Part shown: positions 1 to 64,000 of the stretch, in pieces | How the letters are laid out: the number at the start of each line of letters is the position of its first letter | Position numbering within the stretch: the first letter of the stretch is position 1 | Origin: Takakia lepidozioides | Taxonomy: Eukaryota; Plantae; Bryophyta | Direction: 5' to 3' | Length of the DNA: 64,000 nt | Assembly: GCA_030704615.1 (NCBI GenBank) | Contig: CM060733.1 | Coordinates: forward strand, 76,136,001-76,200,000 | Position numbers and translations under genes: made by a program | The notes under the pieces: model-generated | Told to the model about the DNA's origin: nothing | Database searches by the model: none | Seen by the model: the letters and a program-made list of their open reading frames with translations, nothing else

Positions 1-544
1 CAACCTTGATGATCCGGATGTGTGGACACAAGCATGTGCCCAGCGGGTAGAGTTGTTCAAGAGAGTCATGCCTATGGCTTTTGAGAACCTTTCTATTGCC
101 CAACACCGAGATACAGTGAGATACGCCACTATACGTGGAGGGGGATATCGGCCAGGTGTTTGGCGTTTCCATCCTGAGGACTATGTGTATCTGCAGCAGA
201 CAACGCCTACGACCTTGGATGTCACAGCAGGTCGTGTGATTCTAAGGGTCCGGGAGGTGTTGCTTTCAGGAGTGTTGATTCTGGAGGGTCGAGATGGCAT
301 GGTATGGAAGGACCATGTGCGCAATTGTGCGCCATGCCACCTTCCACATGTGGATGGGAGGATAGATCCCAACCTTGCAGTGGTACCTGCAGGGTTGCGT
401 TGTATGTTATGTGGGCATGCTGGTGGTGCCGCGACCATGTTGATGTGTGACAAATGCTCAAGGGGGTGGCACATGGGATGCTTGACACCGCCACTTGAGG
501 AGGTTCCTAGTGGAGAATGGTTGTGTCCACGATGCCTTGGATAG
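1..544 (+). mobile_element. 3' end of Ty3/Gypsy pol: integrase C-terminal region fused to a PHD zinc finger (5' part outside window)
   Basis: ORF 20..544 is open from the window start and ends in a C4HC3 PHD finger (CMLC...LMCDKCSRGWHMGCLTPPLEEVPSGEWLCPRC). Downstream lie a purine tract AGGGGGGCGA (~797-806) and a TG-starting LTR-like sequence at 808. Confidence 0.8.
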
Positions 545-807
545 AGGTAGTGGGGCATGACAGTGGTGAGGTTGACAATGATCCGAGGTCTAGCTAACGG
601 GAGTTCAATGCCATGGACACCCAATTGAAGCCATGGATTGCAGGAAGGCGAGTAACGATAGGGCTACTTTTGCACCCGGCCTCTTGATCTATTGCCTTCA
701 GATACTGGGACTTGGGGCGATTGATGACCATGCGATGATCTTATTGGGATGGATACTTGTCAGCTATCCGGTGTTAGAGGGACCTAATCACCAGCTAGGG
801 GGGCGAT

Positions 808-1420
808 TGTGGTATAGCTTTCTAGGATTGTGTGCTTAGATTGTGTGGTGGACAACGATGTATGTTGTGGCACGATGCTTAGGTGCACGACAGCTGTCAT
901 AGTTTTAGTTATGGTTATCTAGAATTACCTACTTCTAGTTAACTAAGACATTTTAGATATCTATATTTATATTTTGAATGTTGGAACCTCATTTGGTCTC
1001 ACATGCCAAGTGAGGTGTCGAGCCTCACTTGGGACATGGGGATAGGTTTTCCCCTTGTGAGGATGGAGGAGGCTCATCTTCTTGTAGTTGAGCCTCCATG
1101 AGCCTCTCTCACCTCCATAGCTCTAGGTATTGAAAGGGAGTGTGGTGAAGGCTTTGTACGGTGGATTCCCTTAGCAAAGGTGCCATTGGCTTGACTTAGT
1201 TTATGTGATTGAGTGGATTCATGAGTGGAGGGTTTCCATTATGTTCACTTCCATTATCATTATGGTATAGCTTTCTAGGATTGTGTGCTTAGATTGTGTG
1301 GTGGACAACGATGTATGTTGTGGCACAATGCTTAGCTGCACGACAGCCTCATTGTGGACAACAGTGCCTTCATTGTTTGGAGGCATGTCTTGCAATCTAG
1401 CTTATAGTTCGGCTATGCGC
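808..1420 (+). mobile_element. 3' LTR remnant of the PHD-bearing Gypsy, with an internal duplication and insert
   Basis: TGTGG start directly after the polypurine tract. 808-894 is repeated near-identically at 1261-1347, with a TGTCA...TATCA segment (895-1259) between the copies. The right boundary is uncertain. Confidence 0.5.
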
Positions 1421-1437
1421 AGTGTTTGCCAGTCTAG

Positions 1438-1994
1438 TCAGTCCTGCAGGGTCCTGATTCGCTGGTCTCTTTCCGCCAGTTGTTCTTCTAACGTTGCAGC
1501 CAGTTGTATTCCGAACGTGTCCGGGATGTACTCCAAATCGTATAGCAACCTTGCGTTCCTCCTACTAGCAGTTTGCCAATTCACTGGACGCAAGAGTATG
1601 ACCTCCACGTACAACATGGCTGCCAAGGTGTACGGGAGTGACCCTTTAAGAGAGGTTGACCCCACAATGTGCAATGCACCTCATTCGCCCTATGCTGGAA
1701 ATGCAAGTTCATACAAAACCTGGACTCTGCGTAATTGTTTCGGGTTTGCACGTCATGCCTATCCAAAGGCCACAATCGATTGATGTGGTACCATTTCACG
1801 AATTTTTTGCATCTCGTCATCGGCCACCTGAACTCTTCCGAAACATCTTCCCAGCCCTCTTCTGCTAGTATGCTAGGGTCACCATATACTTCCCAATTCA
1901 AGTCTTGCCTTGACTTTTTGATTTTCTTAGAAGGCGGTCCATGTTCATTGGGGTCATCTCTTCCATGACGGTCATCGTCCTGGCCTTCTGCCAT
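1438..1994 (-). pseudogene. Frameshifted coding fragment of unknown function (acidic N-terminus, NLS-like PPSKKIKK, coiled-coil tail)
   Basis: Overlapping minus-strand ORFs 1581..1994 and 1438..1674 read as one frameshifted protein-like sequence. A TTGCAG acceptor-like site precedes the ATG. I recognise no family. Confidence 0.35.
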
Positions 1995-2359
1995 TCTGCA
2001 ACAATCGGAGCAACACTAAACGAGGTTTACTAATAAATCGTAACTCTAAACACTTCACCCTAAACGAGTTTGAGTAGGTGTCAAAATAGTTCCTAAAAGC
2101 TAGTTTTGTAGAATAAAATGATCCTGGAAGCCAGAGGAGGGCCTATGGGAGCATTCTGCAACGACCTCACAGAAATCACGACAAAAAATACCCCTCACCC
2201 AACCAATGGCCTCCTTCTCCACGTGACTACGTGTCGTGGAAAAATGCCACGCACACAAAAGTTGTGTGGAGAGGAAGTGAGTGGAGAATAAGCCACCCTT
2301 GGCATATATGCCCCCCCCCCGCCCCCAATTCCTCGGGCCACGTGCAGGGCGAACCTTCT

Positions 2360-4175
2360 ATAAGCGACCACCAACTTGGCGGTCGCTCCATTTTCCGGGA
2401 AAAAAAAACAAATAAGCGACCGCCAGAACTAGCGGTCGCTCCAATTTTCGTAAAAAAAAGAACGACCGCCAAAACTGACGGTCGCTCCATTTTTCGAAAA
2501 TAAAATAAATAAACGACCGCCAACATATGCGGTCGCCACATTTACAGAGATATTAAGAACAATTAAAATAAAAACGACCGTCAGTAATGGCGGTCGCTTC
2601 ATTTTCAATTAAAATAAAAGCGACCGCCAGTCATGGCGGTCGCTCCATTTCCAACATAATTTTAATAACAGCGACCGCCGGTAGTGGCGGTCGCTGGATT
2701 TACAACAAAAAAACAGTTGCGGCGACCGCCCGTAATGACGGTCGCTCGATTTTCCTCCAAAAAATAGAGAAGCGACCGCCTGTAATGGCGGTCGCTTCAT
2801 TTTCAAAACAATTAAAATAAAATCGACCGCCACAAATGCGGTCGCTCCATTTCCAACCAAATTTAAATAAAAGCGACCGCCACTAATGGCGGTCGCTGCA
2901 ATTACAAAAAACAACAATAGCGGCGACCGCCCCTAATGGCGGTCACTCGAATTTCCTCCAAACAACAAAAAAGCGACCGCCAGTAACGGCGGTCGCCTCA
3001 TTTCTAAAATAATTAAAATAAAAGCGACCGCTATTAATGGCGGTCGCTTCATTTCCAAAATAATTAAAATAAAAACGACCGCCATGTATCCCCCCCCCTG
3101 CCATTCCTCGCTCCACGCACAGGACAGACCTCGTAAAAGCGACCGGCACCTTCGATGTCGCCCCATTTCCAAAAATAAAAAATAAAAGCGACCGCCAGTA
3201 ATGGCGGTCGCTGCATTTTAAGAAATAACCATTACAGTGACCGCCAGAAATGGCGGTCGCTGCATTTTGTAAAAACAAAAATTGCCAGTAATGGAAGTGA
3301 GGGGAGAATGACTGGGAGCTTATATGCCCCCCCTCCCGCCTCATTCTTCGCTCCATGCGCAGGGCAAACCTCGTAGAAGAGACCGCCACTTTTGCGGTCG
3401 CTCCATTTAAAAATAAAAATAAAAGGACTGCAAGTAATGGCGGTCGCTGCATTTTAAAAAATAAGCATTACAGCGACCGCCATAAATGGCGGTCGCTGCA
3501 TTTTGTAAAAATAAAAACTGCCAGTAATGGAGTGTGAGGGGAGAATGACTGGGAGCTTATATCCCCCCCCCCTCATTCCTCGCTCCACGCGTAGGGCAGA
3601 CCTCGTAGAAGCGACCGCCACCTTGACGGTCGCTCCATTTAAAAACAAGAAAAATGGACCACCACAAATGGCGGTCGCTCCATTTCGCGAAAAAAAAGAA
3701 AAAAAAACGACCGCCAGTACTGGCTGTCGCTGCATTTTAAAAAAGAACAATTACAGCGACCTCCAGTAATGGCGATCACTGCATTTACAAAAACAAAAAA
3801 AAACTTCAAGCGACCGCCAGTAATGGAAGTGAGGGGAGAATGAGTCCGAGCTTATATGCCCCCCTCCCCCCCGCCTCACTCCTCGCTCCATGCGCAGGGC
3901 ACCCTCGTAGAAGCGACCGCCACCTTGGTGGTCGCTCCATTTAAGAATCCCAAAAAAGCGATCGCAAAATATGGCGATCGATCCATTTTCCAAAATTAAA
4001 AAAAAAACAACGGACCGCCACTATTGGCGGTTACTGGATTTTCAGAAAAAATAGAAATTAAAGCGACCGCCAGTAATTTTACGAAGAAACAAAAGACGGT
4101 CGCTATTACATTGCGTTCACTGTATTTACAAAGAATAAAAAACAAATGCGACCGCCAGTGATGTCGGTCGCTGCA
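2360..4175. repeat. Array of short palindromes GCGACCGCC-N(~5)-GGCGGTCGC with A/T-rich spacers (hAT-associated subterminal-type repeats)
   Basis: About 30 hairpin units are directly visible. A higher-order block (CCTCGCTCCA.GCGCAGGGCA.ACCTCGTAGAAG) recurs at ~3100, ~3345, ~3578 and ~3881. Confidence 0.9.
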
Positions 4176-4971
4176 TTAAAATTAAAATAAATGCAGAGTT
4201 GGAAGCATGGCACAATTGTTCTCCATTCCACAAGCAAATCACCGAACACAAACATGAACAAGTGACGGTGCCTTTGGCTGACATTTTGGCTGGTATACAC
4301 ATGGGCAACATCTTGTATTTTCCAACACATACACAACAGCAATACAAATACTCATAGTGACGATGATCACACTGATATTACTTCACTACAGAAATGTAAA
4401 CATGTCAATTAAAATGTGCTAATGCATGCCTACAGCTGTTTTGCTTCAATTCTTTCTACTGCTTCGACGGTGGGACGAAGAAGATCCTAATCCTAATACT
4501 CCGATGGGTTGAAAATCCGAGTCATCCTCGACTTCACCACCATTGCCATGATCAGTGCTGCAATCGTCATCCCTATCCGACCTCATATGTCCGGGCTTTT
4601 GAATCTGCAAGCGATCTCGAACCACATTTAGTACTCTTGAGGTCGACTCCCACTCCGGTCTTGAATACCATCCACGATATCTGGCCTGTTTGTGAGCCGA
4701 TCGCCTACAAAAGGTTGGACTGTTCTCTGTCGTTTATGGACTTGGGACGCAATCGAAGGTGGTCTCGAAGGAGGTACCGGAGGGGGGTCTGCCCGAGATG
4801 GACCGGCATTAGACGGTCCGGCATGAGAGGAACCACGGGTCTGCTGCGCAACACGTCGGTTAAGGTGGAATTGTAGTGGCAGGTTGTCCTCATCCGAGGC
4901 TTCAACTTCCACATGGTCCAATGCAGCAGAATGATGCGTGCGTGTGGAAAACAGATCAACTCTGTTGCTCC

Positions 4972-7430
4972 TTAATGTCCGTTGTGTTGATGGGGAGCTG
5001 ATCGGTTTTGGCATTGTGGTGGAGCTGATTGTATCGGTGAGGCATGATCTCGTCTCGTCGACTGTACAATGGGTTCGACACCATCGTTTGTATAAACAGG
5101 GTTGCGTACGTCGCTCGGTCCTGGAAGTTCATCACCCCTAAGCTCCATTGGGGCACTACCGGTGGCTTCAGCGTGTAGTGGGGGGCGAGGGTCGATCCCA
5201 ACTTCATTTTGAGGACCATGTTCTGGGGATGACACAATTGCAGCTTCACATTCATCTGCGATACGCACTTCTTCAAGAAGGTCATCAAAGGTCGGCTGGA
5301 TATAAACATCATCCTCTGTGAATGTAAACGGTTCATACGTATTTTTGGGAGCATCATCGGATCCATCTTCACTATCGGAGGCAGATGATTTCCTCTGAGA
5401 TGATTCTCTCTGAGGCTCAGTATCGTCACTCATCAAATCTACCTCAGAAGCAGAGTCTTCGGAATGTAAATTCCTCTTATACCATGCTGCAGCATCATCT
5501 GCTGCCTCCTCACGTAGCAGTCGGCAATTGGTATACACATACACCAATTTGTCAGCACTCGCGAGATTCAACCTGTTGTGAATCTTGTTGTGAACAAATG
5601 AGTAACTGCTCCAATTGCGTTCGCAAGATGAGGCAGAACACACTTGAGCAAGAATACGCTTCGCAATGGGAGCCAATGTTTTTGCTCCAGCTCCAATCAG
5701 ATCCCACTATTCATGTGGCAACATATTGAGCTCTTTTGGATCCGGCATATCCTTAAAAAGGGTCGCGACGATCTGAGAAACATTGGTACTCGGATATAGC
5801 TCTCTCTGCCATGTTCGGCGGAGCCAGTCGCATGAGCACTCGCACGAGGCCGGCCTTGGCATCAGCGTCATCTCGGAGCATGGTATTGTTGAGCAAGAAT
5901 GGATTGAGCAAAGCCCCCGCATAATGCAAGTCCGTTCGAACCATCGAACGACGGTCGTAAAATGCATCATTAGCACTATCTGCAAGTTCAAGTTCCAAGG
6001 AGAAGGGAGGATGCCTCAAGGATTGGATGTGTTTATCAAGATTTTGCATTAGTAACCATGCCTTGCCCATTACTGGTTGTTTTCCATCAAACTCCTGCAA
6101 GACGATTAACACCGGCTCTACTATACAAACAAAGTTTTCACATTTCTTCCAGAAAACATCGCTGCGAATGCTATTTCGAACTTTTCGACTTTTGCCCAAT
6201 GACTTGGCTTTTCAGGAGTCTCGCAATGTCCGTGTGTACGCATCCTATTGAGGATCGATGATGGTGTGCTCCAGACTGCTCTTCACCGTCACCAACCGAT
6301 CCACCATCAAGAAATTAGTGGCAAAACGAGTCTCGCCTGGATTGCGGAGGCTGTATTTGAGTTCGTGCTTTCTACATATTGCCAAAGGGATGTGGTATGT
6401 GCGGATGAACGACACAACAGTCTTCGCTCGCTTGACAAGTTGTTTCACCCACTCTTCTTTTCCCCAATCTTCCAAAAGGAGATCAATGATATGAGCAACA
6501 CAACCTTGATAGTACATATGGGGATATCATGCCAACAACATGTCTGTAGTGTTTCTCATGTTAGCGGCATTATCTGTGCATATTTACACGATTCTATCAC
6601 TTCCGACCTGTTCGATGAAGTCCGTCAATAATTGACATTTGATAACATCCATCTTTCTTCTCGCCGCTAGTGTCGACCGATCCCAAGAATTGTTCTCCAG
6701 CTAGACATACGAGCATGACATTGAACAACGGTCTGTTTGTAACAGAACTCCAACCATCGGCACATATAGTACTTCCATATTTTCTGATGCACTTGCCCGT
6801 CCTATCGTTGACATTTTGGGTAAGCTCGGTCATGACGTCTTCTAGCAATGCTGTGCGGAGATTGTGATAAGTCGGAGGCATATACGTGGATCTGGACTCC
6901 GAGCTTGCTCTAACGGCAGAAACAAATGCCGGAAGTCTTGCCACATTAAATGGTATGTTGGCCTCGAAGAAAAACTGCGCCCATTTTTTATCCAACTGTC
7001 TTTTCGTAGACAAGTTAAGACCTTTCTGCATGGATTGCTGCCGTAATACTCTACTCCGTTGAAGTGTAGGGGTACAAAGAGGTGTTGAAGCAGGTGTTGC
7101 TCCGGCACAATCCACTTGTCCAAGGACACCCGAAGCCTCACAAGAGTCGCCCTGGGTACTAATTGGGGCATCCTGACGGGAAGATGAAGTGTTCTGCTCA
7201 GAGGTCATGTCCAGATTCAAAGACATTGAAATATTGCCTCCACACTGGGCAAAGTGGTTTTTTACCCACATAGATGCTTTAGGGCATAAACCCACCCCAA
7301 CGCTCTTCATACTTTTATAGTCGAGGTGAGCGAGCAACCAATCCTTACGATAAAAAAACTTTAATCCACATAGGTTGCACTCAACATTACTAGTGGCACT
7401 GACTGTGTTCGGGATTGCCGTATATCAAGG
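4972..7430 (-). pseudogene. hAT transposase pseudogene (BED finger, DUF659 core, hATC dimerization domain)
   Basis: BED-like CNLC...LAHL...GLC near 7290-7385; FFEANIPFNV; ADGWSSVTNRP (first catalytic D); CVAHIIDLLLED; GETRF; WWDLIG..LAPIAKRILAQVCSASSCERNWS (catalytic E). Broken by stops and frameshifts into 5 ORFs. Confidence 0.92.
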
Positions 7431-7884
7431 GCTTCATTCCTCCCTCATCTTCACTCAATATCCACTCCCCTGAGCCCTAGCGATGTAAACAACAAAAAAC
7501 AGTCACCTATAAATGAATGTGTTGTGAATGTAGAGTATAATGCGATAGCCCAACACTTCTACACCTGTCAGCAAACCAAATGGGTCGATGTGGATTGTAG
7601 TGTTGAGCTTATACACAATCTGCTGAAGTGGCTTTGGTGGAAGCCACAACGGCAAAAGATGCGCACCCTCCTCTTGGGCTACACTCTCGTTCAATGGAAG
7701 AGAACATCCAAAGCAACCTCAAGTGTTTGCGCCAAAAGAAGTGATGAGCTTGGTGACCCTCCTCCCTTATACATGATCCAAGAATGATGAAAGTGAAATG
7801 AAAGTGAAATGAATAAATGACGAACCAATAGCGCCCACCCGAAAAAGGCTGTACAACCATATTTGTTATAATTTTGAAATTAAA

Positions 7885-8820
7885 CGACCGCTAATATTAC
7901 GGTTGCTATTTCAATTTTTTATGAAAAACAAGCGACCGCCACTACTGCGGTCGCTTTTATTTCCTTTCATTTTGTGCAATATTGCGATCACTTCTATTTT
8001 GTATACTTTTAAATTTAAACGACCGCTCGTATGGCGGTCGCTATTTTTTTTTATTTCAAAATATAATACGACTACCGGTATGGCGGTCGCTTCAATTGTT
8101 AATATATTTAAAATAAAACGACCGCCAATATGGTGGTCGTTTTTTTTAAAATTTTTTTTTAAAAAAACACGACCGCCAATATGGTGGTCGTTTTTTTTTA
8201 AATTTTTTTTAAAAAAAACACGACCGCCAGTAAGGCGGTCGCTTTTAATCTTTATATTTTCAAGTTTAAGCGACCTCCAGGCTGGCGGTTGCTTAAACTT
8301 AATATATATTTTAAAATTGACGCGACCGCCGGTTTGGTGGTCGCAAATATTGTATTGTTTTAAAATAAGCGACCACCGGTGAGGTGGTCGCTTTTATTTT
8401 CATATGTTGCCTGTTTTATTTATATAATTTTAAATTTACCATCCGCCATATGGCGGTTGTTTGTTTTTCTATATATTTTTTAAATTAAGCGACCGCCCAA
8501 TGTCGGTTGCTGTTTTTCTAATATATTTTTGAAATTATCCGACCGCCATATGACGGTCGCTTGTTCTGTACATATTTACAAAATAGTGCGATCGCCAATA
8601 CGACTGTCAATCTTGTTTTATTTTTAAAATAAATTGAAACGACCGCCAAGATAGCGGTCGATATATATTTTTTAAATTTGAAAATAAAGTGACCGCCAGT
8701 GCGCCCGCCAATCTTGTTTTTTTTTTTAAAAATAAATTGAAGCGACCGCCAATTATGGCGGTCGCTATTTTTTTTTTAATTTCGAAAAACAAAGCGACCG
8801 CCATAAATGGCGGTCGCGTT
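7885..8820. repeat. Second GCGACCGCC/GGCGGTCGC palindrome array (5' subterminal region of the hAT element)
   Basis: About 15-20 units of the same palindrome as 2360-4175, upstream of the transposase. It is followed at 8930-8975 by CTGACGTGAC..CGTCAGCGTCAG, which resembles the reverse complement of the hAT end at 33422-33495. Confidence 0.85.
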
Positions 8821-9249
8821 CATTTTGTTAATTTTCAAAATGTATTTGCCACCGCCACCGTGTCGGCGACATGGCTGCTTAAGTGGCAGTATTTTACCTG
8901 GTAATATTTTTTCCAGAATATTCCCCGAACCTGACGTGACAGAGGTCCCGTCAGCGTCAGACGGACGTGACACTGATAACCGGGGAAAATGATGATGCAA
9001 CAAGGGTTGGCCTAAAATGGATAGCTCTAATGGAAGGAGAGAAAGATGATGAACAAAATGAAGCCACAACAGAATGGGAAGAGAAGCAGGATGGAGAAAA
9101 CTCATTGGATCAGCATGAATGGAACTTGTTGGAACAAGGGAACAGTGACAGCCAAACCAGGGAGCCACAATCAGCAGAGGAAGAGGAGTTGTTGGCCATC
9201 ACGGTTAGTAAAAAAGGATTGTCCTATCACAAAATAAATACAGGTAAGT

Positions 9250-10575
9250 TTGTTGAAGGCAACAGAGACTGAACAAGAGCAGTGGGAGTGTGAAGACATT
9301 AAAGAACGAAGGGAGGAAATGAGCGTAGACATACTGGACGACATACAAGCAATGCATCCAATCACATTCGGACAACCAAATTATTATTTGAAAGATAGGG
9401 AAATCAAACGAATCAGGAAGAGAACACCAGGATATCACTTGATAGCAGAGAAACTCACGTTCAATGGCAAATGGATGCCAGACAAGAGTGTTAGAGAGGA
9501 TATACTTCGAGGGATATATGAAGAAATTGGACATGGGTCAGGAGGGTGCAGATGGATGTCTGCAAACGTTTCTTTTGGCATAACCACACACACACCATCA
9601 GACATGTACCATGCACATGCATCAAATGTCAAGTCGCAAAGAACGCCACACCATTGCGATCAGGAACAAATGAACTACAGAGCATACCGATGAAGGATAT
9701 ATTCTATTGAATCGCGTTGGACACAACAGGGCCACTGCCAGTATCGAGTAAAGGCAACAAATACACGTTGATCGCAGTGGGTCATTTTTCAAAGTGGATA
9801 GAGGTGAGTGCAGTAGCAGATCATACCTCAAAATTGACAGCTCGTTTATTTGAAGAACAGGTCATGTACCGCTACGGGGTACCACATTCGGTGCTCACAG
9901 ACTGTGATGGCTGGGAGTGGACGAAGGATTTCGAAGTCACATGCAAGAAGTTTGGGGTCAAGCATGAGAGATCAGCCCCTTATTGGCCTCGGTGCAACGG
10001 GATGGTGGAGAGATTAATTCGATCGCTCAAGGACAGCATGATCACTGAGTACACATAAAAACAAGGAGTGGGATAGAGCCCTTTACAAGGTGGCGTTTGG
10101 GTACATAGTGGGCATATAGGCTTCAACCAATTTTTCACCATACATGGTGATGACAGAACGGGCAATGAGGTTGGGAGCAGACAACAAATTTTCAGCAGAT
10201 TTCCGAACTAGTGGAGCTCACTGATGATCAGGAAGCGATGCACAAGATGATTGAGGAGAAGATGGCGTTCATACAGGAGCTGGAGGGCACATTGAGGGAG
10301 AATGTTGATGTAGCACAAAGGGCACAACAGAGAGCTTATGCATCAAGAGGGAAAGAACTCACTGAACGGAAGGAGGGCGCATTGTGATGATGCTCAAGCC
10401 TGGCAAGAAGAAGAACATGGAATCATCTTGGGAAGGTCCATACTCCTTTCAAGGGTACGTAGACAAGCACACTGACCGTACCAAGAAGGAAAGAGAACGC
10501 GTATGTATTCTGGAAGACGGAGCAAGAAAGCGGAACAGTGCGAGGCGAGACGTGAAGCACCTGCAGGTTGAGTGA
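9250..10575 (+). pseudogene. Ty3/Gypsy integrase remnant
   Basis: Degenerate HHCC region (EEIGH), rve core DTTGPLPVSSKGNKYTLIAV..FSKW..YGVPHSVLTD..SAPYWPRCNGMVER, and GPY/F motif SWEGPY. Multiple frameshifts. Confidence 0.88.
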
Positions 10576-10729
10576 AGCATTGTCTGGAGGACCAGCCAGC
10601 TAAAAACGAAAGTGCTTACATTTGTAGGGCGAAGGCATGTGACACAGGGAAACGCAGGAGAAAGCCAGAGTACGAAGGATTAAGGGTTCAAGGATGAGAT
10701 CACGATTTTTCATTGAAGAGAGGGTGGGA

Positions 10730-11690
10730 TGAAGTTACCAATTCTCATCAATGGATGGATGGCGGGTGATTTGGATGACCAGCATTGATGACATTGCAGA
10801 TTTTCATCAATGGATGGATGACAAGATGACATGATGAAGGGGTAATGAAAATACCAATGAAATATTGAATTTCATTACATAGGGATGAGACTGCATGAAT
10901 GGGACAAACTGCTGAGCGGTGATTTAGTGACCATAGCACTACAATGGATCCCAGCTTTTACATCTGCTATTTTCCAGTCGTATCAGCCTTTTATGACTGC
11001 ATGACTGCCCAGTCAGATAAACCCAGTCAGTTGTGACAAATGAGTCGTAAGTGCCATAAAATCGTATCTGCCAGTCGTGGAGCTCACTGTTGACGTGGCA
11101 ACGGGGACGCCTAATCATAGTCATTGATAAGACCGTAATAAATGATTACGAATCCATGTCAGCTTCACGTGGAACGGAAGGGATATGCCACGTGTCACGT
11201 CAAAGGGAAGGCAACAGGGTCTTCATGACTGCCATATACGACTTCCGCGGATTAACCCCAAGACAACACGTGGAGAATACCATGAACGACACGTGGCATG
11301 ACAGGGTGACTTCCGCAGATTAACCCCAGGACAACACGTGGATTAGACTAGACATGACACGTGGCATGACAATATGGAGCAGGAGGGTCTTTCGTGACTG
11401 GCATATATGACTTCGGATGTTTAATCCCACGTCCACACGTGAAGTCAAATTATGCAGGATGAGGGTGGGGTGGTCGTTATGACTGGAACATATGACTTCC
11501 ACGGCGCACTCTGGATACTGCACGTGGCACAAGTATGGGCAAACACGAGGGGTGAAAGTGACACGTGGCGGAGGCTCTGTGGATGGGAGGTAGTCGTATA
11601 CATGACCGTAGCATTGAAACACGAAAGCACCATTGAAAGCATACGAAAATACCATTGAAACATGAAAGCACATTTGAAATTGGAACATCA
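10730..11690 (+). mobile_element. Probable 3' LTR of the Gypsy remnant, rich in ACACGTGG motifs
   Basis: Polypurine tract GAAGAGAGGGTGGGA (10715-10729) immediately followed by TG. The right end is not certain. Confidence 0.45.
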
Positions 11691-12089
11691 ATTCAAATAC
11701 AACGTGACTTAATGTTCAGAGATCCGTTCCATAATCTAATTTGGTGCTGCTACAAAAATGCACAAAGCTGCAAAGTTTAAGTAAACTTCCAAACGCCTGA
11801 GGCCTTGAGCAAAAGATGCATACACTAATTTGGCCTGACTTGGTCACCCACCTTCAACTGCCATCCAGCCCAAAAATGACAGAAGATACATGAGCAAGCT
11901 TTCAGGCAATATAGCAACAGCAACATTGACATATGTCCTGGGGGGTGCACCCCAGCCAACCGGTACCAGCCACGTGCGTGCACAGGAGGGGTTATTTTTA
12001 ACCCCCCCCCATGTACAACATTATACATACATAGGGGGGGTAAGCAACACCTTAAATATAAGTCTACAACAAGAGGTTAGCATGATTAG

Positions 12090-12160
12090 GAGGGTAGCGT
12101 AGTGGTAAAGGACACTACTGTCATGACTCTCATCGTGGGTTCAAATCTCACGGTGTCTTG
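12090..12160 (+). other. tRNA-derived/SINE-like Pol III A-box and B-box remnant
   Basis: A-box TAGCGTAGTGG (12095-12105) and B-box GGTTCAAATCT (12138-12148) at tRNA-like spacing. No convincing cloverleaf. Confidence 0.4.
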
Positions 12161-12679
12161 ATTTTTTGAAAACTCAAAAATATGTATATATCACAATGCA
12201 AATTTGAGCTCTAGACCACCTGCAAACCATGACCACCACCATACCACTAGGCTAGTCCATGATTCTTGAAGCTAATGTATGTTAAACAGTAATATACAAG
12301 ATTTTTTATTTTTATTTTTTATTTTTTTATTTTTTGGTATCATTTTTGAGATAAACCGCGCGGCCCCAGCCCTGGTGTTTGGTACCATTGGAAATCCCTC
12401 AATGATGAGGGGTGCACCGGCTTGGTCTCATAATTTTGGAACTTGCGGTGTGGGAAATATGAAATTTCAACTACTTTTGGTCGTTGGAAACTCGCAAAAA
12501 ATAGCAAAATGGGCTTTCTTGCGACAATAGAACAAAACCAAATATAAGTATACATACCCCAAGATCATTGAAAAATTGTGTCCACGCCTCGGTTGGGGTT
12601 TGTCGGGACCTTATAAATCTACAATTGCATCCTCACGACAAATGTGAACTCATTTCCTTATAGTGTGTATTTCAATCTT

Positions 12680-13292
12680 CAGTGGTGTAAACCAAACTTG
12701 TGACCTAGTTGTGTCCGTTACATTAAGTCGCATCAGATTTGACGCTGATGCGACCTACGTCACATCCATTTTTAATAGCAAAAATAAATATGTGTGAGGG
12801 ATAAAACAAATGTCACATCACCAGTCATATCACATTGACTAACATGTTGGCATATTAACAACACGACAGTTAAATAAAAAATTTAAAATAATAATTACGA
12901 CTACAATATATAGATGATTGCGTTTAAATAAAATTAAAAAATACATATGACCGCCAATATTGACACTCGTACATAAGTTTTGAAACAATACGTGCGACCG
13001 CTAAAATTCGGCATTTGTATGGTATTTTTTTTACTTCAAAATATATGTAACCGTCACAGCGATTGGAAATTAGAAAATTAAAATGTATTTGCGACCAACA
13101 TAATTGGCTGTCACACCTATGAGAAAAAATAAAAAATTACATGCGAGTCCCTAACTTGGCGATCACATTAAGTTTTTTAAATATTAAATAATATAATTTA
13201 AATAACATTAATAGCGGCGACGACTAAATTTCGGCTTTCACAGTAATTAAAGAATACAAAAAATTGAAACGACGCTAGAACTGTCGGTCGTA

Positions 13293-13362
<70 letters not shown>

Positions 13363-14280
13363 TCTTTAAAATACTTTCACATTCTTTAAAATGTGACAAG
13401 TAAGTGTCCACATCCCCCAAAAATTACAATATAAAAAATAATCAATTAAATTAAATTGTAACGATTAGAAAGGCCGTCACATCCCCCGGCCATCGCCGTG
13501 AGTACGGCGATGGAGGGGCGACCGTCGTCGTTATCCCCCAGCGGATGCCCGATCATTTTTTTATTTTAAAAAAAAAATTCACAGCCACGGTCGTCCGGCG
13601 ATCGGCCAACCGATGCAGTCGCCCATCAATCGCCTGACAAAGAAAATAAAAATAAATTTTCACGGACTCAAATTTAATATTATTTATTAATGTCGGCAGT
13701 CCAAATTTTAAAACTGTCCATGGCAATATATATATATATACATCTATTTATGATTAATTTTTATTAATATCAAAACCGTCAAAACTTACAGTCTTATTTC
13801 ATTTTAGTTTTATTGAAAACAAGACCCCGACCTTGGCGGTCGTGATATTAATAATAAACTAAGATCGTCAGTTTGGGCAGTCATAATATTTTTTAAATAA
13901 TATTTAGAAAAAATAAAATAAAGATAATCAATTATGATGGTCTTGTTATCAATAAATACTAATAATAAAATAGTAGAAATTTTAGGATTGTCAACTGTGG
14001 TGATCCCGATACTAATTAAAATTATATTAAAATTAGATTTAGAACCATCAGCTTTGATGGTCTCGATTTTAAATAAATAATAATAAAATAATAACATAAA
14101 TTTTTGGGAACGTCAAAGCTGTTAATTAAATAATATTAATCATAATAGCAGTCCCATCTGGTGGTCCCGATTTTAATTTTAAAAAACAATTAAAAAAATT
14201 AATTGCCGTCGCTTTACGGTCGTCTTGCGGTTGTCCAACCGTTGTCCGGTCGTCGTCTTCGCCAAGCAGTCACCTGAAGC
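12680..14280. mobile_element. Degenerate non-autonomous hAT-like element
   Basis: CAGTGG start. GACGCTGATGCGACCTACGTCAC (~12741) matches the motif at ~33468. Decayed CGACC/GGTCG repeats in A/T-rich sequence. No clear TSD. Confidence 0.4.
13295..13358. repeat. (AT)n microsatellite
   Basis: About 32 perfect AT units. Confidence 0.97.
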
Positions 14281-15085
14281 CGGACGGTTCAGTTTCAATT
14301 TATCTCGCGTATTTCATTCTTGCACCTCGGAATTCTCCCATAGTCCGCAGCTTTGCAATTACATTGGCGATTTCTTGAACATTCGAATCATGCAACCCGA
14401 TATGTGCTTGCATCCCGATTCAAACAACGATTGCAACAACAGCCTCATCTATCAATGAACAACAGCTATAGGTGCACAAATTATCGCGCAGATTATTTTT
14501 TGAGTGTTTTTTTAGCCAGGAGAGCCGAATTGCACGTAGACAGTGCAGAATCATGACCATTTGTTACAGAAACGGCAAAACATCGACACAACTACTGGTA
14601 TGGCCCGCAAATGGAAGACATCCATGAAGCCAAAACGCTCAGGAGGTTATAGGGTATCTGCAAGGAGTAGCAGTTGAAGGCGTTCGATTCCAGTCGTCCG
14701 TTCGAACATCTAGAGGCCGATTATACGAATGCAGGCAACAGTCTGTCTGTTTCTCACCTCAACGTTTGATCGCTATTCAAAATGAAGGCAATCAAGGAGT
14801 GCTTTGCTTTAAGAAGAAAACGTCCGATGGGTTGTGCTTTAAACGACACGATTGACAACAGTATCGCAACGTACATGTATCAATTTTCACGTTGTTCCAA
14901 TATGGTTTCATGAGGACGCTGGAAGCGTGGAGCATGCATACTCATAGTTACGATTTTATTTCATGCTCGGATATGTCACATGGATCAAGCATGGGTCCCC
15001 TGTGTGTTCATTCATGCAAACAGACACTCCAGTGCCAGCAGCAAACTACTGGCAATGTATTCTTTTTCCCAGGAGGACAATTAAA

Positions 15086-18000
15086 CCCTAATGGACGAGT
15101 CGACCTGATTCGGGTCGATTGGATATTTCGACCGTCGGTGGGCCCCTTGGATGAATCTGGATGAAGATGGGCCCTGAACGAAAGTTGTAGCCCTTGAGAT
15201 TATGTGCCGGACAGAATTTATTGCACCCTAATTCGACAAATCTTGCGTCGTCAGGATTTTTTGAAGTGATGATGAGGACCCAAAATCCAATGGTTTCTGG
15301 CTCTCCACGAGCTTTGACCTAGCCACGTGGCAGGCAAAATGGGTGTCGGTGGCCCGATGCCAGCGATCGGGTGCATGCAGGGTTGGCATGTCCGCCCGTG
15401 CGGACATGGGATGCCACCCTGTGGCCAGTGATGGGTGGCGGTAGCGTGGAAGGGGCTCTCTCTTTGCGCGCACAGAGTCTGGGTTCCTGGAGCTTGCAAA
15501 TTGTGGCCCCTCTCGCATTTCCTTGGCGCTTTTGTGTGCAGGTTTCGCTTGATCTTCTGTGGATCGCCCGCATTCGCTTCGTAGGGGGGTGTATTTCTGG
15601 GCTTTATTTTCAGGTCATGGCGACTTACCTCTCCCAAGCTCGAAGCGGCGGGAGCTGTTCCGTTTCCTGCTGTGTGTTCTAGACATTACAGCTCGGGGTG
15701 TGATTGCATTGACGCAGCTGTTAGGGCTGAGTGTTTGGCGTTTAGATTCTTGTGCCCTGCCGAATTTTCATTATAATGCAAGTTGTCATTTTTTCTTGCA
15801 TGTCGTTTTGTGAAACGATTTTATGCATTTGGGCTCTGTGTTTTGTGTGGTAGGGGATGGTTGCAGGGGAGTGTGGTGTGTTGGGGTTTCATTTTGCAGC
15901 TGGTTTTGGAGAGTTTGCGAAATTCGCCGAGGTACATCCTTCTTTCCTGTGCTTGGAGAAGATGGGCCATCTGCATTGATTCATCGTGAGGGCTTGCATT
16001 CATTTCCTGTGATCTCTGTCGGTCTCAAGGATTCGTATGGCACCAAAGAGGAAGGACACTCCTGTGCCTGAGCCACCGTCGCCCCCACCCAAGCTTGCAG
16101 CTGTCGCGGAGGTTATAAGGGAGTGGGCGCTTGAGGAGCAGCACTGCACTCCCGAGCAGTGCAAGGTAATATTGGGGTGTCTGTCTCCTGCCTTCCTCTG
16201 AAGTTTGCCTCCACCGCCGTTCGCCAATCGTTGGCCTCGCCACCCTCGTCCTCACAATTTTCGCTTTCTGTTTAGATGTCAGGTGGCTCTAGTTCTTGGT
16301 TGGAGAGAGAGAACAGAGGAAGGTGATAATGAAGGGTTCAGTGACGCTATGAATTTTGTTTTGAGAGATGATGTCTGGCCCGATGCCGATAGTCAGGCGT
16401 CTGAAGGCGTTGGCTCGTGCAAAGAGGTCGGTTCCTGCAAGTGTGACAGCACCTCCCAAAGGTGTGGCGAGGAAAAAAAATAAGGGAGTGGTGAATTCGG
16501 GTGTTGTGGGATGTGTTGGCGGGCCTCTGGGTGCTGGGAGCATGCTTGCCGTCGGTCGGGCTGCTTTGGGGGACATGCATCCCAACACTGGTGCACTGGT
16601 TCCTTTTGGTGAGGGGTCTTTTAATCCTGTTTTGGGCCACGATGAGGCCTCCTCCGACATGGACGAGGATTTTGAGGGTGACAATGGGTACATGGGCGAC
16701 TCTGCTGACGAAGCAGACTGGGAAAACGAGGTGGTTGATATGGAGTGTGATGAGGAAATCTCGGCCGATTTTGTGGAGATGTTCAAGGCGAAGACGTGGG
16801 AAACCAACGCAGGCTCTGACTTTGTGAGTGATAGAGCTGCATTTTTTGGCCCTCAACCTGGTCCCTGCCTGCCTGAGATGAAGGGCTCACATCCGATTTG
16901 GTTTTTTGGTTTGTTTTGGAGGCGGCAGGTGCTTGGGCGAATATGTAGGGAGTCCAATCGTTATGCTGCTGAACCTTTCGGTACGGGCACTTGTGGGGGG
17001 CCTCGGTGGAAAGAGCTCACTGTTCCTGAGCTCAGGGTTTGGATTGGAGTCTGTGTCTTCATGGGCATGAAGAAGTTGCCCCGAAAATGATTTTTTTTTT
17101 GCATTACTCGGAGACATTCTTCACTTGTTCTGTCATCCGCAAAGTGATGACTCGAGATAGGTATGAGGCCATACTCCGTTGTTTGCATCTTATTGACAAC
17201 GCCACGTTGGTAGCAGATCGTAAGAGTCGGAATTATGATAAGCTCGGAAAGCTTAGGTGGGTGTGTGAGGAGATTGTGGATAGGTGTAAAAGTCTCTGGA
17301 ATCTGAACAAAATGGTGACTGTCGACGAGGTGATGATCCGTTACAAGGGGAAGTACTCCCCAATTAGGATGTATATGCCTAAGAAACCATGCAAATGGGG
17401 CATCAAGGTGTGGGCCTTGGCTGACTCGGAGACTTCATATGTCTACGACTTTTCAGTGTATGCTGGTAAGAATGCAGGAGGGCCAGATGGCGAGAGGCAG
17501 AAAAGTGGGAAGGGAGAAGGTTATGATGTGGTCACCCGGCTGGCCGACGGGCTGCATGGTTTGGGCCATGTCATTGTGACTGATAATTACTTTACAAGGG
17601 TCCAGCTTCTATATGACATAGCCAAACTTGGCACTTGGGCCACTGACACGGTAAAAGTGAACAGAAAGGGTCTCCCTCCCTCTTTGCTGAAAATGAAAAA
17701 ATCCAAGACTGCCAAGCAAGGGCAGTCATGGTACAGGATGCATGAGTCCAGGGAGGTGGTTGCTGTGTTGTGGTGGGACAAGAAGGGTGTATTCTTACTG
17801 TCATCTGCAGCTAGGCCAGCTTGCAGCCCTTCCTCTCCTGTGACTGTACGCCGTTTTGTGGGAAACCAGAGAGTGCCTGTGCCATCCGTACCTGCACATG
17901 TGCAATACCAAACGTACATGCGAGGGGTGGATGTGCAAGACCAGCTCAGGGGTGCGTACAGCTTGCAGCTACGCACAAAGAAATGGTGGCATCGTCTGTT

Positions 18001-19690
18001 TTTTTTTCTTATGGATACCACGCTAGTGAATGCGTATATCTTGCATTCTGCAATGAGAGAAGGAGGGGGCGTCGGGCCATGACCCATCTACAATTCAATC
18101 TGGCTGTGGCATATGGTTTGACAGGGGGTTGCTGCACTGACAACATTGACACCACGAGGGATTCAGAATGCACGTTTGTGCATCAGTGCCTTCACACCAC
18201 ACGGCGGCGAGTGTGTGTTATGCGCCATGTTCGTACTCACCATTACTGCCCTGGCTGCGATGGCAACCATTTGTGCCTTGGGCGGTGTCGGAATGAGGCA
18301 CACCGGCATGCCTTGAGGTGACTTAATTCTGGCTTGTTGCACTATCTTCTTTCTTTGTGTGTGCATATGTTTGTGTGGGTGGGGGTTCACCAGGGTGTGG
18401 GACTGCATGCAGGTATGCTGGAGGCTGTGGATGGTGTGTGTGCGTGGGACGTGGGGTGTGGGTATCTCTGATCTGTGGTGGGTATGGGTTCTTCTCAGGT
18501 TGGGGGGTTGTGTGTGTCCATGTTGGTTGATGGGCAGTGGGGGTCATGGGGGGCTGGTGGTGACGGTTCAGTGGCAGTGGAGGGGTGTGGGGGTCATGTT
18601 GCTGCTGGTTGATGGGCAGTTTTGGGAGTGGGGGGGTCATGGGGGTCTGCTGCTTGCTCATTGTGGGCTGTTTTGGTGATGGTTCACAGGCTGTGGGGGT
18701 GATGGGGATCTACTGCTGCTGGTTGAGGGGTTGTGGAGGTGATGGGGGTCCTTCAGTGTTGGCGTGTGTGCGTTGTGTTTGGGTGGTTTCACAGTTTTTT
18801 TTTGGGGGGGGGGTGTCTACACACTGGGCAGATCGGGGGGTTCAACTCCCCCCCAGTTCGTGGATCATGTCTTCGGGGTGGTGTGTGGTTTGGGTTCGCT
18901 GCATTCAAAGGAAAAGCAGGAGCTCACGGGGAGCTTGAACACAGATGGGGCCACATTCGTGACGGTTGGTAGTTGTTAGTTTTTCAGTTGCCTGTCAGGT
19001 GGAACGCCGAAACGTCGGGCGTTCCCGGGCCCTTTTTTGGGTGTCGATTACGTAGCCCCCTTTTTGTAGCCGGAATTGTCTACCGGCTCAGGCAATACAT
19101 GGCCTGAGCTGGGATTCAAGTAGAAATACACGTACTTAGAAATCTCTGCCTGCATTTTGGTTAGAATTCAGAAATTCTTTTTGGAGGTAGTAGGAAATCA
19201 TAGGAGGAACAATTCCACTGGTGGAATTCTGGTTCCAATGAAAATTTCGACCCCTATGGCTGAATTACAGGTCAATTGAAGCAAATAGTGCTTTTTGACC
19301 CCCCTGTTTTCCCATACAAAGGAACCCTATGCAGATTTTGGAATTCTGCTTTGCAAATTTGGGGCAAATTGCTTTAGGTGCCTGAGAATTGGAATGTGGA
19401 TGGGGTCTTGCAAGGAATTTTTTTTTTTTCGGTCCAACTGCCTGGTCAAACCAATTTTTCCCTCTAAAATTGGAATACACTACAGATTTAGAGCTTACCA
19501 TTTTGTTATAATCTTCCTAATGACACGGTGAAATGGGCTGAAAGTCTTACAGCAGGTGCATGAGGTAGGTAGCGTCCTTTTCATACGGTTGATCCCTGTG
19601 GATGTTTCTTAGTTGGGAGATATACCCTCATCCGTGAGGGTATGTGCTGTTTTGGAGTGGGCCCACCAAAAACAGCCTTGTCTATTAGGG
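15086..19690 (+). mobile_element. piggyBac-superfamily DNA transposon, ~4.6 kb
   Basis: Left TIR CCCTAATGGACGAG (15086-15099), with TTAA at 15081-15084. Right TIR CTTGTCTATTAGGG (19677-19690) matches at 12/14, both mismatches C>T. The element contains the piggyBac transposase. Confidence 0.8.
16368..18321 (+). pseudogene. piggyBac transposase (DDD) with C-terminal cysteine-rich domain; two homopolymer frameshifts
   Basis: Catalytic motifs VDEVM, TDNYFT and GVDVQDQL; YMPKKPCKWGIKVWALAD; KKWWHRLFFFLMD; CRD VCVM..YCPGCDGNHLCLGRC..AH. Frameshifts at the T-run ~17090-17100 and the G-run ~18064. Confidence 0.92.
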
Positions 19691-21509
19691 GTGAAAGCAT
19701 TTTGAGTGGAGAGAAGAGTCTCTTGGTCCTTTGTCCATTTTTTCTTTGTATTTTGTGCTATGTTTGTCCTTTGCTTGTTGGAGTCTTTTGTACTTAGCTT
19801 GGTCGTACTAACAAAGGAGTGGTGGGAGCTTGGGAAAGATGGGACTTCTAACCCTCCATAGTGGCCAAGAGGCCCATAGAGTTGTCATTTGCTTTGTGAG
19901 TCTTGTTTTCGTCTTGATATACTAGAAAAGAAAAGATCTAACCCTAGAGTACTAACAATGCAATGGGGTCTCTAATTTGGGTGGGTGTTCATTTTCTTTG
20001 GCCACTAGGCCTTCTTTTTATGTATAAAGCTAACCAAAAAGCAAAAGAAGCTAACCAACAAACCATTGGATAGATGTTTGTTAGTTGGTGAGAAACCTTC
20101 ATTGATTTTTATGTTTTTTGTTTTCTTTGAAAGCAAATGAGTGAGACCTTGTGTCATTCAAGCTGACCTTGATCTTCAACAATGTCTTGGTAGTTAAGCA
20201 TTAAAACCCCCCTTAGAAGAGAGAATGGGGGAAAGCTAACACCTTGTTTGTGTTTTTTTTTAGCTTTTTAAGGTTGTTGGAAATTTATTTTCTCACTAAA
20301 ATTAAATTTCCAGGCTTATTTTCATAGTCCTACAGGGCCTCCAAGTCTAGAAAAGCTTGAGAGGACCTTACTAACATGTGGGCTAGAAGACTAACTCCAT
20401 GAGGGTTAAACAATGATGTTTTTTTAGGTACTATGCAATGTACTATGACATGATGATGATGACGGCCTAAAAAAGATGCGTCCCAAGGACATAAGATTGA
20501 CAATAGCCTAAACTTGGCTATGGTGGGTGGGCGGGCTGCTGCCACCCCAGTGCTTTAAGGCATTGGGGCAGTTGCAGGGTTGAGTGGATAAAAAATGGCA
20601 GATCCTGCTCCATGAAAGTCCATGACCAAAAAACAAAGTTGAGGATACTATCCCAAATTTTTTATTCGTGATAGATAATGGTATACTGAACATATTTAGT
20701 AAAGAGTCCTACCCCAAATATTAAAGATATAATTAATTAAATATTTTAGTATATTATTTAGAGAAATTATGAAAAACTAAAAATTAGAGTTTACAAAAAA
20801 CATTCAATATGACACATAGCCATTGAAGATTATAGGTTTTTATACTTCTAGAAAAAAAATAACACCCAAAATCCAAAAATCAAGATGAGCTATGGACTTT
20901 TCAAAAAACGCCTATTTGTTTTACATATATTAGTCCATATGAGTCAAATGACAAATGATTTTGCCACTTCAAATCCATACCTATGATGTGGACCAAAATG
21001 GCCACCTTATGTCCAAATTTCAATGGAATTCATCAATGGCACATAGGAGAACTTGAGTCCATTGTAATTCCATTCATTGCGGTAACACTCCACAATGACG
21101 GTGTTCAAAAGTCCATAGCGGAGTCATTTCTTATCGGATTCATGATTGGAGAGTTGCTATAGGTGCGTATTGAAGCTAGGAATCCAATGACATATATATT
21201 TGCTGGTATTAATGAGTTAATTCAATTTCAATTGATGACACCGTCAATTGCAGTCATTTAAAACTGTGCTGGTAACGTCCATTTCGGTCTAGTCAACCCT
21301 GCATTCACCCATTGACCTCGATCTGCTCAAGGTGTTTGACGGCCAATTAAGCTGCACGACAGGCCAACTAAGCGGGGCATGCGCCCTACCTTTAACTCGA
21401 TTTTAATATTACTAGACCCCGTGGTCCGTGCAACGGACTGCAGGGCTGCGACCAGTGGTCCGGGCGGGCAGCCTATGGCGCCGCGCCACACTGCCGGATC
21501 TTGGCTTCC

Positions 21510-21870
21510 CCGTAAGCTATCAACCACTTGAGTGGCTGGTGATCCGTGACAAGGGTGAAGAGATTGCCGTATAGATAGCACCTGAAGTGTGCCACGGCCC
21601 ACACTGCAGCAAAACACTCTCCTTTATATGAGCTATACTTAGCCTCTGCAGCGTTGTTTGAGCAGCTACCATAAGCCACTACGAACTCTCTTCCCTCATC
21701 ATCCACATGTGTGAGCACCGCTCCAAGCCCCAGCATGCTCCAATCTGTATGCAGCTGAAAGGGACGCCCCCTGATAGGTCGTCTCAAGATAGGCGCCGAG
21801 GTCAACCTCGCCTTGAGCTCTTGAAAAGCTCGTTCCTGCTCATCTTCCCACTACCACTGGACCAGTGGGT
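21510..21870 (-). pseudogene. Ty3/Gypsy RT-connection/RNase H fragment
   Basis: TSAPILRRP..FQLHTDWS..GLGAVL..VVAYGS.SNNAAEAKYSSY.GECFAAVWAVAHFRCYLYG..FTLVTDHQPLKWL. Confidence 0.9.
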
Positions 21871-24589
21871 AAAGAGATCTCTCTTATCCAACGATATAAC
21901 TTTTACGGGGGGTGCTAGGAGTTGAAAAATCTAATGGATGGTTAGAGTCATGGTCAAAAGGGGTTGCCTTAGTATGGGGTCGTTACAGCCTACAGTGTCC
22001 ATTTTTTGTTGTCACAACACAGTTTTCCTACACATAGATTGATGGTATATATTCACACTCTTCAATCGACTGGAATATTTGAATAAAAGACTCTAAAGGA
22101 TAATATGCACTCGAGGCTTCACCCACTCTTTCAAGTTTCATTTCAAAATACTAAGTATATTGAAAGTTAAGGACTTTTTTAAAAGTCCCTAGTAAAATGT
22201 CATAGTCCATAATCCGATGATTATGTACTTTGTTTTTGTTCAATTTTCAATGTCACTATAAAAAAGGACTCACATTATGATCACCCCCATTTTGAGGAAT
22301 CTAGAACGCCTTATCTTACACTAAAATATGTAGTCCATAAAATGTTAGGGACTTTTGAAGAGCATAGAAATTAGTTATTTATGTATTAAGCTTTACTACA
22401 TGAAAAACATAGATTTACAAGAACTTCCTTCACAAAAAACACACATTTCCCATAGGTTGAGGGCATAGATGAATTAGATTTGAGAATTTCGTTATTTTTA
22501 ATTTGAGTTTATTTTTATTTTTATTTTTATTTTTTAAAAGCCCGCCCATATTGTTTTTGACATGGTACTTTTGGCCGACGGTCTGGATCGACTCCATCCG
22601 ACGGTCAAAAAAATTATTTTTCGAAACTCGCACTAGCTTAAGGACATGTACTCGTGATCGTGTCGCATTATGGACACTCTAGGCTGCAATCACCCTGTGT
22701 TATGTTCTTTGCGGCTAGGCCGAAAATCGGACTAGGATGTTAAGGGTCCCGGGGCCATCGTTTTGATATGTCATAGGTAGTCAGAAGGGAAGACGGCCGC
22801 TCGGCTCACTCTGAGTCACCTTGTCCACAAAAAGCGGACGAGAAATACAAAGCTTTTGAATAGGGTAGAAGGGGGTTTGGGATAGGAGAGGGAGTCATTT
22901 CCGTTGGCACCTAGGCTTAAATTGCTCTTAAGGAAGGAGGAGGAACGAGCAATGGACCCACCAAATCATTTTATATAGGGCCAAAAGCGTTAAGCAGTAT
23001 TTCATAAGGCAATAAGGCCATAAGCAGTATTTCATCCATAAGATGAATGAACGGTGGATGAAGACAAGATGATGAAAATGTAATTTTCATCCATTTGCAG
23101 GGATGAACAGTGGATGAAAAAACAATTTTTCATCCGCTGTTTGAAAAGCCATTCTAGCTCCGGGGGGGGGGGGGGGGGTTGAACCTAGGACCTAGAGGCA
23201 TATGGAGTTATATATTAAGGGCCTAGGGGGATGTTTTGACCTATATGGCCAATTCCCTATGGTTTCCTCACCATGAGAAAGGTTTTTGGGCAATGAGAAG
23301 GGGTTAGTGAATTATCTAGAGGCCAAGCCATAGGTCATTGGAAAGATAAATTCCTACCTAATGCCTACTTTTCTAGAATTAGGGAATTTCCACCCTAAGT
23401 AATTAATTTTAAAGGGGTTTTCTGCTTAGAAATTACCAGAAAATGTGAATAGAGGTAATTAAATCTAGGATTTTTATTTTTATTTCCTATTTAGATGAGC
23501 TTACCTAGGATAGTAGTTTTCTCATTTTCCTTATTGAAATCTATTGCTAGAAAAGACGCATGAGCCCTAAAAATTAGCGGGAAATTGGGATATTGTTCTG
23601 TAAAGCACTTTTCTTCTAGGCTAAGGTATGCTCTCCCCTCCGGATAGCGGGAACGTAGGGGACCCCTTTGCACACACGTGCGATCCGGGGAAGCGTGTTT
23701 GTGAAGCAACCTCGACCTAAGCGGTTTGCCCTTAACACTTTGCAGAGTCTTTCGGAAGCATGCAATCCAAGCGGAGAGGACCTCCCAAGGAAACTGACAG
23801 GCTCCGGGGTGAAGACGTGTTAAGGCACATAAAGAAGTCTTGAAAGACAATTAGTTAGGAGTAGATTCCATAGGTCACACGAATGAGTTGCCCCGCGAGT
23901 GTAGGAGTTGGACCCTGCGTTTGCTGGTAGTTCAGATAGCGGGAGGATTTCCCTCCGTTGACCGCTGACCCTCCCCCAAGATTAGTGATACATCTCACAG
24001 GTGGGCGGTTCTTGAGCCTAACCCACCTCATCGCCGGACTCCAGGCCTTGGATTGACGTCGTCTTTTCTCCTCAGGATTGCGCGCACCTTATAAACCTCC
24101 ATAATGCAAAGTAAACATTGTACTGCTACTCTGTTGTGGGCTGCCAACATAGGGTTAGAATCCAATTAAATTCTTCCTATCCTGGACAATCCTGGAATAT
24201 ACAAGCTATGACCTTCATTTTGATAGAAAGGGGTTGCATCCACCTCGAATCGATTTGGTTCAAAAATCCCCACTCCCTGCACACCACATACACATTCCAA
24301 TGGCATCAGAGCAATAACTTTCACAGTACCAACATTGATCCTACTAACATGATAAATCCTTTAGGTTCTGAATGAACCCTCCAGAAAGCTCTCCACATAG
24401 AAAGATATTGAGGCAAGTTTTCAAACGAAGCATGGTGCCTAGTAGGATCTTCCAATGGTTATTCCTCCTATTTCCATTTATTTCCAGTTTGGGCCCAGTT
24501 CAAAAAATGAGCTTTAATGTTCTACCCAGAAATCAGGGCCCAAAGAGGATCACAGGATCTCATCCCAAGCCCACAACTTAGAAGAAAAG

Positions 24590-25716
24590 TGGTGCATTCA
24601 CAATTCAGTTCATTCTTGTGGAGAGAGTCAACCTGCTCAGGAGAACACCCACTGAATTGGATCGCAAATGGATACTTGTAAGCCATTAACGATTATAGAG
24701 GTGATTAATCATAAATAGGGCAGAATCTTCATCAGAAATAGGGCTTCCATTGTTGGCAGCAAAAGTGGCATGCGATGTGCTTCTTCATGCAGATGAATTG
24801 CAAATTAGTAGTTGGGTCAGAAAGGTTGGTGTTGCTTATATAAAACTTTGATACGCGGGCATGATGTCTAACTGCCGGCAAAAGCCTCGCCTCAATGCCC
24901 AATCAGGTTCCATGCTTCTCTCTCTCCCATACACACTCTGTCAGTTACTACCTGCCATGATTCCTTCGCTATCAATGGGTTTCATGTTGTTCTATGTTTT
25001 CTACTCACAATTTGCGGTGTCCCTTCATAAACTGGTTTCCTCAAGGAGGAAAGGAAAGCTGACCAAGGGAAGTGGGCATCTGACACTCAATAGCAATGTG
25101 CCTTTGCTTAGCAATATCCCAATGGTCCAGTTAGGGTATAACAGCCCATGTGCCGAGGTATTTTGTGTCCTCCATAGTATCTGTAGATTCTGAGTTATCT
25201 ATGTGTGCAGGTTGTCGTGCAGGTTGAGCAAGAAAGACTGCCATCAATGCAGGTTGAGACACCCATGCAGGTTGAGCTCGATCTATCTGTGGAGCAACCT
25301 GCAGGCACTGATGGATCAGAGGCAATTGCGGAGGAGCTAGCAATCCCACCTCGCCTCCGATGCCATGCTATACGAGCACCTCATCTGCTCCCTTTCCTAA
25401 CTCCATGGGAAAGAAAAAGAAATCAACGGCCGGCACCGACCTTCTGAATGCATTCAAAGTTGCGAGTGAGAGCATGGCTAAGAATTTGGAGGAGGAGCGG
25501 AAAAAGAAAACCGAAAGGTTTGAGAAGAGTTTGCAGTTGCAAAAGACCAAGTTCGAATTGGAGGTACACAAGGCTGAGATCGCCGTTAATGCAGAGCAAG
25601 AGGTATTAATGGATAGGAGGGAAGCATCCGTGGACCGACGAACCATGGTTAGCCACTTTGGGAAACTTGTTGAGCATTTCGGGAGTCTTGTGGACAAGCA
25701 GGGACGTCCAAGCTAG
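24590..25716 (+). pseudogene. Probable PIF/Harbinger accessory (Myb/SANT-like) gene remnant
   Basis: RRTPTELDRKW trihelix-like helix at ~24640-24670. Basic KKKKS plus coiled-coil C-terminal ORF 25360..25716. Convergent with the Harbinger nuclease. The family assignment is inferred from position. Confidence 0.45.
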
Positions 25717-26170
25717 CCCAATAGTGGAGATAATAGTTAGAATTCTTTGTTGAACTGAGATGAATGAGGCACATGTAGCTGGGAACACCTGTTGTGTCTT
25801 CCAGAGATGTCCATTGTCCATATGACCTTGATGGCAAATGGATAGTGTATGCAATAGAAAGGGTATGTGCATATCTTTATCAAGTGACAAGTGAGCCATG
25901 TATTTGACTTTGACTTTGAGACATTTGAGGCATTGACTTTGAGACATTTGATAATCTCTTTCACTTCTATGATCTTGGTTGTGAAAAAATGCAGCTCACT
26001 TTTCTGTTACCCTAGGGATGTTTTGTTTCTTGAACTGCAATCTGCTACTTGCTTCTGTCACTGTTGTATTCTCAAAGTGTTGGGATGGTCAGCTACTAAA
26101 TATTTCTTCCTGAACATTGGCTAAGCAATCTGGAAATTGGCAAATGAACGTGCTCGAATGAGCTGTGCAG

Positions 26171-26785
26171 GAAGGGTGGGTACTAATGTCAGCTGACTAC
26201 TCATAGATTGAGTTGCGTTTGATGGGCATTTCTCTGGAGATGCCTTCTTTATAGCCTTGCTCAGCAAACCCATGGGAAACTTTTTGTATGCTAGCAGCAG
26301 AATGGATAGGCCTTGTAGAACTTGCAGTGACTGAGCAACAGTCTGAGCATACCAAGCGTCTGGGATATGAAATGTTGTATAGGATGGGAGTGCATACATT
26401 GGCCGATCAGCTGGAGTGCTCAGTTGCAGAAGCACAAGAAATGATGGAACGCTTCAAGGCTAAATATCCATCCGATTCCATACGCTGTAGTTTCTTCTAT
26501 TGCCTGAAGAATGATATTATCTCTGCTAAAGGCCAAAGGGTCTAGTGGGATCCATCAGTTCCACCCAACTAGAATCAGAAAATAAGGTAAGGTGTGCAGA
26601 CACTGACTGAAGATTTGGCGCTGTTGAAGCAGCAGATTTGATCAAAATGGTGATGATTAAAGTTCATGCTGCTATAGCTACAGATTCCAGGGAAAGTGGA
26701 CTGTCTACTCCAATCCACCATATTGGGCACCAAGAGAATAGGACTTCAATGTTCCCAGGCCTTTGTTGGATGCTGTTGCAGGTTA
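26171..26785 (+). pseudogene. POLQ: DNA polymerase theta (TEBICHI/POLQ) polymerase-domain fragment
   Basis: Follows a TGCAG acceptor. Motif A SADYS*IELRLM..FSGD (stop where Q is expected); motif B region LAAEWIG..TKRL.Y.MLY.MG..TLADQLECSVAEAQE..RFKAKYP; AADLIKMVMI; CWMLLQV just before motif C. Interrupted by stops and frameshifts. Confidence 0.82.
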
Positions 26786-28259
26786 GATACATCTTCTGTT
26801 GGCTAGGATTCACATCGACTTGAGACTCTGGATCTTTGCAATGGAAAATCTATGTGGGGTGCACTTCTCTTGGGGGAGGGGAGGGGGGGGGCTTGGGGCA
26901 TATTCTTGGTTCTTTGTAGCAAACAGATTTCACTTGTGTGGGTTTCTCACTGTGTTCCACAAGTTTTCAAGATTTGTCTGTTTCTCTACGCAGATGGAGA
27001 AGATCACAAGTCCCCACTGTGCTTGGCCAAAGGTGACAAAAGTTGCGGACACCACTTCAACACCCCCGCAAGTTACAGAGGTGCTACGCAGTCTGGGACC
27101 CAGATGTGCTTTGGTTGAATATGTGAAGAGCAGCCAGATGGGTGTGCACAGGAGACCACCACCAGGAGAGGGTCTTTGGTCAATCCTGTGAAGAAAATTG
27201 CTTACATCAATACAATAGCAGATGCGAAAAACACAATCCCGAACACTTCAAAACTGTACAAATGTAGATATTTTTGGTGCCTTTTTGTGGGGATACTGTC
27301 CAGCCCATGTAAAGTAGACATCATATTTCTTGTGTGCATCTGCACCATCCTCAACCAAAGAAGAAGATACATTATACCAAAGAAGTTTTGATACATGTGA
27401 TCGATTCTAAGCTGGAATATAAAGTGGCAAAGCAATTTCTACAAGACAGAAGTAACCCAATGTAGAAGGCTTTCACCACAACTTTTCTCTCCTTGACCAC
27501 CCCTCCCATCCTCAGATTCTACCTCTCTTACCAAGCACATCCAGGAAGTGTTCACATGTAGTGCATCTTGCATGTGGCTATTGTTTTCCCCCAAAATATC
27601 TCCAAGAGTAGCTCTCTCTTTCTTGGCTCCCCCATGAAGCAACCGGGATCCTAACCTTCCTTTCCTTCAACCTCTTTGATGTCGTTTTGTCTGGCCCATG
27701 TAGAGACTGTTTGCAGATGGGTTAGCAGCACCTACTGATTGAACAAACAGATGGTGGTACCACTGGAAGGGATTGTCCAATAAACACTATTTATTTATCA
27801 TCTGCCCTGCCTTAATGAGATTGAGGGTAAGAGGCTAAACTGTTGTTCTTCTACATTCCAGTCATCACATCCAGCTTTCCACTTCGTAATATTCCTTCAT
27901 TGATCATTTCCATGTAGAAACAGACATCCACACTATAGGTAACAAAGTATCAAACTGCTAAGAAACAGATCCACATTTTGCGGCGGATTGCATTCACCAT
28001 GCTGCTCATTTGTGCAATGTGGCAATGTGGCACCTTGCTACAGAAGGCGCCATTCACAAATCTCCAAAGCCTCCCCGCCGCACCCAGTACATAAACAGAG
28101 TACACATTAGTTCCCCACTAATTCTGAATTTCATCTTCATGCCCAAGCAACACGGTTTCTCTTTTCAAACTTCAGAGTCCCCTTGATTTTCAGATTTGGG
28201 CCACAAAAAAATCCATGAAATGTCAAAAAAAAAAGAATCCTCTGAAAGCACTAACCTTA

Positions 28260-29618
28260 TCATGCGTGTAAAATGTGACGACAAACAATCTCTCGTAGCT
28301 CAGCACCTACATTCAGGCCCCTGTCGACAACCGGCTCTTCATCATGAGCTAGATGATCTCGCTCCCTGATTGCTTCAAGCGCATCCATGTCGTTGAATAC
28401 ATCATCAAAGTCCACTTCCTTGAAGTCCACAAGTATGTTGTAAATGATGCAACATGCATGGACCACCTGTGGTAGAAATGTAATATCAAGGCCGCTTCTC
28501 CAACCCACTTCCTTGAAGATACGTTTGAGCCGTCCAAATGCAATCTCACTATAAATCCTTGCTTTTGACAACTGATGGTTGAACACGGTCTTGGCTCTAG
28601 AGAGTGCCGGAGCATTGGCAGCTCTTTTGTAGCTAGGTATCAGCCAAGGAAGGCAAGGATATATGGCATCCCCGAGAAGGATAGGTGGGATAGTCTGGCC
28701 ATTGTCCAAAATAACGCTTTCTCCCCGCAATATAGTTCCTTGAGAAGCCGGATAGAAGAGTGTGGAGTTGCGCAACATTCTCGAGTCATTCATACTTCCC
28801 GGCTCCCCAACATACATATCTACAAATTTTGCATCAGGATTGACAACACCATTGAGTAGTATCCAAGTCTATTGCGATAGTCGAGTTTGATATTGTTTGC
28901 AGGGGCTTGAATCCTGATTTGCGTACAATCGATTACACCCACTACATTTGGAATTCCAGATCTACGTTCATTTTCAAGCATGGATGTCTTTAGGGTATCA
29001 CCAGCCTCCCATCGAAGGTGGTGACCTAACACAAACACAATAGCAGGTACAACTTGACGTAAGAGCTCATATAGTATCGCTGCACCAATTCCAAATGCTT
29101 CTGTCATTTCAGCGGTAGTTGCTGCCCATATCAATTTGTACAGTGGTCCCTGAACTCATTTTCATGATCATGAGCCATCGAGCATCATCATACTCCAAGA
29201 GAAATTCCTGAAACCATGCTCGAGACCTATGCTTCACCCACATCCCAGATGAAATACAACCTCTAGGCTTGCAAAACTTGATAATGAAAAGAGTGTCAAG
29301 CGCTGAACGCCATTGCTGGATGCATTGGTCAAGGCTATCATCTTTGTCCACATCCATGCCATGGACCTGGGAAAGTGACGCATCCACATGCAAACTTGGT
29401 GTCTTGGACCCTAACCCAAAGAGCTCTGAAAACTGATCCATTATGTATTGCATGAGGACGAGAATCTCAGCAAATGCTAAGAAGACATCCTTGTCCATCA
29501 TGGGTTCCATCCTGTGAATTAGCCCCCCACTCGTTGCTTGAAAAATAAAATATGACAGCCTTCTCGTTGTTGCTCTCCAAATTCCTGTTTCCCAACACAA
29601 AGCCGGTACCAACCCCAT
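28260..29618 (-). pseudogene. PIF/Harbinger transposase (HARBI1-like DDE_Tnp_4 nuclease)
   Basis: GVIDCTQIRI; PGSMNDSRMLRNS; LLGDAIYPCLPWLIPSY; FNHQLSKARIYSEIAFGRLKRIF; VVHACCIIYN. Split into 3 ORFs. A possible element terminus ...GCGGCGGGGGCC|TAA lies at 31208. Confidence 0.9.
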
Positions 29619-31419
29619 TTATGTCTTCTAGTAAAAGAAGCCTGAGACTGTGATTGACCCTTCACTCAGAGCTGCTTGATGGTAAATGCCATCAAATCTA
29701 AACTATTAGACATGGATAGAGAAGTGGCTCATGCTGGACTAATTAACCAACCCTCATATCCCAACTTATCCAGAACAGTTGGGGTAAGATTGGAATCAAC
29801 GTGCTCCAATTGATTTCAAGAGGCAATGATCCAAAGATGTAAGGTACACCAAGATCATTGACTCTGATTCTTGAAGCAAGACAGACCTGTCAAACAGGCC
29901 AAGTCACACCAGAGAAGGGAAGAATTGAACCAGGCCAAAGCCCAGCTCAGATCTTCACAGTAGTTAGATGTACATCTGGGATTGAAGAACTACCTGAAGT
30001 GCTCCCCCACTAAGCTCATACTAAGAGTAGCTACCTTTTTCTGTACGGTAAACTCAGCTTGAAAAAGGGGAATCCATTGTCCGGCATGTCGAAGTAATGA
30101 AGCTCGAGACCAAGCCAAAACTATGACAATCCTTAGGTTTGAGTTCTGAAGGGAATACCTACATCAAATTGTTGCTATGAATTTAGAGCTCACTAAAGCA
30201 AATCTGGAGGGGAGAACCGGCTGCGTACATCACTCCCACAACGGGAACTAATCTTCCCAACTGTAGTGGCACCCATTCTGCTCACTTCCCTTCCCCGTCG
30301 ACTATCTAGTATTTGTAATCCATCCAAACCAACCATCAGGTCTGAAAATGCAAGCATGCACACAGGGAAAAATGGCATGTGTAATGTGTCATCTCTCTTT
30401 TTGTTTACCTCCTCTCGTCACCACCAGGCTACAGAAAATGTCATCTTATGAGTACATCATCATGCCGGACCTCCTGTGGACATTAAAAATATCTTTTTTT
30501 TGTCTTTCAAGTGCGTGCACTCCATTCCTCATACTTTCAAACAGAACCAGTCTTTATGTCCATCCTTGAAACTAAATATGTTTCATTTCTGTCATTCTAG
30601 GAAATAATTTATCTCCATGTTGCAGTGAAGGTTGGGTATATCTAATCAGATTCACAACAGTCACTTGAAGAACCAAGACTATGCATCACATAGACCTTTG
30701 CACCAGACCAGACCAGACCGTACCTTCACAGACCTACAATGCAGTGTCTGGGTTGTAGCGTTGTTGTGCCTATGGCATTGGCTCGAAGCTACGTGCATCC
30801 CGCAGCGCCCGCACCTGTGGAGAACATGGTTTCAAGCGACGAAGTGGCCTCTGTCACCCTTCCAGCCCAAGTGGCTCCTCAGCTGGAGCTACCAAAACTT
30901 GATCCAGTAGTGCAGCAAAGCCTCCAGTAATGTGCTCCTGGCCCGAATGTGCTCCTGGCTCGTCCTGTCGTCGTCGTTGCTCCTTTGGCTATGGCGTAAA
31001 GGTGACAAGATGGCGAGGGAAAATGGCGAGAGGAAGTCGGGCAGGGGCAGGCGAACACGTGTTTTAAACTAACATTACTGCACTAAAACATGTTAAGCTA
31101 AAACTTTGGTGCGGCAGGGATAGTGCTAGTTGGAGCAGCAATTACGAAAATGGGCCTGCTAAGCCGTTAGCAGGTATTCTACGCTAGCAGCCCGGTGCGG
31201 CGGGGGCCTAAGTAGCATAAAATCCCGCTTGTCCTGTTACGCCATGGAGCCCATGGACCCGTAGTAGATAGGCAGGTAGTTTTTTTTCACACGGTCTACA
31301 ATGCAGTTTTTACGTGAGTTAAAGTCCTGTAATTTGGGGTTTATGTGAATCAAGATTCCCACGCCCTGGGGGCTATGGAATCTTGAATCGCGTAAAAAGC
31401 CCTCGTTGTAGGACATTAC

Positions 31420-32211
31420 CATTGTTTGGCGGTTATTTGAACTTCTCTATAATGCCCGGCGGTTACTTATATGGTTATATGTATATAACAGGTCCAGTTA
31501 GGAACCGGCGGAGCTCACGCATTCAAATAATTGAGGTTGGGTAGCGTGTGAGCATGCTCACGTGAGAACAAGCTAATATTAAGGATATTCCCTAGATGCC
31601 TTTCGAATATTTTTCAGTGAAACTACAATTGAGAAACTAGAATCTTTGCGAAACTTTTTTTAACTGCTCACATAGGCCCTCACAGCATCACTTAAGAAAC
31701 AAGTAACACCTATACACGATAAACATGTTACCCTATAAGCATGGGGTTTCCTCACGTTATGCAAACCGTATACCCCAGAAAACCCCAGAAAAACAAAAAT
31801 CGTGGTTTTCAGTCCACGTATCGGCAGTTTAAGCCCTAGAAAAGTTATTTTCGCACTGAGAAAATAAATCTGAAGGTACTCATATGCACCGTGCCTGTTA
31901 ACATGTAATTCCTATGACCGCGGTTTGAAAATATTTAACCCCTACGACCGCAAGTTGTGCTCACGCCGTGCTCATAGGATACCAACCCCCCAAATAACTG
32001 AGCAAAAAACCTCTTAAAGAACCACCCAATACCCGCGGTTATTTGATGAAAACCACTTGTTATTTGAGGTTTTTGCAAGTAACCGTAACCAGCAGGTTAT
32101 ATCTAGCCATAAACAATTTAATAACCGCAACCGCAGGTTAATAATTTTCTAAAATTTGAAGCAACCAAAACTGCCGGTTATGAAAAAAATCAAATAACCG
32201 CCCAAGCACTC
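31420..32211. mobile_element. hAT-type MITE
   Basis: Imperfect TIRs CATTGTTTGGCGGTTATTTGA / TCAAATAACCGCCCAAGCACTC. Degenerate 8-bp TSD gacattac/aactttac. Internal GGTTA/TAACC repeats. Confidence 0.65.
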
Positions 32212-32918
32212 AACTTTACCTAATACATATTTCAGCCATGTATTTATTATTTATATTGATATTTGAAATCATGATAAGCATGTGAAGACTGGCACAAGAA
32301 CCAAGCTGCTCTACAGATAGATCTCCCCTCCTCTCCACTTCTGCACTTAGATTTTCTCTGCTCTCTTCAATAGTTCTATGCAAGGAAAATCTTCTTCAAG
32401 GAGTGATTGGTCCCCCATGCTTATCTATTATGCACAACGTAACATCAGAGCCACTTCAAGGCTACATGCATTGGGCTTGTCCCACGTTATTTCTGTTTTC
32501 TCGAAACTGGTTTCGGTCATTGGTTTGTAATCCGTTTCCTGCTGGAAGGTTCTACAATACAGTCAAAGTCGGGATATCCGTCACGCCCAGTCGTGTGTTA
32601 AGCCTTTTGGCAGCCTTCAGGCATCAAAGGGTTTTAATTTTTTTCCCTTCAAATAATTCAAATAAAGTTCTGAGGCTAAGCCCTCTTCTCCAAAGAAAAA
32701 ATAAAAATCATTCTAGTGTTTTCAAAAACATTAATTTTTGTCCTAAAAATATTTGATATATATGTATATTGCTTATTATTTAATTGAATATAATATAAAA
32801 TGATGATAAGAAATGTCCTTCAAAGATTGAATGTTCTCCATGTAAATCTATCTCTATTGAGCAATGTTTTAAGTGGCTCAAAACATTGTTTTCAGTGAAT
32901 ACATGAAATAGATATTAA

Positions 32919-33292
32919 GGGCTGCTTTACACTAGGGCCCAAGCCCAAGAAATCTTGGGCCCAATTTCTACCACTCTTGGGCTGGTCTTGGGCCAACTTC
33001 AACGGTCATGATCAACAGTCATGATTGCAGAAAAAATAATCTATTTTAATACAAAACTTCTTGGGCCCAAGAGCTCAGAGTTGGGTCTCCATTCTAGGAA
33101 GGTTCTTTTTTCTTGGTCCGGCCCCAGAAGTTGGCGCCAAAACTTGTGCTATGTAGGCAAATGGCCCACTTCCATTTTCTTGGGCTCGGGCCGTAGTGTA
33201 AAGCCGTTGGGCCCAATTTTCAGGCCTCCGCCAATGGGAATGCTCCATTCTCACTTGGTCTTGGGCTTGGGCCCTAGAATAAAAAGCGGCCC
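32919..33292. mobile_element. Tourist-like (PIF/Harbinger) MITE
   Basis: ~32-bp imperfect TIRs GGGCTGCTTTACACTAGGGCCCAAGCCCAAGA / TCTTGGGCTTGGGCCCTAGAATAAAAAGCGGCCC, with TAA on both sides (32916-32918, 33293-33295). Confidence 0.85.
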
Positions 33293-33421
33293 TAATGGTA
33301 GTTTATTAGGTGTATTACAATGTTGGTCTGGTATCTCGGTTTCGCCGGGTATCAACACGGGCATCGACCCGGGTCTCTCCTAACCTAACCTACTGTTATC
33401 TGTTCCCGTAAACATTTGTAG

Positions 33422-33945
33422 CAGGGTTGCACGCGTCAGTGACATCACGTCACGTCACGTCGAACCTGACGCTGACGCGATCAACGTCACGTCAGTTTTG
33501 CCGAAAAATCAGTAAAACATGAGTTAGGTGAAAAATATGCCACGTAGGTGGACACGTTGTATTCCAAGCGACACCTTGGCAAGTGAATGAATTATTTTAT
33601 AAATTACTCCATCCGCCAATATTTGAGGTTATTTTTAAATCAATATTGTTAAATTGGTGCGACCTCCAAATGGTGGTGGTCACAGAATTTATCTTATTTT
33701 TTAATAGTTGCGACCACCAGCAGAGGGGTTGTCACAGCATTTTTGTTTTTTTTAAATAGATGCGACCACGAGCAGGGGTGGTCGCATTTTTTTCTTTTCT
33801 TAAACAGTTGCGACCACCGCTACTGGTGGTCGCACAATTTTTATTTTATTTGTAATAGGTGCGACCACCATCAGGAGGGTGGCCACAACATTTTTCTATT
33901 TTTTAATATCTGCGACCACCAGCATGGGGTGGTCGCAGCGTTTTT
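33422..33945 (+). mobile_element. 5' end of a second hAT element with subterminal palindromes
   Basis: CAGGGTTGCACG start, CACGT repeats, then GCGACCACC..GGTGGTCGC palindromes (33660-33940). Orientation fits the plus-strand transposase at 36720. Confidence 0.6.
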
Positions 33946-33959
33946 TTGTTTTTTTTAAT

Positions 33960-35840
33960 AAATTCTTGGACTCCATCATGGCAAGGAACCCGACATTGGC
34001 CATCTCCAACCTGGTAGGGCGAATGACCCTCGTGGGATGCTCCACAACATGGTACGGGTCCTTAGGATCAACCACCCCCTTGTTCTTTCTCCCGGATCCC
34101 CTACCATGCGGTGGAGTCTCTTTGGTCTGCCGGACATCCGCCGCAGGGCCTTTCTGCAACACTTCCCTGCCCAACAACCTGCCCTTGCGCTCCCTTCCCC
34201 CTACCCCTTCATTTCCCTACACCAGCAACATCCTTTCCCTTTGCTTTTCTACCTTTACCCGGGGTATCCTGAGCGGGAGGCTCCTTCTCTGCAAGTGTCC
34301 TATGCTGAAGCATGGCGCCAGGCGAAGGACCACTTTTCACCATTGGTATTGGACAGAGACCACCCTTTCAGAGAAACAGGGGTCCAAGCTGTTAACTGGT
34401 TAATGGGCAGCAGGGCGACTAAACACATTATACCCTGGACCAAGGAGGAGCTGCAAACCTACCGAGAAACCTTGACCAACAAAATCGATATGGTACGTGG
34501 GGACGGGATAACAGAACACCCTGATGAAGAAAGTTGGCCTACTCACGAAAAGGAGCAACCAGACAGTGACGATAACATGAACAAGAAGCTGCCACCACGA
34601 CAATCTTGGGACGCACTTCCTACCTTGCAAACAGGCATACCACCACCTTACATCCCCAAGAGATACAACAAGCACAGGAACTGACGAAATTGTGCGGACA
34701 CAATTTCAAAAGAGGGGGGGGGGGGGATAAATGATAACGGCTATGCTACGAGGGACAGACAACGAGGGTCACAACGGGACATACCGGGTAGTGATGGACG
34801 TACACTACCTGGGCCACAGGCAGAGACGACTAAGTACGTGGTACTTAGCCAATGGCGGGACAAGGGTACATTACCACGAGAGCAGTAGTGGGTAGTGTAG
34901 TAACCGTGAGCCGTGAACCACGATATCACACGGCCACGTTAGCATCGGCTTTAACCAATAGAGGGATTAGTGGACCGTATACCACTATGGCTCATGACCA
35001 CTGCAACGAGCCACTTTTTAGCAAACCTTTTAGGTTGCGTAGGTAGTTAGGCAAACGGTCATTAACGACCGCAGACCGTAACGGCTCTTTTGAGCATAGT
35101 ATAAAAAGGTTGCACGCAACTTAGAGGGAGAGCAATATGAGTATCAATGATCAGTGTGTATTCAGGGACTCAGAGTGATTCAAGTGTGTACTGTTATGAT
35201 GGTGGGACGAACTTTGAAGTAAAGCCATGCTATTCGAAGTACCTTTGTGTAGAGTGAATGTGAGATGGAGAGAATAATATGCATCATCTCAGGATAGTTC
35301 TTGTTTCGCCTTTACTATCAAATATTTTCATGAATGGAATGACTTTAGTCCTTACGACTAAGATCTCACATGTTAAGGAGACTGTAAATTAAGCTTAATC
35401 AATAGGATTAAGTAGCCTCCAAAGAGATACATTCATACGACGTTTAGGGTTTAGCTATCCTTAAAACGATTACTTCGTAATCATTTCTGAAAGCATACCG
35501 TCGGACAACCTCTGTTGCATGTCTTTGTCGAACGGCTTTTACTCACCCATCCCTTCGCTATCCGAGGTGGAAACTCCAAGATAGAAGAGTTGGATATCTC
35601 TAAGCACTCAGCCCGCTCAGTACAATCAGTCATGACCTGTAGCTAGTGAATCATGGTTGTGCTTCCCATTTGTATTCCTTCTTGCCTTCATGTTATCAAT
35701 TTACCTTATCTGATACTGAAGCATCTGATTGCTTCAGTATCTTCTTAGTTCAAGTTAATCATGCATTCATTTCACAGCTTCACTCATGTCTCTCTACACA
35801 GTGTGCTTGTATCGAATAAGTATCAGATTACGATTTATCA
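33960..35840 (+). mobile_element. 3' portion of an LTR retrotransposon: unknown ORF, polypurine tract and LTR
   Basis: ORF 34037..34684, then PPT AGAGGGGGGGGGGGGG (34711-34726) and LTR start TGATAAC at 34732. Candidate LTR ends are GTTATCA (35698) or TTATCA (35840). Confidence 0.55.
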
Positions 35841-36164
35841 GGTACTAGGCCAATGTCAAGGTGACTCTAATCCGCCCTACAGTATCACTACAGCTCAACA
35901 TGAAATAAGCATATACTGTTCATCTTTTCTCCTTTTTTCTCTTCTCGTTCTTGCTCTCCGCCTGATCTCCTCTCATCCATGACCAAGAAGCGCTCCCCGT
36001 GAAGTGTCACCTCTTTCCGTTGCCGCTCCCTTTATCTGCCTGCAAGCTGTTCTAACCACCTAACTAATTAACCGTCATCCCTGAAGTAACACGTTCCTTC
36101 TGCAGATGTCGTTCCCTCACAGTCGTTCCCTGCCAATGATAACTGTTCCTCATGTACTGTGACA

Positions 36165-36398
36165 AGCTGTGTCAAGCTGTGCCGAGCTGTGACTGGCTGT
36201 GTCGGCTGTGTCGGGCTGTATCGGGCTGTGTTGGCTGTGACGGGCTGTGGCGGCTGTGACTGGCTGTGTCGGGATGTGTCGGGCTGTGTCGGGATGTGTC
36301 GGGCTGTGACGGGCTGTGTCGGGCTGTGACGGGCTGTGACGGGCTGTGTCGGGCTGTGGCGGCTATGACTGGTTGTGACGGGCTGTGTCGGGCTGTGT
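36165..36398. repeat. 10-bp minisatellite (GTCGGGCTGT/GACGGGCTGT)
   Basis: About 23 tandem 10-bp units. This repeat explains the spurious HSPTQPVTA ORF on the minus strand. Confidence 0.9.
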
Positions 36399-36719
36399 AA
36401 CCCCCCCACTAAAGCCTGCTGCTGTCACCCCTAAGGCTCCTGTTGGTCTCAGTCTGTGTAAAAATTAAGGGTACCCCACAGAACCCGTAAAAGCGTTAAA
36501 GTCCCAAGCAGCCCTCTAACAGTCTTAGGAAATGGGCAGTAGTGCTGCTAACTTGTTTTGTCTAAGTCATAAACCAGCGGTTAACACATCCTCACACCCA
36601 AAACCCTAACCACAGACTTAAGGTTGAACGAAGAACACTAGTGTACTTGGTAGATTTGTCAAGAGCAATAGAAGTTAGATCAGAATGCGATGGCCCAACA
36701 CTACGGCATCAATCCAAGT

Positions 36720-38085
36720 CTACATACACACCTCCGAGTTATCGCGATCTCCGTACATGATTGCTAGAAGAGGCTATGTCTGACCTCACCCAAAAGGTGA
36801 ATGAAAAGACAGATGATTCTCCCCGGAAATATGGAAGCACTATATGTGCGGACGGTTGGAGTTCTGTTACTAATTGACCACTGTTCAATGTCATGCTAGC
36901 GGGGGAACAATTTTTGGGATCCGTTGACACAAGCGGGGAGAGAAAAGATGCACGTTATCAAGCAGGGTTGTTGACGAGTTTCATCGATAAAATTGGAGCT
37001 GATAAAATTGTCCAAGTGTGCACGGACAATGCATCTAACATGATTAATATGGCCGATATTTTGATGGTACGATATCCCCATCTATATTACCAAGGGTGTG
37101 CTGCTCATATCTTTGATCTCTTTTTGGAGGATTGGGGAAAAGAATCATGGATGAAACAACTAGTAAAAGGGCAAAGCCGGTTGTGACATTCATTTGTACA
37201 CATCACATCCCTCTGGCATTGTTTAGAAAGCATGAATCCAAATACAGCCTTAGGTGAAACCCGCTTTGCCACAAACTTTTTGATTGTGGATCGACTGGTG
37301 ACTGTCTGGAGCAGGTGATCATTGACCCTCAATGGGATGCGTATGTGGGCACCTTACGCGACTCTCGTAAGTCCAAGTCTTTGAGTAAAAGTCGGAGGGT
37401 CCGCGCAATCATTCGCTCCGACAATTTCTGGGCGAAATGTGCAAATTTTGTGTACATGGTGGAGCCGGTGTTGATTGCTTTGCGGGAGTTTGATGGAAAA
37501 TAACCAATAATGGGTAAAACATGGTTGTTATTGGAAAACCTTGAGAAGCACGTGCAATCCTTGAGGCGTCCTCCATTTTCTATGGACGATGATTTGGCAG
37601 CAAGGACCGAGGATGCATTTTACGACCGCAAACGGATGGTTCGCATGGACTTGCATTATGCGGGGGTCTTGCTGAATCCATTCTTGCTGGACAATACGGA
37701 TTTGAGAGACGATGTGGATGCCAAAGCCAGGCTTATACGGGTCATCATGCAACTTGCGCCTTTGAACATGGCAGAGCGAACTTTGTCCAAGTATCAGTGC
37801 TTCTCGGATCGCCAGAATCCTTTCCATGACATGTCGGATCCAAAAGCAATGAACATGTTGCCACATGAATGGTGGGATCTGATTGGAGCTGGAGCAAGAA
37901 CGTTAGCTCCCATTGCAAAGCGTATTCTTGCTCAAGTGTGTTCTGCCTCATCCTGTGAGCGGAACTGGAGCAGTTACTCGTTTGTTCACAACAAGATTCG
38001 CAATAGGTTGAATCCTGCCAGGGCTGACAAATTGGTTTATGTCTACACGAATTGTAGGCTACTGCGAGAGAGGACAGCAAGTGAT
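36720..38085 (+). pseudogene. Second hAT transposase pseudogene, close paralogue of 4972-7430
   Basis: ADGWSSVTN; GSVDTSGERKD; CTDNASNM; CAAHIFDLFLEDWGKE; CSASSCERNWSSYSFVHNKIRNRL. Truncated at ~38085 by the Gypsy element. Confidence 0.9.
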
Positions 38086-40379
38086 GCACGGATTTGCTCA
38101 AAAAGGTCATCCCCAAAATGAGATCCACTCCATCGATCTCGCAGATGGTGAAGTTCTCACGTCCCTCCCAACTCCCCAGTTGAAGGGGAACATCAATTGC
38201 CACCTTGTCGCCAACTGTGGTTCTCCTTTGGCAGAACGCACCTCAATAGAGGTCCCCACGTCACTTGTCGGGAGTCCCAGCTTTTGTGCCGTTGCCGGTG
38301 TCATGAAGGAGTGCGACGCTCCTGTGTCCACCAACAATGACACATTAGTTCCGGATATTATCCCATCCACGAACAATAACTGACTCCCTTTTCGTAAGGC
38401 GCCAGTTTCCTGATACAACTCATAAGAAAATTTGCCTACCTTGCAAGTCCTGGCGACCACCGCTTCCACCAAGCGACTGATGGTATCTTCCGACAGCTCC
38501 GTGGTCGCCCGAGTCATGTTCAATTGCCGGGGCTTCATGCACTTCTTGGCCATGTGCCCGGGCTCCCCGCAATTGAAACACACTCCATCAAAGGTCATCC
38601 TCTGTCCGCCATAAGCTGCTCCACCCGCTTTTCTTCGAAGCACAGGGTGCCGCCTTGACGTGTGAAGGCCCTCCCTTCGATTTCCACGTGCCAATGTCGC
38701 CGCGTGGCCTATCGCACTTCTTTTCCGGTCGGAAGGAGTCACTTTCCCGCCGGGTCTTCTGTGGTTCAGCTCCGTACAGCCTTGTCTCTCACCCCTAGGG
38801 ACATCCGAGAAACATTCAGCCCTCTCAATTGCCTCGTTCAAAGTCTTGGGTGGCTTCTCCTCCAACTTCCGCCTGGCCCATGGGGCCAGTCCCGCCACAA
38901 AGTTGAAGACCATTTCTGGTTCTGCCATGTCCGCGACTTCGAGCAACAGCACATTGAAAGCCTGGACATACCCCCGAATGTCATCTGTTTGCTTCAAATT
39001 CCTCATCTTGTCCCGGGCAAGCCATGACGCGTTGAGGGGCACAAACTGTCTCTTCATCAATTCCTTGAACCCACTCCAGTTCAAGGTTTCCGGACTTGGA
39101 CCTCGGTCGTGAAGGCGTTTCTGCCACCATTGTTGAGCATAGCCTCTCAAATAGGTGGGAGCCACTTCCACACGATCCTCGTCACTCAACTTGGCCGTCC
39201 GGAAGTACTGCTCCAGCTCCAAGAGCCAAGTGTTGAGTGCCTTCCGATTTCGGACGCCCTCGAAGGTGCCGGGTTCATTAGGCTTCACCTTAAACTTTGC
39301 CTTAGTGGAAGTGGCATTAGCCGCCTTCAACACGTCTTTCAACGTCCCGCCAAACTGCGCCAACAACCCTTCCCAAAAGGCTGCCGGCATGGGAGGCATC
39401 TCTTGGTTTGTCGGAGCTCTCAAGGATTCCTCGGGCTCCGACTCCTCGGATTCCTCCCGCTCTTGGGTGGCCTCGTTTTCGGAAACATGCATCGCTTCCT
39501 CAAACGGCCGCCTCGGTGACACGCCGCCCCCATCGGGCTCACCGGGGTCATCATCTTTTGGGCCGTTCCGCTTTCGCTTCGGCTTGCCCGACCCCATGAT
39601 GAGGCCAATCCCAAGGACGATCGCGTACTGAACTCTAAGCTCTGATACCAAGTGTCGCGCACCTCACTTCGGTAAGCTCCCCTTCAAGTCATAGTTACTC
39701 GCTTTGATGCGCGCGCCTGACTCCCAACCTGGCCGCCCGGGCCAACTTGGAGCTTCGGCTGCTCACCGGGACATAACGGTCTCCCCTTCGCTTCCCACTA
39801 AACCCTCCACCTAATTGGGACTAGGAGAATTCCCTTTGGTAGATGGCAGTCCGGAACAGCTCCCCACTCTTTGGTCGCTTTCCGGCTCGCTCGCTTACTC
39901 ACTAGTTTTTGGTCACCAACGGGCTTGCACCGTTCTCGGGGTTACTACTCCCTATATATACTTTTGTAGCTGTCCACAGGGGTTCCACAACCAGCCATGC
40001 CATTTTATGGCGAACCACCACGAAAACCCTCGACTCCCGGTGATGAGTCGCGGTGAGTCTTGGCCCGCTCACCACGGCCCCTATGGACCGTGATGAGTCC
40101 CAAGACTCCCCACGACTCCCACCACGAGGTCTCCGCCCCCATGGTGAGTCCTATGCCACCCCCACTAAGTCCTGCTAAGCTACCACCACCCCTTGTGGAG
40201 CCACCCCCACCGCAACCCGGTGTGCGGGGCTCCACCTAGTGAGCGCCTCCGCTTCCCTGAGTGCCTTGGGCACTCAAGGGTGCTTCAGCCCCCCATACCT
40301 ATCGCTGCCGCTGCCCCCACCACAGGGGCAGCCCCTCATGTGTCCCGACCCCCTGCCCTCAAGGCAAAGGGCCGCAACA
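38086..40379 (-). mobile_element. Ty3/Gypsy 5' part: LTR (39653-40379), tRNA-Met PBS, gag and aspartic protease
   Basis: LTR bounded by TGTCGCG...CGCAACA. PBS TGGTATCAGAGC (minus, 39639-39650). ORF 38107..39651 has retrotransposon gag (FEGVRN..WLLELEQYF..LRGYAQQWW), CCHC knuckle CFNCGEPGHMAKKC and protease LVDTGASHSF, with DLILGM after a frameshift. Confidence 0.9.
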
Positions 40380-40980
40380 AGAAATGTAAGCAAGTCATCA
40401 CTAAGAGCTAGAGTACGAAGTTTAAACTTCCATATGCTCCAGTTGGATTGCCCAGCAAGTTTGCTCGATTCTATAACATGCAAGTGGTGGTTTGCATCTA
40501 GAGGAAGAGACATCTTGAGATACTTATCGACACAGATAAGAAGGCTAGTACAAAAGACAAAATTATAAGATTAAGCAACGTTAGCTCGATCCAAAGGTTA
40601 GTATGATAACAAGAAAAAAGAAATATGATAAAAAAATCTGACTCCTAGTCAATAGGACGGAGCAGAGCTCCCACGCCCGGACAAGTCTTCCTACAGCGAC
40701 ATGTGAAGCACTTCGATTCCCACGGCCCTAGCTTTGATACCATGTAAGATTCAGCATACTGGAATACTTTACTAAGGAGGAACATCAGGAATACAATACC
40801 CTTAACGGGTTCCCTATTTATCTAGGAGCTAGCATTGATTGCCGGTAGGTGGCACTAAACCCGATTAGCTGGAATTCAGCTAATGCTTACCAACTGGATG
40901 ACTCTTACTTAATGAAGAGATAAAGCAAACAGGGTGTCACCCTAGTGGGACCATGCTGATATAGCTTTCTAAATCTAACA
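40380..40980 (-). mobile_element. Ty1/Copia 5' end: LTR (40743-40980), PBS and gag N-terminus
   Basis: LTR TGTAAGA...TCTAACA. PBS TGGTATCAAAGC (minus, 40731-40742). gag start KLAGQSNWSIWKFKLRTLALSDDL, cut by the Gypsy LTR. Confidence 0.75.
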
Positions 40981-41603
40981 AGTACAATATTGGTTGAACC
41001 TCTTGAAGTAATATCTCTCTAAAACGTTCACTGAATAATGAGGTGCCAGATTGGTTTGCGGCATAGCAGACTGAATGGGATGCTGGATTGCAGATAGAGA
41101 CATTCACACATTCAAAAGACAGTGATGACTTTTGTTGAGCAAGTTAAGAAAAGTGAGCGGACTTCCCTTCTCACATGCCTTCTGGAAGGGCCGAGTGGCA
41201 GGTACGTCTCCTTTTCATATGATGTTCAAGAATGAAACCTAGTGGACGCAATTTCCTTCTTTCTATTTTCTTCTGTTTTTCTCTTGACTGCAAACAGTTC
41301 ATCCCCTTCACTGAAAGGATTGTCGCCACTACCATCAATAAGCTCCAGAGCAGGGAGGCAAATGAACTCTCAAGCCTGCAGAGTGAGTTTCCTACGCATG
41401 TAAGAGTCACCCTTGACTCGTGGTAAATATTCACAATGGTCTGAGACGTTCATATGAACAGGTATGAACCGGACTGTGTCCATAGTCAGATTTGCAAAGT
41501 CATCCTGGCATGCACACTTCTACTGAAGATTGAAAAAGTGGGTTTTCTAGAAACTTTATTGAGTTGAAGAAAAGAGAAACATCACATGGCCGACGTTTGT
41601 AGG

Positions 41604-41875
41604 TACAGGAGATTACTGGCGGGTAGACGGCGTGCTATCAATTGCTCGCGCATTTGGTGACAAGATTTTGAAGGAGCATATGAGTGCAAAACCCGATGTG
41701 GCTGATCTTGTAGTGGACTTGTTATGTGAATCTCTGATATTGGGAAGCAATGGTCTGTGGGCAGTGTCTGGCAACCAGGAAGTCGTTGATGTAGTTAACA
41801 AAATTGGAGATCCCTTGAAGACTGCCCAGCAGCTTGTACATGAGGCTCGTGCTCGCCACAGTGAGGATGACAGCC
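41604..41875 (+). pseudogene. PP2C protein phosphatase C-terminal fragment
   Basis: RVDGVLSIARAFGDKILKEHMSAKPDV...LILGSNGLWAVSGNQEVVD...EARARHSEDD. The conserved SDG has become SNG. No upstream exons recognised. Confidence 0.8.
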
Positions 41876-44066
41876 CCAAATCTGCCCGTTTATCAAGGCA
41901 CCCTCGGAACTCTCTCAGACGATCGACGTTGTTTCCTAGTACAGCTGCCAACATGTCCTATACTTCGTGACGTTTTGAAATTGTTGCGAGAAGAGGCACA
42001 AGTCGCTTGAAAGAAGTTTGAGGCTCCACAAGACTCTTCCTCGAAGGAGTCACAAGTCGCCTGAAAGAAGTTCGAGCCACAAGATCCAATAAACCACCTT
42101 CTTCTTGGGCAATAGGGACTTGTCAATGCAACTTGCTCCTATCTTCTTTTTTACCTTGTACAAACTGGATTGCACTGTTGCTTGAGACTCCGATCTAGCC
42201 ATCTTCTTGCAACCTCCAACAAACAAAAACAAAATCACAACACTTACAAGAGACTGCTAGCTGGGCCTAAACCTCTACACTACAGATCAGAGATTCCTTG
42301 TGGACGCAAAGACACAACAAGAGCTCGCTCAATGGCAACAATGATGAGACAATGAGATGCAAAGCCTCTATTTTTACTCTTAACAACCACCCACCTCGCG
42401 AAAAAGTTCAAAAAGGCCTGACTGTGATCCGGGATATGTTAAGAAATACTGTCATCCTTAAGAAGGCGAAGGTGCTCCAATTACATTTGGTTTTGTAGAT
42501 CCCGAAGTAGGCAGCTTCAGCCTCCAAAGGGATCATAACCTAAGCCCTTCAAATAGCCGGTAGCAATTGAAAATGTATGCATTGAGAGAAATATCAAGGA
42601 TTAATTTGTGGGCACCAGCTATGCATACATCTGCGGTGGCCTGAGCTGTCATAAACACATTGCCAAATTGTTGATGAATTGAGGATTGAAGGAGCCTTGC
42701 ATGAGATAGGCATCCCAGAATATAACTGGGATCGGATTAGATTTGTTGTATTTAGATTTCTTAAAATACTTTCATTAAGTAAAAAAACAATAAAATAAAA
42801 ATAAAAATAAAACATATGTACATGTGGGCGTGTCTTTCGCTGGCGAAACCCCGTGATTTATGATATCATATTATTTATCTATTAAACGCTTGTATGTATT
42901 TATGATTCAATGATGGCACAATGAGGACTTTAAATGCCTGCATTTGGCAGAGTTTCGTTGGCGAAAACAATGGAATTTTTAATATTTAGATTTATTTTTT
43001 AATTGTTTATCTAACGGTACTCTTCCATACATGAAATGTTTGGGTGCTCCTTTATCTTTTGCTTGCAAAACCCTGTAATTTATGACATTATTATTACTTA
43101 ATATTATTTAAATATTAATTGCTTGTGTTCTTTCTATGCCATTTTCAAGGCCCTATGAGGCTGCATTGAAAAGAGTTTCATTTGGCGACAATAAAATCTA
43201 GACTCGTTCCCAAAACATTTCCGGGACGGGCATGATGTTTGCAGTAGTCTTTATTCTCAAGGCAACACCATACCTTTCGGTTCCTTGGGGAGGACCTTTC
43301 TTTCTATAGAGAGAGAGCCGCCGATCTCTCCACGGTATGGGGGTCGAGCTTTTGCTCTGTGAACCATTTAACAGTAAGCTTTGTTCCCAAGCAGTAACAG
43401 CCTTGAAGTCCAATGCCACATCTATGTTGGTCAGGCGAGATGGGAGGAAGGTGGAGATGACTGACCTGACAAATCAGATGTGTTCCACGGAATAATAAAA
43501 TGTATTGAAACAAGTATAGCCTAAAGATTACCTATCTGACGTAGAAGAATGGAGCTCTGATTGCACATGCGGCCCCTCGTCAAGGGAGCACTAGCCGGTT
43601 TCCGTCCGCTGCAATGGCACTCTAGCTGAACCTGTATCACTCTACCAATACCTGTAATTCTCCAGATGTAAAAAGCAAATCTTTGGTGAGAAGGGCGATT
43701 CTCGTATCTCGTACCACTCCCGTGAATTATGACTCCCAAGCTTAAAATACTGTACGCGTTCTCTACCACAACAGTTATGTAGACTTAAACCCTGCAAGGA
43801 AACCTGACCGTGTGTATACGGATTGAAAAGAAAGATGCTCCTTTCACCACCAAAAGAAAGCCATCAGTTCTCGCCTCAGAAGCCTGTCATGACCTGCAAC
43901 CACATTGATAGATCAATCGCATGTACTCATCACTACCAGTTTACTTGACAAGCGGTAAACAGATTAGGAAAGCAGCACATACCAGGAAAGGAGACGAGAA
44001 AATAGGCATGGGGTTGAGGGGACATACTGGACAACAGGCATCTCGCGCATGGGAAAACCTAAGAAG

Positions 44067-47000
44067 TTACCTGCTGGTAGATTTGGGCTTGGCCAAGTCA
44101 GCAAGCTCCTCAATCAGTTTTCTCTCGTCATTGCTGAGACGCTTCGGAATCTCAACCTGCACCCGCACCAGTTGATCACCTCGCAAATTTGGCTTCCCCA
44201 ACAAGGGGACCCCTCGCTTGCCCATCACCAATGTTGTTCCTGGCTGGGTCCCAGCTGGAATTTTCAAGTCCACTGTACCGTCAACAGTTGGTACTTTCAC
44301 GGCTGTCCCAAGAATGGCATCAATGTAAGAGACTTTGGAAGAGATCAGAATGTTGTTCCCATCACGTTTCAGCTCGGGGTGTGTCCGGACATTTATGAAG
44401 ACATACAAGTCACCAGGAGGACCCCCACGCCTGCCAGCATTCCCCTCCGAGCGCACACGAAGCCGGCTTCCGGAATCCACACCAGCAGGAACTTTAAGGC
44501 TGATCCGCTTGGTTTTCCTTACCCTTCCATCCCCACCGCAGGTTGTGCATGGGGTTGAAATCTCCCCTGTGCCCCCACATTGAGGGCAGGTCGATACCTG
44601 TCGAAAGTCACCCAAGGGAGTCTGGGCGGTTGTCACCACCTGGCCTTGACCTCCACAGGTGCTGCAACTGGTAGGTGAAGTACCAGGCCTAGCTCCTGAT
44701 CCATCACAAGTGCTACAAGTCTCCAGACGGGTCACTTCAATATCCTTGTCTGTCCCAAAGACAGCATCCCGAAAATCTAGTAAAAGGTCGTAGCGCTCAT
44801 CGTCACCTTGCATTGGCCGGCTCCGAGCGGCCCGGGACCCCCCCATACCTCCCATACCCATGCTCCCAAAGAAGGTCTCGAACAAGTCAAATGGGTTATT
44901 GAAGTCCTGCCAAAATTGCCAACATTTATGTTAGTGTTATTTGTACATCAACAATGGCAACTTCCCCACCACCACCACCCCTCATCAGTTTTTCACTAGG
45001 CTTGGCAAGGCATATCCCTGTTGCAGTGCGTGCCTCATGTTGATGAGACATGTTGTGGTGGGATATAACTTGAATGCACTGATAATGCAATGTCATTCTC
45101 TCCATCTACATCCTCACAAGCACATTGGGTAAGTTGATAGACTAGCACATAATTCATCACTGTAGGCTGTGATTGTCAATGTCCATACTAATCCTAATAC
45201 CAGGCATGCAAAAACCAAACAGTGAACAAAGGGTAGGTCAGGCATACCCCAGGTCCTCCAGCTCCTGCACCCTTGAGACCAGCCTCCCCATATTTATCAT
45301 AAATAGAACGTTTATCGTCATCAGACAACACCTGCACAAAGTACACCACTGCTTATGAAGCCTTTCACCTTGGCATCAAAATTTAAATGTGTAACACTCG
45401 AAGTAACCAACTCCAAATACGATAGTGTATGTAGGTTCAGTTACAGAATTCATTCAAAGACACAGGCATGAGCCTGTGAAGGCACCAGAGGAGCATTTGG
45501 ACACACAGAAGTAATGAGTAGCAGAAAATCACCTCATATGCATTGCTTATGTCCTTGAACTTCTGTTCTGCTCCAGCATCTCTGCAACACAAGCCAGACC
45601 AGCCCTGATCAGCGTTGCTTGCACATTAGAGCGCATCCAAGTCCAATTCTCTTGGAAATTATCACACTTTCAATCCGGTTAAGTGGAAATTGGCAACCAA
45701 AGCTACTATGATTGGATTTCAGCACAATCCTAACAATGGTGTACAGCACTAGTAAACATTTTAATAACTGTGAAATAAAGTGAAAGTCACCGTACTTGTT
45801 GACATCAGGATGGTACTGTCGTGCCAGTCTCCGATATGCTGCACGCAGAATGAGGCACTTGATCATCAGCAGCTACCATGTAAGATACATTCGTTAACAT
45901 ATGAAATAAACAATACATCCTGATATGAAAAGGGAGTAATGTAGCCATTTTTCTGAGTTCCACTGGGTTGCCTGTGAAAGGGTCTGAAAAGGTAGGTGTG
46001 GACACAAGTCTACTAAACATATAAGGCAGATAGAGGTGACCATGCTTAACAAAGCCTAAAAGCATATTAACCATACACGAACTGAGGAATTATCTGGTCC
46101 TGATAAAGTGACTTGTACCCCCAAATAAATTCCAATGCATCTGCAGAACTCATAATGCATACAGCCTTACGGAAAGTGTGCCTTTCAGTGCAGCACTAGA
46201 AACTTACCACTCTTTATCTCTGATTTGTCTGAAGTTTTGCCAACTCCAAGAACCGAGTAAAAGTCCTGCACAGAAACCCTTCTGTCACACCCTCTCTCAT
46301 CTAAGACATTTACTTGACAACCCTTTCTTAGATTGAGCAGACCTAGATGTCTCATGCTCCACACGAATGCTCAATATGGATCGATAAGATAGCAAACGCC
46401 ACTCAGAGATTGGTACCCCTTGCACTCTTCTCATGCCTTGCAACGTGCCCACTTATGCTCCTCCTCCCCCACTCTTTGGACATAAGAAATAGAAACTTGA
46501 ATATTTTTTTCTACCCTTCCTGGATTGAGACTTGTCAACGTATGATGCCAAAAACTTCACTTGCTGAATTCTCCTTGGTAAATAAGTGAGTTACACAAGG
46601 AGTCCCAGAGGCGAGCCCGTGTGCTGCCATTATATCACAAAACAGTCAAACTGTACTCATCATCCTAGGCTCAGCACTAGACCGTCATCCCTGCAGATTT
46701 ATTCTCTTCAGGGAGCGACCCTCTGCAGGACCATCAAGAACATTGTCCCTCCACGTGCATTCATCAAATTTCAAAATCTCGAGGCTGAGCCTAAAGCCCC
46801 AGCCCTGTTGGGGCCTAATAGCTGGACAGCTCACACACAGCGGATTGATGCTTGTGTGAAGAGCTTTCTAGAGAAGATCTGGAAAGCCTAAACTAATTGC
46901 TTACATCAAGGTTAGTCCTACTACCGTGATGAGCCCCTCACAAAGTTAGTGTCTTTTCCCTCTAGTTCTGTGCTGACTGGGTGCAGGGTCTATGGTCACA

Positions 47001-48696
47001 AGGCTACGGCAAACGTCTTATGAGTACATTTTTGTCAGATATGGAAGCCATCATATATCAAGGTCAGAGGCACATACAGAGTCAGCACGGACTACAAGCC
47101 TGGAACTGCGTCGCTGGCGATGTTGCAAGTGAGACGTAAACAGGCGGAGAGGCTGGGAGGCAAGGAAGGTACTAGAGCAGAAACCAGTAGACCATTCATA
47201 GTATTTCCTGTGACAACCACAACAAATGCACATTTCAAGCCTGCTGACCCAAGCCCTTAGCCTGAATGGTATTCTTGACAATGTAAAACCTCTTTAACAC
47301 CTAAGCTTCAGGATAAGCATATTTAGATCTTTACTTCCTGTTGGTTCTATCTTTGTCATGGAACACATAAGGAGGCAGGATGACCCTGGCTGCTGCTTGA
47401 GATATATACCATGCGACCGGCGGAGCATTAATATGGTATATGTGTTTATTTATAAACCCTGCTTTCAGTTAGTATCACCTGCACTCCTATATCTCACTAC
47501 GACCATGTTCCAGTTTGTGGAAAGAACTAGCTTCATGGCCAGGGTTAGACAATTACCCATAAGGGGTGTTTCAAACAAAGCGTTAAACACATGTATGCAT
47601 GCAGTCTGAAATATGATCTGAAAAGTTTGGTCATGATGATACCATCCACATAAACACCAGAACCCACTACTTTAGGGGGTGTTGGGGGGGTTGTGGTTCA
47701 GTGGGTTTATCAATCATCACAAAACGATTTGCAACTGGGTTTGCAACTGGGGTTTAAGCAGTGCTGCCTAATCCATCCTCAGCACTGTCCTGGATTATCA
47801 TCTTAGAGTCTCTTTCAATTCTTTCAATTCATGTGACACACTGCCTTAGGAGAAAAACTGCCAAAGTGGCTTCTTAGAAAATGCACAAGCCCACCAAACT
47901 CTGCTTCCGAAATCGTGCCCTAACCCCAAGAAAGTGATGGAGTCCCAGCACTAGCACCTTCACTCATCCTAACCATCCGTTGAGATACGAGAGTATTGTA
48001 TGAACCACAACAGGAAACCCCAGCCTCGTATAGTTGCAGCTAGAACAGAGATTCTGCTAGAAGTTTCATGAGGACTATGACAGGGGCAACATTCTGTAAA
48101 ATCTTTTCTCCTTCCTGGCTACCGCAAGAGGATCAGAAAGTACACAATGGTAACATTCACCATATATGAAACACAATTGCAGTGGAAATGTCCAAGAAAC
48201 TTAAGCAAGCCCCTCTTACAAGAGTGAATGCACTTGATTTCTTCACCAGCTATAACTCATTCATGTTTTCGATTCTACTAGTACATTCCCTGACTATGGA
48301 GTAGTGCTAGTTTTACAGGTCAATCGAAAGAAAAACGGCAACGATTTTTGCAACGAAAACACAACGTTTCATCAGAGAACAACGTGCTGGAGTCGTCGTG
48401 GATAGAATTATTTTTATAAATGTAACAAACGACCACCGCTTCTACAAGTCTAAACACATTCCTGCACTACTGTTCCTTCATACACAAAACCCCGACCAAA
48501 GGCCGTCATGAGTATAATCTTCTTCTATAGACAAATGACAAGAAGGAAGTCATCAAAAACACCTGGAGGGACGAGCGGCGGCGGAGTGTGAGAGAGGGAG
48601 CGAACAGCAGGGGAAGAGAGGCGCACGCTGCCGCGCTACCTCCAGCGGTTGTATGCTGGCTACCGTCCTTGACGCTGCTCCCATTACACTCGCCAT
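44067..48696 (-). CDS. dnaJ: Chloroplast-targeted type-A DnaJ chaperone, 7 exons
   Basis: Phase-consistent GT-AG exons 48696-48563, 47207-47078, 46265-46208, 45838-45796, 45581-45533, 45331-45248, 44906-44067. Transit peptide ending VVRADS; J-domain with YHPDVNK; G/F region; four CxxCxGxG repeats; C-terminal domain. Confidence 0.93.
46720..47025 (+). mobile_element. LINE 3' fragment in a DnaJ intron
   Basis: LEAEPKA.ALL.P.SW..HTQ.IDACVK.FLE.IWK and the 3' end AACGTCTTATGAGTAC are shared with the element at 50358-51355. Confidence 0.8.
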
Positions 48697-49896
48697 TCAC
48701 CTCTATCTCTCTCTCCCAACAAAACCCAATCACTCTAAAATGCCTGTCTTTCTAACCAGTCCTCAGGCTTTCCTCCCCCAAGCTGTCTGTGTCTTTGCCT
48801 TAATGCTACTAGTGAACCCAGCTGCACAGAGGCTGTGCGGCTACGCCCACCCTCGTCCTCTCCAGCCTCCTCTTCCCTCGTGTGAGAGGTAGAGGAAGAA
48901 GGCAGGGCAAGGTCGGCTGTGGATGCCTCTTCTGGAACCTTCACTAACCCAGTTACGAACTCACTAAGAGCCCACTAATTCTATGTGAGCCTTCAAACTA
49001 ATTCAACACTGATCTAACAATCCTCCTAAATCACTGTTATCTTAGTGTGTCTGATTAGGATTCGTCTAGAATCTTCTGCTCTGTCTCCTGCAAAACTCTT
49101 TCTTCCCTCCTCCATTCATTCAAACTGCCTACACAAGTGTAAATTTGATACAGGTAGAGCTGAGAGATGAGGACGGCACCGGAGGACGCCAGAATGAGGG
49201 GCTGCCAATCCATTGCCATCGGATCAGAGCTCAGTTCAATGCCCAGATGAGAAACATGGGACGCAGGTGCATAGTGAGAGGTGGAGCATGTGTGATGGAG
49301 ATGTTCTCAACAAATGGTGCCCTAAAGATGAACCAGGCGAATGTGGGTTAACATTTGATATGCATTCCTATTCATACAGAAACATCAATACTGGACCTAG
49401 AACTCATTGACATTCTCTAATTCGGATTGCATCCCACTAAGCATGTATGCCTTTAGGGTAACAGTGCAGTGCAGTGTCTGAATCATTTTTGAGCATTTTT
49501 GAGCAGAGATACAATAGCATTGCAGACTCATACAGAATATCGCCCTGTCCTGTTGAGTGACAAGCAGGAGTGCTGGTGGAGGTGTTGTGGTCCGCATATT
49601 CAGCAACAAAAGATGGTTGGAAGACAAAACTCATCAAAAAATCAATTTGTGCAATCCAACATCTAGGTTATGCAAATACTAGTGAAAGTATTTGAACTTA
49701 TTAGCAACAGATTTTCCTTCCCAAGTATTTCCCACATGGTCTGGTGCATGGCCTGGGGCATATCAAAGTGTGACGGACGGAGCCTAGATGCAGGAGAGGT
49801 CTACTGGAAAACGCAGTCCCTGTCATTGAAGCTGATTCTCATAATTGACTCCCAGCCCCTATGAAAGCTCAATGAAGGAGTGAATTCCATGCTGCT

Positions 49897-52800
49897 TTAC
49901 TCCACTTCGGCAAGATAGTCATCAACTTCTGCAGGTGTCAAGACTCTGCAAGAAAACATGCCCTAGCAATATTAGGAGAAGAAACATCATATGCAATCCA
50001 TTCTTTGAACTCTACAGATCAAGACCAAGAGTGACCAAGCCACTTTTTCCTTTGGGGGGAGTGGAGTTGCCTCTAACCCAAAAGGGCTACACACAACAGA
50101 CATTTATCAGATTGAGGACCACCTTCTACATTAAGGTTCCACTAGCTAGTCCTGGTTCCCAGTTTCCACACAGCATATGGATCGCAGAAGTGGTGCTCCT
50201 GGCCAATGATCCCAATACCAGTAGTTTTTTTATACAATCAACAGCCAGATGCACTCACTAGACAGGGAGAGAAAGCCACACATACTCCTGCAATGGCTAG
50301 AGGCTTTCATCAAGCAAACGGAAAATTAAACCATAACGATCGAGGTCATGAGACAGATTGTACTCATAAGACGTTGTTTGCCGTAGCCTTGTGGCCATTG
50401 ACCCCGCGCCCAGTTTGAGCGGGAACAAAAGGGACAGAACCTACCTCTGTCAGGGGCTGACGTTGGTAGTAAGACTTACCTCCATATAAAGAATTAATCC
50501 GGGTTTTCCAGATATCCTCTAGAAATCCCTTCACACAAGCATCAATCTGCTGTGTGTGATTTGCCCAAAAACTAGGCCTCAGGAGGGCCTGGGCTTTTGG
50601 CTCAGCCTCGAGACTTTCAAAGTTGGTAAACAGGGGTACAGGCACAATTCCCTTGATAGATTTGAAGAGAGCGTCTCTTTGGTGAGAGAACCCCGGACAG
50701 TGTATCAGAAAATGAATACTGTCTTCAGATTGCCCACACAACGGGCAATTGCACTCTCCCTTTCCTCTCTGCTTCTGTTTGCTGTTCAAAGGTAGGCTTC
50801 CTGCCCTGAGTTTAAATTTCAGTCTAGTGCCGAGAGTGGGTAGACCCTTGAGGTCATCCAAGATGTCCTCCCCCATGTCACCGACTGGAAACAAGTTCAG
50901 GGAAGTTTTCTGCCTAACTTCATTTTCATCAGACAATCTCATGGCAACAGACATGGCTGAGGACACTACAGCCTCTAAGTCAGATTTATCCAGCAGGGTC
51001 AAGACTTGCGGATCCAGGTCCAGGTCCTTGAGGATCTCTTCTACTCTCTTCTGCCAGGACTTAGCCTGTTTGACAGGGCAGTCCTGTTTCCAAGATATAG
51101 AGTCGATTAATTTAGGATATCTGGTGTTGGGCATATGTTGCAGCTGACCCCACCATCTGACCTTGAATTCATCTCGTCGGGAGCTTAAGGACGGAATGCC
51201 AAACTCACCCCGAACAGCCACATTGGCTGTTTTGGAGCATGCTGACATACACTCCTTAAGCACCCCCACTTGAATGGATTCTAGAGACTTAGCCTGGTTG
51301 GAGTTATCAACCCATATAGCAGATCCGTACTCCAAGGCAGGTCTAATAACGCGACAGGTCATGAGACAGAGAGAGAACCTGAACTTGTGGTCTGTTCCGA
51401 CAATGCCAATCTCAATGTTCTTGCCTGATATTTGGCCCTCAAACCTGCCAACATGGAAGGTTAAGACAAACTCTCAACAGTTTTCTTTGTTGACGTACAC
51501 AAGAAGGCGAGTGAAACAAAGAGAAAGGTTTATATCAAAACTCAATAGTCGTCAGAAGGAACGAGAATGGTGCTTACCCTTCTTTCAAAGTAAGGATGGC
51601 AGTGTGAATTGCATCTTCCAGCTCCATATCATCTGTATACCTACTCACTCAATAAATCCCCCCAACCACACATACACACATTCATCAACAGTTTTCTGAG
51701 GACGAATGGCAAGCCATCTCACAGGAAGAACAGTGATAACCAGAAAAGGGGGAGAGAGACATAGACCATAGACCCCGCCCCATGTTTGGGCGGAACAAGA
51801 GGGAACAGACACTACCTTTGTCAGGGGCTCACTCCAGTAGTGAACTTACCTTGGTATACACAATTGGTTCGGGCTTTCCAGATTTCCTCTAGGAATCCCT
51901 CGACACAAGCATCAATCTGCTGTGTGTGAGCTGCCCAGCAATTAAATCCCATCAGGGCCAGGGCCTTAGGCTCAGCCTCAAGATAAGGGGGAGGGAGAGA
52001 GAATGCACTCATAAGACTTTGTTCGCCGTAGCCTTGTGGCCAGTGGGGGAGAGAGGGAGAAAGAAAGAAGACAAATAATATTTAGCATCCACTGGAAGCC
52101 AAATAGCTCGTGGAATAAGAAAGAGACAAAGGGAACCCACAGAGCTCCAAGAACAGTACCTTCAGAAACATTCAAGTACCTGCAAAAAATTGCAAAAAGA
52201 AAGCTGACTTGACAAGAGGAAGAGATAGCAACCTCTTCTCTAGGAAGGTCTTTGCATTGGAAACATTCTTCCCAATTGCGGATGCCTTCCATGAAAAGTA
52301 AGAGCCTGAGGGGTCCACCTGCACACCCAGCCTCACAGTTAGACACTCGGAGGAATCCCTCTTCAACACGTACTCTTTCAAAACCAGAAAAGAACATTCT
52401 ACTTACAGATGCAGCAAACAGGAAGTTTTCAGTCACATAAATTTAGACTCGTCTTTCCTTGTTATTTGTCATGCCATCTCAGATATCTGCAACTCATCAA
52501 GACACTCTCATCTGATAGTGTCACGCTCTTAAGCATTCAGTCACAGAGGGGCCCCCTGCCTTAGAGCATTCCCCCACAACAAACAAAGCATCTCATCCAA
52601 GCTTGTCCGCCACTACAACTTACTTCAATAGCAACGGTTTCATAACAATAACCATGAAATTGCTGCTGGAATCAGATGCCACGATAAAGACCTCCTCCTC
52701 CACAGACAACCCACCCACAACAAGCAAAAATAGAGCCATAAACACAAGACGCATCTAATCTTGGGCATGTGCCCCTCATGAAGGTGAGTTTGAGGAAGCC

Positions 52801-54821
52801 ACCTGGTATAGCTGAGGACCATTGTCATCAAAGCCTGCCACCAATAGTGAGACACCAAAGGGTCTCACGCCTCTGCAGATTTACAGCCAACTGAGCGTTA
52901 CCCAACTGAATGCAAACAGGCTGCCACGTTCACGAAAGTGCAACCAGAAGGGAACTGCGCCCAGAGAGCAATGCTCCTGGCTTCCACACTGAAGTGCACA
53001 GCTGGGAACCTTTCACTACTCAACATGCATGCCTTGAAATCCATGCAAAGCTATTTCATGGAACTACCCTTCAACTACTACAAGTAGCTTGTCTTCTGAC
53101 TTCTGCTTTATCACCTTACAATAAACCCCAAGGAAGATAACATAGACCACATTGTGTGGAGGCTCCTGAGTCGCAGTGATGTCAGATCAAGCTGGATGGA
53201 AAGATTTAGAGCAGTTACGAAAATCCGTACAGAAGGTAATGGACCTACCCAGACTGGGTAAACTCCTGCATAACTGCAGCCGTCTCTCTAACCAATTGAG
53301 ATGTTGGGATGGGCTCCTGCACTCAAGACAAAGCATCAGTGTAAACACCTACAGAACCTCATAGCTACACTATGAAGTAATAGACTTAGTGGAACCAACA
53401 TATCCTCTACAGGACGATGGCCTGGAGATCTTAAGGGTGCTCCTCAACTGACACCAGATTCCTTGGACTGACAGTACTCCCCATGAAATTGAAGAGTCCA
53501 TGTTGCTACAAGCATCGAAGTAGAGAGAAAGGGCATTCAGCCTAAAATCTTATTTGTGGGTTCTCTTGCATTGTCCCCGCTAGATGCTCAGAAACAATCA
53601 GCATGCAGAGCCACAATGTGCATGCATCTATGAGTTACTTTTATTCTTCATTAAGAATCGCGGACCTGGTAGAGGCGCTGGTATTGTTGTGCTTGCTTTC
53701 GGCTCTTGCGCACCAGCACCCGTGAATCAGGACCCATGCCACTGCAATAACCAAGAAAGGAATAAATATTATCAATACCATATGTTTGTTACTGAAACTT
53801 AAGCAGATAGACTGGTGAATTATAAGCTACAGTGGCACCAAGAGACATCAATTTCCCCATTTAGTACATAGGAGATAAAAAATAGGCATGGAATCACCAT
53901 TGCGCAGCGATAAGAGCTGTTGTGATGAACTCAATCGCGATATACCACTAGCATTACAAATACCCACAATGCCTAACACTTGTTGCAAGAATCAAGGTCA
54001 GAGAGAACAGTGACCTGTACACAACTCCGATGTTTTCTGTAATTGATTGTATCTTGTGAACCTGCACACATATTTTAGGTCAGCAACCGATCAGGCACAG
54101 GACTGCCAAATGAGGGCCAAATGTACTCCGCTAATCAAAAAGCTACATCGGTCTTCTGACGGGGAGTATGCAATTAAGGGAGCATTCGATGACTGCATCA
54201 GAATTCATCACTCCTCTTTACCTGAGGATACTTCATGGCAACTAAACCTATCTGTAGCAAGACACGTTGGCACAGGCACTCTCTTTGTCTCTCTTTCAAA
54301 CCCCTTACACAATTCAACTTATGTATTTGGCAAGAAAGTTGTACCGAGGTTTCATCAACAAGAATAGACGGCAGCTTCTTCTCCGTCGCGATGACAACAC
54401 CATTTGAGGCTGGCAACACCAACACAAATGCAGATCAGCATCCCCAACAACGACTTGCGGGTTTTCTGACACTATCCATTATCCGCCACAGCAAAAACCA
54501 TGGAACTCAAGGGAAATTTAACTCCTTACCTCGGATCCCCAGGGAGGTTTGCCCTGCACCTACAGCCATCAAGGCATACTCGATCTGCACCAATTTTCCA
54601 GATGGACTGCTCCATTGCACCACAACCCAACCCAACCCACCGCAACCCAACGAGAGAAACATCAAAACACTTCCACAAAACATCTTCCCACTAAAAATAC
54701 AGCATTCTTCATATCAATTCAAGGTGCCCACGATCCCGCCACTGCATACTGCCACCGCCTGAAGAATGAGAAAGACAAACCTGAACGTAGTAAGAGAGAA
54801 GGAATACTGGCTGTCCCCCAT
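49897..54821 (-). CDS. PAB1: 20S proteasome subunit alpha type-2 (multi-exon)
   Basis: Exons encode [14 protein letters not shown] / [15 protein letters not shown] / [22 protein letters not shown] / ..[10 protein letters not shown] / [16 protein letters not shown] / [23 protein letters not shown] / [13 protein letters not shown] / [18 protein letters not shown] / [20 protein letters not shown] / [14 protein letters not shown] / [15 protein letters not shown]. Confidence 0.95.
50358..51355 (-). mobile_element. 5'-truncated non-LTR retrotransposon (LINE) in the last intron of the proteasome gene
   Basis: Open 332-aa ORF with RT C-terminal motifs ([17 protein letters not shown]) and [14 protein letters not shown] zinc finger. 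Perfect 15-bp TSD AGGTCATGAGACAGA at 50343-50357 and 51356-51370. Confidence 0.92.
51766..52042 (-). mobile_element. Rearranged LINE 3' fragment of the same family
   Basis: Homologous to the 3' ~250 bp of the 50358-51355 element, but in permuted order. Confidence 0.75.
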
Positions 54822-55543
54822 CGCCGCTGCTCCTCAACTCACTCTAATTGCTCAAACAACAAATCTTGATATTGCATACAAAAAACCCACTCCGAAGTTC
54901 CAAGCGTGATCCTCACGCTTTCTAGGGTTTCCGATCTCTTTCGCTGGTTTCGAACTTTCGACTCTTTCGCAGAATGGTTAACTGGTAACCTGATATAACT
55001 TCATGTGGTGAAGTCTGAGAATCCCGGGCAGATGAGATCTGACCCCTCAAAACCCCTCGGAAAAAAAACCTGAACCCCACCTGCTCGCCGTTGGAAATTT
55101 CGGATTTTAGCCTTGTAAAAGACTTTTTGGACTGCCCATCCTTGACTCATCTCCCCCAAATGGCAAGCTACAAGCAAAAAATAACTCTAAAATTTCTGGG
55201 AGGTGGGTTAAGTATCTCGTGAAGAATTTGATCCCAACAAACACCCAACTTTAGCTGTCCCCTGTATTTGGATTTCGAGGTAATGCGCGGAGAGAACTGG
55301 TATGGCAAAACAACAGAGGGGGGCGTGATTTGGAGCACCCGCTTGACTTTGCAATTGTATGAATTGGAAGGTGGTAAGATGCTTCCACATTATGCTTTCA
55401 GTCAGTGCAATTGTTGGCGGGATGTCTTAGTTCGCAGCAGTTGAGGATTGCTGTATAACCGTGATGTGATGGTGGTGGCTATGGTCCAACTCTCAGGAAC
55501 TGCTGATTGAGAGAGGGTTGGAGGAATTAGATCAGCAGGCCCG
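54822..55543. promoter_or_regulatory. Divergent promoter region shared by the proteasome alpha-2 and RPC6 genes, with a telo-box
   Basis: Head-to-head ATGs 722 bp apart. TAGGGTTT (telo-box AAACCCTA on minus) at 54923-54930. Confidence 0.55.
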
Positions 55544-58500
55544 ATGGCTTCAGGGCTGGGGACTACGATCAATCGCATACTTGACCTCTGTCGTGCGCAT
55601 CCCCAGGTAACAACTTATTTCACGAAGTTATAAATCTCTTTCAATTGTGTGAAGGCTTTAGGCACATGCCTACCACCGAGGGCAGTTTTTTGGAGGGTCG
55701 ATTGTACCATGTATGGAGGTACATGTGTTTGAGAGGGATAGGTAAAGAAATGATGATGGGCGGTTGTGGATATGCGTGCAGGGATTGTCGCAAAAGGTGC
55801 TGGATGAAGAGCTGAAGGTGGACATGGAGCTGATGAAGCAAGCCATCAACTTTCTGCTTCAAAAGGTGGGCATGTGGGAGGCTCTCATCTGTGCCTAAGA
55901 CAAATTTTTGCAGAGAGTAATGGGTGAAGTGATATCAAGAGTAGAAATTTGATGTGGCTGTCAGTTTCGGGTTTTAGGTTTAAGCCCCCAAATATGTCTC
56001 CTTATTGAGAGGTTTCATGAGTGATTGCAGGCAAAGTTGCAAGTGTTCATGCAGGGGGACTCTTCAATTATTTATAAGGAGCAAAACATTGAGAAGGCTG
56101 CAAAGTGAGTATTTTTGCTCCTCTGTAGATTTTTGCAGTGTGTTCCTAGTGCTTTTCTGAGGGATCGTTGTAACATGTTGATTGGATTGTGGGAAGTTTG
56201 GACCTTATCATGTCGTGGACTCTCTTCATTTAGATCATTTTCTCGGCTTTGGCAAACATGCACAGGATGGCTTTTTGGATGTAATTTACCCTCTGGAGTT
56301 AGATGGTTGTTTGTCATTTGACTCCAAGGATGATGGGTCCTTCAGATTTAGAGGCTTGAGTTCAGAAGACATGCTGGTCTATCAGGCCATACAGCAGTCT
56401 GCAAGTACAGGTACGAATGATGAATGTCGTTTGTGTTGTTATTATTCAATAATTTTTGAACCTTGCTCCATAGTGGACTCATACATAGTAGCACTCGGGG
56501 TTCTTTCTTCCTTCATAAACCAAGTACAAACATCTTGAACCAATGTCCCCTGATAAATCTCAGCCAAAATAGATTGGAAGGGACGGTGGGAAATTGTCCA
56601 TAAGATGCAAGACTCTACAGCCCATACTTATTCTTTTCCTTGGTTTTGATTGGCACTGCAAAACCATATCCATAGACCCCGCCCTCCAAGTTCAAGGCCC
56701 TCAAAATTGGAAGGACGTAGAGGGAGGGTGTTCGCTTGCTGACAAAGAGGCTTGTTGTAATCTGTAGGGATATGGACAATGGATTTGAAAAAGAGGACAA
56801 ACTTACAGCAGCCACAAGTGAACAAGGCTCTGAAAAATTTGGAGAATCGCAGTCTGGTGAAAGCTGTCAAGTCAGTCAATGTATGCTCTACTTAATATGT
56901 CACATCACATTCATCCATCCAACCCATGTTCGACGCAAGAGATCATGACCAAACTGTTGACAGTATAATTATAGCAGGGATTGTCTGAGTCACATGCATG
57001 GGCTTGAACCTCATGGTTTGTCAGGAAAAACTTAGGCACTGAATGGCAGTGGAACATCTACTCAACTGTTTGTTGTTATCTGAGTAACATACTTTTTTTA
57101 CTCCATACTTACCAATACCATACCTATCCATCAAATACACCTCCTCTTTTAAGGCTCCGGCCGTACATATCAACGAATGATAAGGTTACAATTTCCATGT
57201 CTGGACAAATGCTGGGACAAGAGCTTTGTTGTGAGTATCTATGCATTTTTTGTGAAGCAAGTATGGAGCAGGATAAACCTGGACACAAATGATGATGTGG
57301 TCCTTGGCATTGGCTATCCTTATAGAAACAGGAAATACTCACTACATCACTAGTGGGAGCAGCAGCTTTAAGTCTGTCTTAATGGACAGTGTTTATTGAA
57401 ATTGGCAAGTGGTTTTGCACCTATAAGAAACATGGTTCTTCAGATAGAGGGATCACCCCAAGTCAGTTACACATCTACAAACCATTTGGTTGACTTTGAG
57501 TGGGGCAGAGGTGTTTTCTGTGAGGAAACGACTGCACTTCTTTCCTGCTGCCAGTTTTACTACATTTCTATGTCAGAGGTGTGTGGTAGCAGTCTTACTG
57601 AGGGTTGGTAAATGTCTTGCCGTTGGTGCAGAACAAGGCCCGCAAGGTGTACATGTTGTCTGAGTTAACGGGAAGTCACAGGGGGTGCTTGGTACACTGA
57701 GCAGGACTTTGTTGATGCGGTCAAGCAGCAGTGCTTGCACTGCAGTTTTACTACATTTCTATGTCAGAGGTGTGGGGTAGCAGTCTTACTGACGGTTGGT
57801 AAATGTCTTGCCGTTGGTGCAGAACAAGGCCCGCAAGGTGTACATGTTGTTTGAGTTGGATCCATCAAGGGAAGTCACAGGGGGTGCTTGGTACACTGAG
57901 CAGGACTTTGATGCAGAGTTTGTTGATGTGGTCAAGCAGCAGTGCTTGCACTTCATTTTGAAGCAGGCAAGCCTTCTCAGTGCTTTTAGCTTCAATTTGT
58001 GGTTCTTCCTATTAAACAAGCAGCTTTCAGCATGAGGACAAAACAGCTATAACATGGAGGGGTGGATGGATCACCTGTGTGTGTGTAGGGACTTGCAACT
58101 TTGGAGGATGTAGCAGAGGCTGTTCGTAAGTCTGGCATAACTAAGGTGGAGTTACGCCTAGAAGAGTTCAAACAGGTGATTTCTCTCTCCCCCAAGCAAC
58201 GTTTCTGGGTGGTTTCCTGTTTTTTTCCTTTCTAGGTAGAGACTGGTAGGTAGGAAGACCCGCAAGGCCACCTATGCCCACCTTGCACTGGGTACAACAC
58301 GGAATTTGAAAGTGAAGATCATTTCTTCTTTCACTGCCATTCTACTATGAGATTCAATTGGGAGATTCAAGTGTCTATTCCGTGATGCCCAATCTCTCAC
58401 GGAGGTCTTCCATTACGAGGATCAGAAAAGCTTGGCAGCTTAGCTGTTGAATCTTAGACAATCCCTTGAGCAATAGTTGCTCTTGGGCTGCTTCTGGCCC

Positions 58501-59972
58501 CTCTTTCTTGATTCTTGCTTCCTCTTGTCCCATAAGCTCTTTGGCTTTCCTAGGACGTTATGAAGTACTACTTCATTTCTCTCTCTTTTTTAGATGCATT
58601 TGTGGCCAAATGGGGGCTAGACCAGCCAGACATCAACATCTGAGTCACTGTAACCCGATTGTTTTGGTCATTTGCAAGTGCTCTGGAACATTGGGCTATA
58701 TTCTCATATCCTGGTGGGTAGTACGGATAATCTGTACCAGGAGGGTTGGTATCCACTGTGGACTATCCCTTCAAGGCCCTAGTCCCCTCATAGCCAACAT
58801 TTTGCATATGGTGAATGAGTTCATTTTCTCTTCCTTATGTTCATGCTGTCATTTCAGGCTGATGGCAGGTCCATGAGACTGTTCATTCAGAGTACAACAG
58901 TGTTAGTTGCACTGATGATTGCCTTGTGTCACTCTTTCCTTGTTGCTCTTCCTAAAATGTCTTTGTTTTCATTATCAGATCCTAGACACGCTTGTATTGG
59001 ATGGAGATGTTGAGGAGGTGATGGGTGGTCCTGCTTCAAGCCTTACATCATTCTCAACAGTAAAGTTCTCTCACGTGTAACATGATCAGAGATCTAACCT
59101 CTGCTAGCTCCTCAGTCCTCACATGGTTTCAAATATGTCCTGCTAGTGACATTGGTGTCGGGTATAGTGCATGAGGGCCAATATGACTTCTCCATCTTGT
59201 GAAATATCTCATAAATAATTTTGCTGACCCACGCCTGGCATTGAATGCCAACAATAGCAGAACGCGCTGTTCACATCTTGTTCTTTTCCAATCTCTTTCA
59301 GTCTCTGACATCTAGTCATGAATTAGGAGATGGAATTTAAACACATTACACAGAAACCAGCTGACTGATTTCAATCACAGCATGCGGATTACAGTGAACA
59401 ATATCCACGTGCTGGAGAACTGGCTGTAAAGGGAACATTTATGGTGCAGGACACTTTGTGTTACAGGGCCTCTAAATCTCGGATACCTGAGTCATCTGCA
59501 TTCACCAGTCTTCCATGTGGTATTTGCCCAGTATGTCCCAAACCTTTTCCTCTGTTGTGTCAGGTGGTCTTCTCTCTTTCAGGTATTTGCCCACTTTGCG
59601 ATGGAAGTGGGGCATACAAATATGCAATCAACCTTGGTCTGATATAGTAACCCTCAGGAGTAGAGTGAAGCTCACTTGCCTGGATGGTTAATGGTATAAC
59701 TTAGATCACCTGATCAAGATAATTAGTCGACACTTGTCACAAGCATCACATTGGCAGCAATACCTCCATAAGTTTAATGACTGTCGTGTATGTATAGTTC
59801 CCAACAGTCAATCTAGCAACTACGTTGTCACCTGAGGTCTTTGGGTTTACTTCCAAATGCTTCAGTGGGCTGATGACCGTGTTGTGGGCTGTAGGTTTTG
59901 CAAGAATGCACGCCAGATGGCCTCATTTCACCTCAGACATGCGTTTACTTTGATGATTGGCTGAAATTCTAA
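55544..59972 (+). CDS. POLR3F: DNA-directed RNA polymerase III subunit RPC6/C34 (multi-exon)
   Basis: Exons encode MASGLGTTINRILDLC / ..AINFLLQK / FRGLSSEDMLVYQAIQQSASTG / IWTMDLKKRTNL..KALKNLENRSLVKAVKSV / NKARKVYMLFELDPSREVTGGAWYTEQDFDAEFV / ILDTLVLDGDVEEV / LPCGICP / VLQECTPDGLISPQTCVYFDDWLKF* (Fe-S Cys cluster). The start codon is inferred. Confidence 0.9.
57552..57952 (+). repeat. Tandem duplication of an RPC6 intron/exon segment
   Basis: 57552-57741 duplicates 57743-57952, with 8-bp and 12-bp deletions in the first copy. Confidence 0.9.
58265..58445 (+). mobile_element. Degenerate LINE zinc-finger fragment in an RPC6 intron
   Basis: CPPC...ESEDHFFFHC motif resembles the LINE RT C-terminal CCHC finger. 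Confidence 0.4.
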
Positions 59973-60844
59973 GCGGCTTCTCCCAATGGCCATTCTTCAT
60001 CCCAGTGCACATCAGCTGTTCACACATATTGGACACTGAGCAGATAGTGTCTGTCCCTAATTTGGTCTTTCCTTAGAGCTTTATGAGCATTGGTTCTCGG
60101 AACTGCAAGTGGAAATTCGCACAAGAGCTTTGTGAGGGAACACTTCTGATGAAACAGCAAACATGGATGCAAGGTTGTCTAGCAGTAGACTTGTATTTCC
60201 TAGAGCTTTTTTGAAGGCCCACCCTCTTTAGGGCAAACCGCTTCAAAATCAATCTGAATACATGCGCAAGCATTGAGTCGGATGGTGAACCTAAGCTCAG
60301 TGAGGAGATGGCAGAAAACCTTAATCTGGTTGCCTTCATTGGTGTACTTTATTGGGAATCAGTGGTGCAGAAGAGAACCATCTGTTGGGCTTCTCCTCGC
60401 CCCACACTCATATTGCAGGATTGCAGAGTAAAATGTGTTTGATGTGTATATGTGATGACTCTCATGTTTAATGTGTACATTCTGAAAGTATGTTCTCACA
60501 GAGGCATCTCAGGCACAAGCTCTCCAACCACTCCTAGTCCACCAGAGCAACAACATATGCTTCGATTTTGCTATGCCCAGTACATGGGATCCATGATACT
60601 TTTAATGTAAACCCTGTATAGCTTTATAAAAAGACCCAAGTGGGGTGACTGTACAAACTGCAAAGGGGAGAAGCAAAATCTCATAGAGCTAGATATAATG
60701 ATAAACAGAAGTCAAACTATAGTAGTATGATACTTGTCCTCACCTGTACAACCATGCACACATCCCATAGTACATGGTTTGCGCATCACCCACAAGAACC
60801 GGATAGCATCTCCATATATTGTTATCCGAACATCATGAAACCAG

Positions 60845-63800
60845 ATGGTTCATGCTTATCAAACAGGTGTGCACTTTCATTCGCCATTGTTGTGGGACGA
60901 CATGGAGGAGATGTATGGAGCTACCAAGGGGCCTCGTAGGTACTCTGGAGCTGTGGGCACAATCGAGTTGGATGACTTTATCCAGGAGTTCGACAGCTGG
61001 TGTGATTTGCAGCAGATGCGCAATCCACAGCTATTCACCCCATTCATGGCGTGGAAGGGACTGTTCCAGCATTTGGAAGGCCCGCCTATGGACGATTACC
61101 ACGAGTTCAGGCGAGGACATGAAGCAGAGATTGAGGAGTGGAGGATGTATTGGTCACCTGACTACGTCTCCATTACTCGAGGCACGACGCGACCAGTAGC
61201 TGCATCAGTACCAATAGCTCCCACTGCCAGCACTAGTAGTGGAGCAAGTAGTGCCGGTACTTCTGTAGGTGGTACCCCAGTTCAAAAGGTGCTACTACTC
61301 CTCCTGCCACGACTACAACACATGTGCCTAGATTCAACCCGGTGGTGGAGTTCTTCCAGGAGTTGCGGAGGAACTACCAAGGTGTACGGACAGAGAAGCT
61401 GCGAAGTTTGCAAGACTTCCAGCGCAAACCCAGTGAGAGCCTGCGAGAGGCCTACACTCGTATGAGGCGCTTGATAAGTGTGACCCAAGGGATTACTGAA
61501 GCTCAGGCAATCCAGTTTTGGTATGGAATTCTGGACAAGGAGCTCAAGAGAAGGGTGCGAGATGCAACCCTGTTACAAGCAGCCCAACCCACATTAGCAG
61601 ATGTGTTTCTGCTGGCTGAGCGGATTGAGCTCAACATGGTGGAGGAGCGAGTTGTTACAATTGGATTTGGCAAGGACATGCCTGCACGGGGCGCAGCTGT
61701 CAGCCCACAGGCACAAGGGACTGCCCAACAGCGTGGTCAGGGGGGCAAGGTTTCGCAACCCAAGTTCCATGGAGCTTACAGGGGACCTCAGGTGCAGAGG
61801 CCCGTGGCATCTTTTGCAGGCCAACAACAACCAGGGGTGATATGTTGGACATGTGGAGGACCCCATGTCAAGAGAGATTGCCCAGAGAATGGCAGAAGGC
61901 CGGCACAAGCACAGCCTGCACAGTTGCAGTGTGGGCATTGTGGCAAGTATGGGCATGGAGATGCCCAGTGTTATGACTTGCATCCTGAGTTGCGCCCAGG
62001 CTAGTTCCAAGGGAACAATGGTGGCCGGGGGCGAGGTGGACCAGCCCAGAGAGGACGAAGTGGTCGGGCACGAGGTGCAGGCTAAGGGCAAGCTCAACAT
62101 GGCCAAGGACGCGGAGGTCAGGGTGTTGATCAAGGCATGGCCAACCGGCTTCAACAGCTAGAGCAGAGGCTCGCTGCCATGGCTATAGCTCAGGCAGTAC
62201 CGGCTCCCAGGCGGGATGGTCCACCTCCTGTTCCTGATGGAGGAGATATGGGAGGCATGGGATTCATGTGCGGAGCAGCACTACCACTAGAGCAGGTGGA
62301 GTCTGCTGCAGCCGTGACTCGAGGAGCAGCACGAGATCCTGAGCCACGAGGTGCAGAGGTGGAGTTGGATCCACAACGTGGGGAGGCAAGCCGTCAAGCG
62401 AGGCTGCCTCAGTCATTCACCTTGGCGGAGACAGTGTCAACGCCATCCATGGCACCTAGTTCTCGCCTGACTGTTACCGAGGCGGAGGTTTCTATGCCAT
62501 TGGGGAGAGCTACACGTGCAGCACTGACACCTGCTACCAAGGCTAGTGCAGCCGGTGTGTTATTGGGGGCAGCCACCTCTGTGTGTCAAGCCCCACTGTT
62601 CTCGGCAACCATGATTGCGACGCCGGGGGTAAGACCAACTGCAGTGTTCAGACTAGCAGCAACACTCTGTGAGAGTGGGGAGGTCACTTCATCTTCTGCG
62701 GAGTTAGTGGAAGGTGTAGTGGCAGAGGGATCCTCGGATTTGAGGGTCAAGACTGCCACGGCTGCGCCCTGGCAAGCTGCAGCTGCCAGGTTGACGGAGC
62801 TGCCAGCTAGGCCAGCCTTTGAGCGCACCATGGTGACACCTGGAGTTGTCTTGTTAGACAACCAGGATGGCATTTTCTCTTTGAGTGGACCGGCAGGCAA
62901 GAAGTACCGGCCACTGCGGGTCTTGTTGGACTCGGGAGCTCAGCCACTGATGTTGGGCAGGGCTGCTATTGCAGGTTTGGGCCTCATAGAGGCGGATATG
63001 GAGCCTTGTCCTTTCCAGATACAGACATCTCTGGGAAGATCAGAGCAGGCTCGGGGCATGACACGACATCAGTTGGCCATTAGACTGCAGCCGGATCACC
63101 CTACAGATGGCTCAGTGATGCGAGCCAAGGCCATTGTGACAGACGCGGTCTCTTACGATGTCCTCGTTGGTGGGGCAGTATTATACCTCATGGGCTTCAC
63201 CCTGGACTTTTGGGAGGAGTCAGCATTCTACAGGCTTGGATGGCAGTCAGGGGATGGTCGTCGTGCACAGCTCCCTGTGACATTCATTGGGGGTATTGCA
63301 GCTGCCCAACAGGGCAAGATGCCAACACTAGCCGCCTTTACAGCTGCAGTTAGTTGGCCTGGAGAGTTGCTGGAAGGCAATGCCCATGCAGAGGATGTGC
63401 CACCTCCAGCAGAGCAGGATGACATGCATGGTGTGGCGGAGTTGCCTACCATGGTTGCTCACACTCCATTGTGGGGTACGAGCAAGGATTTGCAGCAGGT
63501 TGCTGATCGACGGGTGCAACAAGCCTGGGTAGAGGCTTTTGTACCGTCAGGAGAGGAGGAGAGTGCGGGTATTGCACCAGGACCACCTCAGTTGTCACCA
63601 TTGGATACCACACCTATTGTGTGGCAGTATCCGGATGGAGGCATTTGCCTTCTGGACTTGTTTGGCGGGATCAGCACCGGATTGGCTGCTGTGCTACAGG
63701 CAGGTGTGCGGGTAAGGCGTTACCTGTATGTGGAGAGGGATGAGACTGCACGACGCATCTCACTGCGCCATGTTGCTTAGTTGGTACAGCAGTACCCTGC

Positions 63801-64000
63801 TTTGTTGCCGGTGTCTGCAGTTCGTGGATACCAACAAGCCTTGCCAGCAGACATTCGTTGTTGGGGGCGCCGGATTTGGAGCAGGTTGGCTCCATTGATC
63901 TGGTAGTGGCAGGTTGGCCCCGCCAAGGGCATTCATCAACCGGGCATGGCAATGGATTGCGAGACTCGAGGACGGGTCTGTTTTGGGAGATGGTGCGGAT
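60845..64000 (+). mobile_element. Ty3/Gypsy-like gag-protease-DNA methyltransferase polyprotein pseudogene (continues past window end)
   Basis: gag (LDDFIQEFDSWC; FQRKPSESLREAYTRM), two CCHC knuckles (CWTCGGPHVKRDC, CGHCGKYGHGDAQC), aspartic protease VLLDSGAQP..YDVLVGG, then a C5-MTase. One frameshift at ~61285; in-frame stops at 62002, 62083 and 63778. Confidence 0.88.
63640..64000 (+). pseudogene. DNMT3-like cytosine-5 DNA methyltransferase domain inside the retrotransposon pol
   Basis: Motif I LLDLFGGISTGL; motif II YLYVERD; motif III ADI; motif IV IDLVVAGWPRQGHS (catalytic Cys codon replaced by CGC at 63921-63923); then GLRDSRTGLFWEMVR. Stop at 63778 and a 1-nt frameshift at ~63856. Confidence 0.85.

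Follow-up and report, generated by a model that had tools for sequence, protein, structure and literature searches.

The window considered here, 64,000 nucleotides of the moss Takakia lepidozioides, opens with the end of a retroelement frame that closes in a PHD finger, and near its other edge, at 60.9 kb, a second retroelement piece runs into a DNMT3-like domain. The question raised by this locus is whether one retroelement encodes both a histone reader and a DNA methyltransferase, and how the two domains might be related in function. At the level of the family the first part can be answered in the affirmative. For the stretch at the beginning of the window, the reading preferred here, with a probability of roughly 0.6, is that it constitutes the 3' end of a Ty3/Gypsy element of the Gypsy-DNMT3 kind, the PHD finger of which likely tethers it to histone H3, and the methyltransferase of which likely marks the element's own cDNA.

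The frame at positions 2–544 of the forward strand, open at the window edge, encodes 180 amino acids and closes with the stop codon at 542–544; because most of the aligned contigs differ at 542, the stop of the family may lie slightly downstream. The final domain of this frame is a C4HC3 PHD finger (401–535, + strand, aa 134–178), which matches PF00628 in Pfam over the complete profile (positions 1–47, E 1.4e-11, 44.7 bits versus a cut-off of 24) and has all eight ligands in place. The 128 residues upstream of the finger can be assigned to the C-terminal tail of an integrase (2–385, + strand, cut by the window edge), since homologs have an rve domain directly before it; here a long helix (5–45) is predicted to be followed by a small beta domain (strands 61–111). 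The initial annotation, which described a pol C-terminus ending in a canonical PHD finger, was thus correct on this point. A C-x-P-C-H-L-P motif located before the finger (aa 105–113, DNA 314–340), with residues P111, C112, H113 and L114 conserved to at least 90% in 60 sequences, may bind an additional metal ion or contribute to packing. Among the solved structures (87 PDB sequences at E ≤ 0.001), the best relatives of the finger are CHD4, KDM5B PHD1, KMT2D, KDM5A PHD1 and BHC80, with the DPF, BAZ2A and UHRF1 fingers as further ones. In the AlphaFold model of the window protein (alignment of 60 sequences, mean pLDDT 89.5) the PHD superimposes on those of DPF3, BHC80, BAZ2A and UHRF1 to ≈ 0.8–1.3 Å over 45–49 columns.

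By gapless alignment with KDM5B PHD1, in which the roles of the residues holding A1 and R2 of histone H3 have been described (PMC4225485), residues L147, D150, P169, G171 and W173 of the window finger correspond to L325, D328, P347, G349 and W351, i.e. to the A1 pocket and the R2-binding Asp. Across 154 fingers of the family the equivalents of L325, D328, P347 and W351 are retained in 150, 141, 153 and 149 cases, and that of G349 is Gly in 86%; residues in contact with A1 and R2 are thereby kept in 92–99% of the fingers despite an overall identity of ≈ 45%. In 17 of 32 pairs with relatives, dN of the PHD amounts to 0.22–0.31 versus a dS of 1.3–3.6 (dN/dS ≈ 0.07–0.2), the other 15 pairs being saturated. 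The finger is maintained, and from these residues it is predicted to bind the N-terminus of H3. The column two residues before the His, placed after ING-type fingers, is presumably that of the methyl-K4 cage Trp; none of the 154 fingers has Trp at this position, and the window finger has Gly. The window finger has neither an acidic cluster ahead of Cys1 nor an acidic wall, the position of the wall being taken partly from BAZ2A. In the group to which the window belongs, the equivalents of D308 and E321 are found in 4 and 3 of 30 fingers and the acidic wall in 7 of 30, whereas in the long-tail group, where 88 of 124 fingers have some acid before Cys1, the K4-contact acids are commoner. A cage Trp is invariant in PHDs of the ING/BPTF class that read methylated K4, and acidic residues are regarded in reviews as the mark of K4me0 readers (PMC3241642, PMC5415848). 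The window finger resembles the readers of unmodified H3, such as KDM5A/B PHD1, BHC80, BAZ2A, UHRF1 and DPF3 PHD2 (PMC4225485, PMC3241642, PMC5415848), in lacking the cage Trp and in its Leu-Leu-Cys-Asp strand and Pro-x-Gly-x-Trp pocket, and differs from them in that both acidic features are missing. Of the earlier proposal of a finger reading unmethylated H3K4, the A1/R2 contacts and the missing methyl-K4 Trp are in agreement, the acidic K4 contacts are not; as the latter are missing although the former are kept, specificity for H3K4me0 is not established. It is conceivable that the PHD is no histone reader at all, and that it gives the integrase structural support or a surface for partners, contacting DNA, a host factor or another subunit of a multimer. 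Neither the window finger nor most of its group has the acidic contacts to K4, and some PHDs do not bind H3 or recognize different ligands (PMC9640981, PMC5636791). Retention of the A1/R2 surface in 92–99% of 154 fingers at ≈ 45% identity speaks against such a role, which appears unlikely, and binding to the H3 N-terminus is retained as the preferred function.

The association of the PHD with a methyltransferase was followed in metagenome loci, the best 80 of at least 549, mostly from few samples. Of these, 36 include the N-terminus of RT, 27 of them with at least 700 bp upstream, and in 26 of the 27 a DNMT domain is located directly before RT; 25 also have the PHD. With near-identical loci merged, DNMT is present in 22 of 23. 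The sole locus without it, L014, is cut off in the linker just before RT. The order of domains in the relatives is gag-PR-DNMT-RT-RH-INT-PHD, with the aspartic protease (PR) ahead of DNMT and RNase H (RH) and integrase (INT) after RT. In the protein set, comprising the best 150 of 7,192 representatives, with DNMT found by purpose-built profiles, 31 proteins combine RT or RH with INT and PHD; DNMT resides in 26 of them, while 5 RT/RH-containing representatives have none in the protein. Pfam itself recognizes PF00145 together with PF00628 in single proteins such as P0024, P0034, P0039, P0104 and P0173, and among 44 longer homologs three of these (P0024, P0034, P0039) unite PF00145, RT, RH, rve and PHD in one chain. 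That one retroelement encodes a PHD and a DNA methyltransferase, as had been surmised, therefore holds for the family (26/27 loci, 26/31 proteins), and the opposite outcome, PHD elements devoid of the methyltransferase, was not seen, the exceptional L014 ending ahead of RT.

In an unrooted RT-RH tree of 35 proteins two layouts are separated with an SH-aLRT support of 99. In the first, represented by 23 proteins with Scenedesmus as the only named host, DNMT lies between RH and INT and long tails are found; in the second, with 12 proteins including one from Coleochaete, DNMT precedes RT, or the frame starts at RT, and the PHD is terminal. The window element belongs to the DNMT-before-RT layout. 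Relatives occur in Marchantia, Calypogeia, Sphagnum, Coleochaete and Scenedesmus; proteins named after Klebsormidium are not among the homolog matches, the nearest named charophyte being Coleochaete scutata (P0010).

Several further features of the relatives should be recorded. Six internally deleted loci (L002, L004, L006, L033, L034, L046) join gag, some of them also PR-DNMT, to an integrase tail with the PHD, without RT and RH, and are possibly non-autonomous derivatives. In tails of the algal type the PHD is followed by a Tudor-like stretch (P0035, P0077, P0095, P0121, P0130, P0142 and other long-tail proteins; PF21743 below cut-off), and by a further domain with DP[FW]xGxG and TSPW/SPP motifs, for instance at aa 525–760 of P0078. 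The latter falls into Atlas clusters with phage and bacterial N6_Mtase/MTS proteins (0.94–0.95), an assignment based on motifs, sub-threshold Pfam matches and the Atlas; its first motif is kept in strict form in 6 of 28 RT-RH-DNMT-INT-PHD proteins. If correct, this would give an element with two methyltransferases, of a kind other than the EpiLTRs discussed below. G-patch matches were located between DNMT and integrase in the algal-type polyproteins P0029, P0130, P0127 and P0077, and CCCH zinc fingers in the Gag region (aa 340–410) of P0201, a full-length DNMT-before-RT polyprotein.

The second copy in the window can be followed from 60862 on the forward strand, with a gag region (60862–62004, from open reading frames and Pfam), interrupted by a frame change at ≈ 61275 and a stop at 62002–62004. 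It continues with an aspartic protease carrying the sequence LLDSGA (62830–63270, + strand; the corresponding part of L022 gives Asp_protease_2 with E 2e-4, slightly short of the curated cut-off), and ends with the N-terminal part of the DNMT3-like domain (63640–64000, + strand), cut by the window edge. This DNMT piece (PF00145, E 6.5e-5) shows a stop at 63778–63780 and a frame change at ≈ 63855, and the position of the catalytic Cys (63921–63923) reads Arg. Many Marchantia models share ≈ 50% identity with this gag-PR-DNMT copy, and one from Sphagnum shares 39%. Its 5' end appears lost or diverged near 60862, since contigs diverge upstream of this position, and a search of the 64-kb window located no copy of the repeats A and B (see below) upstream of it. 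A further trace of this clade, a lone piece of RNase H, lies at 21518–21856 on the reverse strand (77% identity to P0007/P0008, 79% to Marchantia P0053).

Are the two pieces one family, as had been supposed? One Marchantia gene model, P0009, matches both (52% and 71%). In 20 non-redundant loci drawn from the best 80 of 549, the identities to the two pieces rise and fall together (Spearman rho 0.68, p 0.001). Trees of both pieces recover the same subfamilies, the window standing beside an 11-member group with support 94 in one tree, and the tail tree leaving its placement without resolution. It can be rationalized from these comparisons that the pieces are very probably separate copies of the same clade; so much of the former claim stands, supported by two trees, rho and P0009, while the pieces neither overlap nor share a repeat. 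The missing common repeat would also suit a pair of sister families, in which case the PHD-bearing family of the host may have lost its DNMT. Along these lines, contigs matching up to 811–812 and then diverging reveal sister families with the same purine-tract region and other repeats. In one sequencing run 9,222 contigs aligned on the PHD piece, 29,499 on the gag-PR-DNMT piece and 1 at 59.8–60.5 kb, and the summed depth on the gag-PR-DNMT piece was ≈ 2 times higher, summed contig depths not being copy numbers. Matching tree positions and identity ranks, the double match of P0009, and the fact that DNMT-free elements among the 23 non-redundant loci (best 80 of 549) amount to one truncated copy make this alternative improbable, and the two pieces are likely members of one family.

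The methyltransferase of the family finds its best solved relatives in DNMT3A/3C/3B (E 6e-8), with motifs I–X in non-permuted order. Across 42 DNMT domains, the catalytic Cys is present in 38, the Glu in 39 and each of two Arg in 39; motif IV reads EC instead of PC in 24 of the 42. In P0037, P0092 and P0110 catalytic motifs are lost and the frame is kept. CpG observed/expected amounts to 0.46–0.59, no lower than the 0.53 of a host exon, and hence gives no sign of depletion by self-methylation. The Klebsormidium enzyme produced no methylation in yeast, a result its authors call inconclusive (PMC5890265).

How the methyltransferase is expressed relative to the PHD would depend on a stop codon between DNMT and RT; this junction lies outside the window. 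In L022 a frame of 1369 aa (gag-PR-DNMT) and one of 1047 aa (RT-PHD) are separated by a single break, an in-frame TAG, and the first Met past it falls within RT. DNMT is in frame with RT, but 23 of 31 loci (best 80 of 549) have a stop between the two at the corresponding position; the frame is open in the subfamily of L072, L074, L078 and L079 and in the proteins P0236 and P0201, and the stop site is missing in L032 and in L030/L037/L038, which represent one insertion. In the nearest subfamily the stop is found at one codon in 12 of 13 loci versus 30 of 310 at other Gln/Trp columns, and decay was rejected as its source on these numbers. What follows the stop is always CAR-YY or its C-to-T decay, with the exact CAR-YYA, the readthrough signal of TMV (PMC2754532), in L022 and a second subfamily. 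Loci of the nearest subfamily depart from this consensus, reading CAA-CCY and continuing directly with an ATG, so that reinitiation or splicing is possible there. With this conserved stop lying between DNMT and RT-INT-PHD in the majority of land-plant loci, the two are not one plain ORF, and the expectation of a single ORF between identical LTRs finds support neither here (23/31 loci) nor at the repeats, which are split into A and B-A-B. Judged from the codon context, Gag-PR-DNMT is probably the main product, with RT-INT-PHD arising by leaky readthrough, and DNMT would then greatly outnumber integrase in the particles.

Downstream of the frame, and all on the forward strand, the 3' untranslated DNA holds a conserved motif without coding content (633–688; 75–82% identity in related loci), followed by a conserved 34-bp cis element (773–806; 85–97%) including the purine tract AGGGGGG at 797–803. 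The latter matches DNMT-bearing loci too (L004, L013, L018, L020, L021, L025, L035, within the first 40 alignment rows). Repeat B follows at 808–892 (start ± 2 nt), with TG at 808 and the end CACGACA. An internal junction CA-GC-TG (889–898), palindromic as GACA-GC-TGTC, leads into repeat A (895–1259), which by comparison with full-length loci is the 5'-end repeat of these relatives, and a second copy of B (1261–1345, by repeat match), with CA at 1344–1345, presumably forms the 3' end of the element, whose 5' end falls outside the window. The segment 808–894 recurs at 1259–1347 with 96.6% identity, and summed contig depth drops past ≈ 1300. In full-length relatives among the best 80 of 549 loci the coding part is preceded by A and followed by B-A-B, and B is missing from the 5' end in five of five; the same five, representing four independent sites, show a 4-bp target duplication at their TG...CA termini. 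The B-A-B block was detected in 25 of the 64 loci with at least 1 kb downstream (20 non-redundant) and not in the remaining 39 (best 80 of 549). In all 15 loci where the pattern was read, and in the window, inner CA and TG are spaced by 2 bp; the sequence of the window junction matches L007, L018 and L035. The polypurine tract and LTR start formerly placed here are therefore right as to the purine run at 797–803 and the TG at 808, and wrong as to an ordinary LTR start, 808–894 being repeat B of a B-A-B block. With only A at the 5' end, the segment 808–894, once suggested as a query, would miss that end of the element, and the split repeats probably conceal the family from LTR finders.

Such an arrangement bears on the replication cycle. 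No TGG primer-site start was located after repeat A in the four independent loci inspected, and the purine tract precedes B, not A; on these two grounds a circular intermediate, which the integrase would open at the CA-NN-TG junction and which would dispense with a tRNA primer site after A, is tentatively proposed. Cleavage of 2-LTR junctions by foamy-virus integrase provides a precedent (PMC1180852). Alternatively, A-coding-B-A-B could be copied via an ordinary linear cDNA with processed ends, the 2-bp junction acting as a template from which the ends are restored. Ordinary DDE integration would leave just such TG...CA ends and 4-bp duplications, and this route is a serious candidate, at somewhat less than even odds, even though it leaves unexplained the missing TGG start in four independent loci and the purine tract before B rather than A, and even though the 2-bp spacer may reflect the need of a staggered cut into two processed ends.

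From these elements the following sequence of events may be envisaged for the Gypsy-DNMT3-kind element preferred here. Gag-PR-DNMT would be made as the main product, and readthrough of the leaky stop would supply RT-INT-PHD at a lower amount than DNMT. With a slight preference over other schemes, the protease is proposed to free DNMT, which would methylate the cDNA inside the particle independently of the PHD. The PHD, on balance, would remain on the integrase and bind the free N-terminus of H3 (A1, R2), docking on the tail, steering the landing and so biasing insertion; exclusion of this binding by K4 methylation is plausible, if a weaker proposition. In the circular variant the integrase would open the CA-NN-TG junction, and insertion with a 4-bp duplication would follow. 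Most likely, DNMT and PHD act at different steps. The initial annotation drew attention to animal DNMT3, which is coupled to H3K4me0 through its ADD domain; in a coupled element of this type, the PHD would read H3K4me0 and direct or activate the accompanying DNMT where the element inserts into host chromatin. Both domains are co-inherited across green algae and land plants, and in the 23 chlorophyte-type proteins DNMT comes after RNase H and before integrase and shares its frame with INT-PHD, so that a DNMT-INT-PHD product is possible in that group. In the window's group DNMT is upstream of RT, usually behind the stop, and the K4-contact acids are weak; moreover, within the clade DNMT has moved while the PHD stayed on the integrase. 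With ≈ 1000 aa and a stop codon between the domains, and a protease of its own in the polyprotein, coupling is doubtful for the window's group and altogether quite improbable. A wider picture can be drawn, in which a Viridiplantae-wide Ty3/Gypsy clade, highly amplified here, would have left the standard LTR cycle: no tRNA primer site, a circle opened by a DDE integrase at CA-NN-TG, a DNMT3 packed in Gag-like amounts by means of the leaky stop, an H3-reading PHD and, in algal members, Tudor-like and phage-like amino-methyltransferase domains in addition. That all of its parts hold together is rather doubtful.

Other parts of the window bear the traces of further mobile elements. Remnants of a hAT-like transposase (DUF659, hAT dimerisation; 4972–7424, reverse strand) lie between arrays of ≈ 50-bp units at 2400–4200 and 7860–8840; these units have a palindromic GCGACCGCC core, and a related copy in inverted orientation is present at 36700–38090. 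An integrase remnant at 9322–10161 (+ strand), ≈ 30% identical to the PHD-DNMT family, and a Ty3 gag-protease frame at 38107–39663 (− strand) are unrelated to the element (Pfam, homolog comparison). Pfam further identifies transposase frames of the types DDE_Tnp_1_7 (16365–18082, + strand) and DDE_Tnp_4 (28260–28868, − strand), which we take to be piggyBac-like and Harbinger-like, respectively. A long exon of a chloroplast-type DnaJ gene (44067–44930, − strand; Pfam) finds its nearest matches in liverworts, lycophytes and Sphagnum (86–88%), which by itself points to a non-seed land plant, most likely a bryophyte.

With regard to known systems, three classes come near the element and were rejected. 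Chromoviruses carry a chromatin reader at the C-terminus of the integrase (Gao et al. 2008, cited in PMC6673714). In the present element the PHD replaces the chromodomain, and split repeats and DNMT are added; since Pfam returned only the PHD and no Chromo match for the window protein and 18 + 18 relatives, membership was dismissed. DIRS elements with split direct repeats, a type for which PAT/Ngaro is presumably the name, employ a tyrosine recombinase, whereas rve integrase and 4-bp target duplications are found here, with no recombinase match among the Pol-type relatives; this class was discarded on these grounds. It shares with the present element the A-coding-B-A-B repeats and, in SymbioDIRS-Dnmt3, the DNMT3 (PMC5890265). 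The EpiLTRs of Cymbomonas and Euglena, finally, combine a histone reader and a cytosine methyltransferase in one LTR element, as here, but with a chromodomain as reader, a DNMT sister to DNMT4 and a Dam-like enzyme; the paper sets them apart from Gypsy-DNMT3, and its text names no PHD domain (10.64898/2026.05.21.726589). Membership was rejected because of the PHD and the DNMT3-like domain, the window frame ending directly after the PHD.

PHD fingers in Gypsy elements have been published before. In REM1 of Chlamydomonas the PHD resides in a separate antisense ORF. This element is cited as another PHD-bearing Gypsy in the description of Gypsy-7a_cRei from the same alga, which enters intergenic DNA at 2.6 times the frequency expected by chance, and the PHD of which is proposed to steer insertion, as here; unlike here, no methyltransferase is listed in that text and the LTRs are nearly ordinary (10.1101/2022.06.16.496473). 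Retrotransposon PHDs have been called widespread (PMC6673714), and fusions of TE and PHD are published (10.1101/2021.11.30.470311).

The closest counterpart is KnitGypsy-Dnmt3 from Klebsormidium nitens, described by de Mendoza et al. in 2018 (PMC5890265), a Ty3/Gypsy element with a non-permuted DNMT3-like domain, as here, and with DIRS-like repeats (legend to Fig. 4c; A-coding-B-A-B according to the legend to Fig. 1e) in the same layout. The relatives of the window element possess the features of Gypsy-DNMT3: gag-PR-RT-RH-INT with rve, the non-permuted DNMT3-like domain and A-coding-B-A-B. The text of that paper and three supplements do not contain the term PHD, although Fig. 4c may draw one; it does not seem to describe a DNMT-RT stop or a target duplication, both of which are seen here, and it assigns the acquisition to the lineage of K. 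nitens, as against the liverworts, Sphagnum, Coleochaete and Scenedesmus found here. The function of retrotransposon DNMTs is treated there as an open question. According to a 2019 review, 'land plants, such as tracheophytes' have no methylase-encoding transposons (PMC6338049); in a 2026 preprint, Gypsy-DNMT3 is already assigned to 'streptophytes'. Copies annotated as hypothetical proteins or methyltransferases can inflate counts of DNMT and PHD genes. Marchantia polymorpha has many copies (12 of 13 matches), chromatin maps and methylation mutants, so that PHD targeting, the stop and the circle model are testable in this liverwort. Its met1 mutants are described in 10.1101/363937. In the text of the literature searched, figures apart, no description of DNMT3 and PHD in one Gypsy element was found. 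Gypsy-DNMT3, PHD-bearing Gypsy and reader-plus-writer LTR elements are already published separately; added here are the DNMT-RT stop, the target duplications and the 2-bp junction, and the range of DNMT-carrying retrotransposons widens from a single alga to include liverworts, peat mosses and chlorophytes.

Follow-up and report, generated by a model that had tools for sequence, protein, structure and literature searches.

Why retrotransposons keep DNA methyltransferases has been a question since 2018, and one obstacle is that the hosts known until now are difficult to handle. The end of a 64,000-nucleotide stretch of the Takakia lepidozioides genome, here called the window, raises this question for a land plant: an earlier note, made from the letters alone, had read there a Gypsy retrotransposon whose polyprotein carries its own cytosine-5 DNA methyltransferase (DNMT) after the protease. 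Is this a genuine element, and what would it gain from the enzyme? We find that positions 60902-64000 hold a Gag-protease-DNMT copy, dead and lacking its 5' end, of a Gypsy-type family that is highly repeated in its host, and its identity as a member of such a family with a DNMT3-like methyltransferase leaves very little room for doubt. Apparently intact domains occur in Marchantia, where genetics, methylomes and methylation mutants make the question testable.

A decayed copy at the end of the window

All parts of the copy lie on the plus strand. Family-like DNA begins at about 60860, some 40 nt upstream of the gag ATG at 60902; the summed depth of host contigs rises sharply at this point, and in run X1 the loose ends of 26 contigs lie before 60862. 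The left-edge segment delimited by this jump (60853..60901) lacks repeat A of the 5' end together with the greater part of the leader. Because similarity starts about 40 nt before the ATG, as against about 1.5 kb in relatives (repeat-to-gag distance 1433-1637 nt in 12 of them), the copy lacks its 5' end, and a search of the 64-kb window for a 5' repeat ahead of gag gave none. A short repeated sequence, at which the summed depth reaches about 10,900 (flank 72.5), is present just 5' of the truncated element at 60557-60707. A multi-exon host gene for the RNA polymerase III subunit RPC34/RPC6 (56000-60400, plus strand; two exons match PF05158) closely precedes the element.

The gag reading (60902..62001) runs from the ATG through a frameshift near 61275, which the earlier note had missed, and a capsid-like part to the two zinc knuckles that it had found (61843-61881 and 61930-61971); gag was recognised by tblastn to the Marchantia protein Mp4g09160 (P0002) and by a weak match to PF03732 (E 1e-3, under the cut-off). 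A Gag-protease linker (62002..62849) leads to an aspartic protease with LLDSGA at 62923-62940 (62850..63250, edges approximate), identified by homology to P0002 and by PF13650 at E 0.04; protease profile matches are stronger in relatives than in the window copy. Knuckles, protease and motif I of the methyltransferase do share a common frame, as had been claimed, but stops at 62002 and 62083 interrupt it.

The N-terminal part of an inactivated DNMT3-like C5 methyltransferase occupies 63622..64000 and ends with the window. It contains motif I (LLDLFGGI, 63649-63672), motif II (YVERD, 63727-63741), a stop at 63778, a 1-nt frameshift near 63853-63855, motif IV (IDLVVAGWPRQG, 63894-63929) with arginine at the position of the catalytic cysteine, and GLFWEMVR (63975-63998), the motif numbers following the usual C5-methyltransferase scheme. 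Every motif that had been named, from the knuckles and LLDSGA to LLDLFGGI, YVERD and GLFWEMVR, was present at its given position, and the suggested profile check returned a PF00145 match over an 85-aa frame (63744-63998; E 6.5e-5) of 22.9 bits, just above the curated cut-off of 22. The copy is also dead, as proposed: its reading is broken by two frameshifts (near 61275 and 63855) and three stops (62002, 62083 and 63778), and the catalytic Cys is replaced by Arg.

The tblastn alignment to P0002 comprised 860 aa in frame 1 at 52%, with 78% over 94 aa in the N-terminal part and 63% over 54 aa past the frameshift, and by these values the similarity is far above chance. In a quick tree, the partial domain, whose row fills 37% of the columns, fell within a 13-row group (support 99) together with Marchantia, Calypogeia and Sphagnum-type loci, a placement that points to a bryophyte-like host among the land plants. 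The window breaks off within the DNMT, of which it shows motifs I, II and IV only; motifs VI-X, reverse transcriptase (RT) and integrase are therefore known from relatives, and the stop junction and repeats of this copy are likewise read from them.

Selection on the family in the host genome

In run X1, 29,841 contigs were found on 59500-64000, and their summed depth, which is not a copy number, rose from 72.5 in the flanking DNA to 0.5-1.2 million within the element. Runs X1-X3 represent one sample, possibly the source of the window, and the site counts given here come from overlapping contigs of that one sample; runs X5 and X6, from other studies, also contain the element. Among these other host copies, the catalytic codon encodes cysteine in 852,316 of 852,758 units of depth, and at position 63778 nearly all depth carries a sense codon, not a stop. 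Of 30 listed rows of sequence change, 22 segregate among copies and five are private to the window copy (three, under 10% in X1, were excluded). Nineteen of the 22 segregating changes are synonymous (expected 26-37%, p<=2e-6), as against none of the five private ones. The DNMT of the family was thus under selection, and the window copy decayed alone. Comparison of three near-intact loci agrees with purifying selection on this domain, the dN/dS of their DNMT being 0.09-0.12; between copies that have decayed the signal is weaker, at 0.37-0.50.

Relatives in land plants and green algae

A search with the protease-DNMT junction retrieved 13 long homologues, of which 12 belong to Marchantia and the remaining one to Sphagnum fallax, and further searches gave 73 (DNMT query), 476 (representative search, E<=0.001) and 156 matches (profile search), with retroelement domains alone among the best 120 of these 156. 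Named members come from Marchantia, Sphagnum, Calypogeia, Coleochaete (a protein extending just into the start of the DNMT), Closterium and three chlorophytes; no protein named Klebsormidium was among the matches listed, and the unnamed ones could include one. The Marchantia retroelement gene models are Mp4g09160, Mp8g17980, Mp6g11220, Mp2g26090 and Mp8g15430, and MpDNMT3b (Mp5g09290) is absent from those found. The public gene models P0004 and P0014 (Marchantia, Sphagnum) appear to bypass a conserved stop through an invented intron, which hides a layout of two open reading frames (ORFs).

In the chlorophytes Tetradesmus, Hariotina and Monoraphidium, a related DNMT stands between RNase H and integrase, and the PHD tail is kept (P0303, P0320, P0328, P0071 and about 60 unnamed proteins). 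RT and DNMT trees mostly set the two domain orders apart; both are quick, unrooted trees, that of the DNMT built on 96 of 165 rows after removal of near-duplicates and with no host DNMT3. A link to the Selgy/Phygy clades was unsupported in the available text of PMC6317226 and in our literature search.

Element architecture and split repeats

Intact relatives such as the metagenome loci L026 and L031 show the order gag (two knuckles)-protease-DNMT-RT-RNase H-integrase-PHD, so that the RT, RNase H and integrase anticipated downstream of the DNMT are indeed found, in relatives; the protein P0216 also has protease, RT, RNase H and integrase in this order. The 80 metagenome loci analysed are the best 80 of 313 confirmed.

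The paired LTRs that had been expected are replaced by split direct repeats. In seven full-length loci, a repeat A (about 290-340 nt) stands at the left, and a purine tract followed by B-A-B stands at the right (B about 110-185 nt, with a short B2 in L062); no two identical LTRs were present in these loci. Complete repeats were seen in these seven of the 22 loci reaching the PHD finger, many of the others falling short of the flank. Elements start with TGTCAT and finish with A(C/T)GACA (TG...CA), and the inner B-A joint consists of both element ends placed head to tail around a 2-nt spacer. Six of the seven full-length loci are flanked by a 4-bp target duplication, the match coming from one of two candidate ends in two of these six. 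Short target duplications are the product of a DDE integrase, and the split repeats imply an unusual integration route for such an enzyme. No tRNA primer site was evident, and none of the 10 loci viewed has a TGG beside repeat A. Membership of the DIRS order was considered and rejected, since an rve integrase and a protease are present and no recombinase match was found. LTR finders probably miss the family because its repeats are split.

At the other end of the window, a second and related element is represented by its 3' end (2..1345, plus strand), with an integrase C-terminus and PHD finger (2-544; PF00628), a purine tract (about 793-803), B1 (806-892), a 2-nt spacer, a presumed A2 (895-1258) and B2 (1259-1345). 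Its 65% match to ORF2 of the intact L026 and L031 and its 89-nt repeats, which are 97% identical, make it likely to belong to the same family as the 60902-64000 copy. On the minus strand, 21518..21856 is an isolated piece of RNase H from that lineage (79% to Marchantia P0009, 70% to L026 ORF2).

The window further contains the remnant of an integrase from a more distantly related Gypsy element (9537-10164, plus strand; 29-39% identity) and a hAT-like DNA transposon with long subterminal arrays of a palindromic unit of about 50 nt (2300-9000 and 33400-33950) and transposase remnants at 4972-7424 (minus strand). A Gypsy gag-protease (38107-39663) breaks into a second hAT-like copy (about 36700-38100). 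There are also a piggyBac-like transposase (16365-18082, plus strand; PF13843, E 4e-57), a Harbinger-type transposase fragment (28260-28868, minus strand; PF13359) and a large exon of a DnaJ chaperone gene (44067-44930, minus strand; PF01556, PF00684).

A conserved stop after the methyltransferase

In L026, an ORF1 of 1369 aa is followed, after one TAG, by an in-frame ORF2 of 1047 aa (RT to PHD), and L031 likewise has one TAG. By a stop pattern defined after the junction data had been viewed, a junction stop is present in 29 of 35 loci of subfamily 1 (Sphagnum-type) and three of four of subfamily 3, and in none of the 30 loci of subfamily 2. The earlier reading of the DNMT as part of the polyprotein stands as far as its place after the protease is concerned; in the subfamily with which the window copy groups, a conserved stop precedes RT, and the enzyme is not simply part of Pol. 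It shares one ORF with RT and RNase H in subfamily 2 (L043) and in P0216, and is separated from them by the stop in subfamilies 1 and 3. Several liverwort proteins terminate about 95-100 aa past the last DNMT motif, consistent with such a stop.

Three of the four subfamily-3 loci read TAG-CAG-TTA or TAG-CAA-TCA, an exact fit to UAG-CAR-YYA, the readthrough signal of TMV (PMC2754532, available text). The subfamily-1 context, CAA-CCC or CAA-CCT, is one base off, and nine of its 29 stops are TAA; because of this off-consensus context and an ATG that usually lies just past the stop, reinitiation is possible in subfamily 1. From these contexts we consider readthrough at the post-DNMT stop probable, and in the branch of the window copy the DNMT is likely to be made at the level of Gag. 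Since subfamily 2 is without the stop, a Gag-level dosage of the DNMT would be inessential.

The methyltransferase domain

In sequence comparison with solved structures, the intact relative P0017 matched DNMT3A best (E 4e-11), and a profile from the relatives' alignment ranked DNMT3A (3e-18) before DRM (4e-9) and HaeIII (2e-7). The predicted fold of P0017 (mean pLDDT 67, mostly 80-90 over the domain) matched DNMT3A at E 1e-15, with a TM of 0.78 over the target. Motifs I-IV-VI-VIII-X follow one another in unpermuted order across relatives. In the 154 near-complete domains, taken from 278 with any match, the catalytic set is retained almost throughout (Cys in 152, Glu in 154, the two Arg in 151 and 152), and Glu replaces the Pro before the catalytic Cys in 29. 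The CpG observed/expected ratio of the elements is 0.33-0.69, with no CpG-rich signature. We consider it probable that the enzyme, where intact, acts on DNA.

Proposed role of the enzyme and alternatives

On balance, we favour as the best overall explanation that the element's DNMT, encoded directly after the protease, methylates the element's own newly made DNA. The leaky stop would make Gag-protease-DNMT the main product, with the RT-to-PHD part arising by readthrough; many DNMT copies would be packed per particle and then released by the protease. The enzyme could methylate double-stranded cDNA before or at integration, such that a new copy would arrive pre-marked. Whether the element's own cDNA is the main substrate we judge to be evenly balanced; the idea of cis-methylation was also raised by de Mendoza et al. 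2018 (PMC5890265, available text). That methylation of cDNA or of the insertion site would serve to evade host silencing, as the earlier note proposed, is still conjecture. As to the repeats, the product expected of standard reverse transcription starting from the purine tract is B-A-body-B-A; less firmly, the inserted A-body-B-A-B might be this two-repeat molecule circularised and opened at the first inner CA-NN-TG joint. Such a circle intermediate is tentative: the mirror product A-B-A-body-B, also predicted by the circle model, was seen in none of the seven full-length loci.

An active enzyme could instead act on chromatin after nuclear entry, the PHD finger reading histone tails and the DNMT methylating the target site or the insertion, which would quiet it and limit harm to the host. 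The PHD finger closes the integrase in both domain orders, moss DNMT3b deposits de novo and CHH methylation (PMC6453930, available text), and a self-limiting role was also raised by de Mendoza et al. (PMC5890265, available text). We nevertheless find this reading unlikely, given that DNMT and PHD finger are distant in the polyprotein, separated by the stop in two subfamilies and presumably split by the protease, and that the great abundance of the family in its host fits self-limitation poorly. It is less likely still that the domain is a nucleic-acid-binding or structural module, or an RNA methylase, with DNA methylation incidental. The replacement of Pro before the catalytic Cys in 29 of 154 domains fits a non-catalytic role, as does the inactivity of the Klebsormidium domain in yeast, but the catalytic Cys, Glu and both Arg are near-invariant across chlorophyte and streptophyte members, and SymbioDIRS, a related retrotransposon DNMT3, methylates CG (yeast and SymbioDIRS results: available text of PMC5890265). 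The presence of only the first third of the DNMT domain in the window might suggest that a dead gag-protease was joined by chance to a piece of a host DNMT3, or that the assembly is at fault. Both are rejected as practically impossible: the same intronless junction recurs in named proteins from liverworts, moss and algae as well as in loci from metagenomes, and thousands of host contigs cover it.

Returning to self-methylation of new element DNA, the widest reading would be an old green-plant Gypsy lineage, from chlorophytes to mosses and liverworts, with one captured DNMT3 in two positions and, in land plants, a Gag-level enzyme made by readthrough, predicted cDNA self-methylation and a two-repeat circle cut at CA-NN-TG. 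As a whole this combination is speculative and rather doubtful; if true, it would be a self-methylating replication cycle that neither standard LTR elements nor DIRS elements have. An element that is highly repeated and brings a de novo methyltransferase could, in addition, contribute to land-plant methylomes and confuse counts of DNMT3 genes.

Comparison with known systems

The closest known system, to which the earlier note had pointed, is KnitGypsy-Dnmt3 of Klebsormidium nitens, described as combining DIRS-like repeats with the domains of Gypsy elements and a domain like DNMT3 (PMC5890265; this and the following comparisons refer to the available text of each source). Shared features are the Gypsy domain set, an intronless, non-permuted DNMT3-like domain with conserved catalytic residues, purifying selection, the DIRS-like repeat layout and a streptophyte host. 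Because domains and repeat layout agree, compared by description, a common lineage is very probable. In KnitGypsy-Dnmt3, however, the DNMT lies in the ORF of RT and RNase H, whereas here, for two of the three subfamilies, the DNMT is cut off from them by a conserved stop, and the present family occurs in land plants at very high repetition, as against 33 DNMT genes in all in K. nitens. The KnitGypsy-Dnmt3 domain gave no DNA methylation in yeast, an assay that its authors deem inconclusive (PMC5890265). The same text mentions neither a PHD finger, a 4-bp duplication or chlorophyte members of the element, nor Marchantia or liverworts.

Our search of the accessible literature found no description of the family in land plants, in line with the earlier note; such a description was absent from the available text of PMC12344493, bioRxiv 10.64898/2026.05.21.726589, 10.1101/363937, PMC10952607, PMC11982613, PMC6453930, PMC6317226 and 10.1101/2021.02.12.428880, two of which write 'streptophytes', a term that includes land plants. 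Within the same search, neither a conserved readthrough-like stop after the DNMT nor chlorophyte relatives with the DNMT after RNase H were found.

SymbioDIRS-Dnmt3 also carries a retrotransposon DNMT3-like domain, which methylates CG in yeast, but it is a dinoflagellate DIRS element with a reported independent capture, whereas the present family has a DDE integrase and target duplications (PMC5890265). The EpiLTRs of Cymbomonas and Euglena are likewise Gypsy-like and combine a DNMT with a chromatin-reader domain; they differ in a DNMT sister to DNMT4 and in an additional adenine methylase and chromodomain, and their authors call them distinct from streptophyte Gypsy-DNMT3 (bioRxiv 10.64898/2026.05.21.726589). 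The bryophyte host enzymes PpDNMT3b (PMC6453930) and MpDNMT3b (bioRxiv 10.1101/2021.02.12.428880) are alike in enzyme class and motif order, but are cellular genes. An element of this kind has thus been in print since 2018; what appears to be new here is its land-plant range, its very high repetition, the readthrough-like split after the DNMT and the second domain order in chlorophytes.
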